DNA from: a virus
Taxonomy: Duplodnaviria > Caudoviricetes
Direction: 5' to 3' (one strand)
IMG/VR virus record: IMGVR_UViG_3300026097_000029
Span: 1-54,968 of that record
Length of the DNA: 54,968 bases
Position numbers and translations under genes: made by a program
The notes under the pieces: generated by a model
Told to the model about the DNA's origin: nothing
Database searches by the model: none
Seen by the model: the letters and a program-made list of their open reading frames with translations, nothing else
Shown: positions 1 to 54,968 of the stretch, one piece after another
Numbering within the stretch: the stretch's first letter is position 1
How the letters are laid out: the number at the start of each line of letters is the position of its first letter

Positions 1-135
1 TTAAAACAAGAAAATGAATATTTACAAAAAGAAATTAATAATTTAAGAAACCCTAACAAAAACGAAAAAACAATAGAAGATATAAAGCAAATGAATTTAC
101 TTTCGTTAATAAAATGGAAGTTAACTAAAAGTTAG
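1..135 (+). CDS. 3' end of a hypothetical protein truncated by the window edge
   Basis: Frame 1 is open from base 1 (LKQENEYLQKEINN...KWKLTKS) to TAG at 133-135. Confidence 0.55.
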   Translation, partial: LKQENEYLQKEINNLRNPNKNEKTIEDIKQMNLLSLIKWKLTKS

Positions 136-197
136 TTTATTTGTGTTATACATTGTTGTGCATAGTAGCGGATTATTAACGAAAAAAAATTAATAGA

Positions 198-680
198 ATG
201 AAAGACAAAAAAGTATTAGATGTGTGTTGTGGACCAAAAGGAATGTGGTTCGATAAACACGATGAAAGGGCATTGTATTTAGACAAGCGTAGAGAAACGC
301 ACATTGATACATATCCTTGCGGAACAAAAACAAATATAATTGACCCTGATATTATAGGTGATTTTACGGATATTAAACAACCTGCCAATTCCTTTTGGCA
401 CGTGGTTTTTGACCCACCACATATTAAGCAAAACAATACAAGCCAAATAACAAAGAAGTACGGAAGTTTACAAGGAGATTGGCGTGAGATGTTAAAACAA
501 GGATTTAAAGAATGTTTTAGAGTGCTAAAGCCAAATGGTACACTAATATTTAAATGGAATGATTGTAGGTTTCCTGTAAAAGAAATACTTGCTTTAACAG
601 ACCAAAAACCACTTTACGGACATAAAAGCGGCAAGAAAATGGGAACGCATTGGATATGTTTTATAAAAGACGAAGCGTAG
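198..680 (+). CDS. SAM-dependent (DNA) methyltransferase-like protein
   Basis: VLDVCCG SAM-binding motif, FDPPH catalytic-type motif, ECFRVLKPNGTLIFKW. Confidence 0.8.
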   Translation: MKDKKVLDVCCGPKGMWFDKHDERALYLDKRRETHIDTYPCGTKTNIIDPDIIGDFTDIKQPANSFWHVVFDPPHIKQNNTSQITKKYGSLQGDWREMLKQGFKECFRVLKPNGTLIFKWNDCRFPVKEILALTDQKPLYGHKSGKKMGTHWICFIKDEA

Positions 681-691
681 CTATTATGCAC

Positions 692-758
692 AACATTTCT
701 GCGATATGAAACGTTGCCTAGTGGGACTGAGTAAATGCAATGTTTTATATTGCGTGTT
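692..758 (+). repeat. attC-like hairpin (AAC...GTT)
   Basis: AAC-atttct-GCGATATGAAACGTTGC...GCAATGTTTTATATTGC-gt-GTT; 17-bp stem with 3 G.T pairs. Confidence 0.85.
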
Positions 759-794
759 GGTTGACGATAGTGAACAGTATTAAAAAAATGAATT

Positions 795-1442
795 ATGTAC
801 AGAAGTAAAATAGAACTCCATAACGTTGATTGTTTGCCGTTTATGAAGCAATGCGTGGATAAACAATTTGACCTAGCAATAGTAGACCCACCTTATGGTA
901 TTGCACGCGCAGGACAAACAGAAACCTTTACAAAAAATCCTAAACATAAGCGCAAAGCACACGATCAAAAAAACTGGGATAATGCAATACCTAGCCAAGA
1001 GTATTTTGATGAGCTAGAACGTATAAGTAAGAATCAAATTGTTTGGGGTGCGAATTATTTTGTTGCCCATTTAAAACACGGAACAATGGGTTGGGTTGTT
1101 TGGGATAAAGGACAACACGGATTAAGTATGAGCGATTGTGAATTGGCTTACAGTAGCTTTAATAGAGCAACACGAATACTGACGTTTAATAGATGTCTAA
1201 TAGCTCAAAAAGGTGGAAGTATACACCCAACCCAAAAGCCTGTAGAGTTATATAGGCACTTACTTAATAAATATGCAGAAAAGGGCAACAAAATATTTGA
1301 TTCGCACTTGGGAAGTGGAAGCATTGCCATTGCTTGTGATGACTTAGGTTTTGATTTAGTAGCTACTGAAATTGATAAAGACTACTTTGAAAAGGCAAAC
1401 AAAAGGATAGACCAACATAGAAGGCAACAAACCCTTTTTTAA
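795..1442 (+). CDS. DNA N6-adenine/N4-cytosine methyltransferase (beta class)
   Basis: IVDPPY, HPTQKPVELY and FDSHLGSGS motifs. Confidence 0.9.
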   Translation: MYRSKIELHNVDCLPFMKQCVDKQFDLAIVDPPYGIARAGQTETFTKNPKHKRKAHDQKNWDNAIPSQEYFDELERISKNQIVWGANYFVAHLKHGTMGWVVWDKGQHGLSMSDCELAYSSFNRATRILTFNRCLIAQKGGSIHPTQKPVELYRHLLNKYAEKGNKIFDSHLGSGSIAIACDDLGFDLVATEIDKDYFEKANKRIDQHRRQQTLF

Positions 1443-1500
1443 TATTGCAACCAACACCGAATAACAGAACCTTACAAATTAAATTTAACAAACTTAAGCA

Positions 1501-1806
1501 TTGAAAAAAGATTTAATTAACGACAATCATTCTATAAAATATCACAACGAGTTTTATTTTGAGATGTATAAAAACGATACGCCTAAAATTAAGTCCATGA
1601 AAAAAAAACTTAAGGATAGGCGTTTTGTTATAACAGCTACAGAAAGTACAGACCAACACTTAAAACATTATATGCAAAAAGCTATTAATTGCTTAGATAC
1701 GTTAAAGTGTTTAGATTCTAACATAACTTTTAAACTTAAACGCTCTACCTTGTTAAAGCTTAACCCTGTTATAGATTTAGATAAAAACCCTAATTGGAGA
1801 AATTAA
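1501..1806 (+). CDS. Hypothetical protein
   Basis: 101-aa ORF with TTG start; converges on the virion module. Confidence 0.5.
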   Translation: MKKDLINDNHSIKYHNEFYFEMYKNDTPKIKSMKKKLKDRRFVITATESTDQHLKHYMQKAINCLDTLKCLDSNITFKLKRSTLLKLNPVIDLDKNPNWRN

Positions 1807-1807
1807 A

Positions 1808-4800
1808 TTATCTGTTTAAAAAATCTCTAGCATACTCGTAGTTATAATTAAAATCTCCTGTCTTAAATCCTTGAATTAACTCGTTGTATTTGCTTATAGT
1901 TTGTTTGTTTAAAACTTTAGCTCTCATTAATTGATTTAAGATTTCTTTATTGCTTTTATCTTTAAAATCTCCACCAAATATATTATACAACATAAACGCT
2001 CGTTCATTAGCATTCATGTTTTTAAGCTTGTAAACAACAAAAGGATATTGTTTTTTCTCTAGCTGTTTTTCAAGTTTACTAATCATTTTTTTTGTTTCTT
2101 CCGCATTGTCTCCTGCTTGTAATATTATTTCATCTACAATATCTTTAGGCATAGCATCGTTCTTAGCAAACTCGTCTATTAACTTATTATAGTTAAAATC
2201 TTTTATAGCTTTTTGTTGTGCCATTTTAGCTAACTCTTGCTTTTGGTCTGATGTTAGGTTTACTGAAGATGAATACTTGCTAGTTTTTGAAAAAACTCTA
2301 CCTGTAAACATTTTTTTAATATTATCTGCCATTTCTTTCTTTTCTCTACCTTCTTCTCCGCCCATTAACGCATCAGCAGTTCCGTAAGTTAAAGATATAT
2401 AAGGATTGCTTCTAGGAGATGTTACTATAGCTTCTACCGCTGCTTTAATTCTAGCGGGAGATTCTGTTGTCTGCCAACCTATCTCTTTGTAAAAACCTTC
2501 TACATAATCGCTTTCAAAACCCTCAGCTTCTTTAGGAACATACCCTTGCATATAAGACAAAGGCTGGTCTCTATAAAAGTCATAACCTAAAGAGTAAGAC
2601 ATAATAGAGTTTATGGCTGGTACTCTAGTTAAATTACCTGTTAGTGTTAAATCAAAAGGCAATACATTTGTCTCCATTGTAAACTTTAATTCTTCTAGAG
2701 TCTTGTCTTGGTATCCTTCTATCTCATACATTTCAGCCATTTTGTTAGCTATTATATTTTCAGTCAACGAAAGTAATGGTGTTATCTCGTGTGATTTTGC
2801 TAATCTAAACGACTCAAACTCTCCTTCTTTACTTATATTGTAATAAAAGTGCATATAGTTAGAGTTTTGATACTTACTTTGCTTTTGTCTAGCTTTTAAG
2901 TATCGCTCAACACCCGTTAATCCTTTATACTCTTCAGGTAAATCATCATCATCTAAAGCACCTAGTAAAAACACATTCAAACCTATACGAAGACCAGAGA
3001 AAATAGCCGCTGCTTGAATTAATCTAAATGATGTAGCTAAAGGTCTTTCTTTTGCTTGCTCTGCTGCTACTCTAATACTTTGTGTTCCTGCGTTTAGATA
3101 GGATACTGCTGCGTCAATGTCTTTTAATATATAGCCACTTTGGTTAAAGTCTGGTGCAGATTTAGCTCTAGCTTCTGCAACCGCTTTTGTAAACATAGAC
3201 TCTCTTAGACCTTTGTCTAATTTCTCTAAATCTTTTATTTCATTTATATCCTTATATTTCTTAGGATTTTCTTTTTTTAGTTTTTTAATTTCGTTGTTTA
3301 ATGTTCTTGTAAACACTCCTAATCTAAAACCTATCTCGCCATATTCTTGCAAATCTCCAATAAAATCAAATATCTTATTTTTAAACACAAAGTCTTTAGC
3401 TCTCTTGGAGTCTGCTAATCCAAATGTAGCAAATTTAAAGAAGTTATCTAATACTTTTTTGTTTAATGATTCTACGAAGGTGTTTCGCTTTACACGACCT
3501 TGTGTATGTAGAAAGTTCATCATCAAACCGTATTCTACTGCGTTTTTGTAGATGTAAGATTGTTCAGTTCCTTTTCTTATTTCTTTAATACCACCAACTA
3601 AATCTTTAGCTATTTGACCCAAAGACTTTAGTAAAAAATTACTGTATTGACTACTAAAAACAGATATAAAAGAAAAATCTCTTGGAGTGTTAGTTATAAA
3701 AAAGGTAGGGTTATTACCTGTAGCAAAACTTTGTAATATAGCTTTGCCAGATATTAAGGCAATAGCTTCTCTCATATTTGGTGTAGATATTATCCCGTTT
3801 AATTGACCTGCATAACTATCATAAAAATCAGGATTCATACTAAAAGACTTTCTTACACCATCTTCATAATAGTACACTTTTCTAAATCCATCAGGAACTT
3901 GTTTTTCTATACTGACTTGCTCAAACAATTTATCTAAAGCTTCTAATTCTCTTAACTCTCTTCTAGTTATAGATTCGCTTCCTTTTTTTTCTTGTAAAGA
4001 TTTTTGTCTTTCTTTAGCATCTAGTAAAGATGTAAAGGTTGCTCTATTTACTCTGTTAGCAGATATAGATTTACTTCGTGCATTAATATACATACTAATA
4101 AGAAGCATACTATCTGTAATTAAAGATTCACTACTACCTTGATTTATAGTTTTTATAGGAGATTCAGCCAACCCGCTATTGTCTGATGCTTTACTATAGT
4201 CAAACTCTCCATCTAGGTTTTCTATATGCTGTAAGAATTTACGTTGTACGTAGTCGTATCCTTTAAAAGAATCGTACATATCTTTATCTATAAAGCCTTC
4301 TTCGTACATTTCTTTTAGCATGTCTTGATAGTAAGAGAAAAACTCTTCTGCTCTGTCGTTTAGTTTGTTAAACTTCTTGTCTCCTAATTCTTTTTTAAGA
4401 TTATCTAACGCAGCTCTAGCATCATCTTTTGTCAAGTTACCAGGATTAATAACGTCTGATTTTCCTTGGGTTTTTCTTTGGGATTCTAAAGAGATTAATC
4501 TTTTAGCTTGTATTATCCAGTCCAATATTTCAACCTCATCATTATTTAGCTTGTAATAAATTTTTCTATAAATGTTTTTGAATATCTCTGCTGCACGACC
4601 TGAAGAGCCATTGTCTGCAATCATGTAATCAACTAAAGATGTATTTTTTACCTTTAGTTTTGCTTTTTTAAATACTGTTTTAGCAAATGAAGTTCTATCT
4701 AGGAATTTTTCTTTAAATCCTTTAACTATGTTTTTCAAAGTAAATCTAGAGCTAGAAAGTTTTTCTCTATCTTTTTTTGCTTTATTCATAACGTTTTGAA

Positions 4801-7594
4801 ACTTACTATAACGGCTAGCTTCATTCTGAGGCTCTGCTCTAACAAGAACATCTTGTGCTATCTCTCTATCTTTACCTTCAAACATAGACAATATTTCTTC
4901 ATCAGACTTGTCGTTGTCTAATTCTTCTGCTACTTTAGCTTCTATATCTTCTCTTAGTTTTTGGTTTTCAGCAGCGTCTCTTAGCTTTTTAGGCGTTCCA
5001 TCAAGTAAAGCATTAGCTTCTTTTACCTTGTCTTTATCTGTTCCGTCTTCTACGTCTCTCAAGGCTTGAACAACAGCCTTTCTTTTTTCAGACAATTCTT
5101 TTGTTTGAGCAGTAACTTGTGGCTTTCCTTCAGTTGTTTTTTCTTTTACTCTTTTTACTTCTGCATCATATTTCTCATTAATCTCATTGATAGTTTCTAT
5201 ACTCACAACTACGCCATCAACCATAGGCATGTTTCCTGTTTCGTTGGACTCAATAATAGCTAGCTCTACAGCTTCTATTTCTTTACTTCTATCTTCTTCT
5301 ATTTTTTTTAATTCTGTATCTGTTTCCGTAGATTGTTCTGTTTCATTTACTTCAATTTTACTTAAAATATTTTCTTTTTCTTCAAGTATTTTTTTACTTT
5401 TATTTCTATATCCAGCAAGCAAAGTTTCTTTGTCTTCCTTACTTATCTTAGAGTCTGCCTTAACTTTTTCAGCCTTCTGTTTTAATTGATTTACTTGATA
5501 ATAAATCTCTCCTATTCTTTTTCTGTTAGACTTAGAAAGAAACCTCATTTTACTCAAGTTTTCTTGCATATACTCTTGGCTTTCTTCTAATGTTTTTCCT
5601 AGTTCTTTTTGAGCCTGAGCTACATCTTCTTTAGGTATGTCAGGATTGTTTATTATCTTAAATAGTTTTTCTGTTTTCTTTTGAAATTTATTTATTTCTA
5701 TTTTTTGTTTTGCAGAAGAATACATGTTAGCAGTAATACCTACTACATGTGGAGAAACTCTTGTTAACCCACCAAATAAAGCTGATGAAAAAACAACATC
5801 AGAAGCGGATTCGTTAAATCGTTCAAAAGCAGCATCATCATCTAGCATAAAATAATTATTACCTGCATCTAAAAACTCCACAGACAACTCTTCAATAACT
5901 TCATTTCTAGCACCTTCTCCTATGTCGCTAAGTATTTTTCTATATCCGTTTTTCCTTTCTGCTCTTCCTATAGATTTGAATGCGTCTTTAGCTTTCCTTA
6001 TGTTTTTAATTGTACCAAATGAAGACAAAACACCTTCTGTTAATCCTGCGAAAACAACAGAAGTAGCTTTCTCCATAGGCGAAATTTGTTTAAACTTCAT
6101 ATTATCTATTTGTCCTGCCTTAGCTCCTGCTGCGTTCACAGCAAACAAAAAAGGTGCTGCATAGCTAGTAGCACCCATCATTAAATAAGGAGATTGCTCT
6201 ACAACGGTGTTACCTGAATATTTAAGCAAGTCCGTAACAGAATACACGTCTTTTATTGAGAATGGCTTTTCCATAAACTCAGAAGAGCGTGCAACTGTCT
6301 TTTTTAATGCTTCAGATTCTTCTTTTAATTTTCTGTAATTTTCTTCGTTATTAAGAAGTTCTTGCGTATAAGCCGCTGCATCGTAAAAATTAGAAGATAT
6401 ACTAAACCAAGCATTAGCCCACTTGTCTCCAACGTTTTCTAAAAAACCATAACTCCTTTTTAGATAATCTACTTGTTCGCTAAACTCTGCGTGGTTGTCT
6501 ACGTTTTTTAAGTTTTCTTCCCTTATGGTTTCAAACTCTTTTAGGTTGTCGTTAAATTGCGTTACTTTTGACGTGTAAGATTGGTTAAGCTCTTGTATTT
6601 TATTATTTACATCATCAAATTGAACTTGAAGTTGTTGTCGTGTTTCTTTGTCTACACCTTTATTTACTTGGTCTATTATTTGTTTTCTTCTATCCGCAAG
6701 CAGATTTATATCGCTTTCTATAGTTTTTATTTCTTTGTTTGTTTCTTTTAGTGATTTCTCGTAAGTTTCTTTTAAAAACAACCCATTTGTAAGGTCTGAA
6801 TTTAGAGAAATCATTTTATTTTTAGCGTAGCCTAACGCTTTCTCTTTCTTTTCTTCTGGTAAGTTTGACAAATAGTTTCTAACTCTAGCGTCTCTCTCTT
6901 TCGTAACTAACTCTACTAGCTTTATTTCTTTAGCTCTTTCTAATACTTTGTTTTGATGCTCATTACCAGACACATCTAAACCTTCTTTAGATAGCTGTTG
7001 TTTTGCTTGCTCTATTTCGTTAGATAAGTCTCCACGTATGTTTTCGTTGTTGTTGGTTATAAAAGCTTCTCCACTCATATAACCAGTTATTTTACCTAAC
7101 ATATTAGTAGCTTTAGCCATGAACCCTTGACTAACTTCGTAGCTTTCGTTTATTTCTGCTTCAAGCTCGCTTATACGCTCATCACTTAAGTTTGTTTGAT
7201 TTATAGATTGTATTATATCAGTTAGTTCACTATCATCGTATTCATCTCCTAAATCTAGCTGTATTGTTCCTATTTTAGAATCTGATGAATCCGAAATACC
7301 ATCTGTATCTTGGACTTCCGAATCCAATTCTTGACTTGTTGAAGTAAAAACAGATTCTTCTTTTTTTTTTGAAGTTTCGTTTACAGTAGAGACTTTAGGT
7401 TGCCCTACTGATTCTTCTTGAATTAAACCCGTATCTTTTTTAAACGCATCATAGTACTTTTCTTCTAAGCCTATACTCTTGAATACTTTTTGATTATATT
7501 CTTGGTTGCTAGACATATCTTTCTTAAAAGACTCATAGTATTTTTGCTCTAATCCTGTTTGTGCAAATACTTTCTGTAAATATTCTTCGTTCAT
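1808..7594 (-). CDS. Large internal virion (ejection) protein
   Basis: 1928 aa, coiled-coil rich, last gene of the virion operon; C-terminal part resembles large polyvalent/ejection proteins. Confidence 0.65.
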   Translation of the reverse strand: MNEEYLQKVFAQTGLEQKYYESFKKDMSSNQEYNQKVFKSIGLEEKYYDAFKKDTGLIQEESVGQPKVSTVNETSKKKEESVFTSTSQELDSEVQDTDGISDSSDSKIGTIQLDLGDEYDDSELTDIIQSINQTNLSDERISELEAEINESYEVSQGFMAKATNMLGKITGYMSGEAFITNNNENIRGDLSNEIEQAKQQLSKEGLDVSGNEHQNKVLERAKEIKLVELVTKERDARVRNYLSNLPEEKKEKALGYAKNKMISLNSDLTNGLFLKETYEKSLKETNKEIKTIESDINLLADRRKQIIDQVNKGVDKETRQQLQVQFDDVNNKIQELNQSYTSKVTQFNDNLKEFETIREENLKNVDNHAEFSEQVDYLKRSYGFLENVGDKWANAWFSISSNFYDAAAYTQELLNNEENYRKLKEESEALKKTVARSSEFMEKPFSIKDVYSVTDLLKYSGNTVVEQSPYLMMGATSYAAPFLFAVNAAGAKAGQIDNMKFKQISPMEKATSVVFAGLTEGVLSSFGTIKNIRKAKDAFKSIGRAERKNGYRKILSDIGEGARNEVIEELSVEFLDAGNNYFMLDDDAAFERFNESASDVVFSSALFGGLTRVSPHVVGITANMYSSAKQKIEINKFQKKTEKLFKIINNPDIPKEDVAQAQKELGKTLEESQEYMQENLSKMRFLSKSNRKRIGEIYYQVNQLKQKAEKVKADSKISKEDKETLLAGYRNKSKKILEEKENILSKIEVNETEQSTETDTELKKIEEDRSKEIEAVELAIIESNETGNMPMVDGVVVSIETINEINEKYDAEVKRVKEKTTEGKPQVTAQTKELSEKRKAVVQALRDVEDGTDKDKVKEANALLDGTPKKLRDAAENQKLREDIEAKVAEELDNDKSDEEILSMFEGKDREIAQDVLVRAEPQNEASRYSKFQNVMNKAKKDREKLSSSRFTLKNIVKGFKEKFLDRTSFAKTVFKKAKLKVKNTSLVDYMIADNGSSGRAAEIFKNIYRKIYYKLNNDEVEILDWIIQAKRLISLESQRKTQGKSDVINPGNLTKDDARAALDNLKKELGDKKFNKLNDRAEEFFSYYQDMLKEMYEEGFIDKDMYDSFKGYDYVQRKFLQHIENLDGEFDYSKASDNSGLAESPIKTINQGSSESLITDSMLLISMYINARSKSISANRVNRATFTSLLDAKERQKSLQEKKGSESITRRELRELEALDKLFEQVSIEKQVPDGFRKVYYYEDGVRKSFSMNPDFYDSYAGQLNGIISTPNMREAIALISGKAILQSFATGNNPTFFITNTPRDFSFISVFSSQYSNFLLKSLGQIAKDLVGGIKEIRKGTEQSYIYKNAVEYGLMMNFLHTQGRVKRNTFVESLNKKVLDNFFKFATFGLADSKRAKDFVFKNKIFDFIGDLQEYGEIGFRLGVFTRTLNNEIKKLKKENPKKYKDINEIKDLEKLDKGLRESMFTKAVAEARAKSAPDFNQSGYILKDIDAAVSYLNAGTQSIRVAAEQAKERPLATSFRLIQAAAIFSGLRIGLNVFLLGALDDDDLPEEYKGLTGVERYLKARQKQSKYQNSNYMHFYYNISKEGEFESFRLAKSHEITPLLSLTENIIANKMAEMYEIEGYQDKTLEELKFTMETNVLPFDLTLTGNLTRVPAINSIMSYSLGYDFYRDQPLSYMQGYVPKEAEGFESDYVEGFYKEIGWQTTESPARIKAAVEAIVTSPRSNPYISLTYGTADALMGGEEGREKKEMADNIKKMFTGRVFSKTSKYSSSVNLTSDQKQELAKMAQQKAIKDFNYNKLIDEFAKNDAMPKDIVDEIILQAGDNAEETKKMISKLEKQLEKKQYPFVVYKLKNMNANERAFMLYNIFGGDFKDKSNKEILNQLMRAKVLNKQTISKYNELIQGFKTGDFNYNYEYARDFLNR

Positions 7595-7597
7595 ATT

Positions 7598-9088
7598 CTA
7601 GTCTTGTCCTGCGCTTGGCGGTGTTAATGAATTGTTGTTTGTTATTTTAGTTGCTCTAGATTGTCTTTGCTTCATTCTTTCTATTTCTTGTTGAGCTTCT
7701 CTGTTAGATAGTCCTGCCGATACTAACGCTCTTGCTGCTTCTGTAGTATTGTCTATAACTAAAGACGTTCTTTTTGTTGTTGCAGGTATTTTTTTACGAG
7801 CATCTCCCATAGTTAAACTATCTCCAGAAGTATCTAACATTACTAAGTTATCAGCACTACCTAAATCTTCCATAGTTGCACCCCTTACAACCATTTTACC
7901 ATCATCATCAATAAACCAAGACTCTAATGCAAAATCATTTAACGTGTCAACTCTTTGTCCGCTAGGCTTAACAACTTTATCGTCTTCTTTAACTTCAGGA
8001 AATATAGACTCTCCCGTAATATTAGATAAAACCTTAACCCCTTCTAGTGGCACTCTTTCTTCTGTGTTATTAGGGTCAGTAACTGTGAATAACCCTTTAG
8101 TTTCTTGGTATTGATTTTCTAAGTCAGGATTTCCTGTTACCATAAACGCAGGCTCTTCTGTTTTTCCGCTTTGTTGTTGAGATAATCTTAAGTTTGTTCT
8201 GTCTAGTGTTTCTTCGTAAGAGCTTTCAACCCTATTTGTAACACCTATTAACATTTTGTCATATAAGTCTTTCTCTAATTGAGCTACTTCTTCTTCACTC
8301 AAAGAAAGTACATCTTGCTTTCCGTAAACTTCGTAAACTAAATCGTTATGGAATTGTGGATTATTAGCTAAAGATTTTGCTGCACTTTCTATTTCGATTT
8401 TATGAGAATCACTAAGACCTTCTGTTTTTATATCTATAAAGCCCTTTGAAGTATTTTCTACTCGCTTTTTAAATTCATTTCCTAAATCATCTACAATTCC
8501 ATTTAAGTTAGAGTTTCTAGGTGGGTTTTCTAGCATTTGTCTAAATTGCCTAAGAGTCATTTTCTCTCCATTAACAGCAATAACCATACTGCCATCTCCT
8601 GCTACTTCAACATCATCTACTTTACCAGCAAAAACATTACCTATAATTAGATTTGACCTATCCGACAATCCACCTGAAACTTGCTTGTTTTCTACATAAC
8701 CTAAGTATATTTCAGCAGATTTTTGTATATTAGATACATCGTCTTGGAATTGAGATAACTGTCTGTTGTAAGAAGCAGATATACCACGCAAATCTCTTAC
8801 AGTTAAGTCTCCATTCTCCATTTGTTTATGGTACTCAAAAAGCTTATCTTTCATTTTACCTACACCTTCATAGAGTAATGTGTCTGAGTTATACTCTCCT
8901 GTTGGGTCGTAGCTAGGCTCTTCCATAGATGAGAATATGCTAGACTTAGCTTCTTCTACTTTGCTATCCATAGCTAGCTTTTGGTTAGCTATCCTAGATT
9001 GTTCTTTTTGTGCATCACGCATCATACCAGCGGTATCGAAACCTGCTTCTTGAGTTGTTGCGAATGAGCCTTTTATACCTACTGCCAT
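7598..9088 (-). CDS. Putative internal virion protein
   Basis: 496 aa helical protein between tail genes and the large ejection protein. Confidence 0.55.
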   Translation of the reverse strand: MAVGIKGSFATTQEAGFDTAGMMRDAQKEQSRIANQKLAMDSKVEEAKSSIFSSMEEPSYDPTGEYNSDTLLYEGVGKMKDKLFEYHKQMENGDLTVRDLRGISASYNRQLSQFQDDVSNIQKSAEIYLGYVENKQVSGGLSDRSNLIIGNVFAGKVDDVEVAGDGSMVIAVNGEKMTLRQFRQMLENPPRNSNLNGIVDDLGNEFKKRVENTSKGFIDIKTEGLSDSHKIEIESAAKSLANNPQFHNDLVYEVYGKQDVLSLSEEEVAQLEKDLYDKMLIGVTNRVESSYEETLDRTNLRLSQQQSGKTEEPAFMVTGNPDLENQYQETKGLFTVTDPNNTEERVPLEGVKVLSNITGESIFPEVKEDDKVVKPSGQRVDTLNDFALESWFIDDDGKMVVRGATMEDLGSADNLVMLDTSGDSLTMGDARKKIPATTKRTSLVIDNTTEAARALVSAGLSNREAQQEIERMKQRQSRATKITNNNSLTPPSAGQD

Positions 9089-9117
9089 TTATCTTTGTGT
9101 ATTCTTTTTGTTATTAC

Positions 9118-9924
9118 TTATTCAACAAACGTCTCTCCTGTAAGTGAGCCTGCCATTACTGTAGCTCTCGGTGCATTTCCAGTATTTGAGAATGATTGAG
9201 ATGCGTTATAATTAGGTATTAAACTTGCCAACATATTATCTATAGGTCGATTAGGAGTTAAATAACTAGGCATTAAGTTGCCTTGCATTGGTTGAGATGG
9301 TTGCATCATTGGAGCCTGATTACCCTGTAAAAGAATAGAAGATTGCATAGGCTGTACGGTTTGTCTTTGCCCAGACTTTCCGTACATTTTTTGCATATAG
9401 TCATCCATATTCTTTTGCTCTTGTATCATCTGTAACCCACTAATTCCTGTCTGTGCTACACCACCTATACCTTGCCACATTTGTTGGTTTCCTGCATTGT
9501 ATTGAGAAGATAAAGCATTAATGTCTTGTTGCTCTCTTCTCTCCATCATGCCTTGAATACGCTGAGAGTCTTGTGCTCTAATTTGGTCTATACGTGCTTG
9601 TTGTTGCTCTAAGTCTGCACCTATTTGCCTATTTATTCTCATATTATTTTGTTGTACGTTTCCTAGCCCACCTATTAAGCTTCTAGAGTCTGCACGTTGT
9701 AACGCATCTACTCCTGATGCAGCAAGACGAGATGCTTCTTCTCTTTGCAACTCTGCTCCTTTGGTATATACTGATAACTCATCTGCTACATTTGTTAGCC
9801 TTTGTCTTTGGTAGTTTTCTAAAGCTTCCCTAGCTTCTCTTTTCTGTTTAGCACCTGATATAGCTTGTGATATTCCTGTTACAGCTCCTATACCTATTTG
9901 CCCCGCTATTAATCCTAATCCCAT
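9118..9924 (-). CDS. Putative internal virion/pilot protein
   Basis: Gly/Ala-rich hydrophobic N-terminus and Gln-rich coiled coil, typical of podovirus ejection proteins. Confidence 0.6.
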   Translation of the reverse strand: MGLGLIAGQIGIGAVTGISQAISGAKQKREAREALENYQRQRLTNVADELSVYTKGAELQREEASRLAASGVDALQRADSRSLIGGLGNVQQNNMRINRQIGADLEQQQARIDQIRAQDSQRIQGMMERREQQDINALSSQYNAGNQQMWQGIGGVAQTGISGLQMIQEQKNMDDYMQKMYGKSGQRQTVQPMQSSILLQGNQAPMMQPSQPMQGNLMPSYLTPNRPIDNMLASLIPNYNASQSFSNTGNAPRATVMAGSLTGETFVE

Positions 9925-9961
9925 TGTAAATACATTTAATACAAAAATACAAATTTACTTT

Positions 9962-12900
9962 TTAAGTGCTAGTGTTGCTTAAAAATACTTCACTAGATAC
10001 TGAAAATAATTCTGTTTTTTCGTTGGTTTCTAATTCTAATTCTACGTCCATATAGTATCCTAAAATACCGCTTCCGTCTATGTTTTGATTTTTAGCAGTC
10101 ATAACAAATTCTCCTGCACTAAAGCTTGATGCATCAGCTACTGTTATACTATTTTCTGTAGTTTCTAGTATTACAGACGAGTTTCCATTTTGGTTTAACA
10201 ATAAGTCTCCTACGTAAACTTCTTCTGATACTGAGTTAAAAAATATTCTATTAAACACAAATCTATCTATTTGCCCTACCCCTTGTACAGATAAGGTGTT
10301 GTAGTCTATTTCTTCATTGCTTGTGCGTACATAGCTTCTGTATACTCCTTCTTGAAACCTAAAGTCGTCTTTATTTACTAATCCCTTTTGTATGTTGGTT
10401 TCTGTAGTTGCTTTCCACGAATCTGTACCGTCTGTTTCTATTGTTTTATAAACCTTACGTTGGTATGGCTCTTGGCTAAATATAAACTTAACCTTACTTA
10501 TTACACTTTGCCCATAAAACCTATTGTACACACCTGATTCTCTGTCGTTGTGTATGTATAAGTCTCCTTTGTCGAAGCTTAAAAAGTTACCATTGTAAGT
10601 TAACATTTCTTGTGGGTTGAAGCTTTGCTCTGTAACCCAACCACCGCCTTGTTGGTTTATATTTTCTTTATACCCTACTGTTATGTACTGAGAATTGTAT
10701 TTAACATTTATCATATACATATCGTTAAAGTCATCGTAACAACCTAGTATTTCTGTTATGTTAGACTCTAAAAATAAATTTCTAAAGAATGATTTAAATC
10801 CTACTCCACTTATCTCGAATATACCATTGTTACTAAGTCTACAAACAACGCCACGCTTTTTGTCTGAGAAGTAAATATAACTTTTAGTAGACACAAAGCT
10901 TCTAGGGTCTTGGCTTATTCCATATTCTCCTGAGTATGGTACTTGTTGTCCTAGTACACTCTCTATTCTAGATATGTTAGTAGTGCCGTCTGCGTTAAAT
11001 ATCTGTGTTTTACCAACCATTACATAAGACATCTTGTCTTCTTGTGCTACTATTATATTTGTATCTCTAGAGAATAATTTTTGTATTGAACCAAAAGACT
11101 TTTCTATATCGTCCTTAAAGTTTGCAGTAGATAAGTTAAACTCATTTAAGCCATTTACACCTGTGTTATTACTAAAGTCTGAACTAGAGTACGTAATATC
11201 TGCAAACCTATCTAACTCCCTGTAAGACGTTTCAGAAATAGATGTAGGTGCATAATCTACAACTAATCTATTTTCGTTAAATTGGTCTTTGTATTTAACG
11301 CTTTCTACACCGTTACCCTGAGCAAAACAATTAAACGCTTTTTCTAATAAGTGTTCCTGTTGCTCGTGTTGGTTGTTTATAATTTTATAAGTTTCGGGTG
11401 TCTCAAAAAATACTTCTTCAGATGCATCCTTAGGCTCTTTCTCAAAAGCTATTAAGCTATCTACAGAGCGAAATATTACTTCTGTACTTAATTTACTTCT
11501 TCTAGTGCTAGACCCTGCGTGTATTCCACGAATAATTATTTTATAAGGTTGTGTATTGTCTAATTCAAAAGGAGAAGGCTCTGGAAAAGTACCAATGGTT
11601 ATAGGTACTCCGTTTTGGTCTCTAAGAGTGTTGCTTGTAGCAGAAGCACCAGGAGAAGCAAATTCTCCACGCTCAACCCAAAAGTAAAATATTCGATTAG
11701 GGTCTTCTTCTGATTGAAACCCACCTAAAGGCATTGTTCCATTAGAAGCTATATCAGACGCATTTATCATGTTCTCAGGCTTAGGTATAGCCAAGTCCAT
11801 AAACTGTCTAATGTTATCGTAATCTTGATTTGCTACAAATCTTTTAGAGAATGTATAAGTAGGATTTTGGCTTCTTCTGTTTCTTAACTCTTTGAAATCT
11901 AAAACACTTCCTGCTGTTATTTCTAAATCTTCTAATAAAACGCTATTCTCATCTAAGGTTGCTGAAAAATCTCTAGTAGATGCAACTATAGGAACACCTT
12001 GTCTTCTTCTATCATTATCTTCAAAACTTCTAAACTCTCCTTCATCGTAATCTAAAAACAACCTTCCTGGCTTTATTTTAATGTAAGTACCTAACTCTTC
12101 TATTATTTCATTTCCATTTTCGTCTACGTTTACTTCTAAAAAGTTTTCTTGAAAGTTTCCTTTTTCTAAAACTTTTACTTTAACAACTTCGTCTATAATG
12201 TCTTCTGCATCTCTTTTAAATACAAGCTCATCTCCTACATCTACTTTATTAACATCGCTACCTTCTAGTTTAATCCAACGATAGTTTCCGTCTACATAAA
12301 AAATATTAGAGTATATTGTTTCCCATTCTTTTGTTTTCTTAATAGCAAACTTGTAATATTTAGCCCAATGTGGTGGTTTTTGTTCTTCGGGTATAGTTAC
12401 CTTTAATGTGTTCTTGCTTGCAGAATTAGATATATCTATAAACGTAGTGTTGTTTACAGAGTCTAACCCTGTTGTTCTTCTTCCTTCTTCATCTAAATAA
12501 AGTTGCACCACTTCGTAGCTTCTATTAGACTTCATAGATGAGTTTCCTGTGCTAGACGATATAGATGCGGTTGTGTTAGAGTTTAAGAATCTAGACACAA
12601 AAGTTGTTGTATAATCTGTATTACTGTAGAATATACTAGGATACTCTATTCCTATTTCTGTTTGAGATTGCAATGAAATTAAAAACGAACCTGCTCCAAA
12701 GTTTTGATTAAGTCCCGCAGTATTAGGTGGTCTATCTACTTCGTTTAGCATTTTGTTTTTTATAGAATCTAAAGCAGATATCAAACCTTCGTCTTGAGAC
12801 AAGTCTTGTGCGTTTTGTACTGTATCAGATATTAAGTATATAAGGTCTGTTTCGTAAGATATATTAAACTCTGCATCAAATAAAGAGAATGATATAACTA

Positions 12901-14590
12901 AGGTGTTGTCGTTCTGAAAGTCAATATTAGATAAGTCAAAAACAATTTCTCTAGGAGCAAGAGATGTACCACCTGTAACCCCTATGTTAAAGTCGTCTAT
13001 AGGTGTGGATTTAAAATCTACAGAGAAGTCTATTTTGCAATCGTCTCCGTTTGCGTCTATTAGGTTTCTTTGCTCGTTATAGTTTCCAAAGAATAGTTTG
13101 TTTTTAGCATAGCATTGTGCTTTAGCTTTTAATGGTACGTTATCAAAAACTCTATTGTACTCTCGCTCTGGCAATACCCTATATACCTTATTGTTTTTAA
13201 AGTTAAAAGTTTCTACAGTATCATCTAATATGTTTTTTTCTTTTTTGTTTATAGTCTCTATTATCTTCCAATTAAGAGAGTTTGATTCTCTAAATAACAA
13301 CTCTACTGCTTCTACGTTTTCGTCTCCTGTATTGTAATCTATAAGCACAGCGTTGTAAACGTTAACCATACCTAAGTTTTCGTAAGTATCGAAGTCTACG
13401 TTAAATTGACTTGGTAGAAAAGCATATTCTGTTGATGATGATTTAGCTGAAAAGTATCCATCTTTGTAAACATATCTATAAGCAAAAGATATAAATTTAT
13501 CTTCTATTTCGTTACTAGATTCTTCTGATGTATAAGGCTTTATAACAGGAGACTCTATAGGTGGTCTCTTGATTAAGTTTAAGTCTGTTATAAGTATCTC
13601 ATCTAACAAATACTTTTTACATCGTTCAATGTTTATTACTCTAGGTGGATTATCGTCTCCGCTAAACGCAACTAAGTCTGAGTCATTTTCGTTTACGTTT
13701 ATATAAATAGAATTAGAACTTACCACCTTTAAACCATCGTATTCAAAACCACTAGGGGTGCTGTATCTTACAACAGGGAAACTTACGTTTAAAGTACCAA
13801 AACTTTCTTGATATATGGAGTTAGCACCATACACGATTGAACTATCTGTAGTTCCTGTAGGTTCGTTTAGTAAAGATGTTTGTTCTTCTAAAAAAACATT
13901 TAATTGATTTATAAATCTATCTTTAGCTGATATTGCTGATTCGTTTTTAAATGTATGTGTAAATGTGATTGTATGTAGGCTTCCACTAAAATCTTCTACT
14001 TCAAAAAACAAACTTAATTTAGAGCCTACAACAGCTTCTCTTTGTAAGTTAAATATAGCTAAAGCATTTTCTGCTACTATGCTTTCTTGCGGTAAGTTTA
14101 CACTACTTACTGTTGCGGATTGTCTTTGATTAAAATAAACAGCACCTTCTGATACGGTTGATTTTACTATTATATCTGCATTTAGTATAGGTTTATCAAA
14201 GTTAAGTAAACCACTACCTGCTGTTGTTTGCAATACTATTTCTGTAACATCTGTAGAGAAGTCGTGTTCTATAATTAAGTCGTATTCATCAGACTTTACA
14301 AAGTAATATATTTTTTCTTTAGCTTGATTAGCTACAGATTTTAATACCACAGGGTTTGTTATGGATAAGTTTGAATTGCTTATAATATCCGCAGGGTCTT
14401 TAGACTTTAATACATCTATATTAGATACAACGCTATTTGCTAAAGGGTTTTCTATAGAACCTTTATCGTCTCCTTCTGAAGATACTATAATAGCGTTCTC
14501 TAGTTTTCTTACAGAACCATTAGGTAGTAAACGCTCATCTGCATCTCTATTAATGTTCCCTAGTATAAAATTGTTTGTTATCTTAGTCAT
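9962..14590 (-). CDS. Tail stabilisation (nozzle) protein
   Basis: 1542 aa; N-terminal NRDADERLLPNG, FAYRYVYKDG and C-terminal ELFSVSSE; position and size match Bacteroidota podovirus stabilisation proteins. Confidence 0.75.
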   Translation of the reverse strand: MTKITNNFILGNINRDADERLLPNGSVRKLENAIIVSSEGDDKGSIENPLANSVVSNIDVLKSKDPADIISNSNLSITNPVVLKSVANQAKEKIYYFVKSDEYDLIIEHDFSTDVTEIVLQTTAGSGLLNFDKPILNADIIVKSTVSEGAVYFNQRQSATVSSVNLPQESIVAENALAIFNLQREAVVGSKLSLFFEVEDFSGSLHTITFTHTFKNESAISAKDRFINQLNVFLEEQTSLLNEPTGTTDSSIVYGANSIYQESFGTLNVSFPVVRYSTPSGFEYDGLKVVSSNSIYINVNENDSDLVAFSGDDNPPRVINIERCKKYLLDEILITDLNLIKRPPIESPVIKPYTSEESSNEIEDKFISFAYRYVYKDGYFSAKSSSTEYAFLPSQFNVDFDTYENLGMVNVYNAVLIDYNTGDENVEAVELLFRESNSLNWKIIETINKKEKNILDDTVETFNFKNNKVYRVLPEREYNRVFDNVPLKAKAQCYAKNKLFFGNYNEQRNLIDANGDDCKIDFSVDFKSTPIDDFNIGVTGGTSLAPREIVFDLSNIDFQNDNTLVISFSLFDAEFNISYETDLIYLISDTVQNAQDLSQDEGLISALDSIKNKMLNEVDRPPNTAGLNQNFGAGSFLISLQSQTEIGIEYPSIFYSNTDYTTTFVSRFLNSNTTASISSSTGNSSMKSNRSYEVVQLYLDEEGRRTTGLDSVNNTTFIDISNSASKNTLKVTIPEEQKPPHWAKYYKFAIKKTKEWETIYSNIFYVDGNYRWIKLEGSDVNKVDVGDELVFKRDAEDIIDEVVKVKVLEKGNFQENFLEVNVDENGNEIIEELGTYIKIKPGRLFLDYDEGEFRSFEDNDRRRQGVPIVASTRDFSATLDENSVLLEDLEITAGSVLDFKELRNRRSQNPTYTFSKRFVANQDYDNIRQFMDLAIPKPENMINASDIASNGTMPLGGFQSEEDPNRIFYFWVERGEFASPGASATSNTLRDQNGVPITIGTFPEPSPFELDNTQPYKIIIRGIHAGSSTRRSKLSTEVIFRSVDSLIAFEKEPKDASEEVFFETPETYKIINNQHEQQEHLLEKAFNCFAQGNGVESVKYKDQFNENRLVVDYAPTSISETSYRELDRFADITYSSSDFSNNTGVNGLNEFNLSTANFKDDIEKSFGSIQKLFSRDTNIIVAQEDKMSYVMVGKTQIFNADGTTNISRIESVLGQQVPYSGEYGISQDPRSFVSTKSYIYFSDKKRGVVCRLSNNGIFEISGVGFKSFFRNLFLESNITEILGCYDDFNDMYMINVKYNSQYITVGYKENINQQGGGWVTEQSFNPQEMLTYNGNFLSFDKGDLYIHNDRESGVYNRFYGQSVISKVKFIFSQEPYQRKVYKTIETDGTDSWKATTETNIQKGLVNKDDFRFQEGVYRSYVRTSNEEIDYNTLSVQGVGQIDRFVFNRIFFNSVSEEVYVGDLLLNQNGNSSVILETTENSITVADASSFSAGEFVMTAKNQNIDGSGILGYYMDVELELETNEKTELFSVSSEVFLSNTST

Positions 14591-14593
14591 AGG

Positions 14594-15472
14594 TTATTTA
14601 ATCCAATTATTTCTGCCTTTCATTCGTTGAACTAACTGATGAAGTTTGTAGTTAGATAGTCTTAGCTTGGCTTTTTGATACTCTCTGTTGTAGTCTTTCT
14701 CTGCTCTACGAACAATGTATTCTGGGGTGTTTATTTTATTAGCTAATATTTGATGCCTAACATACATATACAACGCTACTTCCGCTAACTTATGTATCTT
14801 GATTTCTTCTACATCTGCACTCTCTAAACCATCGCTTATATACTCTAAAACAACTACTCTATTAGGTATGTCTGCACTAAATTGTATGTATCCGTCTTGC
14901 TTAGATATTACAAAAGTTCCATTTACATTAGCTAAAGTAGTATCTATGTTATAAGAGTTTCTACGTTGGTTTAAATGTCCTTCTTCATATCCACGAGCAT
15001 AATAATTGTTTCTTTCCGCACTTATGTTTGCTGAGTTGGTTTCTGTAATAGACGTTCCTTCTAAAGCGTTGCCTGCATCATCAAATAGTATTTTGTACTT
15101 ATTGTCTTGTAGGTAAGCTTTTACTATTCCTGTACGAGTAGACTCTATCATTGGTCTAAAATTACCATTGCTATCTACAGTAGATATTCTAACGTAGTTA
15201 ACGTAGTCTTGCGGTAGTATAAACCTTAAATCATCTCCTATCTCTAACTCTAGTTTTTTAATCTCTTTTAAAGCATCGTAATTTAACTCCTGTAAGCCTT
15301 TCTTTGCATGACCTATAATATCATATCGTCTAACATTATTAATAAGCTTATCGTCTCCTACGTACCTTAAAAGAAATGTGTCTATAATGTCGGCTAGAGT
15401 AGTGTATTGGTATCCGCCATAGTTTTCTTCAGAAGAATAATATTGTTCTTGTGTGCTATCTAAACCTGCCAT
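14594..15472 (-). CDS. Tail ring/adaptor structural protein
   Basis: 292 aa, HAKKGLQELNYD and LEYISDGL motifs; between capsid and nozzle genes. Confidence 0.6.
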   Translation of the reverse strand: MAGLDSTQEQYYSSEENYGGYQYTTLADIIDTFLLRYVGDDKLINNVRRYDIIGHAKKGLQELNYDALKEIKKLELEIGDDLRFILPQDYVNYVRISTVDSNGNFRPMIESTRTGIVKAYLQDNKYKILFDDAGNALEGTSITETNSANISAERNNYYARGYEEGHLNQRRNSYNIDTTLANVNGTFVISKQDGYIQFSADIPNRVVVLEYISDGLESADVEEIKIHKLAEVALYMYVRHQILANKINTPEYIVRRAEKDYNREYQKAKLRLSNYKLHQLVQRMKGRNNWIK

Positions 15473-16170
15473 TATTGTCTTTCTTTATTGTTTTTGTCTA
15501 CTTCTTCTTGCTTAGATACCTGTACTATATCAGCATCTCTTATACTTAAACCTAAGTAGGATAATACTTTTATTGTAACTGCTACTTCATCGCTAGGGTG
15601 TAACTCTAAATCTTGAAAGTCTGACGCATCAGGATTGTAAATAGGGTTTCCTTGTACTTCTATAAACGTCCACTTTGGTTGTTTAGGTCGTCTAATATAA
15701 AACACCTTTACATCTTCCTGTATCTCGCTAGGATATAGTTGCAAATTACCACCATAATCTACGTACATTGGGTGTCTTAATGTAGGAGATGCGTAATTTT
15801 CTTCTGCTAATAACTCTATTATAGACTTAGGTGCTTTTTCTGCTATTTTGTTTTTATAGAACACTTGTTGTACTCTATATACATCTAAGCCTGTTGGCTC
15901 AAATCTTTCTGTAGTAGAGTTAAATGTGTAAGGGTCTTTTTCTGCAAACACATCTATCTTTTCTTGTATGTTTTTAGGTATATCGCTATACTCAGAATTA
16001 CTCATTCTGTTGTTTTGCATATTTATCCACCTGTTGTAATGATAAAAGTTTTCTTCAAAGATAGATAATTGAGCTAATGCAACTAATCTATTAAATTCAG
16101 CAGGACTTACAAACCCCCTATTTTCCTTATTCATTAAGGTTAAAGTAGTATTTCTTACCCTATTAATCAT
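15472..16170 (-). CDS. Tail tubular/gatekeeper ring protein
   Basis: NKENRGFVSPAEFN and YIRRPKQPKW motifs; start moved to ATG 16170 because the upstream extension runs through a promoter motif. Confidence 0.65.
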   Translation of the reverse strand: MINRVRNTTLTLMNKENRGFVSPAEFNRLVALAQLSIFEENFYHYNRWINMQNNRMSNSEYSDIPKNIQEKIDVFAEKDPYTFNSTTERFEPTGLDVYRVQQVFYKNKIAEKAPKSIIELLAEENYASPTLRHPMYVDYGGNLQLYPSEIQEDVKVFYIRRPKQPKWTFIEVQGNPIYNPDASDFQDLELHPSDEVAVTIKVLSYLGLSIRDADIVQVSKQEEVDKNNKERQ

Positions 16171-16256
16171 ATAACTAACATTTATACAAAGATACAAAAT
16201 AAAAAAAAGGACAACCGAATTAACGATTGCCCTTAATTTAACTAATCTATAAACTA

Positions 16257-17582
16257 CTATGCTACTACTTTAGCAAAGTTGTTTCGTCCTAGAGTACATA
16301 AAGCACGCTCACTTAAGAAGTGTAACTCGTTTGCATCTAAGTCTGAGTTTGATGCTCCTACTGCACCACCTGTCATCCATGTTCTGTAACGTCTGTCTTC
16401 TGTTGGAGAAGATAAATACTTAACGTGTAAGAAAGGTAATGTTGCATTTTCTCCCATTACTTCGTCGTAAACGCTAGTTGTTCCTGATGGAGCAATTACT
16501 GCATTTACTTTTCCTGTACCTGTAAATCCACCACGAGTAGTAATGTCATTCAAGTATTTCCATGAAGTCTTGTAGAACTCATAGTCTGCACGTCTAAAGC
16601 CAATGAAGCCTAAGTTTAACGCCATTTGCTCATCGTTACCGAATGCACCATAAGATGTACCACCTGAACCATAAGAGTTTTGAGACGCTAATAAGTCATC
16701 AATAGCTAGAGATTGGTCTCTGTTTGTGAAAATCATATTCTCAGCAATAGCACCCTGAGCATCGAAACGCTTTAAAATACTATCGAAGTCTGCTAAAGTA
16801 TCAGCAACACCGTCAAATACGTTTGCTTCATCTAAAGCTTCAAAGAAACCTTCTGTACCTTTTTTACCTGCTCCTGCTGCATCAGAACCTGACTCAACAC
16901 TTTTAGCTTCAATCATAGCCATCTCTAAAACGTCATCAAAACGTCTACGAGTTTGTGCTCTAGATTTCAAGTACCAGTAGTAACCACCTGACTCTACATC
17001 TTCAATCCAACCAATTTGAGTTGCGTCTGTTCCATTTACAGTATCCTTGTCTTTGATAATTACAGGGCTGTTTTCGTAGATGTCTGGCTGAGCTTCTAAG
17101 CTTTCAGACATACCATTAGTGCCTTTACCAAATTCGTTACCATATACAAAACAGTTGATGCCTGTAGTGCCGATAGTGAAACCACCTGACAAGTTAGATA
17201 CTGCTGTAAATGTATCTGAATCAGCTACTGCTGTAACATAACCTACATTCTCTACTGAGCCATCGTTAAAGATAATAGTTTCGTTTACTCGGAAGTTGTG
17301 GTCTGCTAATGTAAATACATTTGCTGAACGAGCTGCACCTACACCTGCACGTCTTAAACGACCTTCTTCAGACCATTTAATGATTTGAGATGAGCAAGGT
17401 ACTTCACTTGCTGTTTGCTCTAAGAATCCTTTAATAGATTGACTACCGTATCGAGCGAACTCTTCATTGATAGTATCAGGTAAAAACTGATTCTCGAAAT
17501 TTACTACATCTAAGTAGTTGCTTGCCAACACTTCTTGCGTTGGGGATGGGGTTAATTTAATCCCTGTTGAACGTAATGCCAT
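16257..17582 (-). CDS. Major capsid protein
   Basis: 441 aa after portal and scaffold; IKWSEEGRL and HFLSERALCTLGRNNF motifs. Confidence 0.85.
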   Translation of the reverse strand: MALRSTGIKLTPSPTQEVLASNYLDVVNFENQFLPDTINEEFARYGSQSIKGFLEQTASEVPCSSQIIKWSEEGRLRRAGVGAARSANVFTLADHNFRVNETIIFNDGSVENVGYVTAVADSDTFTAVSNLSGGFTIGTTGINCFVYGNEFGKGTNGMSESLEAQPDIYENSPVIIKDKDTVNGTDATQIGWIEDVESGGYYWYLKSRAQTRRRFDDVLEMAMIEAKSVESGSDAAGAGKKGTEGFFEALDEANVFDGVADTLADFDSILKRFDAQGAIAENMIFTNRDQSLAIDDLLASQNSYGSGGTSYGAFGNDEQMALNLGFIGFRRADYEFYKTSWKYLNDITTRGGFTGTGKVNAVIAPSGTTSVYDEVMGENATLPFLHVKYLSSPTEDRRYRTWMTGGAVGASNSDLDANELHFLSERALCTLGRNNFAKVVA

Positions 17583-17588
17583 AATTTG

Positions 17589-18758
17589 TTATTTTTTTTG
17601 TTTAAAACCGAATTTTTGTGTACTCTCTCCTACAACTCTAAGACCCTTTTTGGCTTTTGAAAAATCAGGTGCTTTTCTTCCGCTAAAGTTTATGTTTTTT
17701 GAATCCATAGCATCAGATTTAATAGCATCTGTTTTCCCTTGTTCGTAAAAATGACTTGCTAGTTTGTCGACATTCATAGCAGCATTTAAAGCCTTGTGGT
17801 ATCCTTTTATGTCTACTAGATTACCTTGTTCATCTGTAAACTTAGAAATGAAATTGTTAATGTCAGACTGAGACTCTGCAATGTTTTTAGAATCTTTATC
17901 TGCCTTAAAGCTAAACTCCTTATCTCCGATACTATATTTGAAACCTTCAAAATCATCGGTAAATAATTCCTTCGTCTTTTTAACAAAATCATTAGTCCTT
18001 TGTTGGATTAACTCTTGTTGTTGTTCTTGAGACCTACTTATCTCATCAAGCTTAGCTTTTGCTTCTTTATAGTCGCTTGGAATAGACTCACTTTGCGAAG
18101 ACCCTTCGATTGGTGATTTGTACTTTTCCTTTTTGGATTCTAAATAACTAATAGCTTCACTTAATAATTTCTTTTCTTTTCTTTTTTTCTTTTTAACTTC
18201 ATCTTCATCATCCAAACTTTCATCGTAGCTAAACTCGGACATTTCGTCTTTTATGTCTTGCTCATCAAAGTAAGGGTTCTTTTCCTTCAAGTACGTTTCT
18301 AAAACTTTAGTTTTATCTTCAGACTTCCAATCTTTTTGCAATTCTAAGTAGTCTTGATAACTTCTATTTGTTTCTTTCTTGTACTCTAAATACTTTTTAA
18401 CATCTTCAGGAACATCTAATTCTTTTTGCTCTTGCTTAGTTAATGACTCAAAGTTGTCTATTTCTAAACCCTTTTTGTCTTTTAAGTATTGTAATACTAA
18501 CTCGTCATTTATTTCTTTTTCTTGAGCAGCTCCTTTGTCTTGTTCTTGCAACTGCTTCCCTTCATCTTGCTCTTGCTCTTGCTGTACGATTTTTTCATTT
18601 TCTTCTGTATTTGTTGTTTGTTGTTCCTGCTCTTGTTCTTTAGACTCTTCTTTTTTAGTTTCTGAAAACATCTTTCTTTTGTTTGATGTTTCGTCTCCAA
18701 CCATTCTTAAGTTGCCTAAAGGATTTTTAACTTCTTCTGTATTTGATTCGCTATTCAT
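17589..18758 (-). CDS. Capsid scaffolding protein
   Basis: Acidic coiled-coil protein between portal and capsid; HFYEQGK motif. Confidence 0.7.
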   Translation of the reverse strand: MNSESNTEEVKNPLGNLRMVGDETSNKRKMFSETKKEESKEQEQEQQTTNTEENEKIVQQEQEQDEGKQLQEQDKGAAQEKEINDELVLQYLKDKKGLEIDNFESLTKQEQKELDVPEDVKKYLEYKKETNRSYQDYLELQKDWKSEDKTKVLETYLKEKNPYFDEQDIKDEMSEFSYDESLDDEDEVKKKKRKEKKLLSEAISYLESKKEKYKSPIEGSSQSESIPSDYKEAKAKLDEISRSQEQQQELIQQRTNDFVKKTKELFTDDFEGFKYSIGDKEFSFKADKDSKNIAESQSDINNFISKFTDEQGNLVDIKGYHKALNAAMNVDKLASHFYEQGKTDAIKSDAMDSKNINFSGRKAPDFSKAKKGLRVVGESTQKFGFKQKK

Positions 18759-18800
18759 ATAAAGTAAATTTATTTATGTTACAAAGATAATTATATTTTT

Positions 18801-21221
18801 TTACTCTAATTCAAAGGCACTTAACTCGTCTTGTTCGTCAAAGTTAATAGCAGGCATATCTTTCTGTCTTTGCTCTATAAGCTTAGACTGAGCCGTTGCT
18901 TCTTTCTTTACACGCTCGTCTTTACGATTTTCCTTCATTAACTCTTTTTCCATTCGTTCTTGTCTTTCTTCTTGCTTAACAGGAATTTCGTAAGACGCTT
19001 TCACTTCTTCGTGCTGGTTTTTAAGCTTGTATTCTTCTTGCATTTTTTGCATAGAGTTTTGGTGTCTTAAAGCTTCTAGCTTTCCTTCTGCATCTATACT
19101 CATGGCTTGCTCTTGTTGCTTAGCTTGAGACGCTGCTTGTGCAGACTGAATGTTAGCTTGTTTTTGAGCTTCTATTTCTTGCATTTTTCGCTCTTGCATC
19201 TTTTGCTCTCTTCTTTTCTTACGTATCTTTAGTATCTCGTTAGCGTATTTTATATTTTTAATAGCCATTATATCTATCTTATCTTCTGTACCTAATGTAC
19301 CGTTTTGTATTTCGATAGCTATATCTCTCTCTAGTTGTGCTTTTTCTTCGTCGTCCATAGATAGGTCTACAAAAATAGCAAAGTCGTGTAAGTGTAAATC
19401 GTTAACAAATTCTAAGCTTCTTACGTTATAACTACCTATTTTGTTTATTAAATCTTCTTTTGTTTTACTATACTCTAATATGTCTGATATTCTGTAAGAC
19501 AATGACTGAAACAATCTACGAGTTATATACTTACTAGCTTCTAATATGTGTCTTGTAGCTACGTTAGAGTTGTATGCTGCCATTTTTTGAATACCAACTA
19601 AAGCATCTTTATCGGGCGTACTAGCGTCTACTGCTTCGTTAACCCCTGTAATGTCTCTTATTTGTTGTATATTAAACATATATTGCTTCTCTAAAGCCGC
19701 TAACTTGTTGTTAAATCCTGACGTTGTAATTTCTTGAATAGGAACTTTGCCATGATTAAAGTCTCCACCATAGTTTTGACTTCTACCAAAGATACTACCT
19801 GTTTTCATATACATATCAAAGGCTTCTTGCGGAGAGTAGCTACCACCGTCTCCTAAGTCTATTTCAGCTAGTCCGTCTACATCTATAAACTGACCGTCTG
19901 GAACCATCATTTGCAAGGTTTGTTGTATCTTGTAATCTAGCATCTTTATTTTATCTGCAAATGGTATCATTCGCTTAACTAAAGAGTCTATTTTGTTTTT
20001 ATACATATTAGGAGCACAAATAACATAGTTGTTTAATACTCTGTTGTTGTTGGATTTTGGTCTTACTTGATTTTCTGCTAATTCCCAACGCAACATGATA
20101 TTAGTGCCTAAAACATAAGCACCTTCAAACCATATTTCTTCATACTTTGTTAGCTTATCAAAATCTCTATCTCCTTTTCCTTTTACTTCAAAGTCTTTAT
20201 CTTTTTTAATTATTTTTCTACCGCCTGTTTTATTAGACTTTTCTTTATATATCTTTTTTCTTACTGTTTTATATGAGAAGTTTAATATAGCTATTTTACC
20301 ATCTAGGTTGTCATCGTAATCATCCCAACCATCTAAACCATGATAGTCCGCCCAAGTAGTAGACGCTTCTTGTATTCTATCACGTTCTTCGTCTGATAGG
20401 TAAGGGTGTTCTTTAATTACATTAGATATTAATTCGTTTTTAAACTCTCCTACATAGTAAACATCTTTAAAGTAAGGGTCTTCGGTATAACTCCATATTA
20501 AATTCTCAGGGTCTACGTAGTCTAATATAACACCATCTGAATGAGAGTATATGCTCTTAGATGCACCAATACCTAAATCTACAAGGTCTTTTTCTACTCT
20601 ACGTCTAGTAGTTTCGTTGTATTCGTTTTCTTCTGATATGGTTGTAATAGCAGCTTCTTCTGCGATTTCTATAGCAGGTTTATATTTAATCTCTGTGTAT
20701 ATATCTAATTCGTTGTCATCTTCTGGAAGCTCTCTAGGGTCTGCTGTAAATGTATCTATTCCCATTTGTTTTGCTTTTAACGAAAAGTCTTTAGTAACCA
20801 TGTCTTTTTTTATGGCTTCTCTAAATTCTATACGTTTAGCTGTGCTTTCTCTGTCTACTGAAAACGCTTTTATTTGATAATCTCTTTGTGATATACCATT
20901 AGCCACTAAGTCCGCAAACTTAGGTACAATAGGTATTGGAGTGTCGTCTAAATTAATGTAAGATATATCCCCATCATCTCCCATTTGTTTTTTAATATGG
21001 GTCGTTGAGTTTTCTCCACGAGCATAAGAACGTCTTAATCTAAACTCAGTCCTGTTATCGTAAAATGTAGAATAACCTGTGCCTTCACGCTTAAACCATT
21101 CGCCTTGTATGGCTTTGGCTACTTGCAAACCATACTCTATATCTTTTTGTATAGAGAAGTCGTCTGTTTGCTTAGGGAAAGCTACTTTGCTTATTGCTAA
21201 TTTGGCTTTTTTCTCTCTCAT
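18801..21221 (-). CDS. Portal protein
   Basis: 806 aa directly after terminase; PIVPKFADLVANG, IRDITGVNEA, coiled-coil C-terminus. Confidence 0.85.
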   Translation of the reverse strand: MREKKAKLAISKVAFPKQTDDFSIQKDIEYGLQVAKAIQGEWFKREGTGYSTFYDNRTEFRLRRSYARGENSTTHIKKQMGDDGDISYINLDDTPIPIVPKFADLVANGISQRDYQIKAFSVDRESTAKRIEFREAIKKDMVTKDFSLKAKQMGIDTFTADPRELPEDDNELDIYTEIKYKPAIEIAEEAAITTISEENEYNETTRRRVEKDLVDLGIGASKSIYSHSDGVILDYVDPENLIWSYTEDPYFKDVYYVGEFKNELISNVIKEHPYLSDEERDRIQEASTTWADYHGLDGWDDYDDNLDGKIAILNFSYKTVRKKIYKEKSNKTGGRKIIKKDKDFEVKGKGDRDFDKLTKYEEIWFEGAYVLGTNIMLRWELAENQVRPKSNNNRVLNNYVICAPNMYKNKIDSLVKRMIPFADKIKMLDYKIQQTLQMMVPDGQFIDVDGLAEIDLGDGGSYSPQEAFDMYMKTGSIFGRSQNYGGDFNHGKVPIQEITTSGFNNKLAALEKQYMFNIQQIRDITGVNEAVDASTPDKDALVGIQKMAAYNSNVATRHILEASKYITRRLFQSLSYRISDILEYSKTKEDLINKIGSYNVRSLEFVNDLHLHDFAIFVDLSMDDEEKAQLERDIAIEIQNGTLGTEDKIDIMAIKNIKYANEILKIRKKRREQKMQERKMQEIEAQKQANIQSAQAASQAKQQEQAMSIDAEGKLEALRHQNSMQKMQEEYKLKNQHEEVKASYEIPVKQEERQERMEKELMKENRKDERVKKEATAQSKLIEQRQKDMPAINFDEQDELSAFELE

Positions 21222-23839
21222 CGTTTTCTTTTAATATTCATTGTTATTTTCTTTTTCTCTTTCTCGACTGTGTACTTATTTCTATTTACAGCCATTAAAG
21301 CTAAACCACTACTAATTGTAGCATCAAATTTAGTCCTTTTATTTATATCAAACTTCATCCAATCTTTTAGAGTGTCTACGAAATACATATCTCCGTAATC
21401 GTTTGTTTCTAAGTTGTAGCCTATATGTGTATTTACATAGCTTTCAATAGCAGAAGAGTGCATAAGCTTCATGTCTAAACTAGAGTTTGGTACACCACCT
21501 AATTCTATTTCGGTAGGAGATAGCTTACTTGTTGGCTTATCAAATCGAGTTATAGAGTAGTTTCTGTAACCCCTGTTTTTAAAGTGATACAGCAGTCTAG
21601 GTTTGTTGTTCTCTATAAGTATAGGCATACCATAAAAAACACAAGCCATTAAAACATCTTCAAAAAACTGTTCTGCTGTTTTTGGTCTAGCAATGTATTC
21701 TAAGAAAAAATGATTACTAGGTACGTCTCCTATAGAAAACCTAGTTACTCCATGCAACGCACCTTTTGAGCCACGCTTAGAGTCTGAACTACTTGTTCCG
21801 TATTTAGTTACAGAGTCTACTGTTCCTGATATATCGTAGCTATCACAACCAAACGCACCCATAGTGTCGTTTAAAGGTGCTTTACTGTAACCACCATAAC
21901 CCATTCTAGTTTCATACTGATTCTGCATACTTTTTGGCGGTATCCACGTAACTTTAAAGTTACCTTTTTCGCTTTCATTCCAAACTACATTGGTATCAGG
22001 TATTCCGTTTTCCCAAGAGAAGTTTCCTTGTTTTACTTTTTTAGCAAAGTCTGCATCTTCGCAATATTGTATTTGCTCTTGTATTCTCTCTAAGCTAAAT
22101 AAACAAGTTTCTGCTTCGTCTCTTAAAGCGTCTTTTAACTTCATTGGGTAAGCTCTTAACTCTTCGTTATATGCTACTTCGTTTTGCTTTCTCTTTTGCT
22201 TTCTAATAGCTTCTAAGTATTGTACAGCACCTATTTTTTTAATACTGCCTTGTACATTTTCAAAGAAACCACCGTCAGGTACTACTTTATGGCACTTACC
22301 ATATTTATCTGTAAACTCAGTCATGTTTTCGTGAGCAGGTAAAAAGTAAGAGTATAAACCTGTAGGTGTTCGTTCTGTTACTTTGTCTCTTTTGTTTATG
22401 TTTGAGCCACTTAATATCTCTATAAATTCCGCACCACCTTTTTCGTGAGCAGCTACAGTTGAGCCTAAAAAAGCTTTACCTACAATTTTACCACCTTCAT
22501 CGAAAGTTGGTGATATCTCACCCCAATGTTCTAAGTAGTTGTGTGGTTTTTTCCACTTGCTGGCTTCGTCTCCTAGATACCTGTACATTTTCTGACCGTC
22601 ATAGCTATCGTTTTTAGTAGGCTGATAATCTATTATAGTGTTTAAGTAATCGTCTGTATTTGTGTCTTTCTTTTTTTTAGATGCTTTAGTGTTGTCTGAA
22701 GGTTTAGCAAACTCTATTAGTTTAGGACTATCTATTTTACCCTTAACAACAGGTATAAAGAAAAAAGGTAAGTTTCTTAATGCGTAAGTTAGTTTTATGT
22801 ATGCTTTCTTAGCATCGTTGTCTGACTTAGATGTAATACCAAAGTTAGCGTTTTTAGTAGATGTAGCTTCATTTAACATTCTAAACACTTTTTCATAAGT
22901 AAAACCAGTACGCCTAGACTTTACGAATATCTGACCTAAGCATCGTTTATCTAAAACACAAGCTTCTGTATGGTAAAACATATTAAGTTGTGCGTACCTA
23001 AAGTCCATATAACCGCCATCGTCTGCCATTTTACACCACTGTAAGGCAAAGTAATGACTTCCTGTTAAGTACACAGGCTCTCCGTTATTCATAAACCAAA
23101 CACCTTCTCGTCTACGCTTAAACTCTTGCATTATATACTCGTAGTAAGCGTCTTGATTTTCTTGTGTTAAGTTTTTAGGCATAGGTGTTCTTTCCCAAAA
23201 CTGATGCCTTTGTCTTTTATCTGAAAACAATATATCCTTTTTATCAGGTACTTTAGGTAAAGCTATTCTTAAGTTGTCTAAGGTTATTATTTCTCCTATT
23301 GTACCTTTAGGGCATATTATAATTGCTTTGTTTTGTGTGTCGTACCAAGACTTGTGATAGTTTTTCTCAGGATAAAATTCTTGATTAGCGAACTTTTCAG
23401 GGAAACCTATTTTAAACTCTTTATCTTCTAACTGGTAGTTTTCTGCTTCTAGTTGAAGTCTTAACTCTATTAAGCTTGCATCTATTTCGTTTACCGCTTC
23501 TAATAAAAATACTTTACCTTGAGATGCTAAGTAATGTTTTTCTTCGGGTATCTCGCTATAATCAATTTCCATAGCAAAATAACTTCTTAATGTATTAAGT
23601 GCTACATCTCCTGCAACAACTAATCGCTCTACGTAATGTTTAAGTTTTTCGGGATTGGGTTGGTTGTTTGAGTTATCCCATTTATTAATCATAACTTTAG
23701 CGTACTTAAAGCTATCTACTTTACTACGCATTAAGTTTTTGATTTTTTCTGGCTCAATTTCAGACAAGTCTATTTGATACTCTAATCCTTGAATTATAGT
23801 ATTAATTGCACTTTCTATATCTTTACTTAACCCTATCAT
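21218..23839 (-). CDS. terL: Terminase large subunit with extended N-terminus
   Basis: KSRRTGFT (Walker A-like), YLGDEASKW (Walker B), GCDSYD and FDATISSGLA nuclease motifs. Confidence 0.9.
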   Translation of the reverse strand: MIGLSKDIESAINTIIQGLEYQIDLSEIEPEKIKNLMRSKVDSFKYAKVMINKWDNSNNQPNPEKLKHYVERLVVAGDVALNTLRSYFAMEIDYSEIPEEKHYLASQGKVFLLEAVNEIDASLIELRLQLEAENYQLEDKEFKIGFPEKFANQEFYPEKNYHKSWYDTQNKAIIICPKGTIGEIITLDNLRIALPKVPDKKDILFSDKRQRHQFWERTPMPKNLTQENQDAYYEYIMQEFKRRREGVWFMNNGEPVYLTGSHYFALQWCKMADDGGYMDFRYAQLNMFYHTEACVLDKRCLGQIFVKSRRTGFTYEKVFRMLNEATSTKNANFGITSKSDNDAKKAYIKLTYALRNLPFFFIPVVKGKIDSPKLIEFAKPSDNTKASKKKKDTNTDDYLNTIIDYQPTKNDSYDGQKMYRYLGDEASKWKKPHNYLEHWGEISPTFDEGGKIVGKAFLGSTVAAHEKGGAEFIEILSGSNINKRDKVTERTPTGLYSYFLPAHENMTEFTDKYGKCHKVVPDGGFFENVQGSIKKIGAVQYLEAIRKQKRKQNEVAYNEELRAYPMKLKDALRDEAETCLFSLERIQEQIQYCEDADFAKKVKQGNFSWENGIPDTNVVWNESEKGNFKVTWIPPKSMQNQYETRMGYGGYSKAPLNDTMGAFGCDSYDISGTVDSVTKYGTSSSDSKRGSKGALHGVTRFSIGDVPSNHFFLEYIARPKTAEQFFEDVLMACVFYGMPILIENNKPRLLYHFKNRGYRNYSITRFDKPTSKLSPTEIELGGVPNSSLDMKLMHSSAIESYVNTHIGYNLETNDYGDMYFVDTLKDWMKFDINKRTKFDATISSGLALMAVNRNKYTVEKEKKKITMNIKRKR

Positions 23840-24390
23840 ACTTTAGCACATACATCTCTTGTGTCTATCTTAATAAACTCTTTACCTAAAACATTAAAGT
23901 AATAGTTTCTGTAATCTTCGTAAACTATAGTGTCTCCTTTTTTTAAACCTAATTCGTTTTCTTGCTTATATGAATTAACAGCTACAATGCCTACGTTTTC
24001 GTTTAAGTGTTTATGAGAAAACTCATCATTGTTAGGCACTCGTTCAAGAAATAAATAAGGGTCAATAGAAATCATTTCTCCGTTTTTAATAACCATATAA
24101 GGGTCTTGGGTAAAGTATAAGTCATCAAAAATATGCTTAATACCATTGTTCATTTCCCCCATTTGTGTACGACCTACTCTAAATGTATTGTGGTGTACTA
24201 CAATTAAATCTCCCTTTTCAATTATCCCTTTGTAGTCTTGTGGCGTTTCAACTACTTCTGCAACTCTGTTAGTATGTTCGTGGTTGTCTATATTATCGTT
24301 AACAATAATGTCTAAACCATCAATATCCATAGTCGTTCTATACTTGTCGCCTTTGTGTGGTTTAATTAAAAAGTAAAATGGACTTTTCAT
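23836..24390 (-). CDS. GroES-like protein (probably two tandem domains)
   Basis: FLIKP...AEVVETP...IEKGDLIVVH and FLERV...VGIVAV...LKKGDTIVY patterns. Confidence 0.55.
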   Translation of the reverse strand: MKSPFYFLIKPHKGDKYRTTMDIDGLDIIVNDNIDNHEHTNRVAEVVETPQDYKGIIEKGDLIVVHHNTFRVGRTQMGEMNNGIKHIFDDLYFTQDPYMVIKNGEMISIDPYLFLERVPNNDEFSHKHLNENVGIVAVNSYKQENELGLKKGDTIVYEDYRNYYFNVLGKEFIKIDTRDVCAKV

Positions 24391-24617
24391 TCTGCTAGTT
24401 TAAATTCATAATGACATACTGCACTTTTTTGAAATCCTTTCCATTCTTGTACTAAGTCTCCTTGCTTAACGTAGACAATGTATTCGTCTCCATCTAAAAC
24501 AATATCACTTATGATTAAATCTTTTTTTCTATTAGCAAAACTACCAACTTGATAATGCATAGCATTCATGTAATCTGAGCCTACGCTAATTTTTCTAAAC
24601 AATTTTTTATCACTCAT
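24387..24617 (-). CDS. Conserved phage hypothetical protein
   Basis: 76 aa, RKISVGSDYMNAMHY; coupled to downstream gene, preceded by TATCTTTG. Confidence 0.65.
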   Translation of the reverse strand: MSDKKLFRKISVGSDYMNAMHYQVGSFANRKKDLIISDIVLDGDEYIVYVKQGDLVQEWKGFQKSAVCHYEFKLAE

Positions 24618-24652
24618 CTCAAATAAATTTTATCTTCTACAAAGATAGGGAT

Positions 24653-25138
24653 TTATCTAGAGATTTTTTTGAACTTTTCTATAGTACGTCCACCGAAGTA
24701 TGCAGAGTATATTGTTAGTAGTAAAATTTGTAGTAAAGAAATCCATTCTTGGCTAACTTCAAAGTTGATACTGCCTGCGTCTATAAACACAAGTAGCACA
24801 GCAGAAAAAGTTAAAAATCCTAAAGATAAAGGTCTTATGTTTTTAGATAGCCAAGAGTCTGATGTCATGTCTGAATCCCAACGCTGAGAAATAGACTTAA
24901 ATTCTTCTTTGTCTAATTCTATTTGTTCTATAAGCATTTTTTTATCAAAATCGGTAAGTTCTTCTATTCCCCTTATTTTGTCTGCTAGTTTATCTAAGCC
25001 GTCTACACCAGTAAGGCTTCCTGCTATATCTAACAACTCAGGAGCAACTTGTTTACCTTGCTTAGCCAACCAACGTAAAGCATCTCCAACACGAGTTGAA
25101 CCATTACGCTCTCTGTATGTAGGTTTTTTATCAGGCAT
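24653..25138 (-). CDS. Putative holin (3TM/GTA-release type)
   Basis: RWDSDMTSDSWLSKNIRPL, two hydrophobic helices, YFGGRTIEK. Confidence 0.7.
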   Translation of the reverse strand: MPDKKPTYRERNGSTRVGDALRWLAKQGKQVAPELLDIAGSLTGVDGLDKLADKIRGIEELTDFDKKMLIEQIELDKEEFKSISQRWDSDMTSDSWLSKNIRPLSLGFLTFSAVLLVFIDAGSINFEVSQEWISLLQILLLTIYSAYFGGRTIEKFKKISR

Positions 25139-25245
25139 TATTTTTTCTTAGGCACACAATTAGGTACTTTTTTACCATTCTTTTTTTTCATTCCGTATGC
25201 TTCGTAGCCTTTCCAACAAGCATTTTTTAGTTTTTTCTTTGCCAT
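25138..25245 (-). CDS. Small basic phage protein (CWKGY...PNCVP motif)
   Basis: Read manually: MAKKKLKNACWKGYEAYGMKKKNGKKVPNCVPKKK; TAATG overlap with the next gene. Confidence 0.7.
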   Translation of the reverse strand: MAKKKLKNACWKGYEAYGMKKKNGKKVPNCVPKKK

Positions 25246-25248
25246 AAT

Positions 25249-25503
25249 TTAACAATTCCAAGCTTTTCTGCTCCAGTAGTTAGCACTAAGCTTATTATTT
25301 TTACCTTTTATACCACCACTCCTAGCACAATAACTTTTTTTACGCTTAGGGTTGTCTTTTTTAATTCTCATATTAGGGTCTCCAAAGTGTATGATTTTTT
25401 CCTTACCACCCGAGCAGGCTTTAACCACCTTAGTTTTGTTTTTCTTAGGCGAGCTCTTAGGTTTATTGCATTTCATTTTGCTTTTATCTACTCTTTTAGC
25501 CAT
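25249..25503 (-). CDS. Small basic phage protein (DUF6321-like)
   Basis: IIHFGDPNM, RKKSYCAR, ANYWSRKAWNC; start moved to ATG 25503. Confidence 0.65.
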   Translation of the reverse strand: MAKRVDKSKMKCNKPKSSPKKNKTKVVKACSGGKEKIIHFGDPNMRIKKDNPKRKKSYCARSGGIKGKNNKLSANYWSRKAWNC

Positions 25504-25595
25504 AATATTTTCCTTTATACAAAGATACAAAAAAAGCCAAAGTATAAACTTTAGCTTAAATCTTGTTGTAACAAATTTTGAATATATATGTAACT

Positions 25596-27224
25596 TTACA
25601 TTAAACTTGTTATTTGTAAATCATCATCAAAAACAATAAGCTGATTTTTCCTAGTTTCCTTGTGTACAATACTGTGAGCGTAAGCCCAACTACTCATTCC
25701 TGCTCTAGTGTAGTATTGGTTTATCTCGCACGTAACACCAACTACTGTTACTCCGTTGTGTATTATAGGAGAGTGTTGATGTGCGTGTATCATTTTGGTA
25801 TTTAACCTACTAAATGATTTGTAATTACCCCTTGAGCCATTTATACCAGAGTCTCCGTGCTCTCCTGTTTCGTAGCTACACAAACTCATAGACTCTCCAT
25901 GATTAATATAATTTACTTGTGGCATAGCTTCTTTAAGTAAATAACCATACAGTGAGCCGTAATCTCTTAAGTCTACTGTTTGTTGTATATGAGCGTATTT
26001 TAAATACGCAGGAGAGTTATGTAAGTCTCTCTTCCAATCAAAGCTATTAATGTGTCTATCTAAAAATACATCGTGGTTAGATAATACTACGTTTACTTCT
26101 CCGCCTACTTCTTCTTCTAACTTAGCGATCCAATCGAAAGTTTCTTCTATCTCTTCGTCTATTAAATAAGCTTCTTGCTTTATTTTAAGACGCTGTATAA
26201 ACATATCTTTTACTTCGTGGGGATTAAACGACGAGCCATCTAAAACATCGTGTAAAACGTGCTTATCGGGTTTTATTTGTTTAAGTAAAGAAGTTGTAGC
26301 ATCGAACACATCTTTGTTTATGTTTCTAGTGTGCCAATCTCCCCAAACTATCCCTTCTATGTTTTTTATTTTCTTAACTCCTTTAGGTGTTACGCTATAA
26401 CCTACATCGCAAAAGTTACCTTGCTTGTCTATCTTTACGTTTCTAGGCACGTGGCAAGTTCCATCTTTTTTCTTCTCTATAATAACAAAACCGTAAGAAT
26501 GGTTTTCTCCTGCTATGTCTCCTGCTTTAGAGTCTGAGTAATTTTTGTGTGTAATAAACCCTGTGGTAGACATTGTACGAAGTGCTTGATTTTTAAATCT
26601 AGGCATCGTTTTAAAATGTATTTTAGAGTGTGGCAAGACTAGGTTATAATCTCTAGCCATTAACTCGTAACCACTTAAAGGCTCTTTTGCGGTAGGTCTA
26701 ATTCTTGTATTGGTAGCCATTAGTGTATCTCCTAAATAACGCTTGCCATAATGTAAATAATCTATAATCTCGTCTACCCACCATTGTTCTGTTTCTTTTT
26801 TATTGTTCTCTACGGGAGACGTTGGGTTTCTATATCTTGAAGGTGCAACTACAATTTCACATTTTTTACCTAGTGAGTTTATAAAATCTTTGTACCTAAG
26901 CATATTTTCCCACGCTTTTTTGTGCACGTGAGTTTTGTTTTGTGCAGAAGTAAATAATACTACATCTGTTTCTTTGTGTAATTCTTTTTTTCTAGCTTTT
27001 GTTAATTGACTTGGTAATGTTGAAAATGAGTTTTCTGTAAGATTTAATCTTTCTTTCCACCATTGTCGTATTGTTCTAGGTGCTGCTCCAAATTTGTGGC
27101 TTAAAATATCCATCTTTTCTTCGTGGTTTATACCACTTTCATAATAGATACTTTTGATGTATTCCTTGTCTTCTTCGGTTAAATCTTTAAATTTTTTCTT
27201 TGTTTTTTCTGAGTTAGATTCCAT
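25596..27224 (-). CDS. Metallophosphoesterase-fold nuclease, T5 A1-like, with N-terminal HTH
   Basis: GDWH, HDVLDG, SNHD, HGD and HAHQHSP metal-binding motifs; FTSAQN; 542 aa. Confidence 0.7.
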   Translation of the reverse strand: MESNSEKTKKKFKDLTEEDKEYIKSIYYESGINHEEKMDILSHKFGAAPRTIRQWWKERLNLTENSFSTLPSQLTKARKKELHKETDVVLFTSAQNKTHVHKKAWENMLRYKDFINSLGKKCEIVVAPSRYRNPTSPVENNKKETEQWWVDEIIDYLHYGKRYLGDTLMATNTRIRPTAKEPLSGYELMARDYNLVLPHSKIHFKTMPRFKNQALRTMSTTGFITHKNYSDSKAGDIAGENHSYGFVIIEKKKDGTCHVPRNVKIDKQGNFCDVGYSVTPKGVKKIKNIEGIVWGDWHTRNINKDVFDATTSLLKQIKPDKHVLHDVLDGSSFNPHEVKDMFIQRLKIKQEAYLIDEEIEETFDWIAKLEEEVGGEVNVVLSNHDVFLDRHINSFDWKRDLHNSPAYLKYAHIQQTVDLRDYGSLYGYLLKEAMPQVNYINHGESMSLCSYETGEHGDSGINGSRGNYKSFSRLNTKMIHAHQHSPIIHNGVTVVGVTCEINQYYTRAGMSSWAYAHSIVHKETRKNQLIVFDDDLQITSLM

Positions 27225-27273
27225 TGAAATTAGTTTTAAAATTTCGTAAATATAATTAAAAAGACTTAAAAAT

Positions 27274-27789
27274 CTAAATATTTGTAGGTAATTTACCCCT
27301 TACGTTTATTCCTGAGTAGTGTCTATGTTCGTGTAAAGCATCAAAACTAGGGCATTCTTTAATACGCTCCCAAGATTCTATAACTCCATTTTTGTTTTGG
27401 TCTGTTGAAAAATCTCTATGTCCGCAAACTAATATATTATCTATATTTACACCATTCTTTTCTAACCAAAGTAAGGCAGTAGATATGCAATGGTCTATCA
27501 TTAATTTTTGTTTGTCTGTTCTAGTGTCTTCAGCTTTATGTACGTTGTCTTTATCTACTCCGCCAATATAAGCTATGTGTATAGATGAGCTATTATATCC
27601 ACGAACACCATTAGTTATTGTAGATAAACCTGCTAAATCGTGTATCTTTCCGTCTACATCTACAACTCTGTGATAGCCAACGCTTTTCCAACCTAATGTG
27701 TTTTTCCAAAATCGTTTTATAGATTCTATACTACCAAATCCTGCGGTGCAATGTATTACTATTGTTTTTACTTTTTTTGGTCTAGGCAT
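27274..27789 (-). CDS. Endolysin, N-acetylmuramoyl-L-alanine amidase
   Basis: IVIHCTA, GYH, GHRD and ECPSFD zinc amidase motifs. Confidence 0.9.
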   Translation of the reverse strand: MPRPKKVKTIVIHCTAGFGSIESIKRFWKNTLGWKSVGYHRVVDVDGKIHDLAGLSTITNGVRGYNSSSIHIAYIGGVDKDNVHKAEDTRTDKQKLMIDHCISTALLWLEKNGVNIDNILVCGHRDFSTDQNKNGVIESWERIKECPSFDALHEHRHYSGINVRGKLPTNI

Positions 27790-27792
27790 ATT

Positions 27793-28275
27793 TTATTTTT
27801 GTAGATTACTAAATAGTTTACTTATAATGTTGTTTAAGGTATCTCTTATTCCGTGTAACAATTTAGAAATATAATCTGTATTTTCTATATTTTTACGCTC
27901 TTTTATGCTAAGAATATTTGTAATACTACTTATACCTTCTGATACAACAAGTATTTTAAGGACTATTTCTACAAGCCATTTAAAATCGAAACCTAATACA
28001 AGAGCAACCAAAGCTAGTATCATAGGTATTAATAAAATAGTAGACTTGCTTACAATACCCCAAAGCAACACCTTAAATGAAAACTGAAGCTTGTTTATGT
28101 ATAAGGATTTAATAACACCTAAAATAGTGTCTATAACCATTAATACAGATAGAATTTTAACTATATCTAAATCTATTTGTAGAAACGCAAAAACAGCATA
28201 GATAACCATTTTAATTTCATACCAATAATCTGCTAACCAATCTGTTTTTTGTGCTACGTAATCTACAAATTTCAT
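27793..28275 (-). CDS. Putative holin (phage holin family 4-like)
   Basis: Several TM helices, IDTILGVIKS, SEGISSITNI; adjacent to endolysin. Confidence 0.7.
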   Translation of the reverse strand: MKFVDYVAQKTDWLADYWYEIKMVIYAVFAFLQIDLDIVKILSVLMVIDTILGVIKSLYINKLQFSFKVLLWGIVSKSTILLIPMILALVALVLGFDFKWLVEIVLKILVVSEGISSITNILSIKERKNIENTDYISKLLHGIRDTLNNIISKLFSNLQK

Positions 28276-28665
28276 CTATCTATATTCTTTTGCTGTTTTT
28301 TTTATTTCTTTTTCTGTTCTAATCCATTCAATACAATGAGATTTGCCTTTAACCCACATAGGAACATCTGCTGCATCTACTAAAAATCGTATTACATGAC
28401 CTAAGTAGTTTAGCTGTTTAGCTTTGTATCCTTTACCTAATACGCTACTTATAGGCTCTCCAAATATACCAAATAAATTAACGTGTTTTTTTAATAAACA
28501 AATATTTAAAGTTACACCAAATAAATAATTACCAAAAACATTAATATTAAAAGACTTTCTAAACGCACTATTTTCGCTTCGTTTAGTTGCTAATCTTACA
28601 ATAGTATCTACTACACTAATTAAAGTAAATATTTGTAATGCTAATATGTTCAATATCCATCCCAT
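28276..28665 (-). CDS. Hypothetical membrane-associated protein
   Basis: 129 aa, hydrophobic N-terminus, FGEPISSVLGK, HC motif. Confidence 0.6.
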   Translation of the reverse strand: MGWILNILALQIFTLISVVDTIVRLATKRSENSAFRKSFNINVFGNYLFGVTLNICLLKKHVNLFGIFGEPISSVLGKGYKAKQLNYLGHVIRFLVDAADVPMWVKGKSHCIEWIRTEKEIKKTAKEYR

Positions 28666-29042
28666 TACTCTACTAATTCCAAGTCATCGCTTGTTGTTAT
28701 GCCATAGTTGTTAATTACACCTTGTATAGATTCTTGGTCTATAACAAACTTAGCCATTTCAAAACATCTTTGCTTAATGTTAGCTATTAAATTTGTATCG
28801 CTTTCCAAAGGTGGTAAAGCTTGCTCTAGTTGCTCTAATTCTGCGTAAGCAAATGTTTTAGGCTTAAAGTTATCTAGCTTTGCTATTCTGCCTTTACTAT
28901 CTATAAAATAGTACAAACCGCTTGCTTGTATGTTTGGTTGTACTTTGTTTAAGTTTATCTTTAAATAAACTATCGCATCTTCATTAGAGCGTGTATGCTC
29001 ATTAGGTACGTTTTTAACTGTTTTTGTTCTTAGTGTTATCAT
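28665..29042 (-). CDS. Hypothetical protein (possible fibre chaperone)
   Basis: 125 aa coupled to the upstream LamG protein. Confidence 0.5.
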   Translation of the reverse strand: MITLRTKTVKNVPNEHTRSNEDAIVYLKINLNKVQPNIQASGLYYFIDSKGRIAKLDNFKPKTFAYAELEQLEQALPPLESDTNLIANIKQRCFEMAKFVIDQESIQGVINNYGITTSDDLELVE

Positions 29043-30508
29043 ATTGTTGTTCCGTTTCCGTTGTTATATAAATCGCTGTCTTGCTGCGCTGTTGTTTGTC
29101 CATTTATAAATGATACTTCGTCTATTTCTCCATTAAGAAATAGAGATGTTGATCCTGATTCTCCTAAAACAATAGCATTGTTAACACTTGGTTTATTTGT
29201 AAACGTATAAACTCCCTGTATCTGATTGTTTATTTTTAAAACAAAATCAATACCGTATTTTATTTGTATAAAATAATAATTACCAACAACATAGTTTAAT
29301 GTAGATAATATATCTTGAACACTACCATTATCTCCAAAAACAGCTCTTATTTTATTATTGTTTCTAAATTGGATATAAGTTTTTAGTTCTTCAAAATTAG
29401 AACCTACATCTTGTCCTATAATGTTACAAGTTTGATTTGAATTAGCCTTTGCCCAAAAAGATAATGTGAAGTTGTTGCTATCAAAATCATTATAGATAGA
29501 AGTAGGTAAATCCACCCTACCATCAACCCCATCAAAACTATAAGCATTGCCTATTTTACCAGTCACACCTTGCGTAACACCGCCAAACAAAGTACCGTTA
29601 TAAGAGTTAACTACGTCAATAGCATTTCCGCTTGTTTCTTCTAGCTTGTAGTAAGCAACTGCATTTTGGAATAGTGCTGGTGTTGTAGTTGTCGTTACAT
29701 TAATTGTGTTGGAATAATCTGAAATATTAAAATACTCATCTGCTAAAATGATTTTGACTTTGTATGTAGTTAGTTGTTGTAATTTAATAACATAAGGTTT
29801 ATTTACATCGGTTATATTTTGAAAAAAACCATTTACAAAAACTAAAGCATATTTTAAAGTATTAACGTGGGTAGGTTGCGTAAAGCCTAACTCGACATAA
29901 GTACCACCTATTGTTGTGGCTGATAAGTCTGTTACTGCGTTTGGTTTTGTATTTGCGTTAGGATTAGATGTATCTTTGTACAAAACGCTACCACCGTTGC
30001 CTATCAACTCTGTAATATCGCCATCTCCTGTTGTAGCTGAATCAATAATTAACTGCCCAAATGTTGAGCTTTCAAAAACCCTGTCGTCGCCTGTTGTACT
30101 ACCTATACTTGTAGCATTAGGAAAAGCCATAATTGCACCACCTAATCTCCTTAATGCAAAATCTTCTATTGCAGTTATAGCAGGCAAATAAATAAATATA
30201 TTTTGGTTTACTTGTAAAGATGCTCTATTGTTTATGCAATATCCTTCTAAATCTACAAAATAAGTCATATTTTTATCTACAAAATTTACCCCGATTGATA
30301 ATTCATAATTAGTTTCAATTCTAAAAGCTACATTTTCTCCATTAATTTCAAAATCTTTTATATCACTTGTAGAATAATTACTTGAATTTGCAAAATAACT
30401 AATAACATCTGATTCATTAGTAACTATTGATGCCACGCCACCCCAAAAAGTATTAAACCTTTTACCGCTTATATAATTAGCAAAAAAATTTAAAGATGGA
30501 CTTCTCAT
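29039..30508 (-). CDS. Fibre/receptor-binding protein with FN3-like and LamG domains
   Basis: PNAVTDLSAT (FN3-like), AYYKLEETSG, GKIGNAYSFDG, FTLSFW, GEIDEVSF, LYNNGNG. Confidence 0.75.
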   Translation of the reverse strand: MRSPSLNFFANYISGKRFNTFWGGVASIVTNESDVISYFANSSNYSTSDIKDFEINGENVAFRIETNYELSIGVNFVDKNMTYFVDLEGYCINNRASLQVNQNIFIYLPAITAIEDFALRRLGGAIMAFPNATSIGSTTGDDRVFESSTFGQLIIDSATTGDGDITELIGNGGSVLYKDTSNPNANTKPNAVTDLSATTIGGTYVELGFTQPTHVNTLKYALVFVNGFFQNITDVNKPYVIKLQQLTTYKVKIILADEYFNISDYSNTINVTTTTTPALFQNAVAYYKLEETSGNAIDVVNSYNGTLFGGVTQGVTGKIGNAYSFDGVDGRVDLPTSIYNDFDSNNFTLSFWAKANSNQTCNIIGQDVGSNFEELKTYIQFRNNNKIRAVFGDNGSVQDILSTLNYVVGNYYFIQIKYGIDFVLKINNQIQGVYTFTNKPSVNNAIVLGESGSTSLFLNGEIDEVSFINGQTTAQQDSDLYNNGNGTTI

Positions 30509-32259
30509 TATTCTAAAGTATTTATTCTTAATCTATGTACGCCTGTCTCAACGCTACCTAAATAAGCCATATCAAAATCGTTAACTATTTCAACAACTCC
30601 TAAATAAGCATTTAATGTTTGCCCTGTTGCAGCTACAAATGTAATTGTTCCTATTGCTCCATCTGCTCTTTCGTAAGATGTGTCTGTGATATTTGTATCT
30701 ACTGTAACTGTTACATCGCTTGTTCCGTTGTCTATTAAAACTCTACGCCCATTTTGAGATAAACCACTTACTAAGTCTGATGTGTTTAAATTTATTACCG
30801 ATGCACTTAAATCTGCTGTTACTGTTGTTGTTTCAACGTCAGGTTTATTCTTAATAAAGTCATCAGCAGTATTGTCTGTTTGATTCCAATCAGACTGCAC
30901 ATTTACTTCTGCTCCAGCTTCAATGCCATTTAATTTATCTCTTTCAGATTGTAAAAACTTTCTAGTATTAACACCATCAGAAATATCGTCTAAAGTATCT
31001 GTAGGTTTTTGAAACTCATCTCCTGTAGCGTACTTGTTTGTAGTTCCTTCTGTTACAATATCGGTATCTAAAGCTATATTTTCAAAAAGACCATTAGCAT
31101 CTTTGTATCTTAAAATATCTCCTTCTGTAGGATTATTTATTTTAACACCTTCGTCTTTATTTATGTTTGAGCCTATTGAAGGTCTTACAAATATAACTCC
31201 TTGTGTTGCGTGAGAGTTTATTACCGCTGCAACTTGTACTATATTGTTTGGTGCTTGTGGTATGTTTGTTTGAAACTTTCCTATGTCTGTTGTAGATGCG
31301 TATAAAATATCTCCTTCCGAAAAAGAGCTTGTATTTAAACCTCTTATTCTACCAAACCATAAAACCTTACCTTCTTCTCCATTTGCTATATCTTCTGCTG
31401 TTACTCCCATAAATAAAGAGCTTACAAAACTTCCGTTTGCTAAAAAAGGCTCTATAAGTAATCTTCCACTTGCTCCTAAAGTTCCTGCAAATCTTACAGG
31501 TATTCCTTTTGCTATTGTAGCGTTAGATTGATTTTTTACAGGATAAAACACATCTCCGCCAATTACTTGTTTGTATCCATTAAGATACACTTCTAATGCC
31601 TTATCGTTTTCGTTAAAGAATGTTGTACCTTCTGTTGTAGGAGTGTTTGTTGGGGTAACATCAAACTTTACGTATCCTGCTTCTAAACCAAACTCTCCTA
31701 ATTCTACGTCTTGTGTTGCTCCTGTGTAAGGTACTTTTTCGTTTAAAGATGTTCTTGATATTATTTGTATATCGGCAGATGTAAGTGCAGTAGATTCTGT
31801 ACCAAAACTATTATTTACCGCTAAATCGTTCAACGTCCAAACTATAGAATATTCTCCGTATGTTGCCGAAAAAAAAGGTATTTCTGATTTTTCAAATACT
31901 ACATCTGGTTTTATAGTGTTTGTTGCTGCTGCACAAAAATCTTCTGCACCTAAAGATTGTAAATCAGTTAAAGGGTCTGTTATATCTACTCTTACAGGCT
32001 TGTTTGGAGTTTCTGAAACACTACCGCCACCACTAGATAAAACTACCCAATTATCTGAGTTAGTCCTATCTAAACCATTCCACTTATAATGCTCTTTACT
32101 TTCTTCTGAGTAAACAATAATACCTTCATAGATATTGTCTAACTGTGCTGAGTTTAATAAATCTGCATCGTTAATAACAACTTCTCTGTCGTCTGGTGGT
32201 GTTGGGTTTTGTATCTTAAAACCGCCTGGTACATTAAATGCTCCGTTGTACTTTGCCAT
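30508..32259 (-). CDS. Tail fibre protein
   Basis: VPYTGATQDVELG, KLNGIEAGAEVNVQSDWNQTD...DFIKNKP fibre repeats. Confidence 0.75.
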   Translation of the reverse strand: MAKYNGAFNVPGGFKIQNPTPPDDREVVINDADLLNSAQLDNIYEGIIVYSEESKEHYKWNGLDRTNSDNWVVLSSGGGSVSETPNKPVRVDITDPLTDLQSLGAEDFCAAATNTIKPDVVFEKSEIPFFSATYGEYSIVWTLNDLAVNNSFGTESTALTSADIQIISRTSLNEKVPYTGATQDVELGEFGLEAGYVKFDVTPTNTPTTEGTTFFNENDKALEVYLNGYKQVIGGDVFYPVKNQSNATIAKGIPVRFAGTLGASGRLLIEPFLANGSFVSSLFMGVTAEDIANGEEGKVLWFGRIRGLNTSSFSEGDILYASTTDIGKFQTNIPQAPNNIVQVAAVINSHATQGVIFVRPSIGSNINKDEGVKINNPTEGDILRYKDANGLFENIALDTDIVTEGTTNKYATGDEFQKPTDTLDDISDGVNTRKFLQSERDKLNGIEAGAEVNVQSDWNQTDNTADDFIKNKPDVETTTVTADLSASVINLNTSDLVSGLSQNGRRVLIDNGTSDVTVTVDTNITDTSYERADGAIGTITFVAATGQTLNAYLGVVEIVNDFDMAYLGSVETGVHRLRINTLE

Positions 32260-32260
32260 A

Positions 32261-33679
32261 TTATTCTAATCTATATGTGAAAACACCTGTTGAAGTGTTA
32301 ATTATATATTGCGTTAAAGTAAGAGATGTTCCGTCTTGATACTCTACTGTTATTGCTTGCTCTGTATAAGCACTAGATGCTAAAGCAAATCCTGTTCCTG
32401 TCTCTATTATATCTGCCCCCGATTTAGTGCTTAAAAACACCCCATACTCTCCAGCAGGTACTGTTATTTGTGTAGTAGCACTTCCTTGAATTATTTTACT
32501 TAACGATGAGCTTAAGTTTGTGTAACTATTTCCATTAAACCCTGCATTAGTATTAGCTGAACCTTTCCATTGTGGTATAATAGATACTGCTGTTCTGCTT
32601 AATGACACGTTTCGTGTACTTAAATCTGATGAGTTTTGAAATGTTACTTGAAATGATTTAGATAGGTTACTAACTATGTTATTAAAAGTTTGGCTTCCGT
32701 TAGGGCTTAATGCCACATTATTTCCATCAAAAGTTGCAGAAACTATTGTATCGTCTCTCTCTGTTACTGCGTAATTAAAAGTTATGCTTACGCCACCTAT
32801 TAAGTTTCTCTCGAAAGTTGAAGGTGTCCTAGATAATGATATTGTTCCTTCTTCATAAACTAATTCTTTTAACCTAGAAACGTTATCTTCTGAAAACGCA
32901 AATGCTGGTAATGGTATTCTAGAAACTTCTGTTGCGTCTTTATTTAGTAATAAATCGTTAAGGTCTCTACCTAATAAATACTCTGGTATAGGGTCGCCTG
33001 TTTCAAAGCCTGTTTGGTCTACTAGGTTAAAGTCTGATAATGTTGTTTGTTGCTCTCCAAAACCTGTAAGACCGCTATTACCTTGATATAAATAAGACTC
33101 TACTTCTGAGTTAACTGTTACTGTAAAAACAGTAAACCCTTCTGACAAAGTTTGAATATCAATAGGTGGGTTTATGTTGTTTACTGCTTGAGATATGTTT
33201 AGCGGTTGTATTTCTCCTAAAGCTATTATATCTGTTGTAGAATCTTGCTCTATGTTTTCTACAACCAAAGGTTTGTCTGATATTACTTGTAGGTTTTGAG
33301 ATGTTATTTGAGTATCGTTTACTCCGTAAACACCTTTGCCTAAATTTTTTAATGCTATAACAAAAAAACGATTACCCCTATTTAACTTAAAGAAGTATAT
33401 ATCATTTGCTTCTATTGTTAATGACGGAGATAATGAATTTACTAAAGAAGCTGCTTCTTGCAATACTGTTTGTGTAGCACTAGGAGTTTCTATTGTTGGT
33501 AAGGTAAACGATTTAATTACATTATCTTGGTTTATTGTACCAAACTCTGATGCAATAAAGTCTTTTAAACCACCTACTGTATAGTTTTTGGTTTTATTAT
33601 TATCGTCTCCATCCGAGCCTAAAACAATATCGTTAATTGTTATATCGTTATCTCTTACGTATGTTAATATTTTAGCCAT
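32261..33679 (-). CDS. Fibre/structural protein
   Basis: Beta-rich, S/T-rich; N-terminus paralogous to 34418-36424. Confidence 0.6.
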   Translation of the reverse strand: MAKILTYVRDNDITINDIVLGSDGDDNNKTKNYTVGGLKDFIASEFGTINQDNVIKSFTLPTIETPSATQTVLQEAASLVNSLSPSLTIEANDIYFFKLNRGNRFFVIALKNLGKGVYGVNDTQITSQNLQVISDKPLVVENIEQDSTTDIIALGEIQPLNISQAVNNINPPIDIQTLSEGFTVFTVTVNSEVESYLYQGNSGLTGFGEQQTTLSDFNLVDQTGFETGDPIPEYLLGRDLNDLLLNKDATEVSRIPLPAFAFSEDNVSRLKELVYEEGTISLSRTPSTFERNLIGGVSITFNYAVTERDDTIVSATFDGNNVALSPNGSQTFNNIVSNLSKSFQVTFQNSSDLSTRNVSLSRTAVSIIPQWKGSANTNAGFNGNSYTNLSSSLSKIIQGSATTQITVPAGEYGVFLSTKSGADIIETGTGFALASSAYTEQAITVEYQDGTSLTLTQYIINTSTGVFTYRLE

Positions 33680-34414
33680 TTAATCGAAGCTTATAAATTG
33701 ATTTAAGTTAACAGTTACTCCTTTGCTTTCTAACTCATCTATAAAAGGTTGCATTGTTGGTGTTGCTAAAGAGTCGTGGTTTCCTAATATTTCAACTAAA
33801 CCATTTACCTGCCAAGTTGTTTCTGATAAATCTTCTAGTAAGTTAGTTACATCATTTTCACTCATTCCTGAGCCGCCTGTTGTTTTTATAGATAAGGTTT
33901 TCATCTGTGTAATCCAACTACGTCTATTGTACGTAGAGAAGTCTCCTGTTCCATTTATTTTGAATGACCTACAGTTGTAAGGTATATCTTCTACATTTAA
34001 GCTAAGGTTGTTATTGTTTACAATCTCTATTTTAGTTAACGAAGACGGTAAATCTTTTATGTCTCCTGATGTTAAACCGCCAGATGAGTTTTCTAACAAA
34101 ACTAACTCTTGTAGCTTGTTTAACGCACTAAGTTTGTCTAACGAAAATATAAAAGAGTTGTTTGTTGTTAACTTTAATACGCTATTTGATATTACATAAA
34201 GTTTAGAATCTAAATCGTTTTTATTAGTGTCAATATAATCTTGACCGCTTAATATTTTAGCTTTAGATACTCCATTGTCATAAACCGCATAGTAATCGCT
34301 AGAAACAAACTGTATGTTTAAAAAATCATCAAAATTAGACGTAGTATTGTCTTTTGTTAAAACAATAGTTTCGCTTTTTTCTGATATTGTATTTAGTAGC
34401 AGTTTATTAATCAT
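33680..34414 (-). CDS. LRR-like structural protein
   Basis: LNKLQELVL, GDIKDLPSSLTKIEI leucine-rich-repeat-like segments. Confidence 0.5.
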   Translation of the reverse strand: MINKLLLNTISEKSETIVLTKDNTTSNFDDFLNIQFVSSDYYAVYDNGVSKAKILSGQDYIDTNKNDLDSKLYVISNSVLKLTTNNSFIFSLDKLSALNKLQELVLLENSSGGLTSGDIKDLPSSLTKIEIVNNNNLSLNVEDIPYNCRSFKINGTGDFSTYNRRSWITQMKTLSIKTTGGSGMSENDVTNLLEDLSETTWQVNGLVEILGNHDSLATPTMQPFIDELESKGVTVNLNQFISFD

Positions 34415-34417
34415 TAA

Positions 34418-36424
34418 TTACTTTGTTATAACTTCTATGAATACGCTTTTTAAAATAGCGTCTGTGTTCTCAGAAAACTGAAACTTAATTGTGCCAGGAA
34501 AAACTATTTCTGCTGTTCGTTTAAGTGGTATTCTTCTAGATGCAACTAGCTTGTAATCATCAACAGTATTCATTACTATTCTTCCTAATCTATAGTCTTT
34601 GCTTGATGTCGAACCTATACCCGTAACTAGAGTTACTAAAAGCTCATTGTTTGCAGTAACATTAGTTGCTTCTATTTCTATTTCTATGTTTATAATATCT
34701 CCTATGCTAAGACCAGTAAAGTCTAAATCTCCTGTACTTGTGTTAAAAAAATCTGTTTTGCCACTTACTATTCTTTTAGTTGTATCTGGAGAAACGCCAT
34801 CTACTAAAAATGTGGTTGACGAATCGGCAACATAAGATGTTTGAGTTGTAGCGGAGTTTCCGTAATAGTAAGTGCCAACATCAACGCCTTGTGAACTCTT
34901 ACTTAATGTTACATCGTATCTGTTCGATGAATCGTTGTAGATAAAACTAGCTATTTGATTTGGCTCTAAAACAGTTTCGGTTAAGTTTGATACCGAAGAC
35001 AAAGTAATATTTGCAGGTGTATTGTTTTTAATAATATAACTTAATCCGTCTGTAGGGTTGTTTAGTGTTATAGTATCTACAAAATCTTTAGCTTCTATTA
35101 CTGAGTTGTGATACCTGTAGTCTACAGAAAAGTTTGTGTTGAAACTAAAATAATTTTCTTTTGCAGATATTAAATTAAACTTATTATCTGAGTATATCCA
35201 TTTTTGAAGAACATTAATTGCTTTAATAAGAACAAAAGCATAATCTCCTGACTCAGGAAAAGTTATGTTAGATAAGTCGTCTTTGTTTCCGTATGTACCC
35301 CTGTAAGATACAGAGCTATCTACATAATTTTCGTCTGCATAATTAGCATCGTTATTAAAAACAGAAACATCTGTGGGTATCGATACAGAAGGAACGTCAT
35401 CTAGTGTTATAAACTGAGAAACAGTATTATCGTAATTAGATAAATCTAAGTTTCTGAATCCATCGTAAATCTTAATTATATCACTTTTACTGTTGGTTAA
35501 TTGCGTACCACCTGTTCCGTATATCCCTTTACCACGAGTTATTATGTATAAGCAATTATATGCTACAGAAGTTGTAGGCACTCTAAAGTTTTGTGCAGAA
35601 ATTACTCCATAAAAATCTTGGTTTACTTCAAATTTAGGTAAAGCATTTACTGCTGCAACTACTGCATCAATCTCGTCTGCATCATTGTCGTAGTAATCTG
35701 AAGCTGTATTGACCGTTACAATACTTCCTTTTATATTTCTATCTTCTTCAAAAGCTAAGGTTTCTGAATTAGTAAACTCTGCAAAGTCTGAATCTGTAGA
35801 TTGAGTATCGTTTGCTCCGTAAACACCATTTGTTCCTACAAACAATGTAAAGTAGCTTACTGAGTCTTGTATGTAAGTGAATAAGTAGTTTGTATCAGGG
35901 TCTGTTAGGTTAACAGAAGGCACAAGACTATTTACTTCTTCGCTTACTGTTGTTCCTGTAATATCTCCTAAATCTATAGTTACTGTTAGCCCCAAACTAG
36001 AAATATCTTCTTGACTTGGTTTGCTAGCATTTAAAAGTATTAAGTCTTTAAATTCTAAGCTGTCTGATACAGGCTCGTAAACACCATTACCTAAAGGAAA
36101 TAAATAAACTATCTTAGCGTACTCTAACGTAGATTGTACTGCTCCTGATACATTTGTTGGTTTAAAAAACTGAAATATAACAGGTGTGTCTCCTACGTCT
36201 ACAGTAATATTTATTTCAGCAAGACTATCCGACATAGATTCGCCTTCTGTTAAAACAACGTTTACTACTTTAGGAATGCTATTTATTGCTTGCGATTGTA
36301 TAGATTGAATAATAGAATCTATCCTATAGTTAGATGTTTTGTTGTTTTCATTAGCTTGAGAGCCTATTAAAAGGTCATCTCCGCTAGGCGTTGTATCTAT
36401 GCTATATGTTGAAATTCTTGCCAT
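34418..36424 (-). CDS. Fibre/structural protein
   Basis: 668 aa; MARISTY...DDLLIGS N-terminus; IPTDVSVFNNDANY fibre repeat. Confidence 0.65.
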   Translation of the reverse strand: MARISTYSIDTTPSGDDLLIGSQANENNKTSNYRIDSIIQSIQSQAINSIPKVVNVVLTEGESMSDSLAEINITVDVGDTPVIFQFFKPTNVSGAVQSTLEYAKIVYLFPLGNGVYEPVSDSLEFKDLILLNASKPSQEDISSLGLTVTIDLGDITGTTVSEEVNSLVPSVNLTDPDTNYLFTYIQDSVSYFTLFVGTNGVYGANDTQSTDSDFAEFTNSETLAFEEDRNIKGSIVTVNTASDYYDNDADEIDAVVAAVNALPKFEVNQDFYGVISAQNFRVPTTSVAYNCLYIITRGKGIYGTGGTQLTNSKSDIIKIYDGFRNLDLSNYDNTVSQFITLDDVPSVSIPTDVSVFNNDANYADENYVDSSVSYRGTYGNKDDLSNITFPESGDYAFVLIKAINVLQKWIYSDNKFNLISAKENYFSFNTNFSVDYRYHNSVIEAKDFVDTITLNNPTDGLSYIIKNNTPANITLSSVSNLTETVLEPNQIASFIYNDSSNRYDVTLSKSSQGVDVGTYYYGNSATTQTSYVADSSTTFLVDGVSPDTTKRIVSGKTDFFNTSTGDLDFTGLSIGDIINIEIEIEATNVTANNELLVTLVTGIGSTSSKDYRLGRIVMNTVDDYKLVASRRIPLKRTAEIVFPGTIKFQFSENTDAILKSVFIEVITK

Positions 36425-36482
36425 AAATGAAAAATATTTTTAATAATACAAAGATAACAAATATTAATTTTAATTATTTTAC

Positions 36483-36490
36483 TAACTTTG
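36483..36490 (+). promoter_or_regulatory. Bacteroidota -7 promoter element for groEL
   Basis: TAACTTTG 26 nt upstream of the ATG; divergent TATCTTTG on the minus strand at 36449-36456. Confidence 0.65.
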
Positions 36491-36516
36491 AGCATTCAAT
36501 TTAAAAAAAATATAAA

Positions 36517-38100
36517 ATGAGTAACATTAAAGAAGTTCGTTTCGGCTTAGATGCTAGGTCTGAAATTTTAAAAGGAGTAAACACAGTAGCAGATGCTGTA
36601 AGCTCAACTATGGGTGCAAAGGGTAGAAACGTGTTAATTGAAACACAAGGCGGTTTACCTAAAATAACAAAAGACGGAGTTACCGTATCCAAAAATATTT
36701 TTTTAGAAAGCCCATTAGAATCTTTAGGTGCAGAAATTATTAAACAAGCTGCTGAGAAAACCGTAGAAGATTGTGGGGATAGTACAACTACTACTGTTGT
36801 ATTAGCTAGGGAGCTAATGAATTTAGCAGAAGTAGAAGTAGAGAAAGGTGCACACCCTATCTTACTTAAAGAAGGTATAAGTGATGCGGTTAAACAAGTT
36901 ACAAATCATTTAAAAAGCAAAGCATTAAGGCTTAAAAAAAGAGACTACAATAATGTAGCTAGAATATCTGCAAACAACGATAAAGAATTAGGAGACACAA
37001 TAGCTAAAGCATTTAAGTTGGCAGGAAAAAATGGCGTGGTTACTTACGAGCGTTCTATGGACGAAATTACATCTGTAAAGAAAAGCAATGGTTTAAAGAT
37101 TGACAGGGGTTTACTTAATCAGTACATGGTTACTGATGAGAAAACCAACCGAATGGAATTAGAGAATCCTTACATTTTTGTTTGTAATAAAAAAATAGAA
37201 TCATTCCAACAAATTATCCCTTTGTTTAAAAAATCTAAACAAGAAGATAAATGGATTTTGATTATAGGCGAAATGGAGCGAAGTGTAGCTAACCTATTTA
37301 CTGCTAACATTATAAAACACAAACTAAAAGTAAGATTTGTAGATGCTCCGTCTTTTGGGAGTAAACGTAATGCTTTAATGGAAGATATAGCTACTGCCAC
37401 AGGCTCTATCTTAGTAAAGAATGAAGGTACAGACAATATTGAATCTGTGTGTTTAGATTACTTAGGAACTGCAAAAGGATTTACTTGTTCGGACAAAGAA
37501 TCTTTTTTAGATGTAGACAAAGAAAGATATCAAGACGCTATTGATTTAAAAGTTAACGAGTTATTAGAATTAAAAAAGAACACTAAAAAAAGCATAGCAT
37601 CTAAGTTTTTAGATGAGCGTATTGCTAAGTTAAGCTGTTCTATTGCTACCATACAAGTAGGTGCTATATCTGATGTGGAGTTAGAAGAAAAAATAGACAG
37701 AGTAGACGATGCAGTTAACGCAACTCAATCGGCAATAGAAGAAGGTGTTTTAGTTGGTGGTGGTTTAGCGTTGTTTAATGCTAGCTACAAAGTTAGTTAT
37801 AGTAATGATAATCATAAAGATTATAAGTTAGGGTTTATGATAACCATAAACGCAATCAGGAAACCCATAAAGCAAATACTTACAAATGCAGGTGCTAATG
37901 TAGACGATGTTATTTCTGAAATAGAAAACAATCAAGACGAAAACATAGGATACGATGTGCTATCTAACAAAATGGTAAATATGCTTAAAGCAGGTATTAT
38001 TGACCCACATAAAGTAATACGATGTGCATTGCAAAACGCAGCAAGTGTTTCGCAAACATTTTTATTAACAGACACATCAATTAATATAAAAAGAGCGTAA
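36517..38100 (+). CDS. groEL: Chaperonin GroEL (phage-encoded)
   Basis: GVNTVADAVSSTMGAKGRNV, ITKDGVTV, GDSTTT, EEGVLVGGG, GIIDP. Confidence 0.95.
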   Translation: MSNIKEVRFGLDARSEILKGVNTVADAVSSTMGAKGRNVLIETQGGLPKITKDGVTVSKNIFLESPLESLGAEIIKQAAEKTVEDCGDSTTTTVVLARELMNLAEVEVEKGAHPILLKEGISDAVKQVTNHLKSKALRLKKRDYNNVARISANNDKELGDTIAKAFKLAGKNGVVTYERSMDEITSVKKSNGLKIDRGLLNQYMVTDEKTNRMELENPYIFVCNKKIESFQQIIPLFKKSKQEDKWILIIGEMERSVANLFTANIIKHKLKVRFVDAPSFGSKRNALMEDIATATGSILVKNEGTDNIESVCLDYLGTAKGFTCSDKESFLDVDKERYQDAIDLKVNELLELKKNTKKSIASKFLDERIAKLSCSIATIQVGAISDVELEEKIDRVDDAVNATQSAIEEGVLVGGGLALFNASYKVSYSNDNHKDYKLGFMITINAIRKPIKQILTNAGANVDDVISEIENNQDENIGYDVLSNKMVNMLKAGIIDPHKVIRCALQNAASVSQTFLLTDTSINIKRA

Positions 38101-38102
38101 TT

Positions 38103-38357
38103 ATGAAAGCAATGTTTCAAAAAGTGATTGTTGAAAAAATAGGAGAAGAAACAACAAACGATAGCGATTTTATTGTGTCTGACTATAAAAAAGAAAAGTT
38201 TTGTAAAGGTAAGGTGTTCTCGTCAGGCGATATGGCTACTGAGATACAAAAAGATGATATAGTTTGGTATGATAAAAACAGAGCATCAAATATAAATATA
38301 AATGGAAAAATGTTTGATGTTATGGATAAAATGAATATATTTGTAGTCGGTGATTGA
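38103..38357 (+). CDS. groES: Co-chaperonin GroES
   Basis: 84 aa immediately after groEL; KVIVEK...GKVFSSG...IQKDDIVWY pattern. Confidence 0.75.
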   Translation: MKAMFQKVIVEKIGEETTNDSDFIVSDYKKEKFCKGKVFSSGDMATEIQKDDIVWYDKNRASNININGKMFDVMDKMNIFVVGD

Positions 38358-38396
38358 TTATAGATTTTTCATGGTTTAGTTTTTTAATTGGTTAGT

Positions 38397-38433
38397 AAAA
38401 AAAACGCTCTCTAAATATAGGGAGCGTTTTTTT
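38397..38433. terminator. Bidirectional intrinsic terminator
   Basis: A8-CGCTC...GAGCG-T7 hairpin between convergent genes. Confidence 0.8.
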
Positions 38434-38454
38434 ATTGTTGATGTTAAGCTTAAA

Positions 38455-38634
38455 TTATTCTTTCTTAGACTTTACTTCTTCAGCATCTTTTACTTTTACT
38501 TCTTCTACTTTCTTTTTTGGTTTTAATAAAGCATCAATTTCTTTTTTAATAGATTGTAAAAGCTCTTTAGGCAACTGTTTAAAGTCAATGCTTTTTAGCT
38601 TTGTTTCTGCTTTTTTTAATTCTTGTAACTTCAT
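38455..38634 (-). CDS. Small basic hypothetical protein
   Basis: ATG 38634 downstream of TATCTTTG (38659-38666). Confidence 0.55.
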   Translation of the reverse strand: MKLQELKKAETKLKSIDFKQLPKELLQSIKKEIDALLKPKKKVEEVKVKDAEEVKSKKE

Positions 38635-38666
38635 AATGTATTTATTTTTGTTAATTAGCAAAGATA

Positions 38667-39431
38667 TTAAATTATATCTTTTATAGTTTGGTAAATCTCT
38701 TTAAAAGTGTGCTGGTTTAAATCAAACCTATCGTTATCGTCTTTGTTTAGTGCTACTTCGTGATGATATTCTCTTAATCTCTCGTTAAATAAATCTATCA
38801 TTTTAGCAAACTTCATATCCATATAGTTTCGCTTAGTAGGTTTAAACATCTCTCCATATGTAGGCATCTCATAACACAACAAAAGAGTTTTGTAATAGTT
38901 GGTTATTATCTTGCGTGTTTCTTTTGTTAAGTCGTACAATACTGCTCTACGCTTATCTAGCATATCTTCTTTGCTTAAATACTCTCTAATGTAACCTTTT
39001 TCTATAAGCTGAGATAGCCTACTTCTGTTCCACGTTAGTGCTTGAGAGAACTCTACAAAAAACTGCTTACTAAATGGCGGTTCAGAGTACAAGAAAAACA
39101 AGAACTCAAATTCTCGCTTGTTTATATCTGTAAAGAATGAGCGTCTAAAATAATAATCCACAAACATTCTGTATTTAAGGAAATCAAAGTCTCGTTCTTT
39201 AATAACCTTAATAAACATTTTTTGCTTGTCTTGTTCTTTAATGCGTTCTTCTTTACGCTCTTCTCTTCTTTTCTCTGCTTTCTTTTTGTTAGATAACTTT
39301 TGCCTACGAAGCCTGTAATACTTTGCTCGTTTCTTTTTTTGCTGTATCTGCTTTTTTTTTAGTTTATCTTCTCTAAAGGCTTTCGTGTATTCTTCAAAAG
39401 TATCGTAATTAGACGGTACAATTCTAGCCAT
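38667..39431 (-). CDS. Hypothetical protein, possible winged-helix DNA-binding domain
   Basis: Basic N-terminus; EFEFLFFLYSE...LSQLIEKGYI...LYDLT pattern. Confidence 0.5.
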   Translation of the reverse strand: MARIVPSNYDTFEEYTKAFREDKLKKKQIQQKKKRAKYYRLRRQKLSNKKKAEKRREERKEERIKEQDKQKMFIKVIKERDFDFLKYRMFVDYYFRRSFFTDINKREFEFLFFLYSEPPFSKQFFVEFSQALTWNRSRLSQLIEKGYIREYLSKEDMLDKRRAVLYDLTKETRKIITNYYKTLLLCYEMPTYGEMFKPTKRNYMDMKFAKMIDLFNERLREYHHEVALNKDDNDRFDLNQHTFKEIYQTIKDII

Positions 39432-39433
39432 AA

Positions 39434-39670
39434 TTAAAGTGTACTTAAAACAAGCATAATAAAAATAGACGCAGCACTAAGTATCATACCTAAATCTGTT
39501 TGTGGCATCTTTTTTAAACCAAAGAATACAACAACGGAGTAGTAAGATATTAAAGCTATTATAGTAAATCCTGCTGCTACATCTTCTCTAATAAAGTTCT
39601 TTAACAAAAGTAACAATGCGATTGTGGTTAATGGCATTGCGATTGTAATAAGTATTTGTTCTTTATTCAT
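39434..39670 (-). CDS. Small membrane protein
   Basis: Three hydrophobic segments in 78 aa. Confidence 0.55.
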   Translation of the reverse strand: MNKEQILITIAMPLTTIALLLLLKNFIREDVAAGFTIIALISYYSVVVFFGLKKMPQTDLGMILSAASIFIMLVLSTL

Positions 39671-40110
39671 TATCTATTTATTTTAAATTTAATTTTATAT
39701 TCTAAGTCTTTATTGGGTTTCTGTGAGCCACCAAACCAAAATGTAGTAGGTCTAAGACCGCTAAATTTAACAATCATACTAAAAGGCATATCGTTCTCTA
39801 AAGTGGCTAAGATGTCGTACTGAAAAGCGTAATCTTTTCTCCAATACCTAGCTATTTCAAATTTATTTATTTTAGAGTTGTATCTCCACACCAACATATC
39901 AGAATCTTTATGACCTTTCTTGCAACTATAAGCTAAGCTTGCTTTTCCTATAATCTTATTCCAATTAAGTTTGTTTTCTTCTAGCAAACAGTATTTAGAA
40001 TGATTGTTAAAACATACGCTTATTTGCAATCTAAACATAGAATAAAACAAGCCTAGTATTGTGTTTTTAATACTAGACAAGTGTTTATTACGTTTGTGTG
40101 TTACAATCAT
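39670..40110 (-). CDS. Hypothetical protein
   Basis: 146 aa, coupled stop/start with neighbours. Confidence 0.55.
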   Translation of the reverse strand: MIVTHKRNKHLSSIKNTILGLFYSMFRLQISVCFNNHSKYCLLEENKLNWNKIIGKASLAYSCKKGHKDSDMLVWRYNSKINKFEIARYWRKDYAFQYDILATLENDMPFSMIVKFSGLRPTTFWFGGSQKPNKDLEYKIKFKINR

Positions 40111-40412
40111 TACTTTTTCTTTCTTCCACCCCTTGCTCGTCTATCTCCTTCTGTATCAGATTTACTGCCACGATTAGCTTTTACGCTTTTAAGAATTAAA
40201 CCCTTACCTGTGTGGGATAAATCTTTTCCACCCTTTCCATCTATGCCACGCTTACGTCTTTCTTTAGTTAACTCGCTTCGTTTTTTACGTTGCTCTGGGC
40301 GTGCATTAATCTTAGTGTCGGTTTTCTTTTTCTTATCTCTAGCCTTTTTGTTGTTTCTGTAATACTTAGCGGAATCACTAAGCTCGCTATAAGGTTTCTT
40401 TTTTGGTGGCAT
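40110..40412 (-). CDS. Basic protein with degenerate HNH-like motif
   Basis: GKDLSHT...KANRG; highly Lys/Arg-rich. Confidence 0.55.
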   Translation of the reverse strand: MPPKKKPYSELSDSAKYYRNNKKARDKKKKTDTKINARPEQRKKRSELTKERRKRGIDGKGGKDLSHTGKGLILKSVKANRGSKSDTEGDRRARGGRKKK

Positions 40413-40419
40413 AATGTGT

Positions 40420-40656
40420 TTAGTAAATAATAGTTATAAAAATAGGTAAAATTACACCGTACAAGTAGTCAAGTGCAATCTCCTTTAAGTCGTTTTTACC
40501 GCCATTTACTCGCTGCATTACTTCCCAAAGGAATAACACAACCAATATAATAGATAAGGCTGTTATTTGGCTTATAAATAAGTCTAAAGCAATAAAGGCA
40601 AAAGTGCCAATAGTTAAGTGCTTTAGTTTATCGTGTGCTAGTAATTTACTTATCAT
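40420..40656 (-). CDS. Small membrane protein
   Basis: DKLKHL...WE...D pattern with hydrophobic helices. Confidence 0.6.
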   Translation of the reverse strand: MISKLLAHDKLKHLTIGTFAFIALDLFISQITALSIILVVLFLWEVMQRVNGGKNDLKEIALDYLYGVILPIFITIIY

Positions 40657-40934
40657 GAGAATGTGTGTTTAGGCGTTTTTACATCAACTTCATATTTGCT
40701 AAAATCAAAACTTTCGTCATCTGTTTTTAAATCAACTAAATAATTAGAACCATAAACTGCTTCTTTAATTACTTCGCCTTGCTCATTAAACTCGGCAGGC
40801 TCTAAAACTTCATAACCTAGCCAAACTAAAGTCAATCTTCTTTGGTCGTGTTTGCCTTCAGCATCTGTTATGCCTAAGCTATGTAAATGCTCAATAGCTT
40901 GCTCTTTGCTTTCGTATTTTAATTTGTATTCCAT
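40653..40934 (-). CDS. Hypothetical protein (fibre-associated)
   Basis: 93 aa ending TPKHTFS, coupled to the upstream fibre gene. Confidence 0.55.
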   Translation of the reverse strand: MEYKLKYESKEQAIEHLHSLGITDAEGKHDQRRLTLVWLGYEVLEPAEFNEQGEVIKEAVYGSNYLVDLKTDDESFDFSKYEVDVKTPKHTFS

Positions 40935-41782
40935 TAGCTAAAAATTATATATTTGAAACGCCCAAAAGGTATTGTGTAAGTAGGTGGAATAATCGTAATA
41001 ACATTCTCGCTTCCATCTTCAAAAACTTCTTTTATTTCAGTCGTGCCAATAGGCGGTGTTATTGATTGTGGTGCGTCGGCTGGTCTTGTTACTGTTGTGT
41101 TTGTTGTAGGTATGTAGCTTGTAACACTTAAAGCTTCTTCTAATTGTAAACCTGTTATTTTAAAAGATTTCCCCGATTGACCTTCGTATCTTATTACACC
41201 TACTTGGGTAGATGTAGATGTAGCATTTTTTGTTGCTTTTATTCTGTAAACATTTTTTGATATATGAATAATATTTAAACTTGAAAAGAAAGACCCATAA
41301 AAAATAATAGAAAAATCCCCTGTAGTTGTATTGCTACCGACAACAGGAATTGAGTTATCATTCATTTTTATAAAAAAAGATAAACTATAAGTATTTCCGC
41401 TTTGTGCTTGAAAACTCCTATTGTATGCGGATGAACGAATTGAACCGCTTGGGAAGCTGATTGAATTTGAAAAATTTAAAATAGGTGAATCTGAATTAGA
41501 TACATTAAAGTTTTGATAATCATTTAAATCACCATCACTATTTTGTAATAAATTAGTCCTTTGCTCTTCCACCAGCAAACTCGGGCAACTTCCACTTGTA
41601 TAATCTAATCTAGGCACGTCATTACCTACGCTTTCAATAAGACCACTTCCGTTTACCCTCGTTGCACTTCCGTTGCGTTGCCAATTTACATCTAAAGTAC
41701 CATCATTAGGCTTTACACTGTATAATTTGCCAGCTTTATAACCATTAGGCGTTATAATTAGTTTTGCGTTATCTACACTCAT
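40934..41782 (-). CDS. Head spike/fibre protein
   Basis: ATRVNGSGLIE, PRLDYT, LLVEEQRTNLL, QLEE...TSYIPT...TRPAD motifs. Confidence 0.7.
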   Translation of the reverse strand: MSVDNAKLIITPNGYKAGKLYSVKPNDGTLDVNWQRNGSATRVNGSGLIESVGNDVPRLDYTSGSCPSLLVEEQRTNLLQNSDGDLNDYQNFNVSNSDSPILNFSNSISFPSGSIRSSAYNRSFQAQSGNTYSLSFFIKMNDNSIPVVGSNTTTGDFSIIFYGSFFSSLNIIHISKNVYRIKATKNATSTSTQVGVIRYEGQSGKSFKITGLQLEEALSVTSYIPTTNTTVTRPADAPQSITPPIGTTEIKEVFEDGSENVITIIPPTYTIPFGRFKYIIFS

Positions 41783-41949
41783 ATGGTATTAATTTCGTTT
41801 AAAATATCAATTAAACATTGTTTAGCTTCAAATGTACCGCTATCTGCTAATACTCTAGCTTCAAAATCATCTGCTAAAATAGCATTTGCATCAAGACTTA
41901 AAACATCTCCTTTAATACTTATACTATTAGATATAGATAACCCTACCAT
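41779..41949 (-). CDS. Small structural protein
   Basis: Read manually, 56 aa: MVGLSISNSISIKG...FEARVLADSGTFEAKQCL; overlaps both neighbours. Confidence 0.6.
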   Translation of the reverse strand: MVGLSISNSISIKGDVLSLDANAILADDFEARVLADSGTFEAKQCLIDILNEINTI

Positions 41950-42197
41950 AAAGCTATAATGTCTGATGCTGTTGTGTCTGTTGCAAAAACTTGTATCACT
42001 TGTACGGGCAGAAAGCTTCCATTTGAGATGTTAGCAAAAACAACTTCGTCTCCATTAGATGTTTTTACTTTTAAGTTTCCGCCTGTTCCTATGTAAAGCA
42101 CACAACCCCTGTTAGTTGTGTTCTGTAAAGTTATTTCTTCAGTATCACTTGGCGTTACTGATTCTGCTTTTCTTGCTTGTAGTTTAAGGTAACTCAT
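41943..42197 (-). CDS. Head spike base protein (RcGTA Rcc01079-like)
   Basis: VTPSD, LYIGTGGNLKV, GSFLPVQV, ATDTTASDIIALW. Confidence 0.75.
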   Translation of the reverse strand: MSYLKLQARKAESVTPSDTEEITLQNTTNRGCVLYIGTGGNLKVKTSNGDEVVFANISNGSFLPVQVIQVFATDTTASDIIALW

Positions 42198-42221
42198 TTC
42201 TTTTTTTTACAAAGATAATAA

Positions 42222-43049
42222 TTAAATAGCTATCTCTAATTCTGAATCTAGTTTCTTGCCTTGCTCTAATCCTGTAAAACTAAAGTTAAAGTTTTTATCT
42301 AAGCTCATTGTAGGCTGATTGCCACTTTCTCTATGCATAATCTCTACCGCAGCTTCTATGTGCCTGTCGTATATGTGTAAGTTTTGTACAAAGTGAGAAA
42401 AAAAACCACAAGTATATAATTCTTTACCTACTATTTTGTTTAGATGTAAGCAAACTATCATCATTAAAGCTACGTATTGTGTTTTATTTATATATCCTGC
42501 TGTTATATAATCAGATGAGCGTTGGTTAAGCGTCATATCTAAATAAAGTTTGTCTTTTATCTGTCTAACACTCCACAGGGTTTCGTAAGCACAAGGTTTT
42601 AAACCCTTATCGTCTTCTGAAAAGTCGCTTTCTTGCCATAAGTTTATTATATGTCGCCTGCTAAATGGTTCTTTCATAAGATTAACTATTAGCTTGTTAA
42701 ATAGGTTATACTTCTTGACTGTATAACCATAACGCTTACCAATAGTACCGTTTCCTATATCCCAATTTCCCCACCAATTTATACCTAAATCTTTAGCGTC
42801 TTTTAAAGAGTTGCTTTGGTGTAGGTAAATCCACATAATTTCTTTGATACCTGTTTTAATTGCTGTGTTTCTTAGTGTGGTAATAGGGTATTCTCCATTG
42901 CTTATATCGTATTTTTCAAACACTTGTGTTATAAACAACGAGTGTGCTTCTTTACCATCCTTATACTTTGGTCTAGGGTTTAAATCTTCCGTACCATTGT
43001 TTAGTATGTTAGCTAGGTTGTCTTTAAAGTATTGGTCTGCTTTTATCAT
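42222..43049 (-). CDS. thyA: Thymidylate synthase
   Basis: SRRHIINLW, LKPC, QRSSD, N, NLHIYDRH motifs. Confidence 0.9.
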   Translation of the reverse strand: MIKADQYFKDNLANILNNGTEDLNPRPKYKDGKEAHSLFITQVFEKYDISNGEYPITTLRNTAIKTGIKEIMWIYLHQSNSLKDAKDLGINWWGNWDIGNGTIGKRYGYTVKKYNLFNKLIVNLMKEPFSRRHIINLWQESDFSEDDKGLKPCAYETLWSVRQIKDKLYLDMTLNQRSSDYITAGYINKTQYVALMMIVCLHLNKIVGKELYTCGFFSHFVQNLHIYDRHIEAAVEIMHRESGNQPTMSLDKNFNFSFTGLEQGKKLDSELEIAI

Positions 43050-43061
43050 AATTTTAGTTTA

Positions 43062-43355
43062 TTAGGTTGTTGTATCTTTAATTACGTAAGGCGAGCAATC
43101 TAAATATATCCAACACCAATATGACCTGTCAAATATTTCTTTGCTCTTCACTTTGTATTCTTTCATAAGCTTTTTCTTAGCCCAATCAACCCATTCCTGT
43201 TCTTGCTCTTTAGTTACAGGGTACATCTTAAACCAATTAGGTGTAGACAATTCTTCTTTAGTGTGATTTTTAATTAAATCATCTACACTTGTGTTGTGGT
43301 ATTTATTTAACCACCAGTCCATTAAATCTTCTCTAGTTGTTTTTATTTGTTTCAT
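43062..43355 (-). CDS. Hypothetical protein
   Basis: 97-aa Trp-rich ORF in a co-oriented cluster. Confidence 0.55.
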   Translation of the reverse strand: MKQIKTTREDLMDWWLNKYHNTSVDDLIKNHTKEELSTPNWFKMYPVTKEQEQEWVDWAKKKLMKEYKVKSKEIFDRSYWCWIYLDCSPYVIKDTTT

Positions 43356-43520
43356 TTTAGTTTTACTTTTTTTTATATCGTCTTAAATTTCTTTTTGTTA
43401 TTAGAAACACAGCGACTAAGGTTATTAAAGCGTATAACATACCGTCTATAACTAAAGAAGAACTATTGCAGTCTTCGCAGTAATTGCAGTTGTTAGGATT
43501 TGGTGTTTGTATATAATATA

Positions 43521-43727
43521 TCATTTGTTTATTTTTTTAACCAACTTCTTTAACGCATTGTACTCTCCATAAGTTAACTGAAATCTAGCACCTAGTTTGC
43601 TTGATATTTCTACATCAAAGCCTTCTCCATTGTGCCATTCTGTAACTTCTATGTAATCATTTTTACCAGCTATTAAATCGTATCTGTTTAATTCATCAAA
43701 TATCGCTTTTCTTTTATATTTATCCAT
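43521..43727 (-). CDS. Hypothetical phage protein
   Basis: 68 aa, IEVTEWHNGEGFDV motif. Confidence 0.6.
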   Translation of the reverse strand: MDKYKRKAIFDELNRYDLIAGKNDYIEVTEWHNGEGFDVEISSKLGARFQLTYGEYNALKKLVKKINK

Positions 43728-44115
43728 TTGTGTATTGTATTTTAATATTAACAGGCTCTGTTTCGTTTTTATACAAGTGTCCTTGTTCTTCTTTATACAA
43801 TTCTAATACTTTTATAGTTTTATCTATATCAGAAATCCATTCTCCTTTTCTTCTGCATCTAACAATTCTTTTAATTACTTCAAACTCATAAGGATTTAAA
43901 CCTTGCTCTACTGCAAACTTATACAAGCTTCCGTTAGAGTTGTCGTAGTGTGGTTGTCTAGATAAAAAATCAAAATCTTTTTTTCCTGTTTCCGACTCTA
44001 AAGTTATGTCTTCTGATGATTTACTCATAAATTCTTCATGTTCTTTTAGTTTTTTTTCGTACCAATCTTTCATAATCTCTTGGTTTCTTTCTTTCCAATC
44101 TAATGAATTTCCCAT
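43720..44115 (-). CDS. DUF3310-like protein
   Basis: QPHYD...IKRIVRCRRKG...DIDK pattern. Confidence 0.55.
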   Translation of the reverse strand: MGNSLDWKERNQEIMKDWYEKKLKEHEEFMSKSSEDITLESETGKKDFDFLSRQPHYDNSNGSLYKFAVEQGLNPYEFEVIKRIVRCRRKGEWISDIDKTIKVLELYKEEQGHLYKNETEPVNIKIQYTNG

Positions 44116-44218
44116 TTTTTAATTTAATTGTTTAACGTAGCAAATATAGTTATTTTTTAGTAAATGCACTAACCTTTTAGTTGTTATATTATTCGTATCT
44201 TTGTACAAAATATAAAGT

Positions 44219-45076
44219 ATGGTAAACGAAAGCCTAGATGAACTATCTTCTTCCCAATACGCATTCAGAAGTGATATATGTATATACAGAGATTTTTATG
44301 ATGATGATGATTTAAGAAAAGCAATAAAAGTTTTTTATCCTATACGTGGAGTAGAGCAAGAAGTAGCTTTAAAGTTTAGTGAAGGAGTGCATACTATAAA
44401 TTGTTTTCCATACAATTACAATTCTATACCTAAAAAAAGCACAGTATTAATGCGTCTAGAACAAATATCTTTAAATCTAGGTTTCTTAAATAAACATTAC
44501 GACACTCAACAACTAACTACTTACATTGAGATTATAATAAAAAACAAATATCACAGATATAACTACTCGTTCGATTTAAAGCAGTTTGAAGACATTATAA
44601 ATGAAGGTAAAGATAAAGAGTTAGAAGAAATGAATACAGACATTAGAAAGTATATTTGGAATAAAAAACACATGAATTTAAACAAGAGTATTAAGTCTAG
44701 GATAATGATAAGAGATAGGTTTAAAAATGATATAATGAGCAACACAAGTAAAGTGTTTGATGCAGTAAATAACTTACTAGAAACAGATGAGTTTATACAC
44801 AATAAAATTATATCAGAAATGACTAAGATGCCTATGACAACACTAGAGAAGTATGTAATGGTACATAAAGACGAAATAAACAACCATAACAAGTCTAAGT
44901 ATGGCACAGATAACTACAACAAGTATATAAATGCAGTAACCATTAAAGACATTAAAGACGCTGTTACTATGATAGAGTTTGCTAACAAGAAAATAAACAT
45001 ATCTAGCGTAGCTAAGAAATCTAGACTACACAGGAACACAGTTTCTAGATTAAATAAACTATATAACCTATTTTAA
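44219..45076 (+). CDS. Hypothetical DNA-binding protein (C-terminal HTH)
   Basis: INISSVAKKSRLHRNTVSRL HTH; preceded by TATCTTTG (44196-44203). Confidence 0.55.
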   Translation: MVNESLDELSSSQYAFRSDICIYRDFYDDDDLRKAIKVFYPIRGVEQEVALKFSEGVHTINCFPYNYNSIPKKSTVLMRLEQISLNLGFLNKHYDTQQLTTYIEIIIKNKYHRYNYSFDLKQFEDIINEGKDKELEEMNTDIRKYIWNKKHMNLNKSIKSRIMIRDRFKNDIMSNTSKVFDAVNNLLETDEFIHNKIISEMTKMPMTTLEKYVMVHKDEINNHNKSKYGTDNYNKYINAVTIKDIKDAVTMIEFANKKINISSVAKKSRLHRNTVSRLNKLYNLF

Positions 45077-46080
45077 TTAAATGCAACATGGTCTACTAGC
45101 ACACTATTATAGTATACAATGTGCTAGGGTAGCTTAGTGCATTTTTTGTTTTATTTGTTTATACATACCTTTTCTTTGTAAATAATCTTGTATTGAATAA
45201 ACATACACTTCTTAGTCTTATAAGTGGGATAGTTTTTAGTCAAATGAGTGGTATTTTTTAGTCTCTTGAGTGGGCTATACCCCCAACCTACGTTATCCAC
45301 ATCTTTCCCAAAACTTTTCTCATTCGCATAGGGGGGTGCAATTCTGAGCACATAGTGTCGAAACTTTTTAGCTTTTTTGTCCTGGACTTTTTTCAATCAA
45401 CAGAACCAATATAAAACTAATACGATTGTACTCCTGTATATTTTACGTTGATGCTAAATGTTTTTTTAGGTGAGACTAAATATTTTTTTAGTGGGGAATA
45501 AATAACCAAAAAAAAATCTTTACATAAAACCACAAACGAAATTCAGCGTCAATTTTTAACTATTGTATTAAATATGTAAGTATATATATATATTATTTAT
45601 ACGTATTTAATGTATGTATGTATTAAGGATTTAACTGTTTTAATATATATATGCTAAATAGGTTAAATATGTATGTATTTGATTTTTAGTGTATTAATAC
45701 AATTTAGATTAATTAATTTGTTAAAACTTTGTTAAATAAGATAGGTTTATTTGGTTGTAATTTGAGTTTGTTTGTATGTTTGCAATGTAAACAAAAACGA
45801 AAATACTTCACTTGTTTATGAGTTCCTTGAAATACTTACTAGATTAATTAATAGATTACATTTATAATAGTGTTGCATTATATTGCTTCCGTATTTATAC
45901 GAACAAACATTTATAAAATACTTTGATTAGTTAGTTTAGTAACTCGAAAATAAAACTAATTAAAACTATGCTTTTATATTTAAAGTAGCTGAGAACGTTT
46001 GAAAGCTAAAAAATATACAAATAGCTGAGTATGTTTCGCGATATACTCAGTATCTAAATATTATTAACCTTAAATAAAAT
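45077..46080. other. AT-rich non-coding region (possible origin or genome end, with early promoter)
   Basis: No credible long ORF; hairpins at ~45094-45131 and ~46024-46049; TATGTTTG at 45775-45782. Confidence 0.45.
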
Positions 46081-46355
46081 AACATGAAAAAATTAAACAA
46101 ATTACAAGCAATTTTAAAACCTACAGTATTAACGATTATTGTTTTATGTGCCTACTTACTGTTAAGCCATCAAATAAGCTAATATTAAACCTTAAAAAAT
46201 TAAAAAATGAAACTAGAAAAAACAATTACCTTAAAAACTGGCTTAATTATCCAACACTACAGCCACAAAAACACAACTAAAATAAGAATAATAGAACCTA
46301 AAAACTAAACATTATGAACACAGCAGAATTTTTAAACATCAAAAAATAAAAAACT

Positions 46356-46757
46356 ATGAAAACTATAAAAGTAACAAAAACAGAAGATTTAAACGAGTTC
46401 GCAACATTATTATTAAGCAACGGTTATGATATAATAAGCTCTTATAATAAAGAAGACCCAGGAAATAGTTTTAATACTTATTTTCATTTTCATAAAGACG
46501 GGTTTTTTGGTTATTGTCAAAAAGAAAGATTTGAAGGCTTCGGATTATCAACAGTAAACAAACCATGTAAAAAATTTGGAACTGGGCACGGTTTTTTAAA
46601 ATCATGGGATTGCTTAACATTAGAAAAAGCAGAAGAATGCTTGAAATTTGCAAAAAGACTAATAAACAACAAAGAAGAAATTAAAAATTATAATTCTGTA
46701 AATGAATTTTTAGAAAAATCATTCAGTAAAAAAGAATTAATCAAACATAAAAGCTAA
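46356..46757 (+). CDS. Early hypothetical protein
   Basis: 133 aa with A-rich leader. Confidence 0.6.
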   Translation: MKTIKVTKTEDLNEFATLLLSNGYDIISSYNKEDPGNSFNTYFHFHKDGFFGYCQKERFEGFGLSTVNKPCKKFGTGHGFLKSWDCLTLEKAEECLKFAKRLINNKEEIKNYNSVNEFLEKSFSKKELIKHKS

Positions 46758-46951
46758 ATATCATATAAACAAAAATAAAATCTTAGGAATTATGAAAACA
46801 AAACATAAATTTAAAGTAATAACAGGTTATGACTTTTTCAACGGCTCTGAAATATACAGATTAATCGGCATAAATAACGACCACTTTGGAGAGTGGCACA
46901 CATCAAAACAAGAAGCAGAAAACGAAATCAATAATCTTTAAAAACAAAACC

Positions 46952-47152
46952 ATGAGAACAATAAGTGTAAAGTTGTACAAGTCAAAGAAAAAAGCAAAAG
47001 TAGAAGTAGAAACAAACAACGGAATGAAAGAAACCGTTTATATTGAGCCTTGTCATGGCTCTTATGAACAATACGGAGCAAATACAGACGTTTTATGGCA
47101 TACTTTACCAATAGCTGAGCAATTAGTTGAAAACAACTTTGAAACCATTTAA
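46952..47152 (+). CDS. Early hypothetical protein
   Basis: ATG 46952 after A-rich leader; followed by hairpin at ~47166-47193. Confidence 0.55.
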   Translation: MRTISVKLYKSKKKAKVEVETNNGMKETVYIEPCHGSYEQYGANTDVLWHTLPIAEQLVENNFETI

Positions 47153-47219
47153 ACAAACCAAAAAAGCCTTGTATTATTTGCGTAATGCAAGGCAACTATA
47201 AACCTTAAAAACTGAACAA

Positions 47220-47399
47220 ATGAAAATAAATGTAAGATATTTTAAAATAGATATTTGCGAAAACACAAACAAACCTGATGTTATAGAGATAAACGAAAGT
47301 GAATTTCTAGACATTGACAGACCAATAGAATATGAACGAAATACTATTTTTGAAAATGGAGTGAATCAAATATGTTTAACTAAAAATACTTTTGAATAA
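47220..47399 (+). CDS. Early hypothetical protein
   Basis: Read manually, 59 aa MKINVRYFKID...; TAATG overlap with next gene. Confidence 0.55.
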   Translation: MKINVRYFKIDICENTNKPDVIEINESEFLDIDRPIEYERNTIFENGVNQICLTKNTFE

Positions 47400-47626
47400 T
47401 GAATGCAATTAAATCAATTAAACAAGCTTTTACGGACGGAAATGTAATTATAACTGCAATACATCAAGGACACGATAAAAGAGTGAGAATAGACGCCAAA
47501 ACACGCCACAGAATACTAGATACAAATAATTTATTTAGTGAATGGTGCTCAGAAAAATACGCTAACCAATTAGCCTTAGAAAATTATGGTAAAAAAATAA
47601 ACGAATTTAAAAACTATAAATACTAA
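47399..47626 (+). CDS. Early hypothetical protein
   Basis: 75-aa ORF. Confidence 0.55.
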   Translation: MNAIKSIKQAFTDGNVIITAIHQGHDKRVRIDAKTRHRILDTNNLFSEWCSEKYANQLALENYGKKINEFKNYKY

Positions 47627-47882
47627 AATCATTAAAGAGTTTGGAAGCGTACAAAAGTAACTTAAAGCAATACAATATAAACTAACTAAAAAATAAAATT
47701 AATTAAAAACTAAAAGCAATGTACAATAGAAAATTTAACATTAAAAAAGACTTTCACGCATTAAACGAAATGGAAAATAAAATACTTCCTATATGCAACG
47801 AAGTAAAAGACGAAGGAGAACGAAATGCGTTAAGAAGCTACATAAGAAAAATATTTAATAATCAATACAAAAAATAAACACC

Positions 47883-48395
47883 ATGAAACTAGAAATAAAT
47901 CTACCAATATTTAACGGCTTTTATGGTTCAATTCTAGAAGACTTAAGCAATCATCATGAAGCAGCCGAATTGTTTACTCAAGCAATAGAAAAAGAGCTTA
48001 AAAGAGACTTTAAAATAAGTTTAGAGCACAAAGAATTGATTAGACCAAGATTCTATAATTTTAATAACGATGTTATTTTAGTAGAATTAACTACTTATAA
48101 GTATGTAATAAAAGAGTTGTTTGAGCTTTGTCTAGATTGTTATAGACAGGAGTTTTTGGAATATATAAAACAACGGCTAACAAGCTACGATGGTTTCACA
48201 AGCTTTTATTCCAACACATTAGCAGGCTGGGAAAGATACAGGTATGAATTTTACAACTACGACCAAGATAAACAGGGTGCAATGCTTAACATTATCCTGG
48301 ATTTTTATTTGTCCGATATATGCGAGTACAATGAAAACGATTTAATGGAATACGCAAACCAAAACGGTGCTAAAATAAATGAAATAATTTACTAA
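47883..48395 (+). CDS. Early hypothetical phage protein
   Basis: FNGFYGS, RPRFYNFNND, TSYDGFTSFYSN motifs. Confidence 0.65.
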   Translation: MKLEINLPIFNGFYGSILEDLSNHHEAAELFTQAIEKELKRDFKISLEHKELIRPRFYNFNNDVILVELTTYKYVIKELFELCLDCYRQEFLEYIKQRLTSYDGFTSFYSNTLAGWERYRYEFYNYDQDKQGAMLNIILDFYLSDICEYNENDLMEYANQNGAKINEIIY

Positions 48396-48406
48396 AAACT
48401 AAAAAC

Positions 48407-48853
48407 ATGAACACAAAAACAAAACTACAACAGCTAGAAGAGAGAGCAGATGAACTTTATTCTATGATTGAAAACTTACCTAGTTTAAGTTATGAACGTG
48501 GCGAATTTATAGCCGAGTTGGAAGACATTGATTTAGAAATTGAAGAATTAGAAAAGCTAATGAAAATGAAAACATTAAAAAAACCTATATTAAATTTATT
48601 TCAATCTTACTTAACAGACGAAATAAGCAAAAGAAAACTAATTTCAGAGCTTTATAAGATAGAAATACAATTAACAGATTTAGATAATATTGGAGAAAAA
48701 GATTTATGGTTTAAATTCTTTTTACATGACACACTAGCTACAACAATAGCAAATTTAGATATTAATGAGTACAGCGAAAACATGAATCTTTTTAAGGAAT
48801 TTATGCAATTAGCAATAAATAACCCAAAAGAATTTCAAGTGTACTTCAGTTAA
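48407..48853 (+). CDS. Early hypothetical protein
   Basis: 148-aa ORF. Confidence 0.55.
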   Translation: MNTKTKLQQLEERADELYSMIENLPSLSYERGEFIAELEDIDLEIEELEKLMKMKTLKKPILNLFQSYLTDEISKRKLISELYKIEIQLTDLDNIGEKDLWFKFFLHDTLATTIANLDINEYSENMNLFKEFMQLAINNPKEFQVYFS

Positions 48854-49010
48854 AAACCAAAAAACGCAAAAGAATACTAATAAAAAGTATCCTAGATATA
48901 CTATGCGAAAAAATATTTAACAAAAAAAGACAATTATCTAAAAAAGAAAAGATTAACTTTGAATTTAGATTGAGAATGAAACACCCTTAATTTTTTTTAA
49001 ACAAATAGCT

Positions 49011-49196
49011 ATGAAAAAAACAACCATAATAACGATAATAGCGTGCTGGCTTTGCCTTTACATTATAGGAAATTCACTATCTACTAATAATCCTTTATGT
49101 TGGAGTGCAGAAAGCTTTTTTTTATCGCTTTTTTGCTTAATTGTAATTATATTTTTATCAATAATCATATCGTTTTTACACAACGATTTAAAATAA
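49011..49196 (+). CDS. Small membrane protein
   Basis: Two hydrophobic helices. Confidence 0.5.
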   Translation: MKKTTIITIIACWLCLYIIGNSLSTNNPLCWSAESFFLSLFCLIVIIFLSIIISFLHNDLK

Positions 49197-49203
49197 CCAA
49201 AAC

Positions 49204-49455
49204 ATGAACACAGAAAAAAGAATCGGAAACATAATATACGTACAACAAACAAATACCATCGAAGTAGTTGTTGATGAAGGCGTATATAATCAACGTACTA
49301 GAGAGAAGTGGTACAAGACAAATGAAGATAATTTTATCTTAAAACCGCATCAATTAGTTTTCTTAAATAGCATAGAAACAGTAAATACTATGCATAAAAT
49401 GGGTGCTAAAATGAGCGATAATACAAGAATATTAGTTGATAAGCTAAATAAATAA
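49204..49455 (+). CDS. Hypothetical protein
   Basis: 83-aa ORF with A-rich leader. Confidence 0.55.
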   Translation: MNTEKRIGNIIYVQQTNTIEVVVDEGVYNQRTREKWYKTNEDNFILKPHQLVFLNSIETVNTMHKMGAKMSDNTRILVDKLNK

Positions 49456-49633
49456 CTTTAATAAAGAACGAGTAGTGTGGCATAACAGCAAATAATATGG
49501 GTAGTGGCGATAAAAAGGGTTAACAGTATCGTATGCAAACCAATAACCCCGAAAAACACGGTGAAAGTCCAGTTGTTAGGCATACTTAGCCATTACCTAT
49601 ATTTATTATTGAATGTCTTTTTTAATTGCATAT

Positions 49634-49756
49634 AACGTTGAGTATATGGCAAGTAGCCGAGATAAAGCACAAACGATGCAAAAAGTAAACAAATTTAATA
49701 ACAGGCAGATGGTTCCAAAAAGACCCGTAACACGGCTATTTGCTATATACAGTGTT
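49634..49756 (+). repeat. attC-like hairpin
   Basis: GTATATGGCAAGTAGCCG (49642-49659) / CGGCTATTTGCTATATAC (49733-49750). Confidence 0.85.
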
Positions 49757-49773
49757 ATGTGGCGTTTTTAATT

Positions 49774-50016
49774 ATGGAAGTAGTAGATTTTAGTAACAGA
49801 TTATTTCACGATATACCAACACAGGACAATCCTGCTTACGGGAGTGAAGAGTGTATAATGATTGTAAAGGATAGCCAAAGACAAGCTTTATTTGCTGTAC
49901 TACATATTGAACCCGTAATAGACCCAATGGAAGACGAATCTGTTACTAAAATATGTGAGGTGTATAAACTTAATAATGCTATTAAGATTGCTAAGTGGTT
50001 CGCAAATGCCACATAA
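49774..50016 (+). CDS. Cassette-borne hypothetical protein
   Basis: ATG 49774; the TAA stop lies inside the terminal TAAC. Confidence 0.65.
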   Translation: MEVVDFSNRLFHDIPTQDNPAYGSEECIMIVKDSQRQALFAVLHIEPVIDPMEDESVTKICEVYKLNNAIKIAKWFANAT

Positions 50017-50061
50017 CATCTCGGTGCTATGAAATCGTTTTAATGTTTTATAGCACGTGTT
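50015..50061 (+). repeat. Minimal attC-like hairpin
   Basis: GTGCTATGAAA-TCGTTTTAATG-TTTTATAGCAC. Confidence 0.85.
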
Positions 50062-50163
50062 ACCCACTGGTGCGACTTTAAAGAGCAAACTTTTATTTAA
50101 GAACTGAAACTTTTTCTTTTCTTTTTTGAGCGTTGGCAAATATTAATTTGAAAAATTAAAATT

Positions 50164-50970
50164 ATGGAACAAATACAATTACACAAAGGATATTGCGAAG
50201 ATTACTTTACCCAAATACACGATAAAAGCGTAGATATGGTTCTTTGTGATTTACCTTACGGAACAACAGATTGTAAATGGGATAGTCAAATAGACTTGAC
50301 TTTTCTATTTAGCGAATATTACAGAGTGTTAAAAAAGAACGGTGCAATAGTGTTATTCGCTTCACAGCCCTTTACATCTACTTTGGTATGTGAACACGTT
50401 AAATACTTCAAGCACGAGTGGATATGGAAGAAAAACGCAGGAAGTAATTTTGGAACTGTAAAATACCAACCATTTAAAGAACACGAAAGCATACTTGTAT
50501 TTAGTAATGGAGGTGGGAAGGTTTGTTACAATCCTATAATGGAAGAACGTGCTGAAAGTGGTAAAGCGAGAGTAAAGACCAAGGTTAATTATAATACAAG
50601 TGCAGAAGTTTACGGAAGTGGTGGATTAATAGGCGATAAAGGAATAAGTAGTAATAGACCTGATTTAAGATACCCAAGTAGTGTACAGAAATTTAATAGA
50701 GAGCGAGGGTTACACCCAACACAAAAACCACTTGACTTGATAGAGTACTTAATTAAAACTTACTCTAACGAAGGCGAATTGATACTTGATAATACAATGG
50801 GAAGCGGTACTACTGGTGTTGGTTGTGTAAATACAAATAGACGATTTATAGGTATTGAGTTAGAAGATAAGTATTTTTCTATTGCAGAAGAACGAGTAAA
50901 AAAAGCGTGGGAAGAAAAAAGAAAAGAAAAAGATTTACAAGCACAAACTTTATTTGGAACACAGAAGTAA
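50164..50970 (+). CDS. DNA N6-adenine/N4-cytosine methyltransferase (beta class)
   Basis: CDLPYG, HPTQKPLDL, LDNTMGSGTTG. Confidence 0.9.
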   Translation: MEQIQLHKGYCEDYFTQIHDKSVDMVLCDLPYGTTDCKWDSQIDLTFLFSEYYRVLKKNGAIVLFASQPFTSTLVCEHVKYFKHEWIWKKNAGSNFGTVKYQPFKEHESILVFSNGGGKVCYNPIMEERAESGKARVKTKVNYNTSAEVYGSGGLIGDKGISSNRPDLRYPSSVQKFNRERGLHPTQKPLDLIEYLIKTYSNEGELILDNTMGSGTTGVGCVNTNRRFIGIELEDKYFSIAEERVKKAWEEKRKEKDLQAQTLFGTQK

Positions 50971-50982
50971 GCACTTGTTGGT

Positions 50983-51216
50983 AACACTATGGTTATATGA
51001 GTAGTTTATTTACGGATTTAAAAATAGAAATATGAAAACAGTTTTAATACATTATAAAAAATGGGTAGAAGCACCGCACCCAATGTTAGACGGTGAATTT
51101 ATTAAATGTAGCCAAGTGGTCGAAGTATTAAAGCTGACTGACCTAAATGATATGTTTAAAAATATAACTAAGATTGAAATACTAAGCGAGTAAATGAATT
51201 ACTTATATGACGTGTT
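50983..51216 (+). repeat. attC-like hairpin with an ORF in its loop
   Basis: 22-bp arms 50992-51013 / 51190-51211 with four G.T pairs. Confidence 0.85.
51032..51193 (+). CDS. 53-aa hypothetical protein inside a hairpin loop
   Basis: Read manually: MKTVLIHYKKWVEAPHP...KIEILSE; stop falls in the right arm. Confidence 0.6.
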   Translation: MKTVLIHYKKWVEAPHPMLDGEFIKCSQVVEVLKLTDLNDMFKNITKIEILSE

Positions 51217-51253
51217 GTGTGTAGTACGGGCAAATAAGCAAAAACTTTGAATT

Positions 51254-51802
51254 ATGAAATTAGATTTAATTACAAACAAAGCAGAAAAAACAACTGCACG
51301 AAATGAAAATGATGAGTTCTATACTCCAAATTATGCAATAGAGCCTTTGTTAAAATATTTAAAACCTAATAGTTATGTATGGTGTCCTTTTGATTTGGCG
51401 AAAAGTAACTTTGTAAAACTATTAGTTGCAAATGGGCATAAGGTTTTAAATACGCACATCGAAAACGGTTTTGACTTTTTTGAATATGAGCCACCAAGTG
51501 AAATTGATTACATAATAAGTAATCCGCCTTACTCACTAAAACATGAAGTATTTAGCAAACTGTTTGAATTAGGAAAACCATTTGCAATGCTTGTAGGTGT
51601 TGTTGGATTGTTTGAAAGCCAAAAAAGATTTACAATGTTTGCGGACAATGATTTTGAAATAATGTATTTTGATAAGCGAGTAAGTTACTTTAAGGATTAC
51701 GCAGACGTAAAGCCAAAACTTAACCCACCGTTTTCGAGTGTATTTTTAACAAAGGATATACTACCTAAACAAGTTGTTTTTGAAAGGATAACTAAAAAGT
51801 AG
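51254..51802 (+). CDS. Phage adenine methyltransferase-like protein
   Basis: DEFYTP, WCPFD, DFF, ISNPPYS motifs. Confidence 0.8.
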   Translation: MKLDLITNKAEKTTARNENDEFYTPNYAIEPLLKYLKPNSYVWCPFDLAKSNFVKLLVANGHKVLNTHIENGFDFFEYEPPSEIDYIISNPPYSLKHEVFSKLFELGKPFAMLVGVVGLFESQKRFTMFADNDFEIMYFDKRVSYFKDYADVKPKLNPPFSSVFLTKDILPKQVVFERITKK

Positions 51803-51812
51803 TATTACTCAC

Positions 51813-51898
51813 AACGGTAGGTATATGGTTAGTGCGCCTACCACAAACGATTGAATTAAGCACTAACATAACTTGGCGCATTAACTATATACATTGTT
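51813..51898 (+). repeat. attC-like hairpin
   Basis: GTATATGGTTAGTGCGCC / GGCGCATTAACTATATAC. Confidence 0.85.
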
Positions 51899-51920
51899 GT
51901 GTGCCGTTAATTTTAAGGAT

Positions 51921-52184
51921 ATGTTGAATATAGAAGCGGAAGGTTTTGTATTTAAGTATGAAGAAAAAGGCAATCATAACAAAGCCTACACAAAGCCGTA
52001 CACAAATCACTCAAGAGGGTATTCGGATAGAATGATTGATGTTATTTATAATGACAAAAACAATTGGGTATTAATTTGCCAAGGAGATGATGAAACCCCT
52101 TGGGGTGATTGGGAAACAATGTTTGCTGGACAAATACAAAACCAACAAGATTTTAAAAAAGTGCTTGAAATGGTCATCGTTTAA
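51921..52184 (+). CDS. Cassette-borne hypothetical protein
   Basis: ATG 51921; stop within the terminal repeat TTAATGGCACACAAC. Confidence 0.65.
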   Translation: MLNIEAEGFVFKYEEKGNHNKAYTKPYTNHSRGYSDRMIDVIYNDKNNWVLICQGDDETPWGDWETMFAGQIQNQQDFKKVLEMVIV

Positions 52185-52192
52185 TGGCACAC

Positions 52193-52315
52193 AACGGCTC
52201 AGTATAAAAAATCGTAGCGGATAGATACCGCTTAAATGTCAAATTATAAATAACTTAATAAAATGGAACAAACATCGAATAACAGAAACCCCCGCTATGT
52301 TTTTTATACATTGTT
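52193..52315 (+). repeat. attC-like hairpin
   Basis: GTATAAAAAATCGTAGCGG / CCGCTATGTTTTTTATAC. Confidence 0.85.
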
Positions 52316-52463
52316 GGCGGTAGTGCTTTTAATTACTGCCTGTTCGGGTGATAGCGAAAGTAGCTCACAATTTTCTGAATGGCTTAAACAACCGATAACA
52401 GAAATGAGCATATTTGAATTGATATTGGTTGTAGGTTTTGTTGGACTGCTTACACGGTCTTAG
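52263..52463 (+). CDS. Small putative lipoprotein reading through the site
   Basis: Hydrophobic stretch ending in lipobox-like ITAC; C-terminal TM helix. Confidence 0.55.
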   Translation: MEQTSNNRNPRYVFYTLLAVVLLITACSGDSESSSQFSEWLKQPITEMSIFELILVVGFVGLLTRS

Positions 52464-52473
52464 CATTACCGCC

Positions 52474-52586
52474 AACGTAATTGTATATGGTGCGTTGCAT
52501 CACAAAATTTAATTAATAAAAATAAAGATAATGGAAGTAGAAGAACGATATAAAAAACCACAAGGCAATGCACTATATACATTGTT
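52474..52586 (+). repeat. attC-like hairpin
   Basis: GTATATGGTGCGTTGC / GCAATGCACTATATAC. Confidence 0.85.
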
Positions 52587-52740
52587 AGCAGCAGTTAAAC
52601 TTGCTTATGGGCAATACAAACTTGATGTGGACTACGTAAAAAATAAAAGTAATATATGGGAAGGGAAGCCATATAGTTGGGGATTAACTCATTGGGCAAT
52701 AGCAAAACATAGGTTCTATTGGTTTGTCATTAAACGCTAA
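52531..52740 (+). CDS. Small hypothetical protein reading through the site
   Basis: Starts in the hairpin loop; ALYTLLAAV is encoded by the arm and GTT junction. Confidence 0.55.
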   Translation: MEVEERYKKPQGNALYTLLAAVKLAYGQYKLDVDYVKNKSNIWEGKPYSWGLTHWAIAKHRFYWFVIKR

Positions 52741-52748
52741 TTGCTGCT

Positions 52749-52805
52749 AACGGACGAGTATATGCGAAGTGCTGACGATAGGAAGCATTGCGTATATACA
52801 TTGTT
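52749..52805 (+). repeat. attC-like hairpin
   Basis: GTATATGCGAAGTGCT / AGCATTGCGTATATAC. Confidence 0.85.
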
Positions 52806-52841
52806 AGGTGCAGTACGGTATTAATATAACAAAACTAAAAT

Positions 52842-53606
52842 ATGAAACAAACAGAATTATTCTTATTTGACAAAGTAGTGAACATTGACGGAGATGTAGC
52901 GAAATTCAAAAACCGAGAGATAAAAGCAAAAGAAATCTTTACTATACGTGAGATTGACAAGAAAATAGCTTACGCATTTATTAAACAATACCACTACTTA
53001 AAAGATGCTAAGTTCTTTGCAAAATATTCTTATGGACTTTATATTGATAATGTACTAGTTGGCTGCTCTACTTTTAGCAACCCACAAGGTATAAGTGCAA
53101 TGAAAAGTTGGTTTGGATTACCTAATAGCGACCAAAGTGTATTAGAACTTAGCAGACTGTGTATGTTACCTAAACTTAATGGTACAAACGCAACAAGCTA
53201 TTTACTTGGCAATAGTATGAAGATGCTAAAACAAAAGGAAGTTAAGGCTGTAATTACATTAGCTGATGATAGTAGGCACGTTGGAAGTATTTACCAAGTT
53301 TGCAATTTTAAATACTATGGCTTAACTGATAAAAAAACTGATTTCTTTTGTGCTGATGGTAGAGTGAACCCAAGAGGCAAAACAAAGGATTTAGAAGGTG
53401 TTTGGCTACCAAGAACACAAAAGCATAGATACGCTTTTTTATTGGATAAGAAAATGAATGTTTTGCTGAGTGAGAGTGAACGACCTACACTTGAAGATAC
53501 AAGCGAATATGATTGCTGTAACGGAACTAATAAGGTTTTTGATAAGCGATTTAATAAGCACTACACTTGCCCAAAATGCACAGGTGTAATTGAAGAACTA
53601 ATGTAG
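52842..53606 (+). CDS. Mom-like (GNAT-fold) DNA modification protein
   Basis: QYHY, LELSRL, LADDSRHVGSIYQVCNFKYYG, KHRY. Confidence 0.75.
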   Translation: MKQTELFLFDKVVNIDGDVAKFKNREIKAKEIFTIREIDKKIAYAFIKQYHYLKDAKFFAKYSYGLYIDNVLVGCSTFSNPQGISAMKSWFGLPNSDQSVLELSRLCMLPKLNGTNATSYLLGNSMKMLKQKEVKAVITLADDSRHVGSIYQVCNFKYYGLTDKKTDFFCADGRVNPRGKTKDLEGVWLPRTQKHRYAFLLDKKMNVLLSESERPTLEDTSEYDCCNGTNKVFDKRFNKHYTCPKCTGVIEELM

Positions 53607-53616
53607 TATTGCACCT

Positions 53617-53806
53617 AACTGGTCGGTGATAACGCTAGTTGCGATGGATTAATAAACTAAAAATAAAAAAAATGGATATAGATAAAATAGTAGATAGCAA
53701 AGTGATAACAATGACTAATTTAAGCGGTAAAAAATCAAAAGTGCTATTTCTTAAAAACGAAACTGAAATAGAAGCATTTAAAGAGCAATTAGCGTTATTA
53801 CGTGTT
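53617..53806 (+). repeat. attC-like hairpin
   Basis: GTGATAACGCTAGTTGC / GCAATTAGCGTTATTAC. Confidence 0.85.
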
Positions 53807-53917
53807 AGTTGCCAAAGGGAACAGTTAAAGGCGTTCGGTGAAATTATAGCACAAAAAATGCATAATGGAGAAGAATTCAATTTAACAAAAGAAGTAGAAA
53901 ACTTTATTAGCCTTTAA
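53672..53917 (+). CDS. Hypothetical protein reading through the site
   Basis: ATG 53672 in the loop; QLALLRVSC is encoded by the arm and junction. Confidence 0.55.
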   Translation: MDIDKIVDSKVITMTNLSGKKSKVLFLKNETEIEAFKEQLALLRVSCQREQLKAFGEIIAQKMHNGEEFNLTKEVENFISL

Positions 53918-53925
53918 TTGCAACT

Positions 53926-54829
53926 AACGTATTGGTATATGGTTAGTGCCGTGTAAATAGCACAGACTTTTAAATTAATAAAAGAAGTAATAATTAAAAT
54001 ATTTTTTATGAGCGTGGGCAAAAAATATAAAGTAGTTGAAGTAACTTTAAATGATATAGAAGAATGGCTATTGTATAAGCACTATGCCAAAAGAAAATGC
54101 AATGTAATGTTTGCTTATGCTTTAGTTGATAATAATGAAATTATTGGTGTTTGTACTTTAGGTATGCCACCTACTCCATTTTTTAGTAAATTGTTTGATA
54201 AAGGGACTTACTTAGAATTAAACAGACTAATAACAAATGATGGTCTACCTAAAAATACACTTTCTTTTTTTGTCGCAAATATTTTAAATAAGATAGGTGA
54301 TTATGTGGTTGTTTCTTATTCTGACCCAAATAACGGACATAATGGATATATTTATCAAGCTACTAATTGGATTTATACTGGTGCAGGTAGGGTAAACCAA
54401 AAAGACAAAAGAGGTGTAAATAAGTTTTTTTACAATGGTAAAGAATACCACGAAAGGCATATACCAGAAACAATGTCAAGATTAGGATTTAATATAGATA
54501 ATGATAAAACAAAAAACGAAAATTGGATAAATAACGGTGGTGAGATAGTACCACAAAAAAGAAAACATAGGTATTTTTATATTTGCGGTAATAAAAGGTT
54601 TGTAAAAAAGAACAAGAAAATAATAGAAAATTATTTTGACATTTACAATTACCCAAAAGAAGAGAATACAAACTATGATGCAAGTTATATTGTAAAAAAC
54701 AAATATATAAAACCTAAATTGTTTTGATAAAAACAAAAGAGCGTGGGCAAAAAAATATTTTAATTATGGACAAACAGACACAAATTATTGAATTAAGCAC
54801 GGACTTAGGCATTAACTATATGCCGTGTT
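53926..54829 (+). repeat. attC-like hairpin split by a nested gene insertion
   Basis: GGTATATGGTTAGTGCC (53934-53950) / GGCATTAACTATATGCC (54808-54824). Confidence 0.8.
54008..54727 (+). CDS. Mom-like (GNAT-fold) DNA modification protein
   Basis: KHYAKR, LELNRL, SYSDPNNGHNGYIYQATNWIYTG, KHRY. Confidence 0.8.
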   Translation: MSVGKKYKVVEVTLNDIEEWLLYKHYAKRKCNVMFAYALVDNNEIIGVCTLGMPPTPFFSKLFDKGTYLELNRLITNDGLPKNTLSFFVANILNKIGDYVVVSYSDPNNGHNGYIYQATNWIYTGAGRVNQKDKRGVNKFFYNGKEYHERHIPETMSRLGFNIDNDKTKNENWINNGGEIVPQKRKHRYFYICGNKRFVKKNKKIIENYFDIYNYPKEENTNYDASYIVKNKYIKPKLF

Positions 54830-54888
54830 GTAGCATCGTTTTAATGTGCTACAACACCGAATAACAAAACATTAAAAACATTAACCCT

Positions 54889-54968
54889 ATGAAACTACTT
54901 GAAAACGTTGCGGAAAGATATATTGAAAGTTCTAATAAAGGAGCAATAAATTATACAGATGAGCTTAA
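54889..54968 (+). CDS. 5' end of a hypothetical protein truncated by the window edge
   Basis: ATG 54889 after A-rich leader; open to the end of the window. Confidence 0.45.
   Translation, partial: MKLLENVAERYIESSNKGAINYTDEL

Follow-up and report, generated by a model that had tools for sequence, protein, structure and literature searches.

Gene cassettes with covarying terminal clamps in a flavobacterial phage: a probable integrase-less integron-type array

Results

Anatomy of the cassettes

Positions 144-1466 of the phage DNA analysed here probably form the end of a cassette array of integron type that has no integrase of its own (a CALIN) and belongs to the early region of a flavobacterial phage. 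The DNA is the whole 54,968-nucleotide viral record IMGVR_UViG_3300026097_000029, which we call the window. Its cassettes are recognized by a clamp, GTT-N7-GT ... AT-N7'-AAC, whose two arms pair over 14 bp with 13 Watson-Crick pairs and one G.T at a fixed place. The N7 is specific to the cassette and covaries across each gene. A strict detector (perfect N7 plus the G.T) finds six clamps on the + strand of the window and one, chance-like, on the - strand, against a mean of 0.07 per window over 200 shuffles.

We compared these clamps with a phage set made up of the window and at least 119 loci in viral contigs that match the left-motif pattern, most of them single chance matches. The set holds at least 39 strict clamps; two AT-rich ones were dropped, and at least 37 elements, from at least about 21 contigs, were kept. 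Pairing across the gene is 14 of 14 in the six window cassettes and, among the matches listed, in 37 of 37 kept elements. Among the same listed matches, the cargo ORF is co-oriented with the clamp in all 37, and 34 have a stop codon that begins within -3 to +10 of the 3′ arm. Start codons are found 3-37 nt past the 5′ arm in 25 elements and far inside the clamp in one; in the other 11 the start is 46-88 nt upstream of the 5′ arm and the ORF reads through it. The arms depart from the R-box consensus GTTRRRY / RYYYAAC as quoted by Qi et al. (2023, PMC9892861): conservation is limited to GTT and a purine at position 4, and positions 5-7 fit R/R/Y in about 46-63% of a set that includes some chance matches. 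A transposon or MITE, whose copies would share one terminal inverted repeat bound by a single transposase, does not fit: the relaxed set contains 61 N7 variants, and N7 covaries within each element.

Adjacent cassettes are separated by a 13-20 bp hairpin, which stands between the AAC of the first and the GTT of the second and has its mismatches at fixed positions. Two kinds of loop occur, a short conserved octamer and a long A-rich stretch, the latter often containing the next start codon. In an alignment of 17 short junctions, AAC and GTT are invariant and paired and are set off by unpaired spacers of about 6 nt (5′) and 2-3 nt (3′), and the consensus fold has a 13-bp stem with compensatory changes in 8 of 17 pairs. 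This layout is that of an integron attC site. Together with the pairing of each cassette's 5′ end with its own 3′ end, these attC-architecture junctions bear out an earlier note on this DNA, which had described a cassette grammar of integron type. A covariance model of the junction alignment, R1, finds six sites in the window, all on the + strand. By eye, the junction hairpins have no trailing T runs.

The 144-1466 region encloses two cassettes on the + strand, both of whose ORFs match DNA methyltransferase families, as had been proposed. In cassette 1 the 5′ clamp arm (154-169) pairs with the 3′ arm (680-695) over 16 bp with one G.T, at a pair probability of 0.99 and in the minimum-energy fold. 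The gene between them (198-680, 160 aa) matches phrog_954 with E 5.5e-62 and, weakly, Pfam N6_N4_Mtase, and its stop codon is overlapped by the 3′ arm. The attC-like junction that follows (681-769) consists of AAC, a spacer, a hairpin (704-717/737-750), a second spacer and GTT; it is one of the six R1 sites (37.1 bits, E 4e-5; 27.5 bits with filters off) and is supported by the fold. In cassette 2 the 5′ arm (754-769) pairs with the 3′ arm (1443-1457) as 10 bp plus 5 bp around a 1-nt bulge, the 10 bp having a probability of 1.00. Its cargo, an N6/N4 DNA methyltransferase of 215 aa (795-1442; phrog_67, 1.2e-37; Pfam N6_N4_Mtase, 2.3e-16), is about 72% identical in nucleotide sequence to a cassette in viral contig L094, and the 3′ arm starts at its stop codon. 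The flanking genes are on the + strand as well. The upstream one (1-135) runs off the contig start and had no homolog among the loci compared, and the downstream one (1501-1806, TTG start, 101 aa, no family) lies outside the array.

A longer array of clamped cassettes (49754-53619) lies on the same strand at the opposite end of the contig. Clamps delimit cassettes A (49754-50017), C (51214-51815, an EcoRI-like methyltransferase), D (51896-52195), E (52313-52476), F (52584-52751) and G (52803-53619, Mom family); those of cassette B (50057-50987, a methyltransferase) and cassette B' (50992-51211) were recognized by eye, as was an empty hairpin at 51821-51892. The best attC-like junction of the window is here (50004-50072, R1 61.7 bits), and the R1 model places others at 51802-51909, 52182-52326, 52463-52597 and 52738-52816.

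Several other features of this half of the window deserve mention. A second Mom-family gene (54008-54727; PF25680, 1.9e-24) lies inside the array, which overall spans 49.7-54.9 kb, yet has no recognisable clamp. Just 5′ of cassette A is a conserved element of about 150 nt (49625-49779), 72-73% identical to contigs L041 and L120, which has by far the deepest coverage in two seawater runs and contains, by eye, a long junction-type stem and a 31-codon basic ORF. The reading frames of the small ORFs 52263-52463 and 52531-52740 run through the left flank and 5′ arm (…YTLL…), and the first of these ORFs begins, by eye, like a lipoprotein signal peptide. Between the divergent structural (-) and early (+) blocks is a noncoding, AT-rich stretch of about 0.9 kb with TATATA-type runs (45400-46350), probably the early promoter or origin region.

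Host chromosomal arrays

We searched 151 genomes of the flavobacterial family containing a Flavobacterium MAG with R1 at a threshold of E<=0.001. Matches occur in 65 of them, at most 23 in a single genome; they often form clusters, and some lie at contig ends. Four host contigs (G022, G035, G105 and G145) start 17-48 nt ahead of a junction site, which suggests that assemblies break at these repeated sites and therefore that array sizes in draft genomes are underestimated. In five 20-kb host regions (L162-L166; further regions are L167-L196), co-oriented genes form long arrays that have the clamps and junctions described above. They carry typical integron cargo, including Cass2 (PF14526), glyoxalase, SnoaL-like, DUF4440 and ParDE genes.

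A tyrosine recombinase stands at the start of the array in three of the five regions; its gene is intact in L163 and L164 and split in L162. The enzyme is IntI/Xer-like (NF040815, 216 bits; TIGR02249, 179 bits), about 357-390 aa long with an N-terminal extension, and scores under the integron-integrase cut-off (179-195 versus 265 bits). Relatives are found in 47 of the 151 genomes (E<=1e-60), and several adjoin R1 clusters on the same contig. TIGR02249 at E<=1e-40 matched none of 301 host-family genomes, nor any control genome. By eye, most of the 27 regions examined 3′ of the recombinase consist of a hairpin, a short spacer (CAATT-like in many) and the first GTT. Complete integrons are rare in Bacteroidetes according to the IntegronFinder 2 paper, and a review lists Bacteroidota among the integron-bearing phyla.

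The strand of the cargo differs between the two kinds of array. Phage ORFs lie on the same strand as the clamp in 37 of 37 elements among the matches listed, whereas host ORFs lie opposite the G.T-bearing strand in 45 of 45 (39 distinct). The polarity of the structure is thus kept while the coding strand flips, which argues for a DNA-level feature.

This inversion weighs heavily against a reading of the clamps and hairpins as sense-strand RNA structure, in which they would act in an early polycistronic transcript as signals for processing, stability or start-codon presentation, much as RNase III stems in rRNA, one per cistron. The fold of 100-1520 is what such a reading would predict, as its minimum-energy structure holds both clamps (pair probabilities 0.99 and 1.00), the junction hairpin (0.93) and an outer 6-bp helix (0.84). 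Additionally, G.T is a wobble pair on the phage sense strand, 34 of the 37 elements among the matches listed have their stops at the 3′ arm, and starts lie just past the 5′ arm or in an A-rich loop. However, the host site is inverted relative to its genes in 45 of 45 cases and the fixed pair would be an A.C mismatch on host mRNA, the ORF runs through the 5′ arm in 11 of 37 phage cassettes among the matches listed, no Rfam family was found, and the other non-Watson-Crick pairs show no clear wobble bias. We consider RNA structure the least probable of the explanations weighed here and dropped it because of the inverted polarity of the host arrays.

Cassettes in other phages

Cultured Flavobacterium (Muminvirus) and Polaribacter phages have the same grammar, as do at least about 20 viral contigs besides the window. 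Most early genes of the Muminvirus and Lillamyvirus siphoviruses are clamped; their flank motifs differ from those of the window, and Muminvirus-type junctions gave no R1 match. Polaribacter phage P12002L has window-type junctions around methyltransferase and Mom genes. Of 20 loci in the genome collection with homologs of methyltransferase B, four have clamps, all on short MAG contigs; contigs of at least 45 kb among the 20 have none. By terminase, the nearest cultured relatives of the window phage are Elemovirus (60% amino acid identity), in which there are zero clamps and zero R1 matches and which are therefore unusable for an 'empty site' comparison. No close relatives were found via the C-terminus of the neighbouring 1928-aa protein. 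The window phage encodes GroEL and two GroES-like proteins (36517-38357 and 23836-24390, by PHROGs), and its Elemovirus relatives do likewise.

Cargo in the other contigs comprises methyltransferases of several families, YopX, WDGH and RNA ligase, and 22 of the 30 proteins scanned have no Pfam family. Because one viral contig (L104) carries a clamped RNA ligase (PF09414, 2e-17) and another clamped WDGH-domain protein, phage cargo is not confined to DNA-modification genes.

Cassettes are shared between unrelated contigs. Contig L005 contains a cassette with 95% identity to cassette C (51198-51828); elsewhere the two contigs show no similarity. The identity begins approximately at the left flank and stops at AAC, so that the shared segment includes about 11 nt of the neighbouring junction and not the whole attC. 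In contig L105 the cassette 1 arms and leader accompany cargo resembling methyltransferase B, and the same junction, arm, leader and ATG were found with a different ORF. Contigs from four seawater and estuary runs carry cassette C and the Mom cassette, followed by unlike sequence; the joints in these contigs, with sides of just 20-42 nt, look like motif matches and were not used.

Breakpoints of indels and replacements fall at the GTT and AAC triplets. In Muminvirus phages, blocks of 99-100% identity stop at TAAC|GTT or ...T|GTTA; mumin6-1 and mumin6-3 differ by an indel of one 506-nt unit bounded by TAACGTT, and other pairs behave likewise. Their arrays are identical in the 5′ part and variable in the 3′ part, and the 3′ flank is constant whatever the last cassette. 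The expectation of the earlier note that relatives would carry different cassettes inside the same boundaries is thus borne out in these comparisons. The breakpoints AAC|GTT and T|GTTA are compatible with the strand-specific G|TT crossover of an integron integrase. Variable methyltransferase content in Muminvirus is reported to go with plating efficiency on different hosts (PMC7077304), and that paper has no mention of inverted repeat, hairpin, stem-loop, palindrome or cassette. We found no description of such a clamp in the literature searched.

Homologous recombination in short conserved linkers could yield the same breakpoints, and an alternative to an integron-type array is modular shuffling through such linkers with no dedicated recombinase. 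As in the PeSLs of T4-type phages, junctions would then be regulatory hairpins, ordinary homologous recombination of the phage or host would delete, insert and swap genes between the short repeats, and the clamps would be a side effect. In its favor, the indels and replacements that distinguish close relatives coincide with intergenic motifs that recur, as at PeSLs; the breakpoints lie within 7-18-nt motifs common to all junctions; and the combination of an identical junction, arm, leader and ATG with a different ORF is what it would produce. Precedent exists in PeSLs, for which recombination between flanking repeats and mini-circles are described and no integrase was found (Arbiol et al. 2010, PMC2839356, in the accessible part of the text). 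We nevertheless regard linker-mediated shuffling as unlikely. It leaves unexplained the N7 covariation (37 of 37 among the matches listed), the fixed G.T and the invariant AAC/GTT, as well as the presence of the same sites beside a tyrosine recombinase and integron-type cargo in hosts.

Search for a recombinase in phages

None of the 37 window ORFs scanned in PHROGs matched an integrase; the adjacent IntI that characterizes a complete integron is absent from this set. No recombinase is annotated in Muminvirus mumin6-1. The proteins shared by the window and mumin are methyltransferases, a lysin and two weak structural matches only, with no recombinase common to these array carriers among them, which also fits linker-mediated shuffling. 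When the host array recombinase was used as a single query against viral contigs, there was no match. An alignment query returned 17 viral contigs with relatives of 24-50% that are without the N-terminal part; three of these contigs (L206, L208 and L209) have an R1 match within a few kb and may be prophages or chromosomal fragments. The recombinase relatives in the 17 contigs are no evidence that array phages encode the enzyme.

The outer repeat

The earlier note had singled out a symmetric outer inverted repeat around 144-1466 as an empty landing site, equivalent to an attI, and as the mark of a second, independent platform. The description itself is accurate. The left motif, TGTTAT-ACATT-GTT (144-157, + strand), and the right motif, AAC-ACCGA-ATAACA (1453-1466, + strand), are exact reverse complements over the nine specified bases; the left one starts 8 nt past the stop codon of the upstream gene (133-135), and 34 nt separate the right one from the ORF at 1501.

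The pattern TGTTATNNNNNGTT has seven matches on both strands of the window compared with 1.37 expected, a number that none of 100 shuffles reached, and six of the seven lie inside cassette regions. Among 121 pairs of left and right flanks (6-mer, N5), only the left flank at 144-149 matches the ATAACA flank perfectly, which is present at 1461-1466 and repeated at 54861-54866. As the chance of a perfect flank match is about 5.6e-4 per pair, the outer TGTTAT/ATAACA match is unlikely to be pure chance.

Each half of the repeat, however, overlaps other elements. GTT (155-157) and AAC (1453-1455) are already part of the clamps of their own cassettes (154-169/680-695 and 754-763/1448-1457). The rest of the left motif is the common left flank, an 11-mer, TATACATT, that precedes GTT in five exact copies in the window, all within arrays. 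The right motif is a recurring array-end flank with three copies in the window (1453-1466; 52271-52284, with one base changed; 54853-54866), each closing a run of cassettes. We conclude that the outer pairing is real but incidental, or at most an auxiliary flank helix, and is not a landing site. The repeat is largely a by-product of flank motifs, its right half being the array-end motif.

Evidence from elsewhere in the window and from relatives bears on the same point. An empty clamp with 11-bp arms and an 11-nt loop, followed by AAC-ACCGA-ATAACA, lies at 54825-54866 on the + strand (weak R1 match at 54809-54873; 23.1 bits, E 0.012). The proposed search for an empty site therefore succeeded for the right boundary, which is identical, but not for the left flank, which is CTATAT instead of TGTTAT and is non-complementary to the right flank at 54853-54866. 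Muminvirus arrays end in a constant flank without an outer inverted repeat. Among 27 host attI regions, TGTTAT stands shortly 5′ of the first GTT in one (L167). In the other 26 no outer repeat is present, and GTT is preceded, by eye, by a hairpin and a short spacer.

The separation of 48 kb, which had been part of the same proposal, is a contig-end artefact: the window spans one linear viral record from end to end, with an estimated completeness of 88%, and the two arrays sit at both its ends on the same strand. As the contig breaks between the arrays, they may belong to one platform as well as to two. The two contig ends have no terminal overlap, and a tblastn search for one gene spanning both gave a single weak, uninformative match (E 0.75) among the loci compared. 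Thus, despite an outer match that is exact, above chance and able to form a closing helix, and despite a right half that recurs at three array ends and is shared by the empty clamp, we find it very improbable that the outer repeat is a landing site marking a second platform.

An attI equivalent, if there is any, has the right-hand AAC-ACCGA-ATAACA motif as its sole candidate. If the phage cargo lies on the folding strand, with host cargo on the opposite one, the phage array would in integron polarity begin at its downstream end. The motif would then be located at the array's start, which is also the end where Muminvirus arrays vary.

Discussion

Clamped cassettes of common anatomy, with covarying arms, occur in phages and in host arrays that adjoin an IntI/Xer-like recombinase. 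In the phage arrays each cassette is bounded by GTT...AAC, its two terminal 14-nt stretches pair with each other, and an attC-like hairpin sits between cassettes. In the mechanism that we propose, the folded single strand, with its G.T, would be the substrate of a structure-specific tyrosine recombinase that the host may supply during infection, and the phage would thereby gain, lose and swap anti-restriction cargo such as methyltransferases and Mom. Both the action of a host recombinase at phage sites and the strand that it would use are inferences.

A broader hypothesis is possible, although we offer it tentatively and think it more doubtful than the array itself. Lytic flavobacterial phages would maintain integrase-less integron arrays of anti-restriction genes. 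The attC-type sites of these arrays and those of the hosts' chromosomal integron-like arrays would form one family, with the coding polarity inverted in the phages; the host recombinase would be borrowed for reshuffling, and the phage and host cassette pools would each be expressible only in their own contexts.

The closest published counterparts are phage CALINs. A screen of 10,705 phage genomes found 17 integrase-less attC clusters (Qi et al. 2023, PMC9892861), among them one in the virulent Polaribacter phage P12002L, which 'encodes two putative DNA methyltransferases'. With IntI1, recombination with attI1 was seen for one of the two sites of this cluster and was confined to the bottom strand. 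We infer that the published P12002L sites are window-type junctions of the kind seen here, as the methyltransferase region of that phage shares the junction type of the window. The likeness extends to a virulent marine phage without integrase that carries co-oriented small genes, including DNA methyltransferases, with attC-like hairpins between them. In contrast, the two predicted P12002L sites are in 'divergent directions', and the accessible part of the paper mentions neither Flavobacterium phages, a 14-bp clamp with a fixed G.T around each cassette, arrays as long as about 10 cassettes, nor host-family arrays.

Sedentary chromosomal integrons resemble the host arrays in having a tyrosine recombinase at the start, long co-oriented arrays and typical cargo. 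They share with all these cassettes the AAC/GTT ends and a cassette 5′ end complementary to its own 3′ site. The phage arrays differ in that their cargo has the opposite strand orientation with respect to the site and that no integrase, attI or Pc was identified in the phage; moreover, the paired R-box region is 14 bp here compared with about 7, and the host enzyme falls below the IntI cut-off. Morons are likewise accessory genes inserted between core genes but, to our knowledge, have no conserved flanking sites or array grammar. T4-type PeSLs (PMC2839356) are also repeated intergenic stem-loops in a hyperplastic early region. Unlike the junctions described here, they are direct repeats with a sigma-70 promoter and a terminator, and, as far as the accessible text of that paper goes, have no gene-spanning covarying clamp, AAC/GTT triplets or recombinase-bearing host counterpart.

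The opposite coding polarity of phage and host arrays was unexpected. The clamp GTT-N7-G...T-N7'-AAC provides a simple marker to delimit cassettes that standard integron models seem to miss. If our interpretation is true, it would provide a sequence-readable mechanism by which marine flavobacterial phages change their DNA-modification gene set, and would link phage accessory-gene arrays to a widespread, little-described integron-like system in the chromosomes of Flavobacteriaceae.

What the first reader, a model, noticed from the sequence alone, without database searches (positions are those of the whole stretch)
49484..54866. Integron-like gene-cassette array in a phage genome
Seen: 5.4 kb is tiled without gaps by alternating segments. 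Each cassette begins GTT+stem and ends stem'+AAC, and the stem is specific to that cassette: GTTATGTGGCGTTT/AAATGCCACATAAC, GTTGTGTGCCGTTAA/TTAATGGCACACAAC, GTTGGCGGTAGTGCT/AGCATTACCGCCAAC, GTTAGCAGCAGTTA/TAATTGCTGCTAAC, GTTAGGTGCAGTAC/GTATTGCACCTAAC. Between cassettes lie AAC-N5/6-arm...arm'-N2/3-GTT hairpins, and ORF stop codons fall in or next to the terminal stem. Known: integron cassettes show this start-matches-own-end signature (GTTRRRY/RYYYAAC) because they excise as circles. Inference: these are mobile, shufflable cassettes recombining at GTT/AAC. The stems are longer than the 7-nt integron core, and no integrase is in the window. I know of no description of such an array as a phage system, but cannot check the literature.
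Basis: partly seen in the sequence, partly recalled or inferred. Interest (0 to 1): 0.95.

Follow-up and report, generated by a model that had tools for sequence, protein, structure and literature searches.

The report
Inverted integron-like cassette array in phage
This virus, likely of Flavobacteria, carries rows of hairpin-bounded gene cassettes, many of them DNA-modifying enzymes, of a kind that related viruses gain and lose at one exact three-base point, likely through an integron-like recombinase borrowed from the host.

Summary
The array is real: ten units tile 49487-54855, and a second array lies at the contig start (to 1455). In near-identical phages, recent gains and losses break within AAC, and the hairpin travels with the downstream gene (11 pairs against 0 for the reverse). 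A unit is therefore an integron cassette with its gene in reverse polarity. Each array ends at a conserved docking-like site. The sites are not canonical attC: the boxes are longer, carry a selected G·T pair at position 11 (249 of 337 stems) and have an asymmetric spacer. The same sites form chromosomal arrays across Bacteroidota, beside an IntI-like tyrosine recombinase lacking the integron-specific insertion (66 of 81 Flavobacteriaceae genomes; 15 of 20 recombinase regions against 0 of 20 controls). This phage encodes none, so the host's enzyme is the likely agent. Homologues of the cargo genes are mostly unframed and were apparently framed several times, which bears on how cassettes arise. 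Qi 2023 called one such phage locus a CALIN; its hairpin site failed with IntI1. I found no description of the system in print, but this scan has noted it before in many other genomes.

The parts
49487..49636 (+). Decayed distal unit: hairpin (about 49494-49603), ATT in place of GTT, short remnant ending in AAC
   Evidence: a contig of run X2 starts matching at 49484
49637..50017 (+). Unit 1: hairpin 49642-49750 plus body 49754-50017 with an 80-aa ORF (49774-50016) of no known family
50018..50985 (+). Unit 2: short hairpin 50024-50056 (loop TCGTTTTAATG) plus body 50059-50985 with an N6/N4 DNA methyltransferase (50164-50970)
   Evidence: same loop motif in P12002L_attC1
50986..51815 (+). Unit 3: hairpin 50992-51211 with a 53-aa ORF in its loop (51032-51193), plus body 51214-51815 with a DNA methyltransferase (51254-51802)
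   Evidence: five loci at 92-96% aa keep a framed body with different flanks; contigs of runs X2 and X5 stop at 51815
51816..52195 (+). Unit 4: hairpin 51821-51892 plus body 51896-52195 with an 87-aa ORF (51921-52184)
   Evidence: L091 shares the hairpin and stems from AAC onward but diverges after the stem
52196..52476 (+). Unit 5: hairpin plus body 52313-52476; a 66-aa ORF (52263-52463) starts inside the loop and reads through the site
52477..52751 (+). Unit 6: hairpin 52482-52581 plus body 52584-52751; a 69-aa ORF (52531-52740) starts inside the loop
52752..53619 (+). Unit 7: hairpin 52758-52799 plus body 52803-53619 with a Mom-like DNA-modification gene (52842-53606)
   Evidence: identity to L332 (93% nt) ends exactly at 53619
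53620..53928 (+). Unit 8: hairpin 53626-53801 plus degenerate body 53804-53928; an 81-aa ORF (53672-53917) starts in the loop
53929..54855 (+). Unit 9: hairpin 53934-54824 whose loop holds a second Mom-like gene (54008-54727) between direct repeats GAGCGTGGGCAAAAAA, plus an empty 29-nt body 54827-54855
   Evidence: one contig of the likely source run joins 54005 to 54752, with the letters between not known
54853..54866 (+). Terminal docking-like (attI-like) junction AAC|ACCGAATAAC
   Evidence: the same motif ends array 2; a 98%-identical relative has a different cassette abutting it
1..694 (+). Array 2, first unit seen: 3' part of a loop-borne ORF and right arm, then body 155-694 with a DNA methyltransferase (198-680)
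   Evidence: the left arm is seen in relative L476
695..1455 (+). Array 2, last unit: hairpin 701-753 plus body 756-1455 (bulged stem) with an N6/N4 methyltransferase (795-1442)
1453..1465 (+). Second terminal junction AAC|ACCGAATAAC

Best explanation
This is an array of mobile gene cassettes whose kind is gained and lost within the AAC triplet, likely by single-strand hairpin recombination catalysed by an IntI-like tyrosine recombinase that lacks the integron-specific insertion and is probably supplied by the Bacteroidota host. SHOWN: a unit is hairpin + GTT-stem...gene...stem'-AAC; breakpoints map to AAC; arrays end at a fixed site where different cassettes abut; the same sites form host arrays beside the recombinase gene; this phage and three isolates encode no such enzyme, while some other phages do. 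INFERRED: the gene-sense strand folds. Two equivalent 12-14 bp boxes, each with a G·T pair, flank an unpaired 5-7/2-4 nt spacer. The G·T pairs (A·C on the other strand) would pick the strand in place of attC's extrahelical bases. Cutting would be at AA^C, as on the attC bottom strand. Cassettes would excise as circles and enter at the terminal site, which in phages lies at the promoter-distal end, so genes are reversed relative to classical integrons. Strand choice is probably leaky, or ERF-type annealing swaps hairpins more slowly. The likely benefit is rapid turnover of anti-restriction methylases and Mom-like enzymes.
For: Nine distinct gain, loss or replacement points among 8 Muminvirus/Lillamyvirus records (12 pairs compared) all fall at TAAC. 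Homologous bodies at >=97% identity: 11 pairs share only the upstream hairpin, 0 only the downstream, 8 both, 1 neither; across all identity bins the 'downstream only' class is 0 of 68. Shared letters fall to 3 on the left (11 of 49 pairs) and 0 on the right (7 of 19), which confines the crossover to AAC. Independent runs match the window up to or from AAC at 49484, 51811-51815, 53619 and 54855. G follows AAC in 99% of 201 junctions, as for attC R' (PMC2727003, passages). The sole mismatch is G·T at position 11 in 249 of 337 near-perfect stems, with 15 perfect and none at that position in controls. All 6 window junctions tested fold better on the + strand. Recombinase in 66 of 81 Flavobacteriaceae genomes; chained cassettes in 15 of 20 recombinase regions and 0 of 20 controls; 7 of 80 viral recombinase loci have arrays directly upstream. 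About 42 residues are missing against VchIntIA. The enzymes fall apart from host XerC/D-like proteins. Phage-polarity methylase cassettes sit inside host-polarity arrays in L194 and L226.
Against: No recombination, binding or excised circle was shown. No recombinase is in the window, in the bridging module of relative L476 or in three isolate phages, so host supply is inferred. At 80-97% identity most homologous bodies differ in both flanks (35 of 48 pairs), including window units 3 and 7. The same hairpin is followed by a different body in mumin6-1 versus morran9-1, in L091 and in L476. AAC-only exchange does not explain these cases. 73 of 80 viral and 5 of 20 host recombinase loci showed no chained cassettes. 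Fold z-scores on the + strand are modest (-1.1 to -2.9). The 20 host regions were picked from long contigs of 17 genomes, not at random. One search pattern fixed the T of the G·T pair in its 19 matches.
Confidence: 0.76

Rival explanations
1. The GTT...AAC body is the mobile unit, and both ends recombine about equally; hairpins are independent spacers.
For: Bodies keep their stems while both flanks differ in 35 of 48 pairs at 80-97% identity. L481 matches window 51213-51815 and L332 ends at 53619 with another upstream hairpin. Removing extrahelical bases from attC partly relaxes strand choice (PMC2727003, passage).
Against: No pair of 68 shares only the downstream flank, against 22 sharing only the upstream one. 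All nine recent events in the isolates break at TAAC.
Confidence: 0.1
2. The stems and hairpins are RNA structures (processing or translation signals), and the mosaicism comes from ERF-type homologous recombination at conserved linkers.
For: The G·T pairs lie on the transcribed-sense strand in phages and would be G·U; several ORFs start inside the hairpins. The relative encodes an ERF annealing protein and an exonuclease.
Against: In host arrays the same G·T-bearing strand is antisense to the genes (75 cassettes antisense, 49 sense, 45 unassigned; nearly all antisense), so the structure follows the recombinase geometry, not the transcript. Exchanges need only 3 shared letters. There is no Rfam match and no terminator-like site on the + strand.
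Confidence: 0.08
3. These are ordinary attC sites (a CALIN) moved by canonical integron integrases of other bacteria.
For: Shared GTT/AAC core, G after AAC and cassette self-complementarity. Qi et al. 2023 called the P12002L locus a CALIN, and its attC2 recombined with IntI1.
Against: The true hairpin site (attC1) did not recombine with IntI1. attC2 is the array's terminal site read in the opposite direction. The spacer is asymmetric and no conserved extrahelical base was seen in the window arms. The adjacent enzymes score below the TIGR02249 cut-off and lack the insertion.
Confidence: 0.05

Closest known systems
Integrons (IntI, attI, attC cassettes; class 1 and Vibrio superintegron, VchIntIA structure 2A3V)
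   Same: Single-gene cassettes with start-end complementarity; conserved GTT/AAC core with G after AAC; two inverted boxes around an unpaired spacer; variable loop; a fixed end site; an adjacent tyrosine recombinase with PF13495 + PF00589.
   Different: The recombinase lacks about 42 residues of the integron-specific insertion. Boxes are 12-14 bp with a G·T pair, not 7 bp with extrahelical bases. The spacer is 5-7 versus 2-4 nt. Phage genes are reversed relative to the site. Loops of up to about 850 nt hold whole genes. The host integrase is mostly co-oriented with the cassettes.
Phage CALINs of Qi et al. 2023 (PMC9892861), Polaribacter phage P12002L
   Same: The same site class and methylase cargo: attC1 reads AAC-N6-arm-TCGTTTTAATG-arm'-ATT-GTT on the gene-sense strand.
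   Different: In the parts read, the paper treats it as canonical attC, reports divergent sites, and does not describe the long stems, the G·T pair, the terminal site or the host enzyme. attC1 failed with IntI1.
Archaeal XerA and XerC/XerD recombinases
   Same: Best sequence and fold neighbours of the catalytic domain, also without the insertion.
   Different: They act on dif sites for dimer resolution (recalled). The array enzymes branch apart from the XerC/D-like proteins of the same hosts and have IntI-like N- and C-terminal matches.
Flavo-1 RNA motif (RF01705)
   Same: A hairpin repeat widespread in Flavobacteriaceae, found in either orientation.
   Different: Different sequence; no Rfam hit in the window or in two Flavobacterium phage arrays.

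Membership tests
Integron (IntI/attI/attC) | Tyrosine recombinase with the integron-specific insertion | tested here: not met
   None in the window. Array-adjacent enzymes match TIGR02249 in two pieces, 169-207 bits against a cut-off of 265; about 42 residues are absent against 2A3V.
Integron (IntI/attI/attC) | Conserved GTT/AAC core with crossover inside AAC | tested here: met
   Crossover confined to AAC; the A/C bond itself is not resolved.
Integron (IntI/attI/attC) | Cassette start complementary to its own end | tested here: met
   14-bp stems, longer than the 9-11 nt quoted in PMC2727003.
Integron (IntI/attI/attC) | attC with extrahelical bases on one arm | tested here: not met
   10 of 11 window hairpins pair without a gap, with G·T pairs instead. 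Some Muminvirus arms carry a single bulge, so bulges exist but are not conserved.
Integron (IntI/attI/attC) | attC downstream of the gene; the recombinogenic strand is the bottom strand | tested here: not met
   In phage loci genes are 64 sense, 3 antisense and 15 unassigned relative to the G·T strand, so the hairpin lies upstream. Host arrays do meet it.
Integron (IntI/attI/attC) | attI primary site at one end of the array, next to the integrase | tested here: inconclusive
   A fixed terminal junction with different abutting cassettes exists. In hosts it lies 28-151 nt from the enzyme gene in 11 of 13 regions with a called ORF. Its function is untested.
Integron (IntI/attI/attC) | Recombination of a folded single strand; excised circles | not testable with these tools
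   Only fold asymmetry. No circle junction was seen in contigs, and contigs drop rare variants.
CALIN (IntegronFinder/HattCI attC cluster without integrase) | Sites score with the attC covariance model | not testable with these tools
   The model is not available here. Qi et al. got attC1 from HattCI alone; IntegronFinder 2.0 reports only In0 and one Salinibacter integron in Bacteroidetes.
CALIN (IntegronFinder/HattCI attC cluster without integrase) | Sites are substrates of IntI1 | not tested
   Published result for the homologous P12002L_attC1 is negative.
Flavo-1 RNA (RF01705) | Match to the Rfam model | tested here: not met

The most novel reading that the evidence does not exclude
Bacteroidota and their lytic phages share a second, IntI-independent cassette system, in which G·T pairs replace extrahelical bases as the strand signal. 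Phages run it in reverse polarity and repeatedly build new cassettes from their own ordinary genes, loading them between the stems or into the hairpin loop. De novo cassette formation would be visible here between sequences 85-90% identical.
Probability: 0.5. Interest if true: 0.92.

Novelty: new variant of a known kind. Interest (0 to 1): 0.8.

Why it matters
The integron-specific insertion and attC extrahelical bases are treated as the basis of single-strand cassette recombination. A system without either, present in about four of five Flavobacteriaceae genomes searched and apparently missed by IntegronFinder, would be a second solution and a large overlooked gene-exchange platform. In phages it would explain fast turnover of methylases; Nilsson et al. 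tie one methylase difference among Muminvirus phages to plating efficiency (PMC7077304, passages). De novo cassette formation is called largely unknown (PMC5371416, passage). Here framed and unframed copies of the same gene, as close as 87% nucleotide identity, make the question testable with culturable phages and hosts.

Tried and rejected
Rfam at gathering and E-value thresholds gave nothing relevant; Flavo-1 was rejected. The ORF cut by the contig end (from 54888) looked like a possible integrase start; relative L476 shows it is a 77-aa protein of no family, followed by an exonuclease. The closest annotated backbone, Elemovirus (terminase 60%), has no cassettes in the 36.7 kb of 61.7 kb examined. 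A search for relatives through flanking gene 47883-48395 found none. The AT-rich pattern gave mostly loci without arrays. The sigma-70 promoter scan was at or below chance. No RNA holder was listed, which says nothing on expression. Most joints have short sides and unknown inserts and were not used. The AlphaFold model (pTM 0.50) only confirmed the tyrosine-recombinase fold. A primer-derived pattern for attC2 missed; an inner stretch located it. Literature searches found no description of the Bacteroidota system; the library lacks most subscription papers. The Dryad file and figures of Qi et al. were not seen and may annotate more such phages.
Full report
Setting. The window is a whole IMG/VR record, classed linear and 88% complete. 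It encodes terminase, portal, virion proteins, GroEL/ES and thymidylate synthase, and no tyrosine recombinase among 59 ORFs scanned or by profile search. Its terminase is 60% identical to that of Flavobacterium Elemovirus phages, so a Flavobacteriaceae host is inferred. A metagenome contig, L476, matches the window's end (98% over 131 nt) and start (99% over 167 nt) and bridges them with about 9.5 kb of replication genes: exonuclease, ERF, replication initiator, AAA protein. None of its 20 ORFs is a recombinase.

Observation. The five quoted stems are present. Ten units ending in AAC tile 49487-54855; the first is decayed and the last has an empty 29-nt body. A second array runs to 1455, and both arrays end in AAC|ACCGAATAAC. 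Six stems with G·T at position 11 occur, against a mean of 0.04 and a maximum of 1 in 200 shuffles. Stops lie in or next to the end stem in 8 of 8 gene-bearing bodies. Six of the 13 cargo ORFs are DNA methyltransferases or Mom-like enzymes. Two genes lie wholly inside hairpin loops, and three start inside them.

Site anatomy. Without selecting on position 11, 249 of 337 near-perfect 14-bp GTT...AAC stems in 3.3 Mb of fetched loci have their only mismatch there as G·T/A·C; 15 are perfect; 0.34 Mb of control DNA has none at that position. The loci were collected by motif or protein, and one pattern fixed that T in 19 matches. Across 201 junctions, G follows AAC in 99%. The inner arm also carries a conserved T (99%) in a G·T pair, and the spacer is 2-4 nt longer on the AAC side. 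Outer and inner boxes have a similar form. All six window junctions tested fold more stably on the gene-sense strand, with modest z-scores.

Where exchange happens. Eight Muminvirus/Lillamyvirus records were compared in 12 pairs. Nine distinct gain, loss or replacement points all lie at TAAC, several at the terminal junction. One short match shows the same hairpin before a different body. Among 555 distinct parsed cassettes, homologous bodies at 97% identity or more share only the upstream hairpin in 11 pairs (8 clusters), both flanks in 8, neither in 1 and only the downstream flank in 0. At 80-97% the counts are 11, 2, 35 and 0 (the earlier run gave 33 against 0 before duplicates were removed). 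Shared letters fall to three on the left and zero on the right, so the crossover is inside AAC. For the window itself, contigs of three independent runs start or stop at AAC 49484, 51811-51815, 53619 and 54855. L332 carries unit 7's body to exactly 53619, and L476 has another cassette at the same terminal site. So the fast-moving unit is hairpin plus downstream body. [quoted passage not shown] A slower process also separates hairpins from bodies: units 3 and 7 have different upstream hairpins in relatives at 88-95% nucleotide identity, and L091 and L476 keep a hairpin and stem start but differ after it.

The enzyme. A site pattern hit 98 GTDB stretches; 70 of the 80 listed titles are Bacteroidota. 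Genes there are antisense to the G·T strand in 75 cassettes, sense in 49 and unassigned in 45; the sense examples I inspected are largely phage-like methylases. A tyrosine recombinase family recurs in nine loci. It has PF13495 and PF00589, matches TIGR02249 in two pieces below the cut-off, and lacks about 42 residues against VchIntIA. It is found in 66 of 81 Flavobacteriaceae genomes. Of 20 recombinase regions, picked from long contigs of 17 genomes, 15 have chained cassettes, against 0 of 20 control regions from the same contigs. The last AAC lies 28-151 nt from the gene in 11 of 13 regions with a called ORF, and genes are almost all in classical polarity. That polarity argues against an RNA role. 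Seven of the 80 best viral loci have phage-polarity arrays directly upstream of such a gene (two are near-identical). P12002L, mumin6-1 and morran9-1 have none. A quick tree of 46 proteins separates these enzymes from host XerC/D-like proteins (SH-aLRT 100); no canonical IntI was included. Methylase cassettes of phage polarity occur inside host-polarity arrays in L194 and L226.

Cassette origin. Most homologues of the cargo are unframed: 8 of 56 Mom-like loci are framed (58 found, 2 partial left out), 6 of 22 for unit 3 (26 found, those under 60% left out) and 7 of 38 for the 198-680 methylase (of 80 kept, those under 70% left out). L333 is 87% identical in DNA to unit 7's gene and has no frame. 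In a tree of 35 Mom-like proteins (near-duplicate loci and one with a stop left out), the 7 framed ones need at least 3 changes and are rejected as one clade (p-AU 1e-59), and the groups have different stems. This favours repeated capture. Loss is not excluded: L347 shows a decayed frame.

Mechanism. Shown: unit structure, AAC breakpoints, terminal site, host arrays beside the enzyme. Inferred: folding of the gene-sense strand, strand choice by G·T pairs, cutting at AA^C, circles, entry at the terminal site and supply by the host. Loot et al. show that folding and excision rise when the recombinogenic strand is the lagging-strand template (PMC5371416, abstract and passages). Reverse polarity might thus raise shuffling in phage early regions; replication direction here is unknown.

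Literature. Qi et al. 2023 (parts 2-4 of 7 and part 1 of 2 of the supplement read) report a CALIN with methylases in P12002L. Its attC1 has this anatomy on the gene-sense strand and failed with IntI1. Its attC2, which worked, is the terminal site read backwards. IntegronFinder 2.0 reports only In0 and one Salinibacter integron in Bacteroidetes (passages). Cury et al. conclude that recombinases lacking the domain are not IntI (passages). Smyshlyaev et al. note that the insertion is not fully conserved in their integron-like subgroup (passages). Ghaly et al. list Bacteroidota among phyla with integrons (passages). Nilsson et al. have no occurrence of 'cassette' or 'integrase' in the main text. 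Nine searches found no description of the system, within a library that lacks most subscription papers. This scan's own notes hold 385 similar findings in at least 304 genomes. I looked at them only after reaching this reading; they are unchecked, and two of the eight shown are marked as partly fallen.

Verdict. A real feature that works like an integron but fails three membership tests: the integrase insertion, the extrahelical bases and, in phages, gene polarity. New variant of a known kind; interest 0.8.

Noticed in passing
window 54008-54727 and 50128-50935: Genes flanked by a GAGCG(T/G)(T/G)GGC motif with T-rich and A-rich arms. The second Mom-like gene lies between exact 16-nt direct repeats inside a hairpin loop, and one contig of the likely source run joins across it. 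The motif recurs in or beside cassettes of other loci (11 places). It may mark a second gene-loading route.
   Followed up: partly
L338 3093-3797: A Mom-like homologue (78% aa to window unit 7) sits in the loop of a hairpin whose arms match window 52482-52581, so one gene family occupies either the body or the loop.
   Followed up: partly
window 795-1442, 50164-50970, 54008-54727: Three of six DNA-modifying enzymes end in QQTLF, QAQTLFGTQK or KPKLF, resembling sliding-clamp-binding peptides (motif recalled; lead from an earlier scan note).
   Followed up: partly
window 52263-52463: The 66-aa ORF starts inside the hairpin, and the site sequence encodes part of a hydrophobic stretch ending in LITAC, which looks like a lipoprotein signal peptide (by eye, not tested).
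   Followed up: no
window 23836-24390, 36517-38357: The phage encodes GroEL and two GroES-like proteins.
   Followed up: no
L001 29187 and 37213: P12002L also ends two arrays with an identical terminal site, AAC|AACGGATAAAAC, similar to the window's; it is the published attC2 read backwards.
   Followed up: yes
L435-L454: Several host terminal sites are short hairpins with ATT where internal sites have GTT.
   Followed up: no
L229 2199-2306 and 9036-9143 (oriented coordinates): The same small cassette occurs twice in one array with the same upstream hairpin and different downstream neighbours.
   Followed up: no
window 49555-49572: The loop of the decayed first hairpin contains CGGTGAAAGTCC, which resembles a group II intron 5' motif (recalled); Rfam gave no hit, so probably chance.
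   Followed up: no

Follow-up and report, generated by a model that had tools for sequence, protein, structure and literature searches.

The stretch of viral DNA analysed here (the window, 54,968 nucleotides) carries an array of gene cassettes and attC-like hairpins in 49485-54968 plus 1-1475 (Table 1). About 12 sites are found in this array, comprising eight matches to a covariance model of the hairpin as well as weaker hairpins, and when the model was run over the whole window with filters off, all matches were confined to the array. On the + strand, the order is attC hairpin, GTT plus seven variable bases, an anti-restriction or small gene, and the complement of the seven bases followed by AAC. 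With its DNA methylases and Mom-like genes, the phage array has a cargo of exchangeable anti-restriction genes, each one delimited by an integron-type hairpin, and the phage is of marine type. The 80-aa ORF (49774-50016) gave no match in searches of Pfam and PHROG. In hairpin Ha, AAC and a 5-nt spacer are followed by the stem GTATATGG ... CTATATAC and by AGT and GTT, while H0, as read by eye, has a decayed GTT end and retains both wobble positions described below. The loop motif ATCGTTTTAATG of the short variant Hb recurs in Polaribacter phage P12002L and in one bacterial locus (L093), and the Mom-like gene within Hi lies between direct repeats of 16 nt (54010, 54739) and inverted repeats of 18 nt.

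Table 1 Features of the cassette array in window coordinates (WC, Watson-Crick pairs)
Feature	Position	Strand	Basis
H0, degenerate attC-like hairpin, 5' edge of array	49485..49610	+	model R1 28.3 bits, E 0.0014
Ha, attC-like hairpin	49634..49756	+	R1 66.4 bits; 19 WC, 2 G·T, 2 other
Cassette, 80-aa ORF (49774-50016)	49754..50017	+	ends GTTATGTGGCG / GCCACATAAC complementary
Hb, short hairpin variant, ATCGTTTTAATG loop	50015..50061	+	10 WC + 1 G·T
Cassette, N6/N4 DNA methyltransferase (ORF 50164-50970)	50059..50985	+	PF01555 E 5.9e-31; flank stem
Hc, hairpin with 53-aa ORF (51032-51193) in loop	50983..51216	+	18 WC, 4 G·T/T·G, 0 A·C
Cassette, EcoRI-methylase-like DNA methyltransferase (ORF 51254-51802)	51214..51815	+	phrog_799 E 5.3e-28
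Hd, top-scoring attC-like hairpin of window	51813..51898	+	R1 75.9 bits; 16 WC + 2 G·T
Cassette, 87-aa ORF (51921-52184)	51896..52195	+	15-bp flank stem, G·T at position 11
He, hairpin; ORF 52263-52463 begins within its loop	52193..52315	+	R1 50.7 bits; ORF list
Cassette body for ORF 52263-52463 (66 aa)	52313..52476	+	ORF list, stem recount
Hf, hairpin; ORF 52531-52740 begins within its loop	52474..52586	+	R1 57.2 bits; 15 WC + 2 G·T
Hg, short-loop hairpin	52749..52805	+	R1 46.4 bits; 13 WC, 2 G·T, 1 A·G
Cassette, Mom-like DNA modification protein (ORF 52842-53606)	52803..53619	+	PF25680 E 2.2e-27
Hh, minimal or decayed junction hairpin	53617..53640	+	sequence reading; script found only 2 WC
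Cassette, 81-aa ORF (53672-53917)	53638..53928	+	ORF list, profile search
Hi, hairpin with second Mom-like gene (54008-54727) in loop	53926..54829	+	14 WC + 3 G·T/T·G; PF25680 E 1.9e-24
Empty cassette: GTTGTAGCA, loop TCGTTTTAATG, TGCTACAAC	54827..54855	+	perfect 9-bp stem
Hk 5' arm and start of ORF leaving record end	54853..54968	+	partner arm at 137-157, putative join of record ends
End of ORF read from position 1 and Hk 3' arm (TTTATTTGTGTTATAC ATT GTT)	1..157	+	R1 15.8 bits for 72-157
Cassette, DNA methyltransferase (ORF 198-680)	155..694	+	phrog_954 E 5.5e-62; 15-bp flank stem, G·T at position 11
Hl, hairpin	692..758	+	14 WC + 3 G·T; R1 22.1 bits
Cassette, N6/N4 DNA methyltransferase (ORF 795-1442), 3' end GCAACCAAC	756..1455	+	PF01555 E 2.3e-16
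Array end: AAC then ACCGAATAACAGAACC, without partner arm	1453..1475	+	AAC at 54853 has same following words

The array has the make-up of a CALIN, with at least two close attC sites and no integrase in the record: neither an intI gene nor any PF00589 match is present in its 54,968 bases, while complete integrons occur in the bacterial relatives. Since the record is 88% complete according to CheckV and no replication genes were seen in it, an integrase could sit in the missing part. Directly following G|TT, each cassette starts with bases that can pair with its own R'' box, giving flank stems of 14-23 bp in 8 of 11 cases in the window, and at least five of seven bases are identical in 24 of the 43 viral and 12 of the 16 bacterial consecutive pairs.

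Wobble pairs and strand-specific folding

The strand bearing the G·T wobbles is termed W in the following. Stem alignments were made with identical match scoring on both strands and, thus, cannot favour G·T over A·C. On recounting, the 11 hairpin stems of the window contain 155 Watson-Crick pairs, 20 G·T/T·G pairs, no A·C pair, 7 other mismatches and 3 bulges, and the 11 cassette-flank stems 127 Watson-Crick, 11 G·T/T·G, 2 A·C and 5 other pairs, with both A·C pairs located in distal, weakly supported flank-stem extensions. This total of 31 G·T/T·G pairs reproduces the count of about 33, with no A·C, given in a preliminary description of the locus; the other mismatches, roughly four in that description, number 12 with the permissive alignments applied here. 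The G at position 11 from GTT, reported there to face a T in nine of 11 cassette stems, does so in 8 of 11 by script, and in 9 of 11 if the last stem takes the AAC at 1453 (read by eye). As base frequencies of the array + strand predict a G·T : A·C ratio of 1.05 : 1, composition is no explanation of this bias.

The observation on the wobbles is confirmed well beyond the window. The covariance model detects the hairpin family at 39 additional loci of viral or MAG origin. In two bacterial families, it has matches in 105 of 151 and 32 of 58 of the genomes sampled, and the sites there are situated in arrays adjoining an IntI-like recombinase. Model matches total 90, and the larger set was defined as 82 distinct rows. 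These hairpins are imperfect palindromes that begin with conserved AAC and terminate in conserved GTT, and their stem is supported across copies: 97.6% of cells are paired compared to 72.1% in shuffles (0 of 500 shuffles reach the observed value) and 27-56% in slid controls, and the covariation check proposed earlier, run here in the form of pair-change counts, revealed compensatory changes on both sides in 14 of 16 pairs. Sites occur once per cassette in tandem arrays, as mapped in the window and three bacterial arrays, and true matches within a locus all lie on one strand; the only row on the other strand duplicates a matched hairpin in reverse. Two columns are fixed, with 150 G·T, 11 Watson-Crick and 2 A·C cells in the 82 rows, both A·C cells belonging to one reverse-strand hit; with these two omitted, G·T occupies 150 of the 161 viral cells with letters, and bacterial sites yield 30 of 33 and 32 of 33 cells (62 of 66 together). 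The 14 variable pairs comprise 1089 Watson-Crick, 17 G·T/T·G, no A·C and 29 other cells; they covary next to two wobble columns that remain G·T. Phage stems contain a third wobble on the same strand, at position 11 of the R-box extension.

Folding of both strands, one of the checks suggested earlier, uncovered a marked asymmetry. W is the more stable strand at 75 of 80 viral sites (76 of 81 before one chance hit was dropped) and 29 of 33 bacterial sites, compared to 51 of 80 and 11 of 33 for equal-length flanking control segments. Mean RNA fold energies at the viral sites are -22.95 kcal/mol for W and -17.54 kcal/mol for its complement, which folds worse, the difference ranging from about 2 kcal/mol with DNA parameters to 5 kcal/mol with RNA parameters; for Hd, DNA fold energies are -12.9 vs -9.8 kcal/mol. 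Because the wobbles all lie on W and variable positions take G·T but never A·C, only W forms a continuous helix, whereas A·C mismatches occur in its complement. Selection on one folded single strand, as put forward in the preliminary description, is supported by the compensatory changes, the two near-invariant G·T columns and a fold asymmetry independent of composition. Moreover, the asymmetry is present in the larger set and exceeds what strand composition predicts, the two points on which that proposal had been made to depend.

One might nevertheless envisage no selection on the fold, the bias resulting from strand-asymmetric mutation (e.g. C-to-T on an exposed strand) or from descent of G·T-bearing copies, given that many copies are closely related, that one hairpin type dominates the viral set and that the GC skew of the array strand is positive. 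This reading is already contradicted and appears highly improbable: besides the near-even ratio predicted from composition, the polarity of the bias stays with the hairpin where the coding strand is reversed, namely in bacteria, neighbouring pairs covary freely around the two constant wobble columns, and the asymmetry is absent from control segments.

Strand identity in phages and bacterial integrons

Relative to W, 94 ORFs at the viral loci are sense, 5 antisense and 41 ambiguous, while of the ORFs adjoining bacterial sites 47 are antisense, 3 sense and 9 ambiguous. In four bacterial integrons of this attC family, the junction between attI and the first cassette reads ...ACAA|GTT plus seven bases on the sense strand, and this 7-mer matches the seven bases preceding AAC at the cassette end in the three arrays whose end was read (L067, L099 and L101; the junction only in L100). 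In all four arrays, the region ahead of the first ORF lacks a hairpin. The IntI-like gene (233.5 bits with NF040815, cut-off 220; 223.6 bits with TIGR02249) adjoins arrays in six clusters with one geometry; in all six it is located 3' of the hairpins when positions are counted along W. Hence, the sense-strand junction identifies W as the classical bottom strand in the bacterial integrons, and as W is antisense there and sense in the phages, phage cassettes are inverted relative to host cassettes. In other words, the polarity of the sites is ordinary and the phage genes are what is flipped. The earlier suggestion that folding takes place on the opposite strand to classical integrons, therefore, holds relative to the genes only.

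In so-called inverted integrase chromosomal integrons, e.g. that of Treponema denticola, intI is oriented in the same direction as the cassettes. Likewise, in the Flavobacteriaceae-type arrays found here intI precedes the cassette ORFs and points in their direction, although the recombinase found here stays below the TIGR02249 cut-off (265 bits) while passing that of NF040815, a XerA/integron-integrase model.

As the same wobble polarity is found where W is antisense to the genes, selection most likely acts on folded single-stranded DNA rather than mRNA; from the earlier wording (sense-strand ssDNA or mRNA) the sense strand is thus retained for the phage and mRNA is disfavoured. Selection in the phage mRNA itself, with G·U stem-loops that separate co-transcribed genes and affect processing, stability or translation of the transcript, and the integron anatomy as inherited baggage, is considered unlikely. 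It would accord with viral genes being sense to W, due to which every phage transcript carries the stable version, with the lower RNA fold energy of W, with the position of hairpins 18-41 nt upstream of start codons and with a near-total orientation bias that requires some orientation-dependent selection. Yet, an mRNA cannot be the basis of the wobbles kept in bacteria, cassette-specific complementary ends and AAC break-points indicate DNA recombination, and an Rfam search of the hairpins gave no family match. Structured RNAs or intrinsic terminators with selection on the transcript strand everywhere were rejected in view of the antisense position of W in bacteria (47 vs 3).

Among the phages, 143 pairs of hairpin cores share the downstream 7-mer only and none the upstream one only, and of the informative pairs of cassette bodies seven speak for a hairpin moving with its downstream ORF and one against. 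This linkage evidence is dominated by one hairpin type, and 270 further pairs have a common core with neither neighbour homologous. In other metagenomes, contig pieces break off at 51815 and 51825 and, in two other runs, at 53619; the ends at 51815 and 53619 (twice) are AAC. A further piece begins at 52757, the final base of the spacer, with the L box of Hg starting at 52758. Additionally, two window ORFs begin inside hairpin loops (He and Hf). The phage hairpin, hence, probably travels with the downstream ORF.

These data also bear on a doubtful alternative in which the complement of W is recombined, its fixed A·C mismatches serve as extrahelical-like bases, and the phage cassettes (ORF then attC) are classical while the bacterial ones are inverted. 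A bulged base, when present (38 of 80 viral sites), is on the 5' arm of W, as is the longer spacer; since the bulge of classical attC lies on the bottom-strand 3' arm, W resembles the top strand by this criterion alone. The textbook ORF-then-attC order of phage cassettes and two mismatches 5 bp apart, reminiscent of two extrahelical bases, fit as well. Against it stand the G|TT junction of attI on the sense strand with no hairpin before the first ORF (4 of 4 arrays), intI 3' of the hairpins in 6 of 6 clusters, the exclusively downstream linkage of the core, contig pieces ending at AAC and ORF starts within hairpin loops. Finally, all 17 transition-type mismatches at variable positions are G·T on W, which is expected only if W must stay helical.

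Taken together, we regard it as probable that the window region is an integron-type cassette array (a CALIN, with no integrase in the record) of a Flavobacteriia-type phage, with W as folded and exchanged strand, a host IntI-like enzyme acting in trans and phage cassettes inverted. The hairpins would represent an attC family of chromosomal integrons of Flavobacteriaceae and relatives, located beside an IntI-like tyrosine recombinase. From the arrangement, W may fold as single-stranded DNA and be exchanged at AA|C as the equivalent of the classical bottom strand, while the phage would rely on the host enzyme; a tyrosine recombinase occurs in 3 of 25 array-bearing viral records, one of the three holding a chance hairpin match only. 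Variation in the spacer that follows AAC is partly independent of the neighbour on either side (GGACGA, for example, is combined with three different hairpin cores), which is not predicted by a clean AA|C crossover.

Comparison with known systems

No description of the attC family presented here was found in the literature searched. Between their AAC...GTT ends, classical attC sites (class 1 and class 2 cassettes) reportedly contain an L-box stem, an unpaired spacer in the centre and a variable loop. The present family shares these ends, the unpaired central spacer, L-box stem, variable loop and single-strand folding, and its cassettes, like classical ones, have a 5' end complementary to their own R'' box. 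In contrast, its spacer is asymmetric (5-6 nt vs 3 nt), R-box complementarity extends over 10-15 bp instead of 7, and the phage sites have the ORF on the folding strand. Furthermore, extrahelical bases are mostly missing, with two invariant G·T wobbles instead: the stem is free of bulges at 42 of 80 viral and 29 of 33 bacterial sites, whereas 2-3 extrahelical bases, always on the top-strand 5' arm (i.e. bottom-strand 3' arm), are present in 8 of 8 classical plasmid attC sites. In these eight sites only, G·T pairs number 7 on the bottom and 2 on the top strand. The proposed analogy between fixed wobble and extrahelical bases is therefore plausible, and the wobbles may supply strand choice and/or recognition where such bases are mostly absent.

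Small phage genes bracketed by repeated stem-loop motifs are also a feature of PeSL modules in T4-type phages, where early genes are said to be shuffled in modular fashion by means of these stem-loops. Unlike the present family, PeSLs are presumed to depend on homologous or illegitimate recombination and have neither AAC/GTT ends nor cassette-specific complementary termini or a link to a host tyrosine recombinase.

CALINs are known from virulent phages. A prominent example, Polaribacter phage P12002L (Qi et al. 2023, Front Microbiol, PMC9892861), resembles the window in having a cassette array bounded by attC-type hairpins, no integrase and DNA methyltransferase cargo. According to the passages of that report drawn on here, single-stranded P12002L_attC2 was a substrate for IntI1-mediated recombination into attI1, while P12002L_attC1 was not recombined by IntI1, and of attC2 the 'bottom' and not the 'top' strand was recombined, labels of that paper either of which could correspond to W. 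The same passages make no mention of wobble pairs or of a relation to host integrons, both of which are described here for the present family. Compared to that report, the present analysis links the family to chromosomal integrons of the hosts and shows that the phage genes are oriented the other way round from those of the host integrons. By model match, P12002L carries the same hairpin family as the window, with two predicted sites in 'divergent directions' (PMC9892861) compared to about 12 in the window array.

Phage array, hairpin anatomy and extent of the site family

The 54,968-base IMG/VR virus record is linear, with a completeness of 88% as estimated by CheckV, and codes for portal, large terminase and virion proteins, a crAss-type muzzle domain protein, GroEL/GroES and thymidylate synthase, while a tyrosine recombinase was found nowhere in it. 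Likewise, no replication genes were recognised in the whole record, which is therefore perhaps less complete than estimated. Every gene of the array is bounded by one type of hairpin, and application of a covariance model for this hairpin to the entire window, with filters off, gave matches confined to the array. Read on the + strand, the hairpin consists of AAC, an unpaired spacer of 5-6 nt, a stem starting with GTATAT, a loop, the stem back to ATATAC, a 3-nt spacer (mostly ATT) and GTT. The loop is variable, ranging from 9 to more than 800 nt, and three loops hold an ORF. GTT is followed by seven variable bases, the complement of which stands before the next AAC; thus, inverted repeats that are specific to the cassette and measure 10-15 bp or more flank each gene, a hallmark of integron cassettes.

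Several further sequence features recur at these sites. A short hairpin variant of approximately 44-60 nt with the conserved loop CGTTTTAATG occurs in phage as well as bacterial arrays. In viral loci, two classes of leader recur after GTT and its seven bases, ...GTACGG... and ...(C/T)GTTTAAATT / TTTTAAAATT, and a 3' half rich in A/T is common to the hairpin loops; these leaders and loops may contain promoter or translation signals. Two ORFs of the window cross the conserved 3' hairpin arm in one frame and, because the arm is read in the same frame, both code for YTLLA; the one starting at 52263 additionally bears a lipoprotein-like signal, LLITAC. The coordinates of these and other features are collected in the table.

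Features of the phage record and of related loci (window positions unless another locus is named)
Feature	Position	Strand	Remarks
Short-gene array	49485 to record end, again 1 to ~1475	+	3 N6/N4 DNA methylases, 1 EcoRI-methylase-like, 2 Mom-like, several small ORFs
Short hairpin variant	50015-50061		
Short hairpin variant	54827-54855		
Short hairpin variant	L052		Polaribacter phage P12002L
Short hairpin variant	L017		
Short hairpin variant	L093		bacterial locus
ORFs beginning within a hairpin loop	52263-52463; 52531-52740		
ORF parts crossing the 3' hairpin arm	52263-52330; 52531-52600		
Stops of pieces covering the methylase cassette	51815 and 51825		contig pieces from other metagenomes (Logan)
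Stop of pieces covering the Mom cassette	53619		two contig pieces; C of AAC
Start of one contig piece	52757		one base ahead of the L box of the upstream hairpin
GroEL and two GroES-like proteins	36517-38357 and 23836-24390		GroEL: PF00118, E 1e-65
Non-coding stretch	45100-46050		27% G+C, between divergent gene blocks; AT-rich repeats and recurring words of the TTTTTAGT type
ORF of 1928 aa	1808-7594	-	no Pfam or PHROG match
16-nt direct repeat beside second Mom-like gene	54010 and 54739		gene lies in the loop of Hi, one of the window hairpins
Perfect 18-nt inverted repeats beside same gene	53990-54007 / 54750-54767		
ADP-ribosyltransferase domain of polyvalent proteins	L030:3592-4188	-	viral cassette; PF18760, E 1.1e-18

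The exact two-arm pattern matched 34 viral loci, 33 of them genuine, and 17 loci in representative genomes, of which five were genuine and came exclusively from MAG contigs of roughly 4-38 kb. The covariance model, built on 25 diverse hairpin copies, returned 90 sites across the window and 40 loci. Paired cells amounted to 97.6% versus 72.1% in shuffles and 27-56% in slid controls, and 14 of 16 pairs showed changes on both sides. True matches share one strand within each locus, the lone opposite-strand row being the reverse of an already matched hairpin. A generic strand-neutral scan of the window for AAC...GTT was dropped in favour of this family-specific detection, as it mostly produced chance long-range matches, and loose motif searches allowing three mismatches performed at or near chance (73 vs 66 expected and 220 vs 163 expected). 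A methylase cluster of Flavobacterium phage mymlan6-1 was left out of the family owing to weak model matches of 20 bits or less. Searches for relatives via the neighbouring protein, in Rfam and, with one hairpin, by BLAST against cultured phages gave no match.

Pairing asymmetry and folding strand

For the stem alignments, both strands were scored alike; the strand bearing the G·T wobbles, which is the + strand in the window, is referred to as W. The 11 hairpin stems of the window comprise 155 Watson-Crick, 20 G·T/T·G, no A·C and 7 other pairs, and the 11 flank stems 127, 11, 2 and 5, respectively. With 31 G·T/T·G pairs across the stems and only two A·C pairs, both in distal extensions, the recount essentially confirms the preliminary description, in which the stem mismatches had been reported as top-strand G·T wobbles. 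By script, a T lies opposite the G at position 11 from GTT, in the extension of the R box, in 8 of 11 stems; the number rises to 9 of 11 if AAC at 1453 is used for the last stem. Among 82 distinct rows of the family alignment, the two near-invariant wobble positions (fixed columns) hold 150 G·T, 11 Watson-Crick and two A·C pairs, both of the latter stemming from the sole reverse-strand match, and the 14 variable pairs hold 1089 Watson-Crick, 17 G·T/T·G, no A·C and 29 other combinations. Strand composition, which had been raised as a possible source of the bias, predicts a G·T to A·C ratio of only 1.05 and does not account for the bias in the window.

Folding of both strands, as proposed earlier, likewise favours W, which forms the more stable structure in 76 of 81 sites, or 75 of 80 once one chance match is removed, versus 51 of 80 flanking control segments. 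No bulged base is present in the stem of 42 of 80 viral sites, and the same holds for 29 of 33 bacterial ones. Any bulge that does occur lies on the 5' arm of W, which also carries the longer spacer; this is the arm opposite to the one used in classical bottom strands. Spacers vary semi-independently of the elements on either side.

Host integrons and orientation of the cassette genes

The model also matches bacterial chromosomes. In one Bacteroidia family, 32 of 58 genomes have matches, and in the family to which a Tenacibaculum record belongs, 105 of 151 sampled genomes do, with as many as 20 matches in a single genome. In six clusters, the arrays adjoin a tyrosine recombinase of 382-405 aa. 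With 233.5 bits, this recombinase exceeds the NF040815 cut-off of 220, but its 223.6 bits on TIGR02249 fall short of the cut-off of 265; if the latter is applied strictly, an integron integrase is present in just one of 401 genomes of the class. Flavobacteriaceae-type genomes appear to commonly carry chromosomal integrons whose IntI-like recombinase fails to reach the TIGR02249 cut-off. An example of such an IntI-like enzyme is the ORF at L067:9904-11121. One genome with a true TIGR02249 integrase (G285) was considered as control integron and left out, as no cassette array was recognised in it. Bacterial cassettes code for T9SS-sorted proteins, esterases and Fic.

At the bacterial sites, the two fixed positions retain their wobble in 30 of 33 and 32 of 33 cases, and W is the better-folding strand in 29 of 33 (controls 11 of 33). 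The integrase gene intI is located upstream of the cassette ORFs in the same direction, and both are antisense to W; ORFs beside bacterial sites are antisense in 47 cases, sense in three and ambiguous in nine. In four arrays (L067, L099, L100 and L101), the attI junction between intI and the first ORF reads ...ACAA|GTT followed by seven bases on the sense strand. The seven bases plus AAC at the end of the first cassette complement this GTT+7 in L067, L099 and L101, while for L100 the junction alone was read. A hairpin precedes the first ORF in none of the four. These four arrays show the classical layout, in which the top strand is the sense strand and W the bottom strand.

In phages, the genes lie the other way round relative to W: flanking ORFs of viral loci are sense in 94 cases, antisense in five and ambiguous in 41, with eight, zero and two, respectively, in the window. 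Comparison of 7-mers, cassette bodies, contig ends and loop overlap indicates that the phage hairpin travels with its downstream ORF. For pairs of sites with the same core at different loci, only the downstream 7-mer is common in 143 and only the upstream one in none. Among the few informative pairs of cassette bodies, compared by BLAST-based homology, 4 plus 3 support linkage to the downstream ORF and one speaks against it; in 270 further pairs, the core is common and neither neighbour is homologous. Contig pieces from other metagenomes stop or start at the positions given in the table, and two window ORFs begin within a hairpin loop. From linkage to the downstream ORF it follows that the unit on W is identical in phages and bacteria (hairpin, GTT+7, payload, 7+AA), with the payload gene sense in phages and antisense in bacteria. 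The phage genes might possibly lie on W because W is more exposed as lagging-template or non-template DNA, because reverse cassettes express themselves, or because of an added role of the RNA. A tyrosine recombinase occurs in three of 25 array-bearing viral records, one of which has only a chance hairpin match.

Strand choice and cargo of the phage cassettes

Wobble polarity follows the hairpin, not the coding strand, and therefore argues for selection on folded single-stranded DNA instead of mRNA or a mutation bias. Hence, the earlier proposal of selection on a folded single strand, which is the sense strand in phages, is retained, while mRNA as the selected molecule is disfavoured. W is most likely the recombined strand, as judged from sequence. 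It had also been suggested that this is the opposite strand to that of classical integrons; instead, W is this site family's canonical bottom strand, and the inversion concerns the phage genes.

At near-palindromic classical sites, strand choice by the integron integrase is explained by extrahelical bases. Eight classical attC sites from class 1 and class 2 integrons carry seven G·T pairs on the bottom and two on the top strand, a lean in agreement with W as bottom strand. In all eight, however, the 5' arm of the top strand bears 2-3 extra bases, whereas the phage/host family is mostly without extrahelical bases and conserves wobble pairs instead. The fixed wobbles would allow W to stay helical, leaving its complement with A·C mismatches, which could provide strand discrimination in a family mostly lacking a bulged base.

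We consider it possible, though on balance somewhat doubtful, that in Flavobacteriaceae-type integrons two invariant G·T pairs replace extrahelical bases as strand signal and that the host integrase shuffles the 'attC-first' cassettes of phages. If so, the wobbles would mark for the integrase the strand to be folded and cut, representing a distinct strand-choice grammar, and the host's own integrase would reshuffle phage cassettes during infection. Phages would then use a separate pool of reverse-oriented, self-expressed cassettes (methylases, Mom-like and small early genes), cassette turnover would be maximised if the folding strand coincided with the coding, lagging-template or non-template strand, and anti-defence repertoires would evolve through integron recombination. 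Phage arrays and host-family integrons share a site family, yet phage genes are flipped relative to host cassettes, which points to a phage-specific cassette pool with anti-restriction functions and to host integrases driving phage genome plasticity. The conserved wobbles can be mutated and thereby provide a simple way to test what determines strand choice.

Clusters of attC sites without integrase have been reported in virulent phages, including Polaribacter phage P12002L with methylase cassettes (PMC9892861). There, the 'bottom' strand of one P12002L site was recombined by IntI1 and the 'top' strand gave no recombinants, strand names being those of the paper, while recombination of the other site by IntI1 failed (PMC9892861). 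The same hairpin family is present in P12002L. Orientation calls by current attC finders may be misleading for such sites, compare the 'divergent directions' assigned to those of P12002L (PMC9892861). In the literature searched on attC wobbles and strand and on Flavobacteri*/Bacteroidetes integrons, neither the bias nor the attC family was described.

Regarding cargo, a scan of 39 viral cassette ORFs gave 37 without Pfam family, one methylase and one ADP-ribosyltransferase domain. Outside the array, the non-coding stretch at 45100-46050 may be an origin or promoter region. The direct and inverted repeats around the second Mom-like gene are reminiscent of either a further insertion mechanism unrelated to integrons or a leader that is shared; a related word is found at 50128, 5' of the methylase gene, and another 5' of a P12002L methylase.

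What the first reader, a model, noticed from the sequence alone, without database searches (positions are those of the whole stretch)
50015..54855. Both segment classes can be empty or carry genes and share the same minimal loop
Seen: the AAC...GTT hairpins are not only spacers. One encloses a complete 53-aa ORF (51032-51193) and another encloses the Mom-like gene. Conversely, one GTT...AAC cassette is empty: GTTGTAGCA-TCGTTTTAATG-TGCTACAAC (54827-54855). Its 11-nt loop is identical to the loop of the shortest hairpin (50035-50045). Inference: the system is a symmetric two-module architecture in which either module can capture cargo, and TCGTTTTAATG may be the unfilled ground state. This bears on how cassettes are created.
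Basis: partly seen in the sequence, partly recalled or inferred. Interest (0 to 1): 0.72.

Follow-up and report, generated by a model that had tools for sequence, protein, structure and literature searches.

The report
Integron-like gene cassette array in phage

Summary
TCGTTTTAATG occurs exactly twice in the window (0.08 expected). One copy caps the shortest AAC...GTT hairpin (50015-50061) and the other caps an empty GTT...AAC unit (54827-54855). Hairpins 50983-51216 and 53926-54829 enclose a conserved 53-aa ORF and a Mom-family gene.

The region is an unbroken chain of 17 alternating units, with at least 4 more at the window start. The same architecture occurs in other viral contigs, in Polaribacter phages P12002L and P12002S, and in Bacteroidota chromosomes. 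In the chromosomes the arrays sit beside a Xer-like tyrosine recombinase.

I read the hairpins as attC-like folded single-strand recombination sites. The GTT...AAC repeats are the outer part of the same stem. Two such sites in P12002L were already published as a "CALIN", and one was recombined by IntI1.

The architecture is not symmetric. Hairpins have a fixed polarity, and in phages ORFs cross the GTT boundary (31 of 55) but rarely the AAC boundary (6 of 53). CGTTTTAATG is the family's default terminal loop (17 distinct hairpins with covarying stems).

New here are the extent of the arrays, cargo inside hairpin loops, inverted coding polarity in phages, and the non-IntI recombinase. No recombinase lies in the window, and cassette movement is inferred, not shown.

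The parts
49634..49756 (+). hairpin A (AAC...GTT, 123 nt), first unit of the array
   Evidence: fold z -3.93
49754..50017 (+). cassette 1; own 14-nt terminal inverted repeat; ORF 49774-50016 (80 aa, no family)
50015..50061 (+). minimal hairpin B; loop TCGTTTTAATG at 50035-50045
50059..50985 (+). cassette 2; N6_N4 DNA methyltransferase 50164-50970 with a promoter-like site at 50133-50162
   Evidence: shared as a discrete block with L037, L038 and L009
50983..51216 (+). hairpin D (234 nt); encloses the conserved 53-aa ORF 51032-51193
51214..51815 (+). cassette 3; EcoRI-methylase-like ORF 51254-51802 (Pfam hit just under cut-off)
51813..51898 (+). hairpin E (86 nt); 18-bp stem with G.T pairs and an open 35-nt loop
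   Evidence: z -5.09
51896..52195 (+). cassette 4 (15-nt repeat); ORF 51921-52184; TCGTTTAATG lies just before the right repeat
52193..52315 (+). hairpin F (123 nt); ORF 52263-52463 starts in its loop
52313..52476 (+). cassette 5 (164 nt, 15-nt repeat); holds the rest of ORF 52263-52463 (lipoprotein-like signal)
52474..52586 (+). hairpin G (113 nt); ORF 52531-52740 starts in its loop
52584..52751 (+). cassette 6 (168 nt, 14-nt repeat)
52749..52805 (+). hairpin H (57 nt); 91-97% identical copies occur in L001, L009, L017 and L021, and related copies in L218 and phage P12002L, with unrelated flanks
52803..53619 (+). cassette 7; Mom-family gene 52842-53606
53617..53806 (+). hairpin I (190 nt); ORF 53672-53917 starts in its loop
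53804..53928 (+). cassette 8 (125 nt, 11-nt repeat)
53926..54829 (+). hairpin J (904 nt); arms and distal loop are related to hairpin E; encloses the second Mom-family gene 54008-54727, itself flanked by an 18-nt perfect inverted repeat
   Evidence: (D13, I9)
54827..54855 (+). empty cassette 9: 9-bp stem from GTT to AAC, closed by TCGTTTTAATG
   Evidence: homologue in L029
54853..54968 (+). AAC followed by an ORF that starts at 54890 and runs off the window end
   Evidence: continuity with position 1 is not established (record linear, about 88% complete)
1..157 (+). end of an ORF, then a hairpin right arm ending in GTT at 155-157
155..694 (+). cassette 10 (15-nt repeat); methyltransferase-like ORF 198-680 (weak Pfam hits)
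692..758 (+). hairpin L (67 nt); three G.T pairs, all with G on the 5' arm
   Evidence: z -3.70
756..1455 (+). cassette 11; N6_N4 methyltransferase 795-1442; last unit of the array

Best explanation
The stretch is an integron-type gene-cassette array without its own integrase (a 'CALIN'). It is built on a hairpin family specific to Bacteroidota and their phages.

Each AAC...GTT hairpin is an attC-like site. One DNA strand folds into a basal AAC/GTT stem, an asymmetric unpaired spacer, a stem of about 18 bp and a variable terminal loop. The GTT...AAC inverted repeat around each gene is the outward continuation of that same stem. In an excised circular cassette the two halves would meet and lengthen the hairpin. 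In the array they are separated by the cargo.

The unit that moves is hairpin plus the following segment, bounded by AAC on the folding strand. That is the position where integron integrases cut.

Such a cassette has two ends to its stem. Either end can be closed by cargo or by the family's default loop (T)CGTTTTAATG, which is why the same 11-mer caps both a minimal hairpin and an empty cassette.

The recombinase is not encoded in the window. The likeliest agent is a host Xer-like tyrosine recombinase of the kind that sits next to same-family arrays in Flavobacteriaceae chromosomes.

Shown: the anatomy, its recurrence, covariation, strand asymmetry, exchange of modules between genomes, and recombinase adjacency in bacteria.

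Inferred: single-strand folding in vivo, the cut site, the enzyme, and any capture of cargo.
For: 1. Anatomy. There are 17 gap-free alternating units and 4 more at the window start.

2. Recurrence in viruses. The same chains occur in 9 further viral loci, scores 56-206, against at most 36.5 in 10 control loci. These include the isolates P12002L and P12002S.

3. Covariation. The 5 nt next to GTT/AAC are hypervariable (35 distinct in 60 viral cassettes). They pair across the cassette in 46 of 60 cases, against a mean of 3.8 and a maximum of 10 in 1000 partner shuffles. The first base after GTT is a purine in 59 of 60.

4. Strand asymmetry under strand-symmetric scoring. Viral stems hold 142 G.T and 18 T.G pairs against 10 A.C and 5 C.A. 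Bacterial stems hold 79 and 7 against 4 and 3. Only one strand folds well.

5. Bacterial arrays. They form arrays of 450-1575-nt cassettes, one with 39 consecutive units. There the ORFs lie on the strand opposite the folding strand in 28 of 29 cassettes. That excludes an mRNA role there and matches the integron bottom strand.

6. Recombinase adjacency. A tyrosine recombinase lies within the locus in 7 of 61 family loci, 0 of 59 non-family loci and 0 of 119 viral loci plus the window. It abuts the array at the predicted end in L157 and L250.

7. Exchange between genomes. The cassette-2 methyltransferase is shared with L037 and L038 only between about 50048-50067 and 50977-50985. P12002L and P12002S are 99.6% identical outside the arrays but differ by whole modules. 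In contigs from 4 other studies I read 10 of about 19 divergence points within 2 nt of an AAC/GTT boundary (table 8, my reading).

8. ORF boundaries. In viruses ORFs cross GTT in 31 of 55 boundaries and AAC in 6 of 53.

9. Literature. PMC9892861 (passages and section 3.4 read) reports a CALIN with two attC sites around methyltransferase genes in P12002L, one of which IntI1 recombined with the correct junction. PMC5027507 (passages read) states that AAC is the only conserved stretch, that the cut lies between A and C on the bottom strand, that attC sites have a spacer, extrahelical bases and a variable terminal structure, and that the bottom strand is more stable and G-rich.
Against: - No tyrosine recombinase is found in the window. 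The record is rated about 88% complete, so one could be missing.
- The recombinase beside the bacterial arrays is not an integron integrase by the curated test. It scores 209.5 and 181.9 bits against a cut-off of 265, and about 60 central model positions are unmatched.
- The full GTTRRRY consensus is met by 1 of 11 window cassettes (my reading of the lists).
- No clear extrahelical bases appear in the folds.
- In phages the genes lie on the folding strand (27 of 29) and often read through the hairpin's right arm. This is the reverse of integrons and would also suit an RNA role.
- One recent difference between P12002L and P12002S has its breakpoint inside two hairpin arms, 9-14 nt past AAC, in a 5-nt microhomology. 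That looks like homology-driven exchange.
- I could not verify that the published P12002L attC sites are these hairpins, because the paper's supplements are closed.
- No excision junction or circle was observed. One search used contigs only.
Confidence: 0.58

Rival explanations
1. Regulatory hairpins that double as homology linkers, like the PeSL motifs of T4-type phages. The hairpins would act in the mRNA as insulators, stabilisers or processing sites between early genes. Because they are the only conserved sequence between variable genes, ordinary homologous or microhomology recombination between co-infecting phages would shuffle the genes. No site-specific recombinase would be needed.
For: - In phages the hairpins lie on the sense strand and G.U-compatible pairs dominate.
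- No recombinase is found in the window.
- One P12002L/P12002S breakpoint lies inside hairpin arms, and another difference is flanked by an identical 72-nt hairpin.
- Several divergence points in other metagenomes fall at cargo start codons rather than at AAC/GTT: 51253, 51923, 52839, 54007.
- The PeSL precedent: PMC2839356 and PMC4122927 (search listing only).
Against: - In bacterial arrays the well-folding strand is antisense to the genes in 28 of 29 cassettes. An mRNA function cannot explain the family there.
- AAC and GTT are invariant exactly at unit borders while neighbouring bases are hypervariable.
- A recombinase lies next to bacterial arrays.
- Sigma-70-like promoters (16 against 26.3 +/- 5.4) and intrinsic terminators (2 against 2.5 +/- 1.6) are not enriched.
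- Processing at stems would cut the many ORFs that read through the right arm.
- No Rfam family matches.
Confidence: 0.2
2. Short hairpins capped by TCGTTTTAATG are blanks, and genes are inserted into the loop of either hairpin class. Every gene therefore ends up flanked by the two arms of a pre-existing stem.
For: - The same stems occur with different contents in both classes.
- The same cargo occurs in different frames.
- The Mom gene inside hairpin J is itself flanked by an 18-nt perfect inverted repeat, a third nested level (I9).
- The loop is conserved across 17 hairpins.
- A loop remnant abuts cargo at window 52177-52186 and L118 8726-8734. A P12002L/P12002S alignment ends at L118 8734, right after that remnant; the true breakpoint is probably nearer AAC at about 8708.
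Against: - No mechanism or enzyme is known for insertion into a loop.
- Most filled units show no trace of the loop at either side of the cargo.
- The polarity and the ORF-crossing asymmetry show that the two classes are not equivalent.
- In sedentary integrons unrelated cargo in near-identical attC frames is normal (PMC5027507), so 'same frame, different cargo' does not require loop capture.
Confidence: 0.12
3. Double-stranded Xer-type sites in alternating orientation, as in the dif modules of Acinetobacter plasmids. There two module classes (C and D) alternate and both carry genes. A host XerC/D-like enzyme would exchange modules between duplex sites.
For: - Orientation alternates strictly, and both classes carry genes.
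- The recombinase next to bacterial arrays is Xer-like and lacks the integron-specific insert. Its best family is NF040815, at 242.6 bits against a cut-off of 220.
- The dif-module precedent with C and D modules: PMC13141974 and PMC6449649 (search listing only).
Against: - The strong one-strand asymmetry of wobble pairs and the covariation of long stems with variable spacing make sense only for a folded single strand.
- I did not find a compact 11-6-11 dif-like core. This was by eye only and was not tested formally.
Confidence: 0.08

Closest known systems
Integron attC sites and CALINs (clusters of attC sites lacking an integrase), including the CALIN reported in Polaribacter phage P12002L (PMC9892861)
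   Same: - AAC and GTT triplets sit at the hairpin base, with a purine after GTT.
- The hairpin has a basal stem, an unpaired spacer, an inner stem and a variable terminal loop, commonly 44-127 nt in all.
- One strand folds better than the other.
- Each cassette's ends are complementary.
- Arrays carry accessory genes in one direction, with methyltransferase cargo in the phage.
- P12002L carries the same hairpin family, including two minimal hairpins with the exact TCGTTTTAATG loop around a methyltransferase.
   Different: - Complementarity runs 5-20 nt beyond AAC/GTT, so the triplets lie mid-stem.
- The full RYYYAAC/GTTRRRY consensus is mostly absent.
- No evident extrahelical bases.
- Hairpin 'loops' reach 850 nt and hold whole genes.
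- Phage genes lie on the folding strand and often start inside the hairpin.
- The published work called only 2 sites in P12002L, whereas I count about 16 units in its first array and more in a second.
Sedentary chromosomal integrons (recalled example: the Vibrio superintegron)
   Same: - Long arrays have closely related attC sites and unrelated cargo.
- ORF-less cassettes occur.
- A tyrosine recombinase sits at one end.
   Different: - The Bacteroidota recombinase fails the integron-integrase model and lacks its central insert.
- It carries a 110-aa N-terminal extension and points the same way as the cassettes in L157 and L250.
- IntegronFinder 2.0 reported only one complete integron in Bacteroidetes, in Salinibacter (passage read).
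PeSL promoter/stem-loop cassettes of T4-type phages (PMC2839356, PMC4122927)
   Same: Conserved intergenic hairpin motifs flank small variable genes in a plastic phage region, and genes are shuffled between relatives.
   Different: - No promoter or terminator signature here.
- AAC/GTT borders are invariant.
- Gene-flanking repeats covary.
- The same family occurs in bacterial arrays on the antisense strand.
dif (pdif) modules of Acinetobacter plasmids (PMC13141974, PMC6449649)
   Same: Two alternating module classes are bounded by inverted recombination sites, and both classes carry genes. A Xer-type enzyme is implicated.
   Different: Those sites are compact duplex sites (28 bp is recalled, not from a call). 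Here the sites are long, strand-asymmetric hairpins.

Membership tests
integron attC site | Conserved 5'-AAC...GTT-3' triplets forming the base (R box) of an imperfect hairpin | tested here: met
   All 17 chained units, and the 4 read by hand, share AAC/GTT at their borders. The same holds in 9 viral and 6 or more bacterial arrays.
integron attC site | Extended consensus RYYYAAC / GTTRRRY | tested here: not met
   A purine follows GTT in 59 of 60 viral and 30 of 30 bacterial cassettes. The full GTTRRRY is met by only 1 of 11 window cassettes (my reading of the lists).
integron attC site | Unpaired central spacer, extrahelical bases and variable terminal structure | tested here: inconclusive
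   Most of the 8 folds show a 4-nt 5'-side internal loop between the basal and main stems, and open terminal loops of 10-70 nt. No clear single-base bulges were seen.
integron attC site | One strand (the bottom strand) is more stable and G-rich than the other | tested here: met
   G.T plus T.G against A.C plus C.A is 160 against 15 in viral stems and 86 against 7 in bacterial stems, under strand-symmetric scoring.
integron attC site | The site lies 3' of the cassette ORF, and the ORF is on the strand opposite the folding strand | tested here: not met
   In viral arrays 27 of 29 cassettes of 250 nt or more have the ORF on the folding strand. In bacterial arrays 28 of 29 have it on the opposite strand.
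integron attC site | Recombined by an integron integrase between A and C of AAC | not testable with these tools
   PMC9892861 reports that IntI1 recombined P12002L_attC2 with the correct junction. I could not confirm that this site is one of these hairpins, because the supplements are closed.
complete integron | An IntI-type integrase (with the integron-specific insert) adjacent to the array | tested here: not met
   The window has no tyrosine recombinase. Neighbours of the bacterial arrays score 209.5 and 181.9 bits on TIGR02249 (cut-off 265), with model positions of about 180-240 unmatched.
PeSL (T4-type promoter-early stem-loop) | A sigma-70 early promoter joined to a terminator-like stem-loop | tested here: not met
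   Promoter-like sites number 16 against 26.3 +/- 5.4 in shuffles. Terminator-like sites number 2 against 2.5 +/- 1.6. The scan does not cover Bacteroidota-type promoters.
dif/pdif module | A compact XerC arm - spacer - XerD arm duplex site at each border | not tested
   No formal search was made. The alternating orientation is shared, but the strand asymmetry argues for folded single strands.

The most novel reading that the evidence does not exclude
Bacteroidota and their virulent phages share an unrecognised integron-like system run by a Xer-type recombinase that lacks the integron-specific insert.

Its cassettes fold into a long stem with two ends. Cargo can sit at either end, including inside what integron biology calls the terminal loop of attC.

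Phages use the system in inverted coding polarity to trade anti-restriction genes.

Units capped at one or both ends by CGTTTTAATG would then be cassette blanks, a visible starting point for how cassettes are born.
Probability: 0.3. Interest if true: 0.9.

Novelty: new variant of a known kind. Interest (0 to 1): 0.72.

Why it matters
How integron cassettes originate, and whether integron-like gene capture exists outside the IntI lineage, are open questions.

This family offers, in one data set:
- blanks, half-filled and filled units;
- a candidate non-IntI recombinase;
- cultured phage-host pairs (P12002L and P12002S on Polaribacter) in which excision and capture can be tested.

It also shows that standard attC models see only a small part of such arrays: 2 sites were called in P12002L. 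CALIN counts in phages and Bacteroidota may therefore be underestimates.

For phage biology, it explains how DNA-modification genes (4-5 methyltransferases and 2 Mom-family genes here) are swapped between unrelated Flavobacteriia phages.

Tried and rejected
- Rfam: no match at gathering scores for the whole window. Only two chance-level hits at E up to 5 in 49400-54968.
- Sigma-70 promoter and intrinsic terminator scans: no enrichment.
- N4-type hairpin-promoter idea: the 1927-aa protein (1808-7591, minus strand) has no relative among solved structures or PHROGs. Dropped.
- Hairpin E as a query against isolate phages: no match.
- The closest isolates by terminase are the Flavobacterium 'elemo' phages at 60% aa identity. 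I fetched 33 kb of one but did not analyse it for arrays. It carries no annotated methyltransferases in that stretch.
- RNA evidence: no RNA holder was listed among public runs. Only contigs could be laid, so nothing can be said about transcripts, circles or rare junctions.
- Circularity of the record: the frame of the ORF at the window end would continue into position 1 if the 4 terminal bases overlapped. But the record is classed as linear and about 88% complete, so I do not rely on it.
- The motif AACACCGAA after the last cassette occurs in array context only in the window (twice) and in L003. The other 18 hits are unrelated. It is not a general array end.
- A resemblance of hairpin arms to dif sites was considered by eye and not pursued.
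- Papers on this architecture in Flavobacteriaceae or Bacteroidota: none found in 4 searches.

Full report
WHAT IS THERE

The window is a single 54,968-nt virus record, classed as linear and about 88% complete. It has podovirus-like structural genes. Its large terminase is 60% identical to that of the Flavobacterium 'elemo' phages and is also related to Cellulophaga phages.

From 49634 to the window end, and again from 1 to 1455, all genes lie on the + strand. They are packed into a strict alternation of two kinds of segment:
- Hairpins begin with AAC and end with GTT.
- Cassettes begin with that same GTT and end with the next AAC. Each has its own 8-15-nt terminal inverted repeat.

A chain finder of my own joins hairpin and cassette candidates only if they share the triplets. 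It recovered 17 consecutive units from 49634 to 54829, score 144. Ten unrelated loci reached at most 36.5.

The cargo comprises:
- two clear N6_N4 methyltransferases;
- an EcoRI-methylase-like ORF;
- a weak methyltransferase-like ORF;
- two Mom-family genes;
- several small ORFs without a family.

THE OBSERVATION

Every element of the finding is in the sequence at the stated coordinates.

The 11-mer TCGTTTTAATG occurs exactly twice in the window, against 0.08 expected. Each copy sits at the apex of a hairpin (folds). One hairpin is of the AAC...GTT kind (50015-50061). The other is the 29-nt GTT...AAC unit (54827-54855).

Hairpin 50983-51216 encloses the 53-aa ORF, and hairpin 53926-54829 encloses the second Mom gene.

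The 53-aa ORF is a real, conserved small protein. It has 15 clusters of 38-67 aa (13 of them 52-55 aa) at 61-94% identity, one of them in a Christiangramia chromosome.

Hairpin 53926-54829 is a relative of hairpin 51813-51898. The arms and the distal 29 nt of the loop match at 83% (D13). The Mom gene is inserted between them, flanked by an 18-nt perfect inverted repeat (I9).

THE FAMILY

A pattern taken from the arms found 36 viral contigs, about 20 of them clearly related. The methyltransferase of cassette 2 brought in more.

Nine of these loci have chains scoring 56-206. Among them are the isolates Polaribacter phage P12002L and P12002S, which are siphoviruses and unrelated in structure to this phage.

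In 122 viral units:
- The five bases next to GTT/AAC are hypervariable (35 different in 60 cassettes).
- They pair across the cassette in 46 of 60 cases. Shuffled partners give a mean of 3.8 and a maximum of 10.
- The hairpin arms carry a conserved sequence.
- The cassette frames carry a second, weaker conserved part that often holds the stop codon.

STRAND ASYMMETRY

I recounted the stems with a scoring that treats G.T and A.C alike. Non-Watson-Crick positions are then overwhelmingly G.T, with G on the 5' arm:
- viral stems: 142 G.T and 18 T.G, against 10 A.C and 5 C.A;
- bacterial stems: 79 and 7, against 4 and 3.

Only one strand can fold well.

THE LINK TO BACTERIA

The same pattern found the hairpin in many Bacteroidota genomes. 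Of these, 61 have the AAC context, mostly Flavobacteriaceae, Saprospiraceae and Chitinophagales.

There the hairpins (44-227 nt) separate cassettes of 450-1575 nt. The cargo is typical of chromosomal integrons: immunity proteins, hydrolases and regulators. One array has 39 consecutive units.

Two results matter most.

First, in bacterial arrays the ORFs lie on the strand opposite the well-folding strand in 28 of 29 cassettes. In viral arrays they lie on that strand in 27 of 29. An mRNA role therefore cannot explain the family. The well-folding strand behaves like the integron 'bottom' strand.

Second, a tyrosine recombinase lies inside 7 of the 61 family loci, 0 of the 59 chance loci and none of the viral loci. 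In L157 and L250 it abuts the array at the end where, on the folding strand, the last cassette ends in AAC.

That enzyme is Xer-like. Its best family is NF040815 (242.6 and 211.8 bits; cut-off 220). It fails the integron-integrase model (209.5 and 181.9 bits; cut-off 265), with the central part of the model unmatched.

WHAT IS ALREADY KNOWN

PMC9892861 (passages and section 3.4 read) reported a CALIN with two predicted attC sites around methyltransferase genes in P12002L. It showed that IntI1 recombines one of them with the correct junction.

I could not see their coordinates because the supplements are closed. However, P12002L has two minimal hairpins with the exact TCGTTTTAATG loop on either side of a methyltransferase gene.

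PMC5027507 (passages read) gives the defining features of attC:
- AAC is the only conserved stretch.
- The cut lies between A and C on the bottom strand.
- There is a spacer, extrahelical bases and a variable terminal structure.
- The bottom strand is more stable and G-rich.

IntegronFinder 2.0 found only one complete integron in Bacteroidetes (passage read). Four searches found no paper on these arrays in Flavobacteriaceae.

HOW IT MOST LIKELY WORKS

I read the hairpins as attC-like sites. The cassette-flanking repeats are the outer part of the same stem, split between the two ends of an integrated cassette.

In viral arrays ORFs run through the GTT border in 31 of 55 cases and through the AAC border in 6 of 53. 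More than half of the hairpins hold a start codon in their loop. The unit is therefore hairpin plus the following segment, bounded by AAC on the folding strand. That is where an integron integrase would cut.

A circular cassette of this kind is one long stem with two ends, and either end can hold cargo.

The loop CG[CT]TTTA[AG]TG is the family's default cap. There are 17 distinct hairpins with it in viral, isolate and bacterial DNA. The stem positions next to the loop show 3-5 pair types each, and 127 of 136 cells pair, against 81 +/- 5 after re-partnering.

A second empty cassette with a compensated stem is in L029.

EVIDENCE OF EXCHANGE

- The methyltransferase of cassette 2 is shared at 85-89% nucleotide identity with L037 and L038, only between the cassette borders. 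In L038 the five-base addresses at both ends are replaced together.
- Hairpin H is 91-97% identical in four viral contigs, with a similar copy in one MAG, with unrelated flanks.
- P12002L and P12002S are 99.6% identical outside the arrays but differ by whole modules.
- Contigs from four other studies hold single modules at 90-99% identity. By my reading of table 8, 10 of about 19 true divergence points lie within 2 nt of an AAC/GTT border and 5 lie at a cargo start codon.

WHAT SPEAKS AGAINST THE MAIN READING

- No recombinase is in the window.
- The bacterial enzyme is not IntI.
- The longer R-box consensus and the extrahelical bases are missing.
- The phage polarity is the reverse of integrons.
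- One recent difference between P12002L and P12002S has its breakpoint inside two hairpin arms in a 5-nt microhomology, as homology-driven exchange would give.
- No excision product was seen.

I therefore keep the PeSL-like homology-linker reading at 0.2, the loop-capture reading at 0.12 and a duplex dif-module reading at 0.08.

VERDICT

The thing is a new variant of a known kind. It is an integron-like array (CALIN) in a virulent-type phage, belonging to a Bacteroidota-wide hairpin family. It has unusual features: mid-stem AAC/GTT, cargo inside hairpin loops, inverted coding polarity, a conserved terminal loop and a non-IntI recombinase in the bacterial counterparts.

Confidence in the main reading is 0.58 and interest is 0.72.

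Noticed in passing
window 45080-46080: A 1-kb non-coding stretch next to ORF 44219-45076 (285 aa, no family) holds several copies of a T-run followed by a G-rich word, and very AT-rich repeats. It looks like an origin or a block of early promoters.
   Followed up: no
window 53990-54030 and 54738-54767; also 50129-50165: The second Mom gene is flanked by an 18-nt perfect inverted repeat and a roughly 20-nt direct repeat, which also encodes its first residues. A related word lies in the promoter-like 5' region of the cassette-2 methyltransferase, and in its homologues in L009, L037, L038 and P12002L.
   Followed up: partly
window 52769-52778; L118 9046-9055 and 9098-9109: A second conserved loop word (GACGATAGGA) caps hairpin H and recurs in P12002L, once in a hairpin and once in a small stem-loop in a methyltransferase 5' region. 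Bacterial 51-nt hairpins instead end in GC-rich mini-stems with GAA-, GTA- or GATA-type loops.
   Followed up: no
arrays in L118, L119, L039, L157, L201, L166, L250: Hairpin lengths cluster at about 44-60, 83-95, 120-127 and 183-188 nt rather than varying smoothly.
   Followed up: no
L250 7616-18177: One Flavobacteriaceae array repeats a 133-nt ORF-less cassette with a roughly 184-nt hairpin 8 times among gene-bearing cassettes.
   Followed up: no
window 54853-54870 and 1453-1470: The same roughly 14-nt word follows the AAC of the empty cassette and the AAC of the last cassette. Both window ends lie in array sequence, so the missing part of the genome (about 12%) may sit inside the array.
   Followed up: partly
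window 52263-52463: The 66-aa ORF that starts in hairpin F has a lipoprotein-type signal, partly encoded by the hairpin's right arm, and a C-terminal hydrophobic segment.
   Followed up: no
window 23836-24390, 36517-38100, 42222-43049: The phage encodes GroES-like and GroEL-like chaperonins and a thymidylate synthase.
   Followed up: no
table 8: Several contigs from other metagenomes diverge from the window within 3 nt of a cargo start codon (51253, 51923, 52839, 54007). Coding sequences appear to be swapped separately from their 5' leaders.
   Followed up: no
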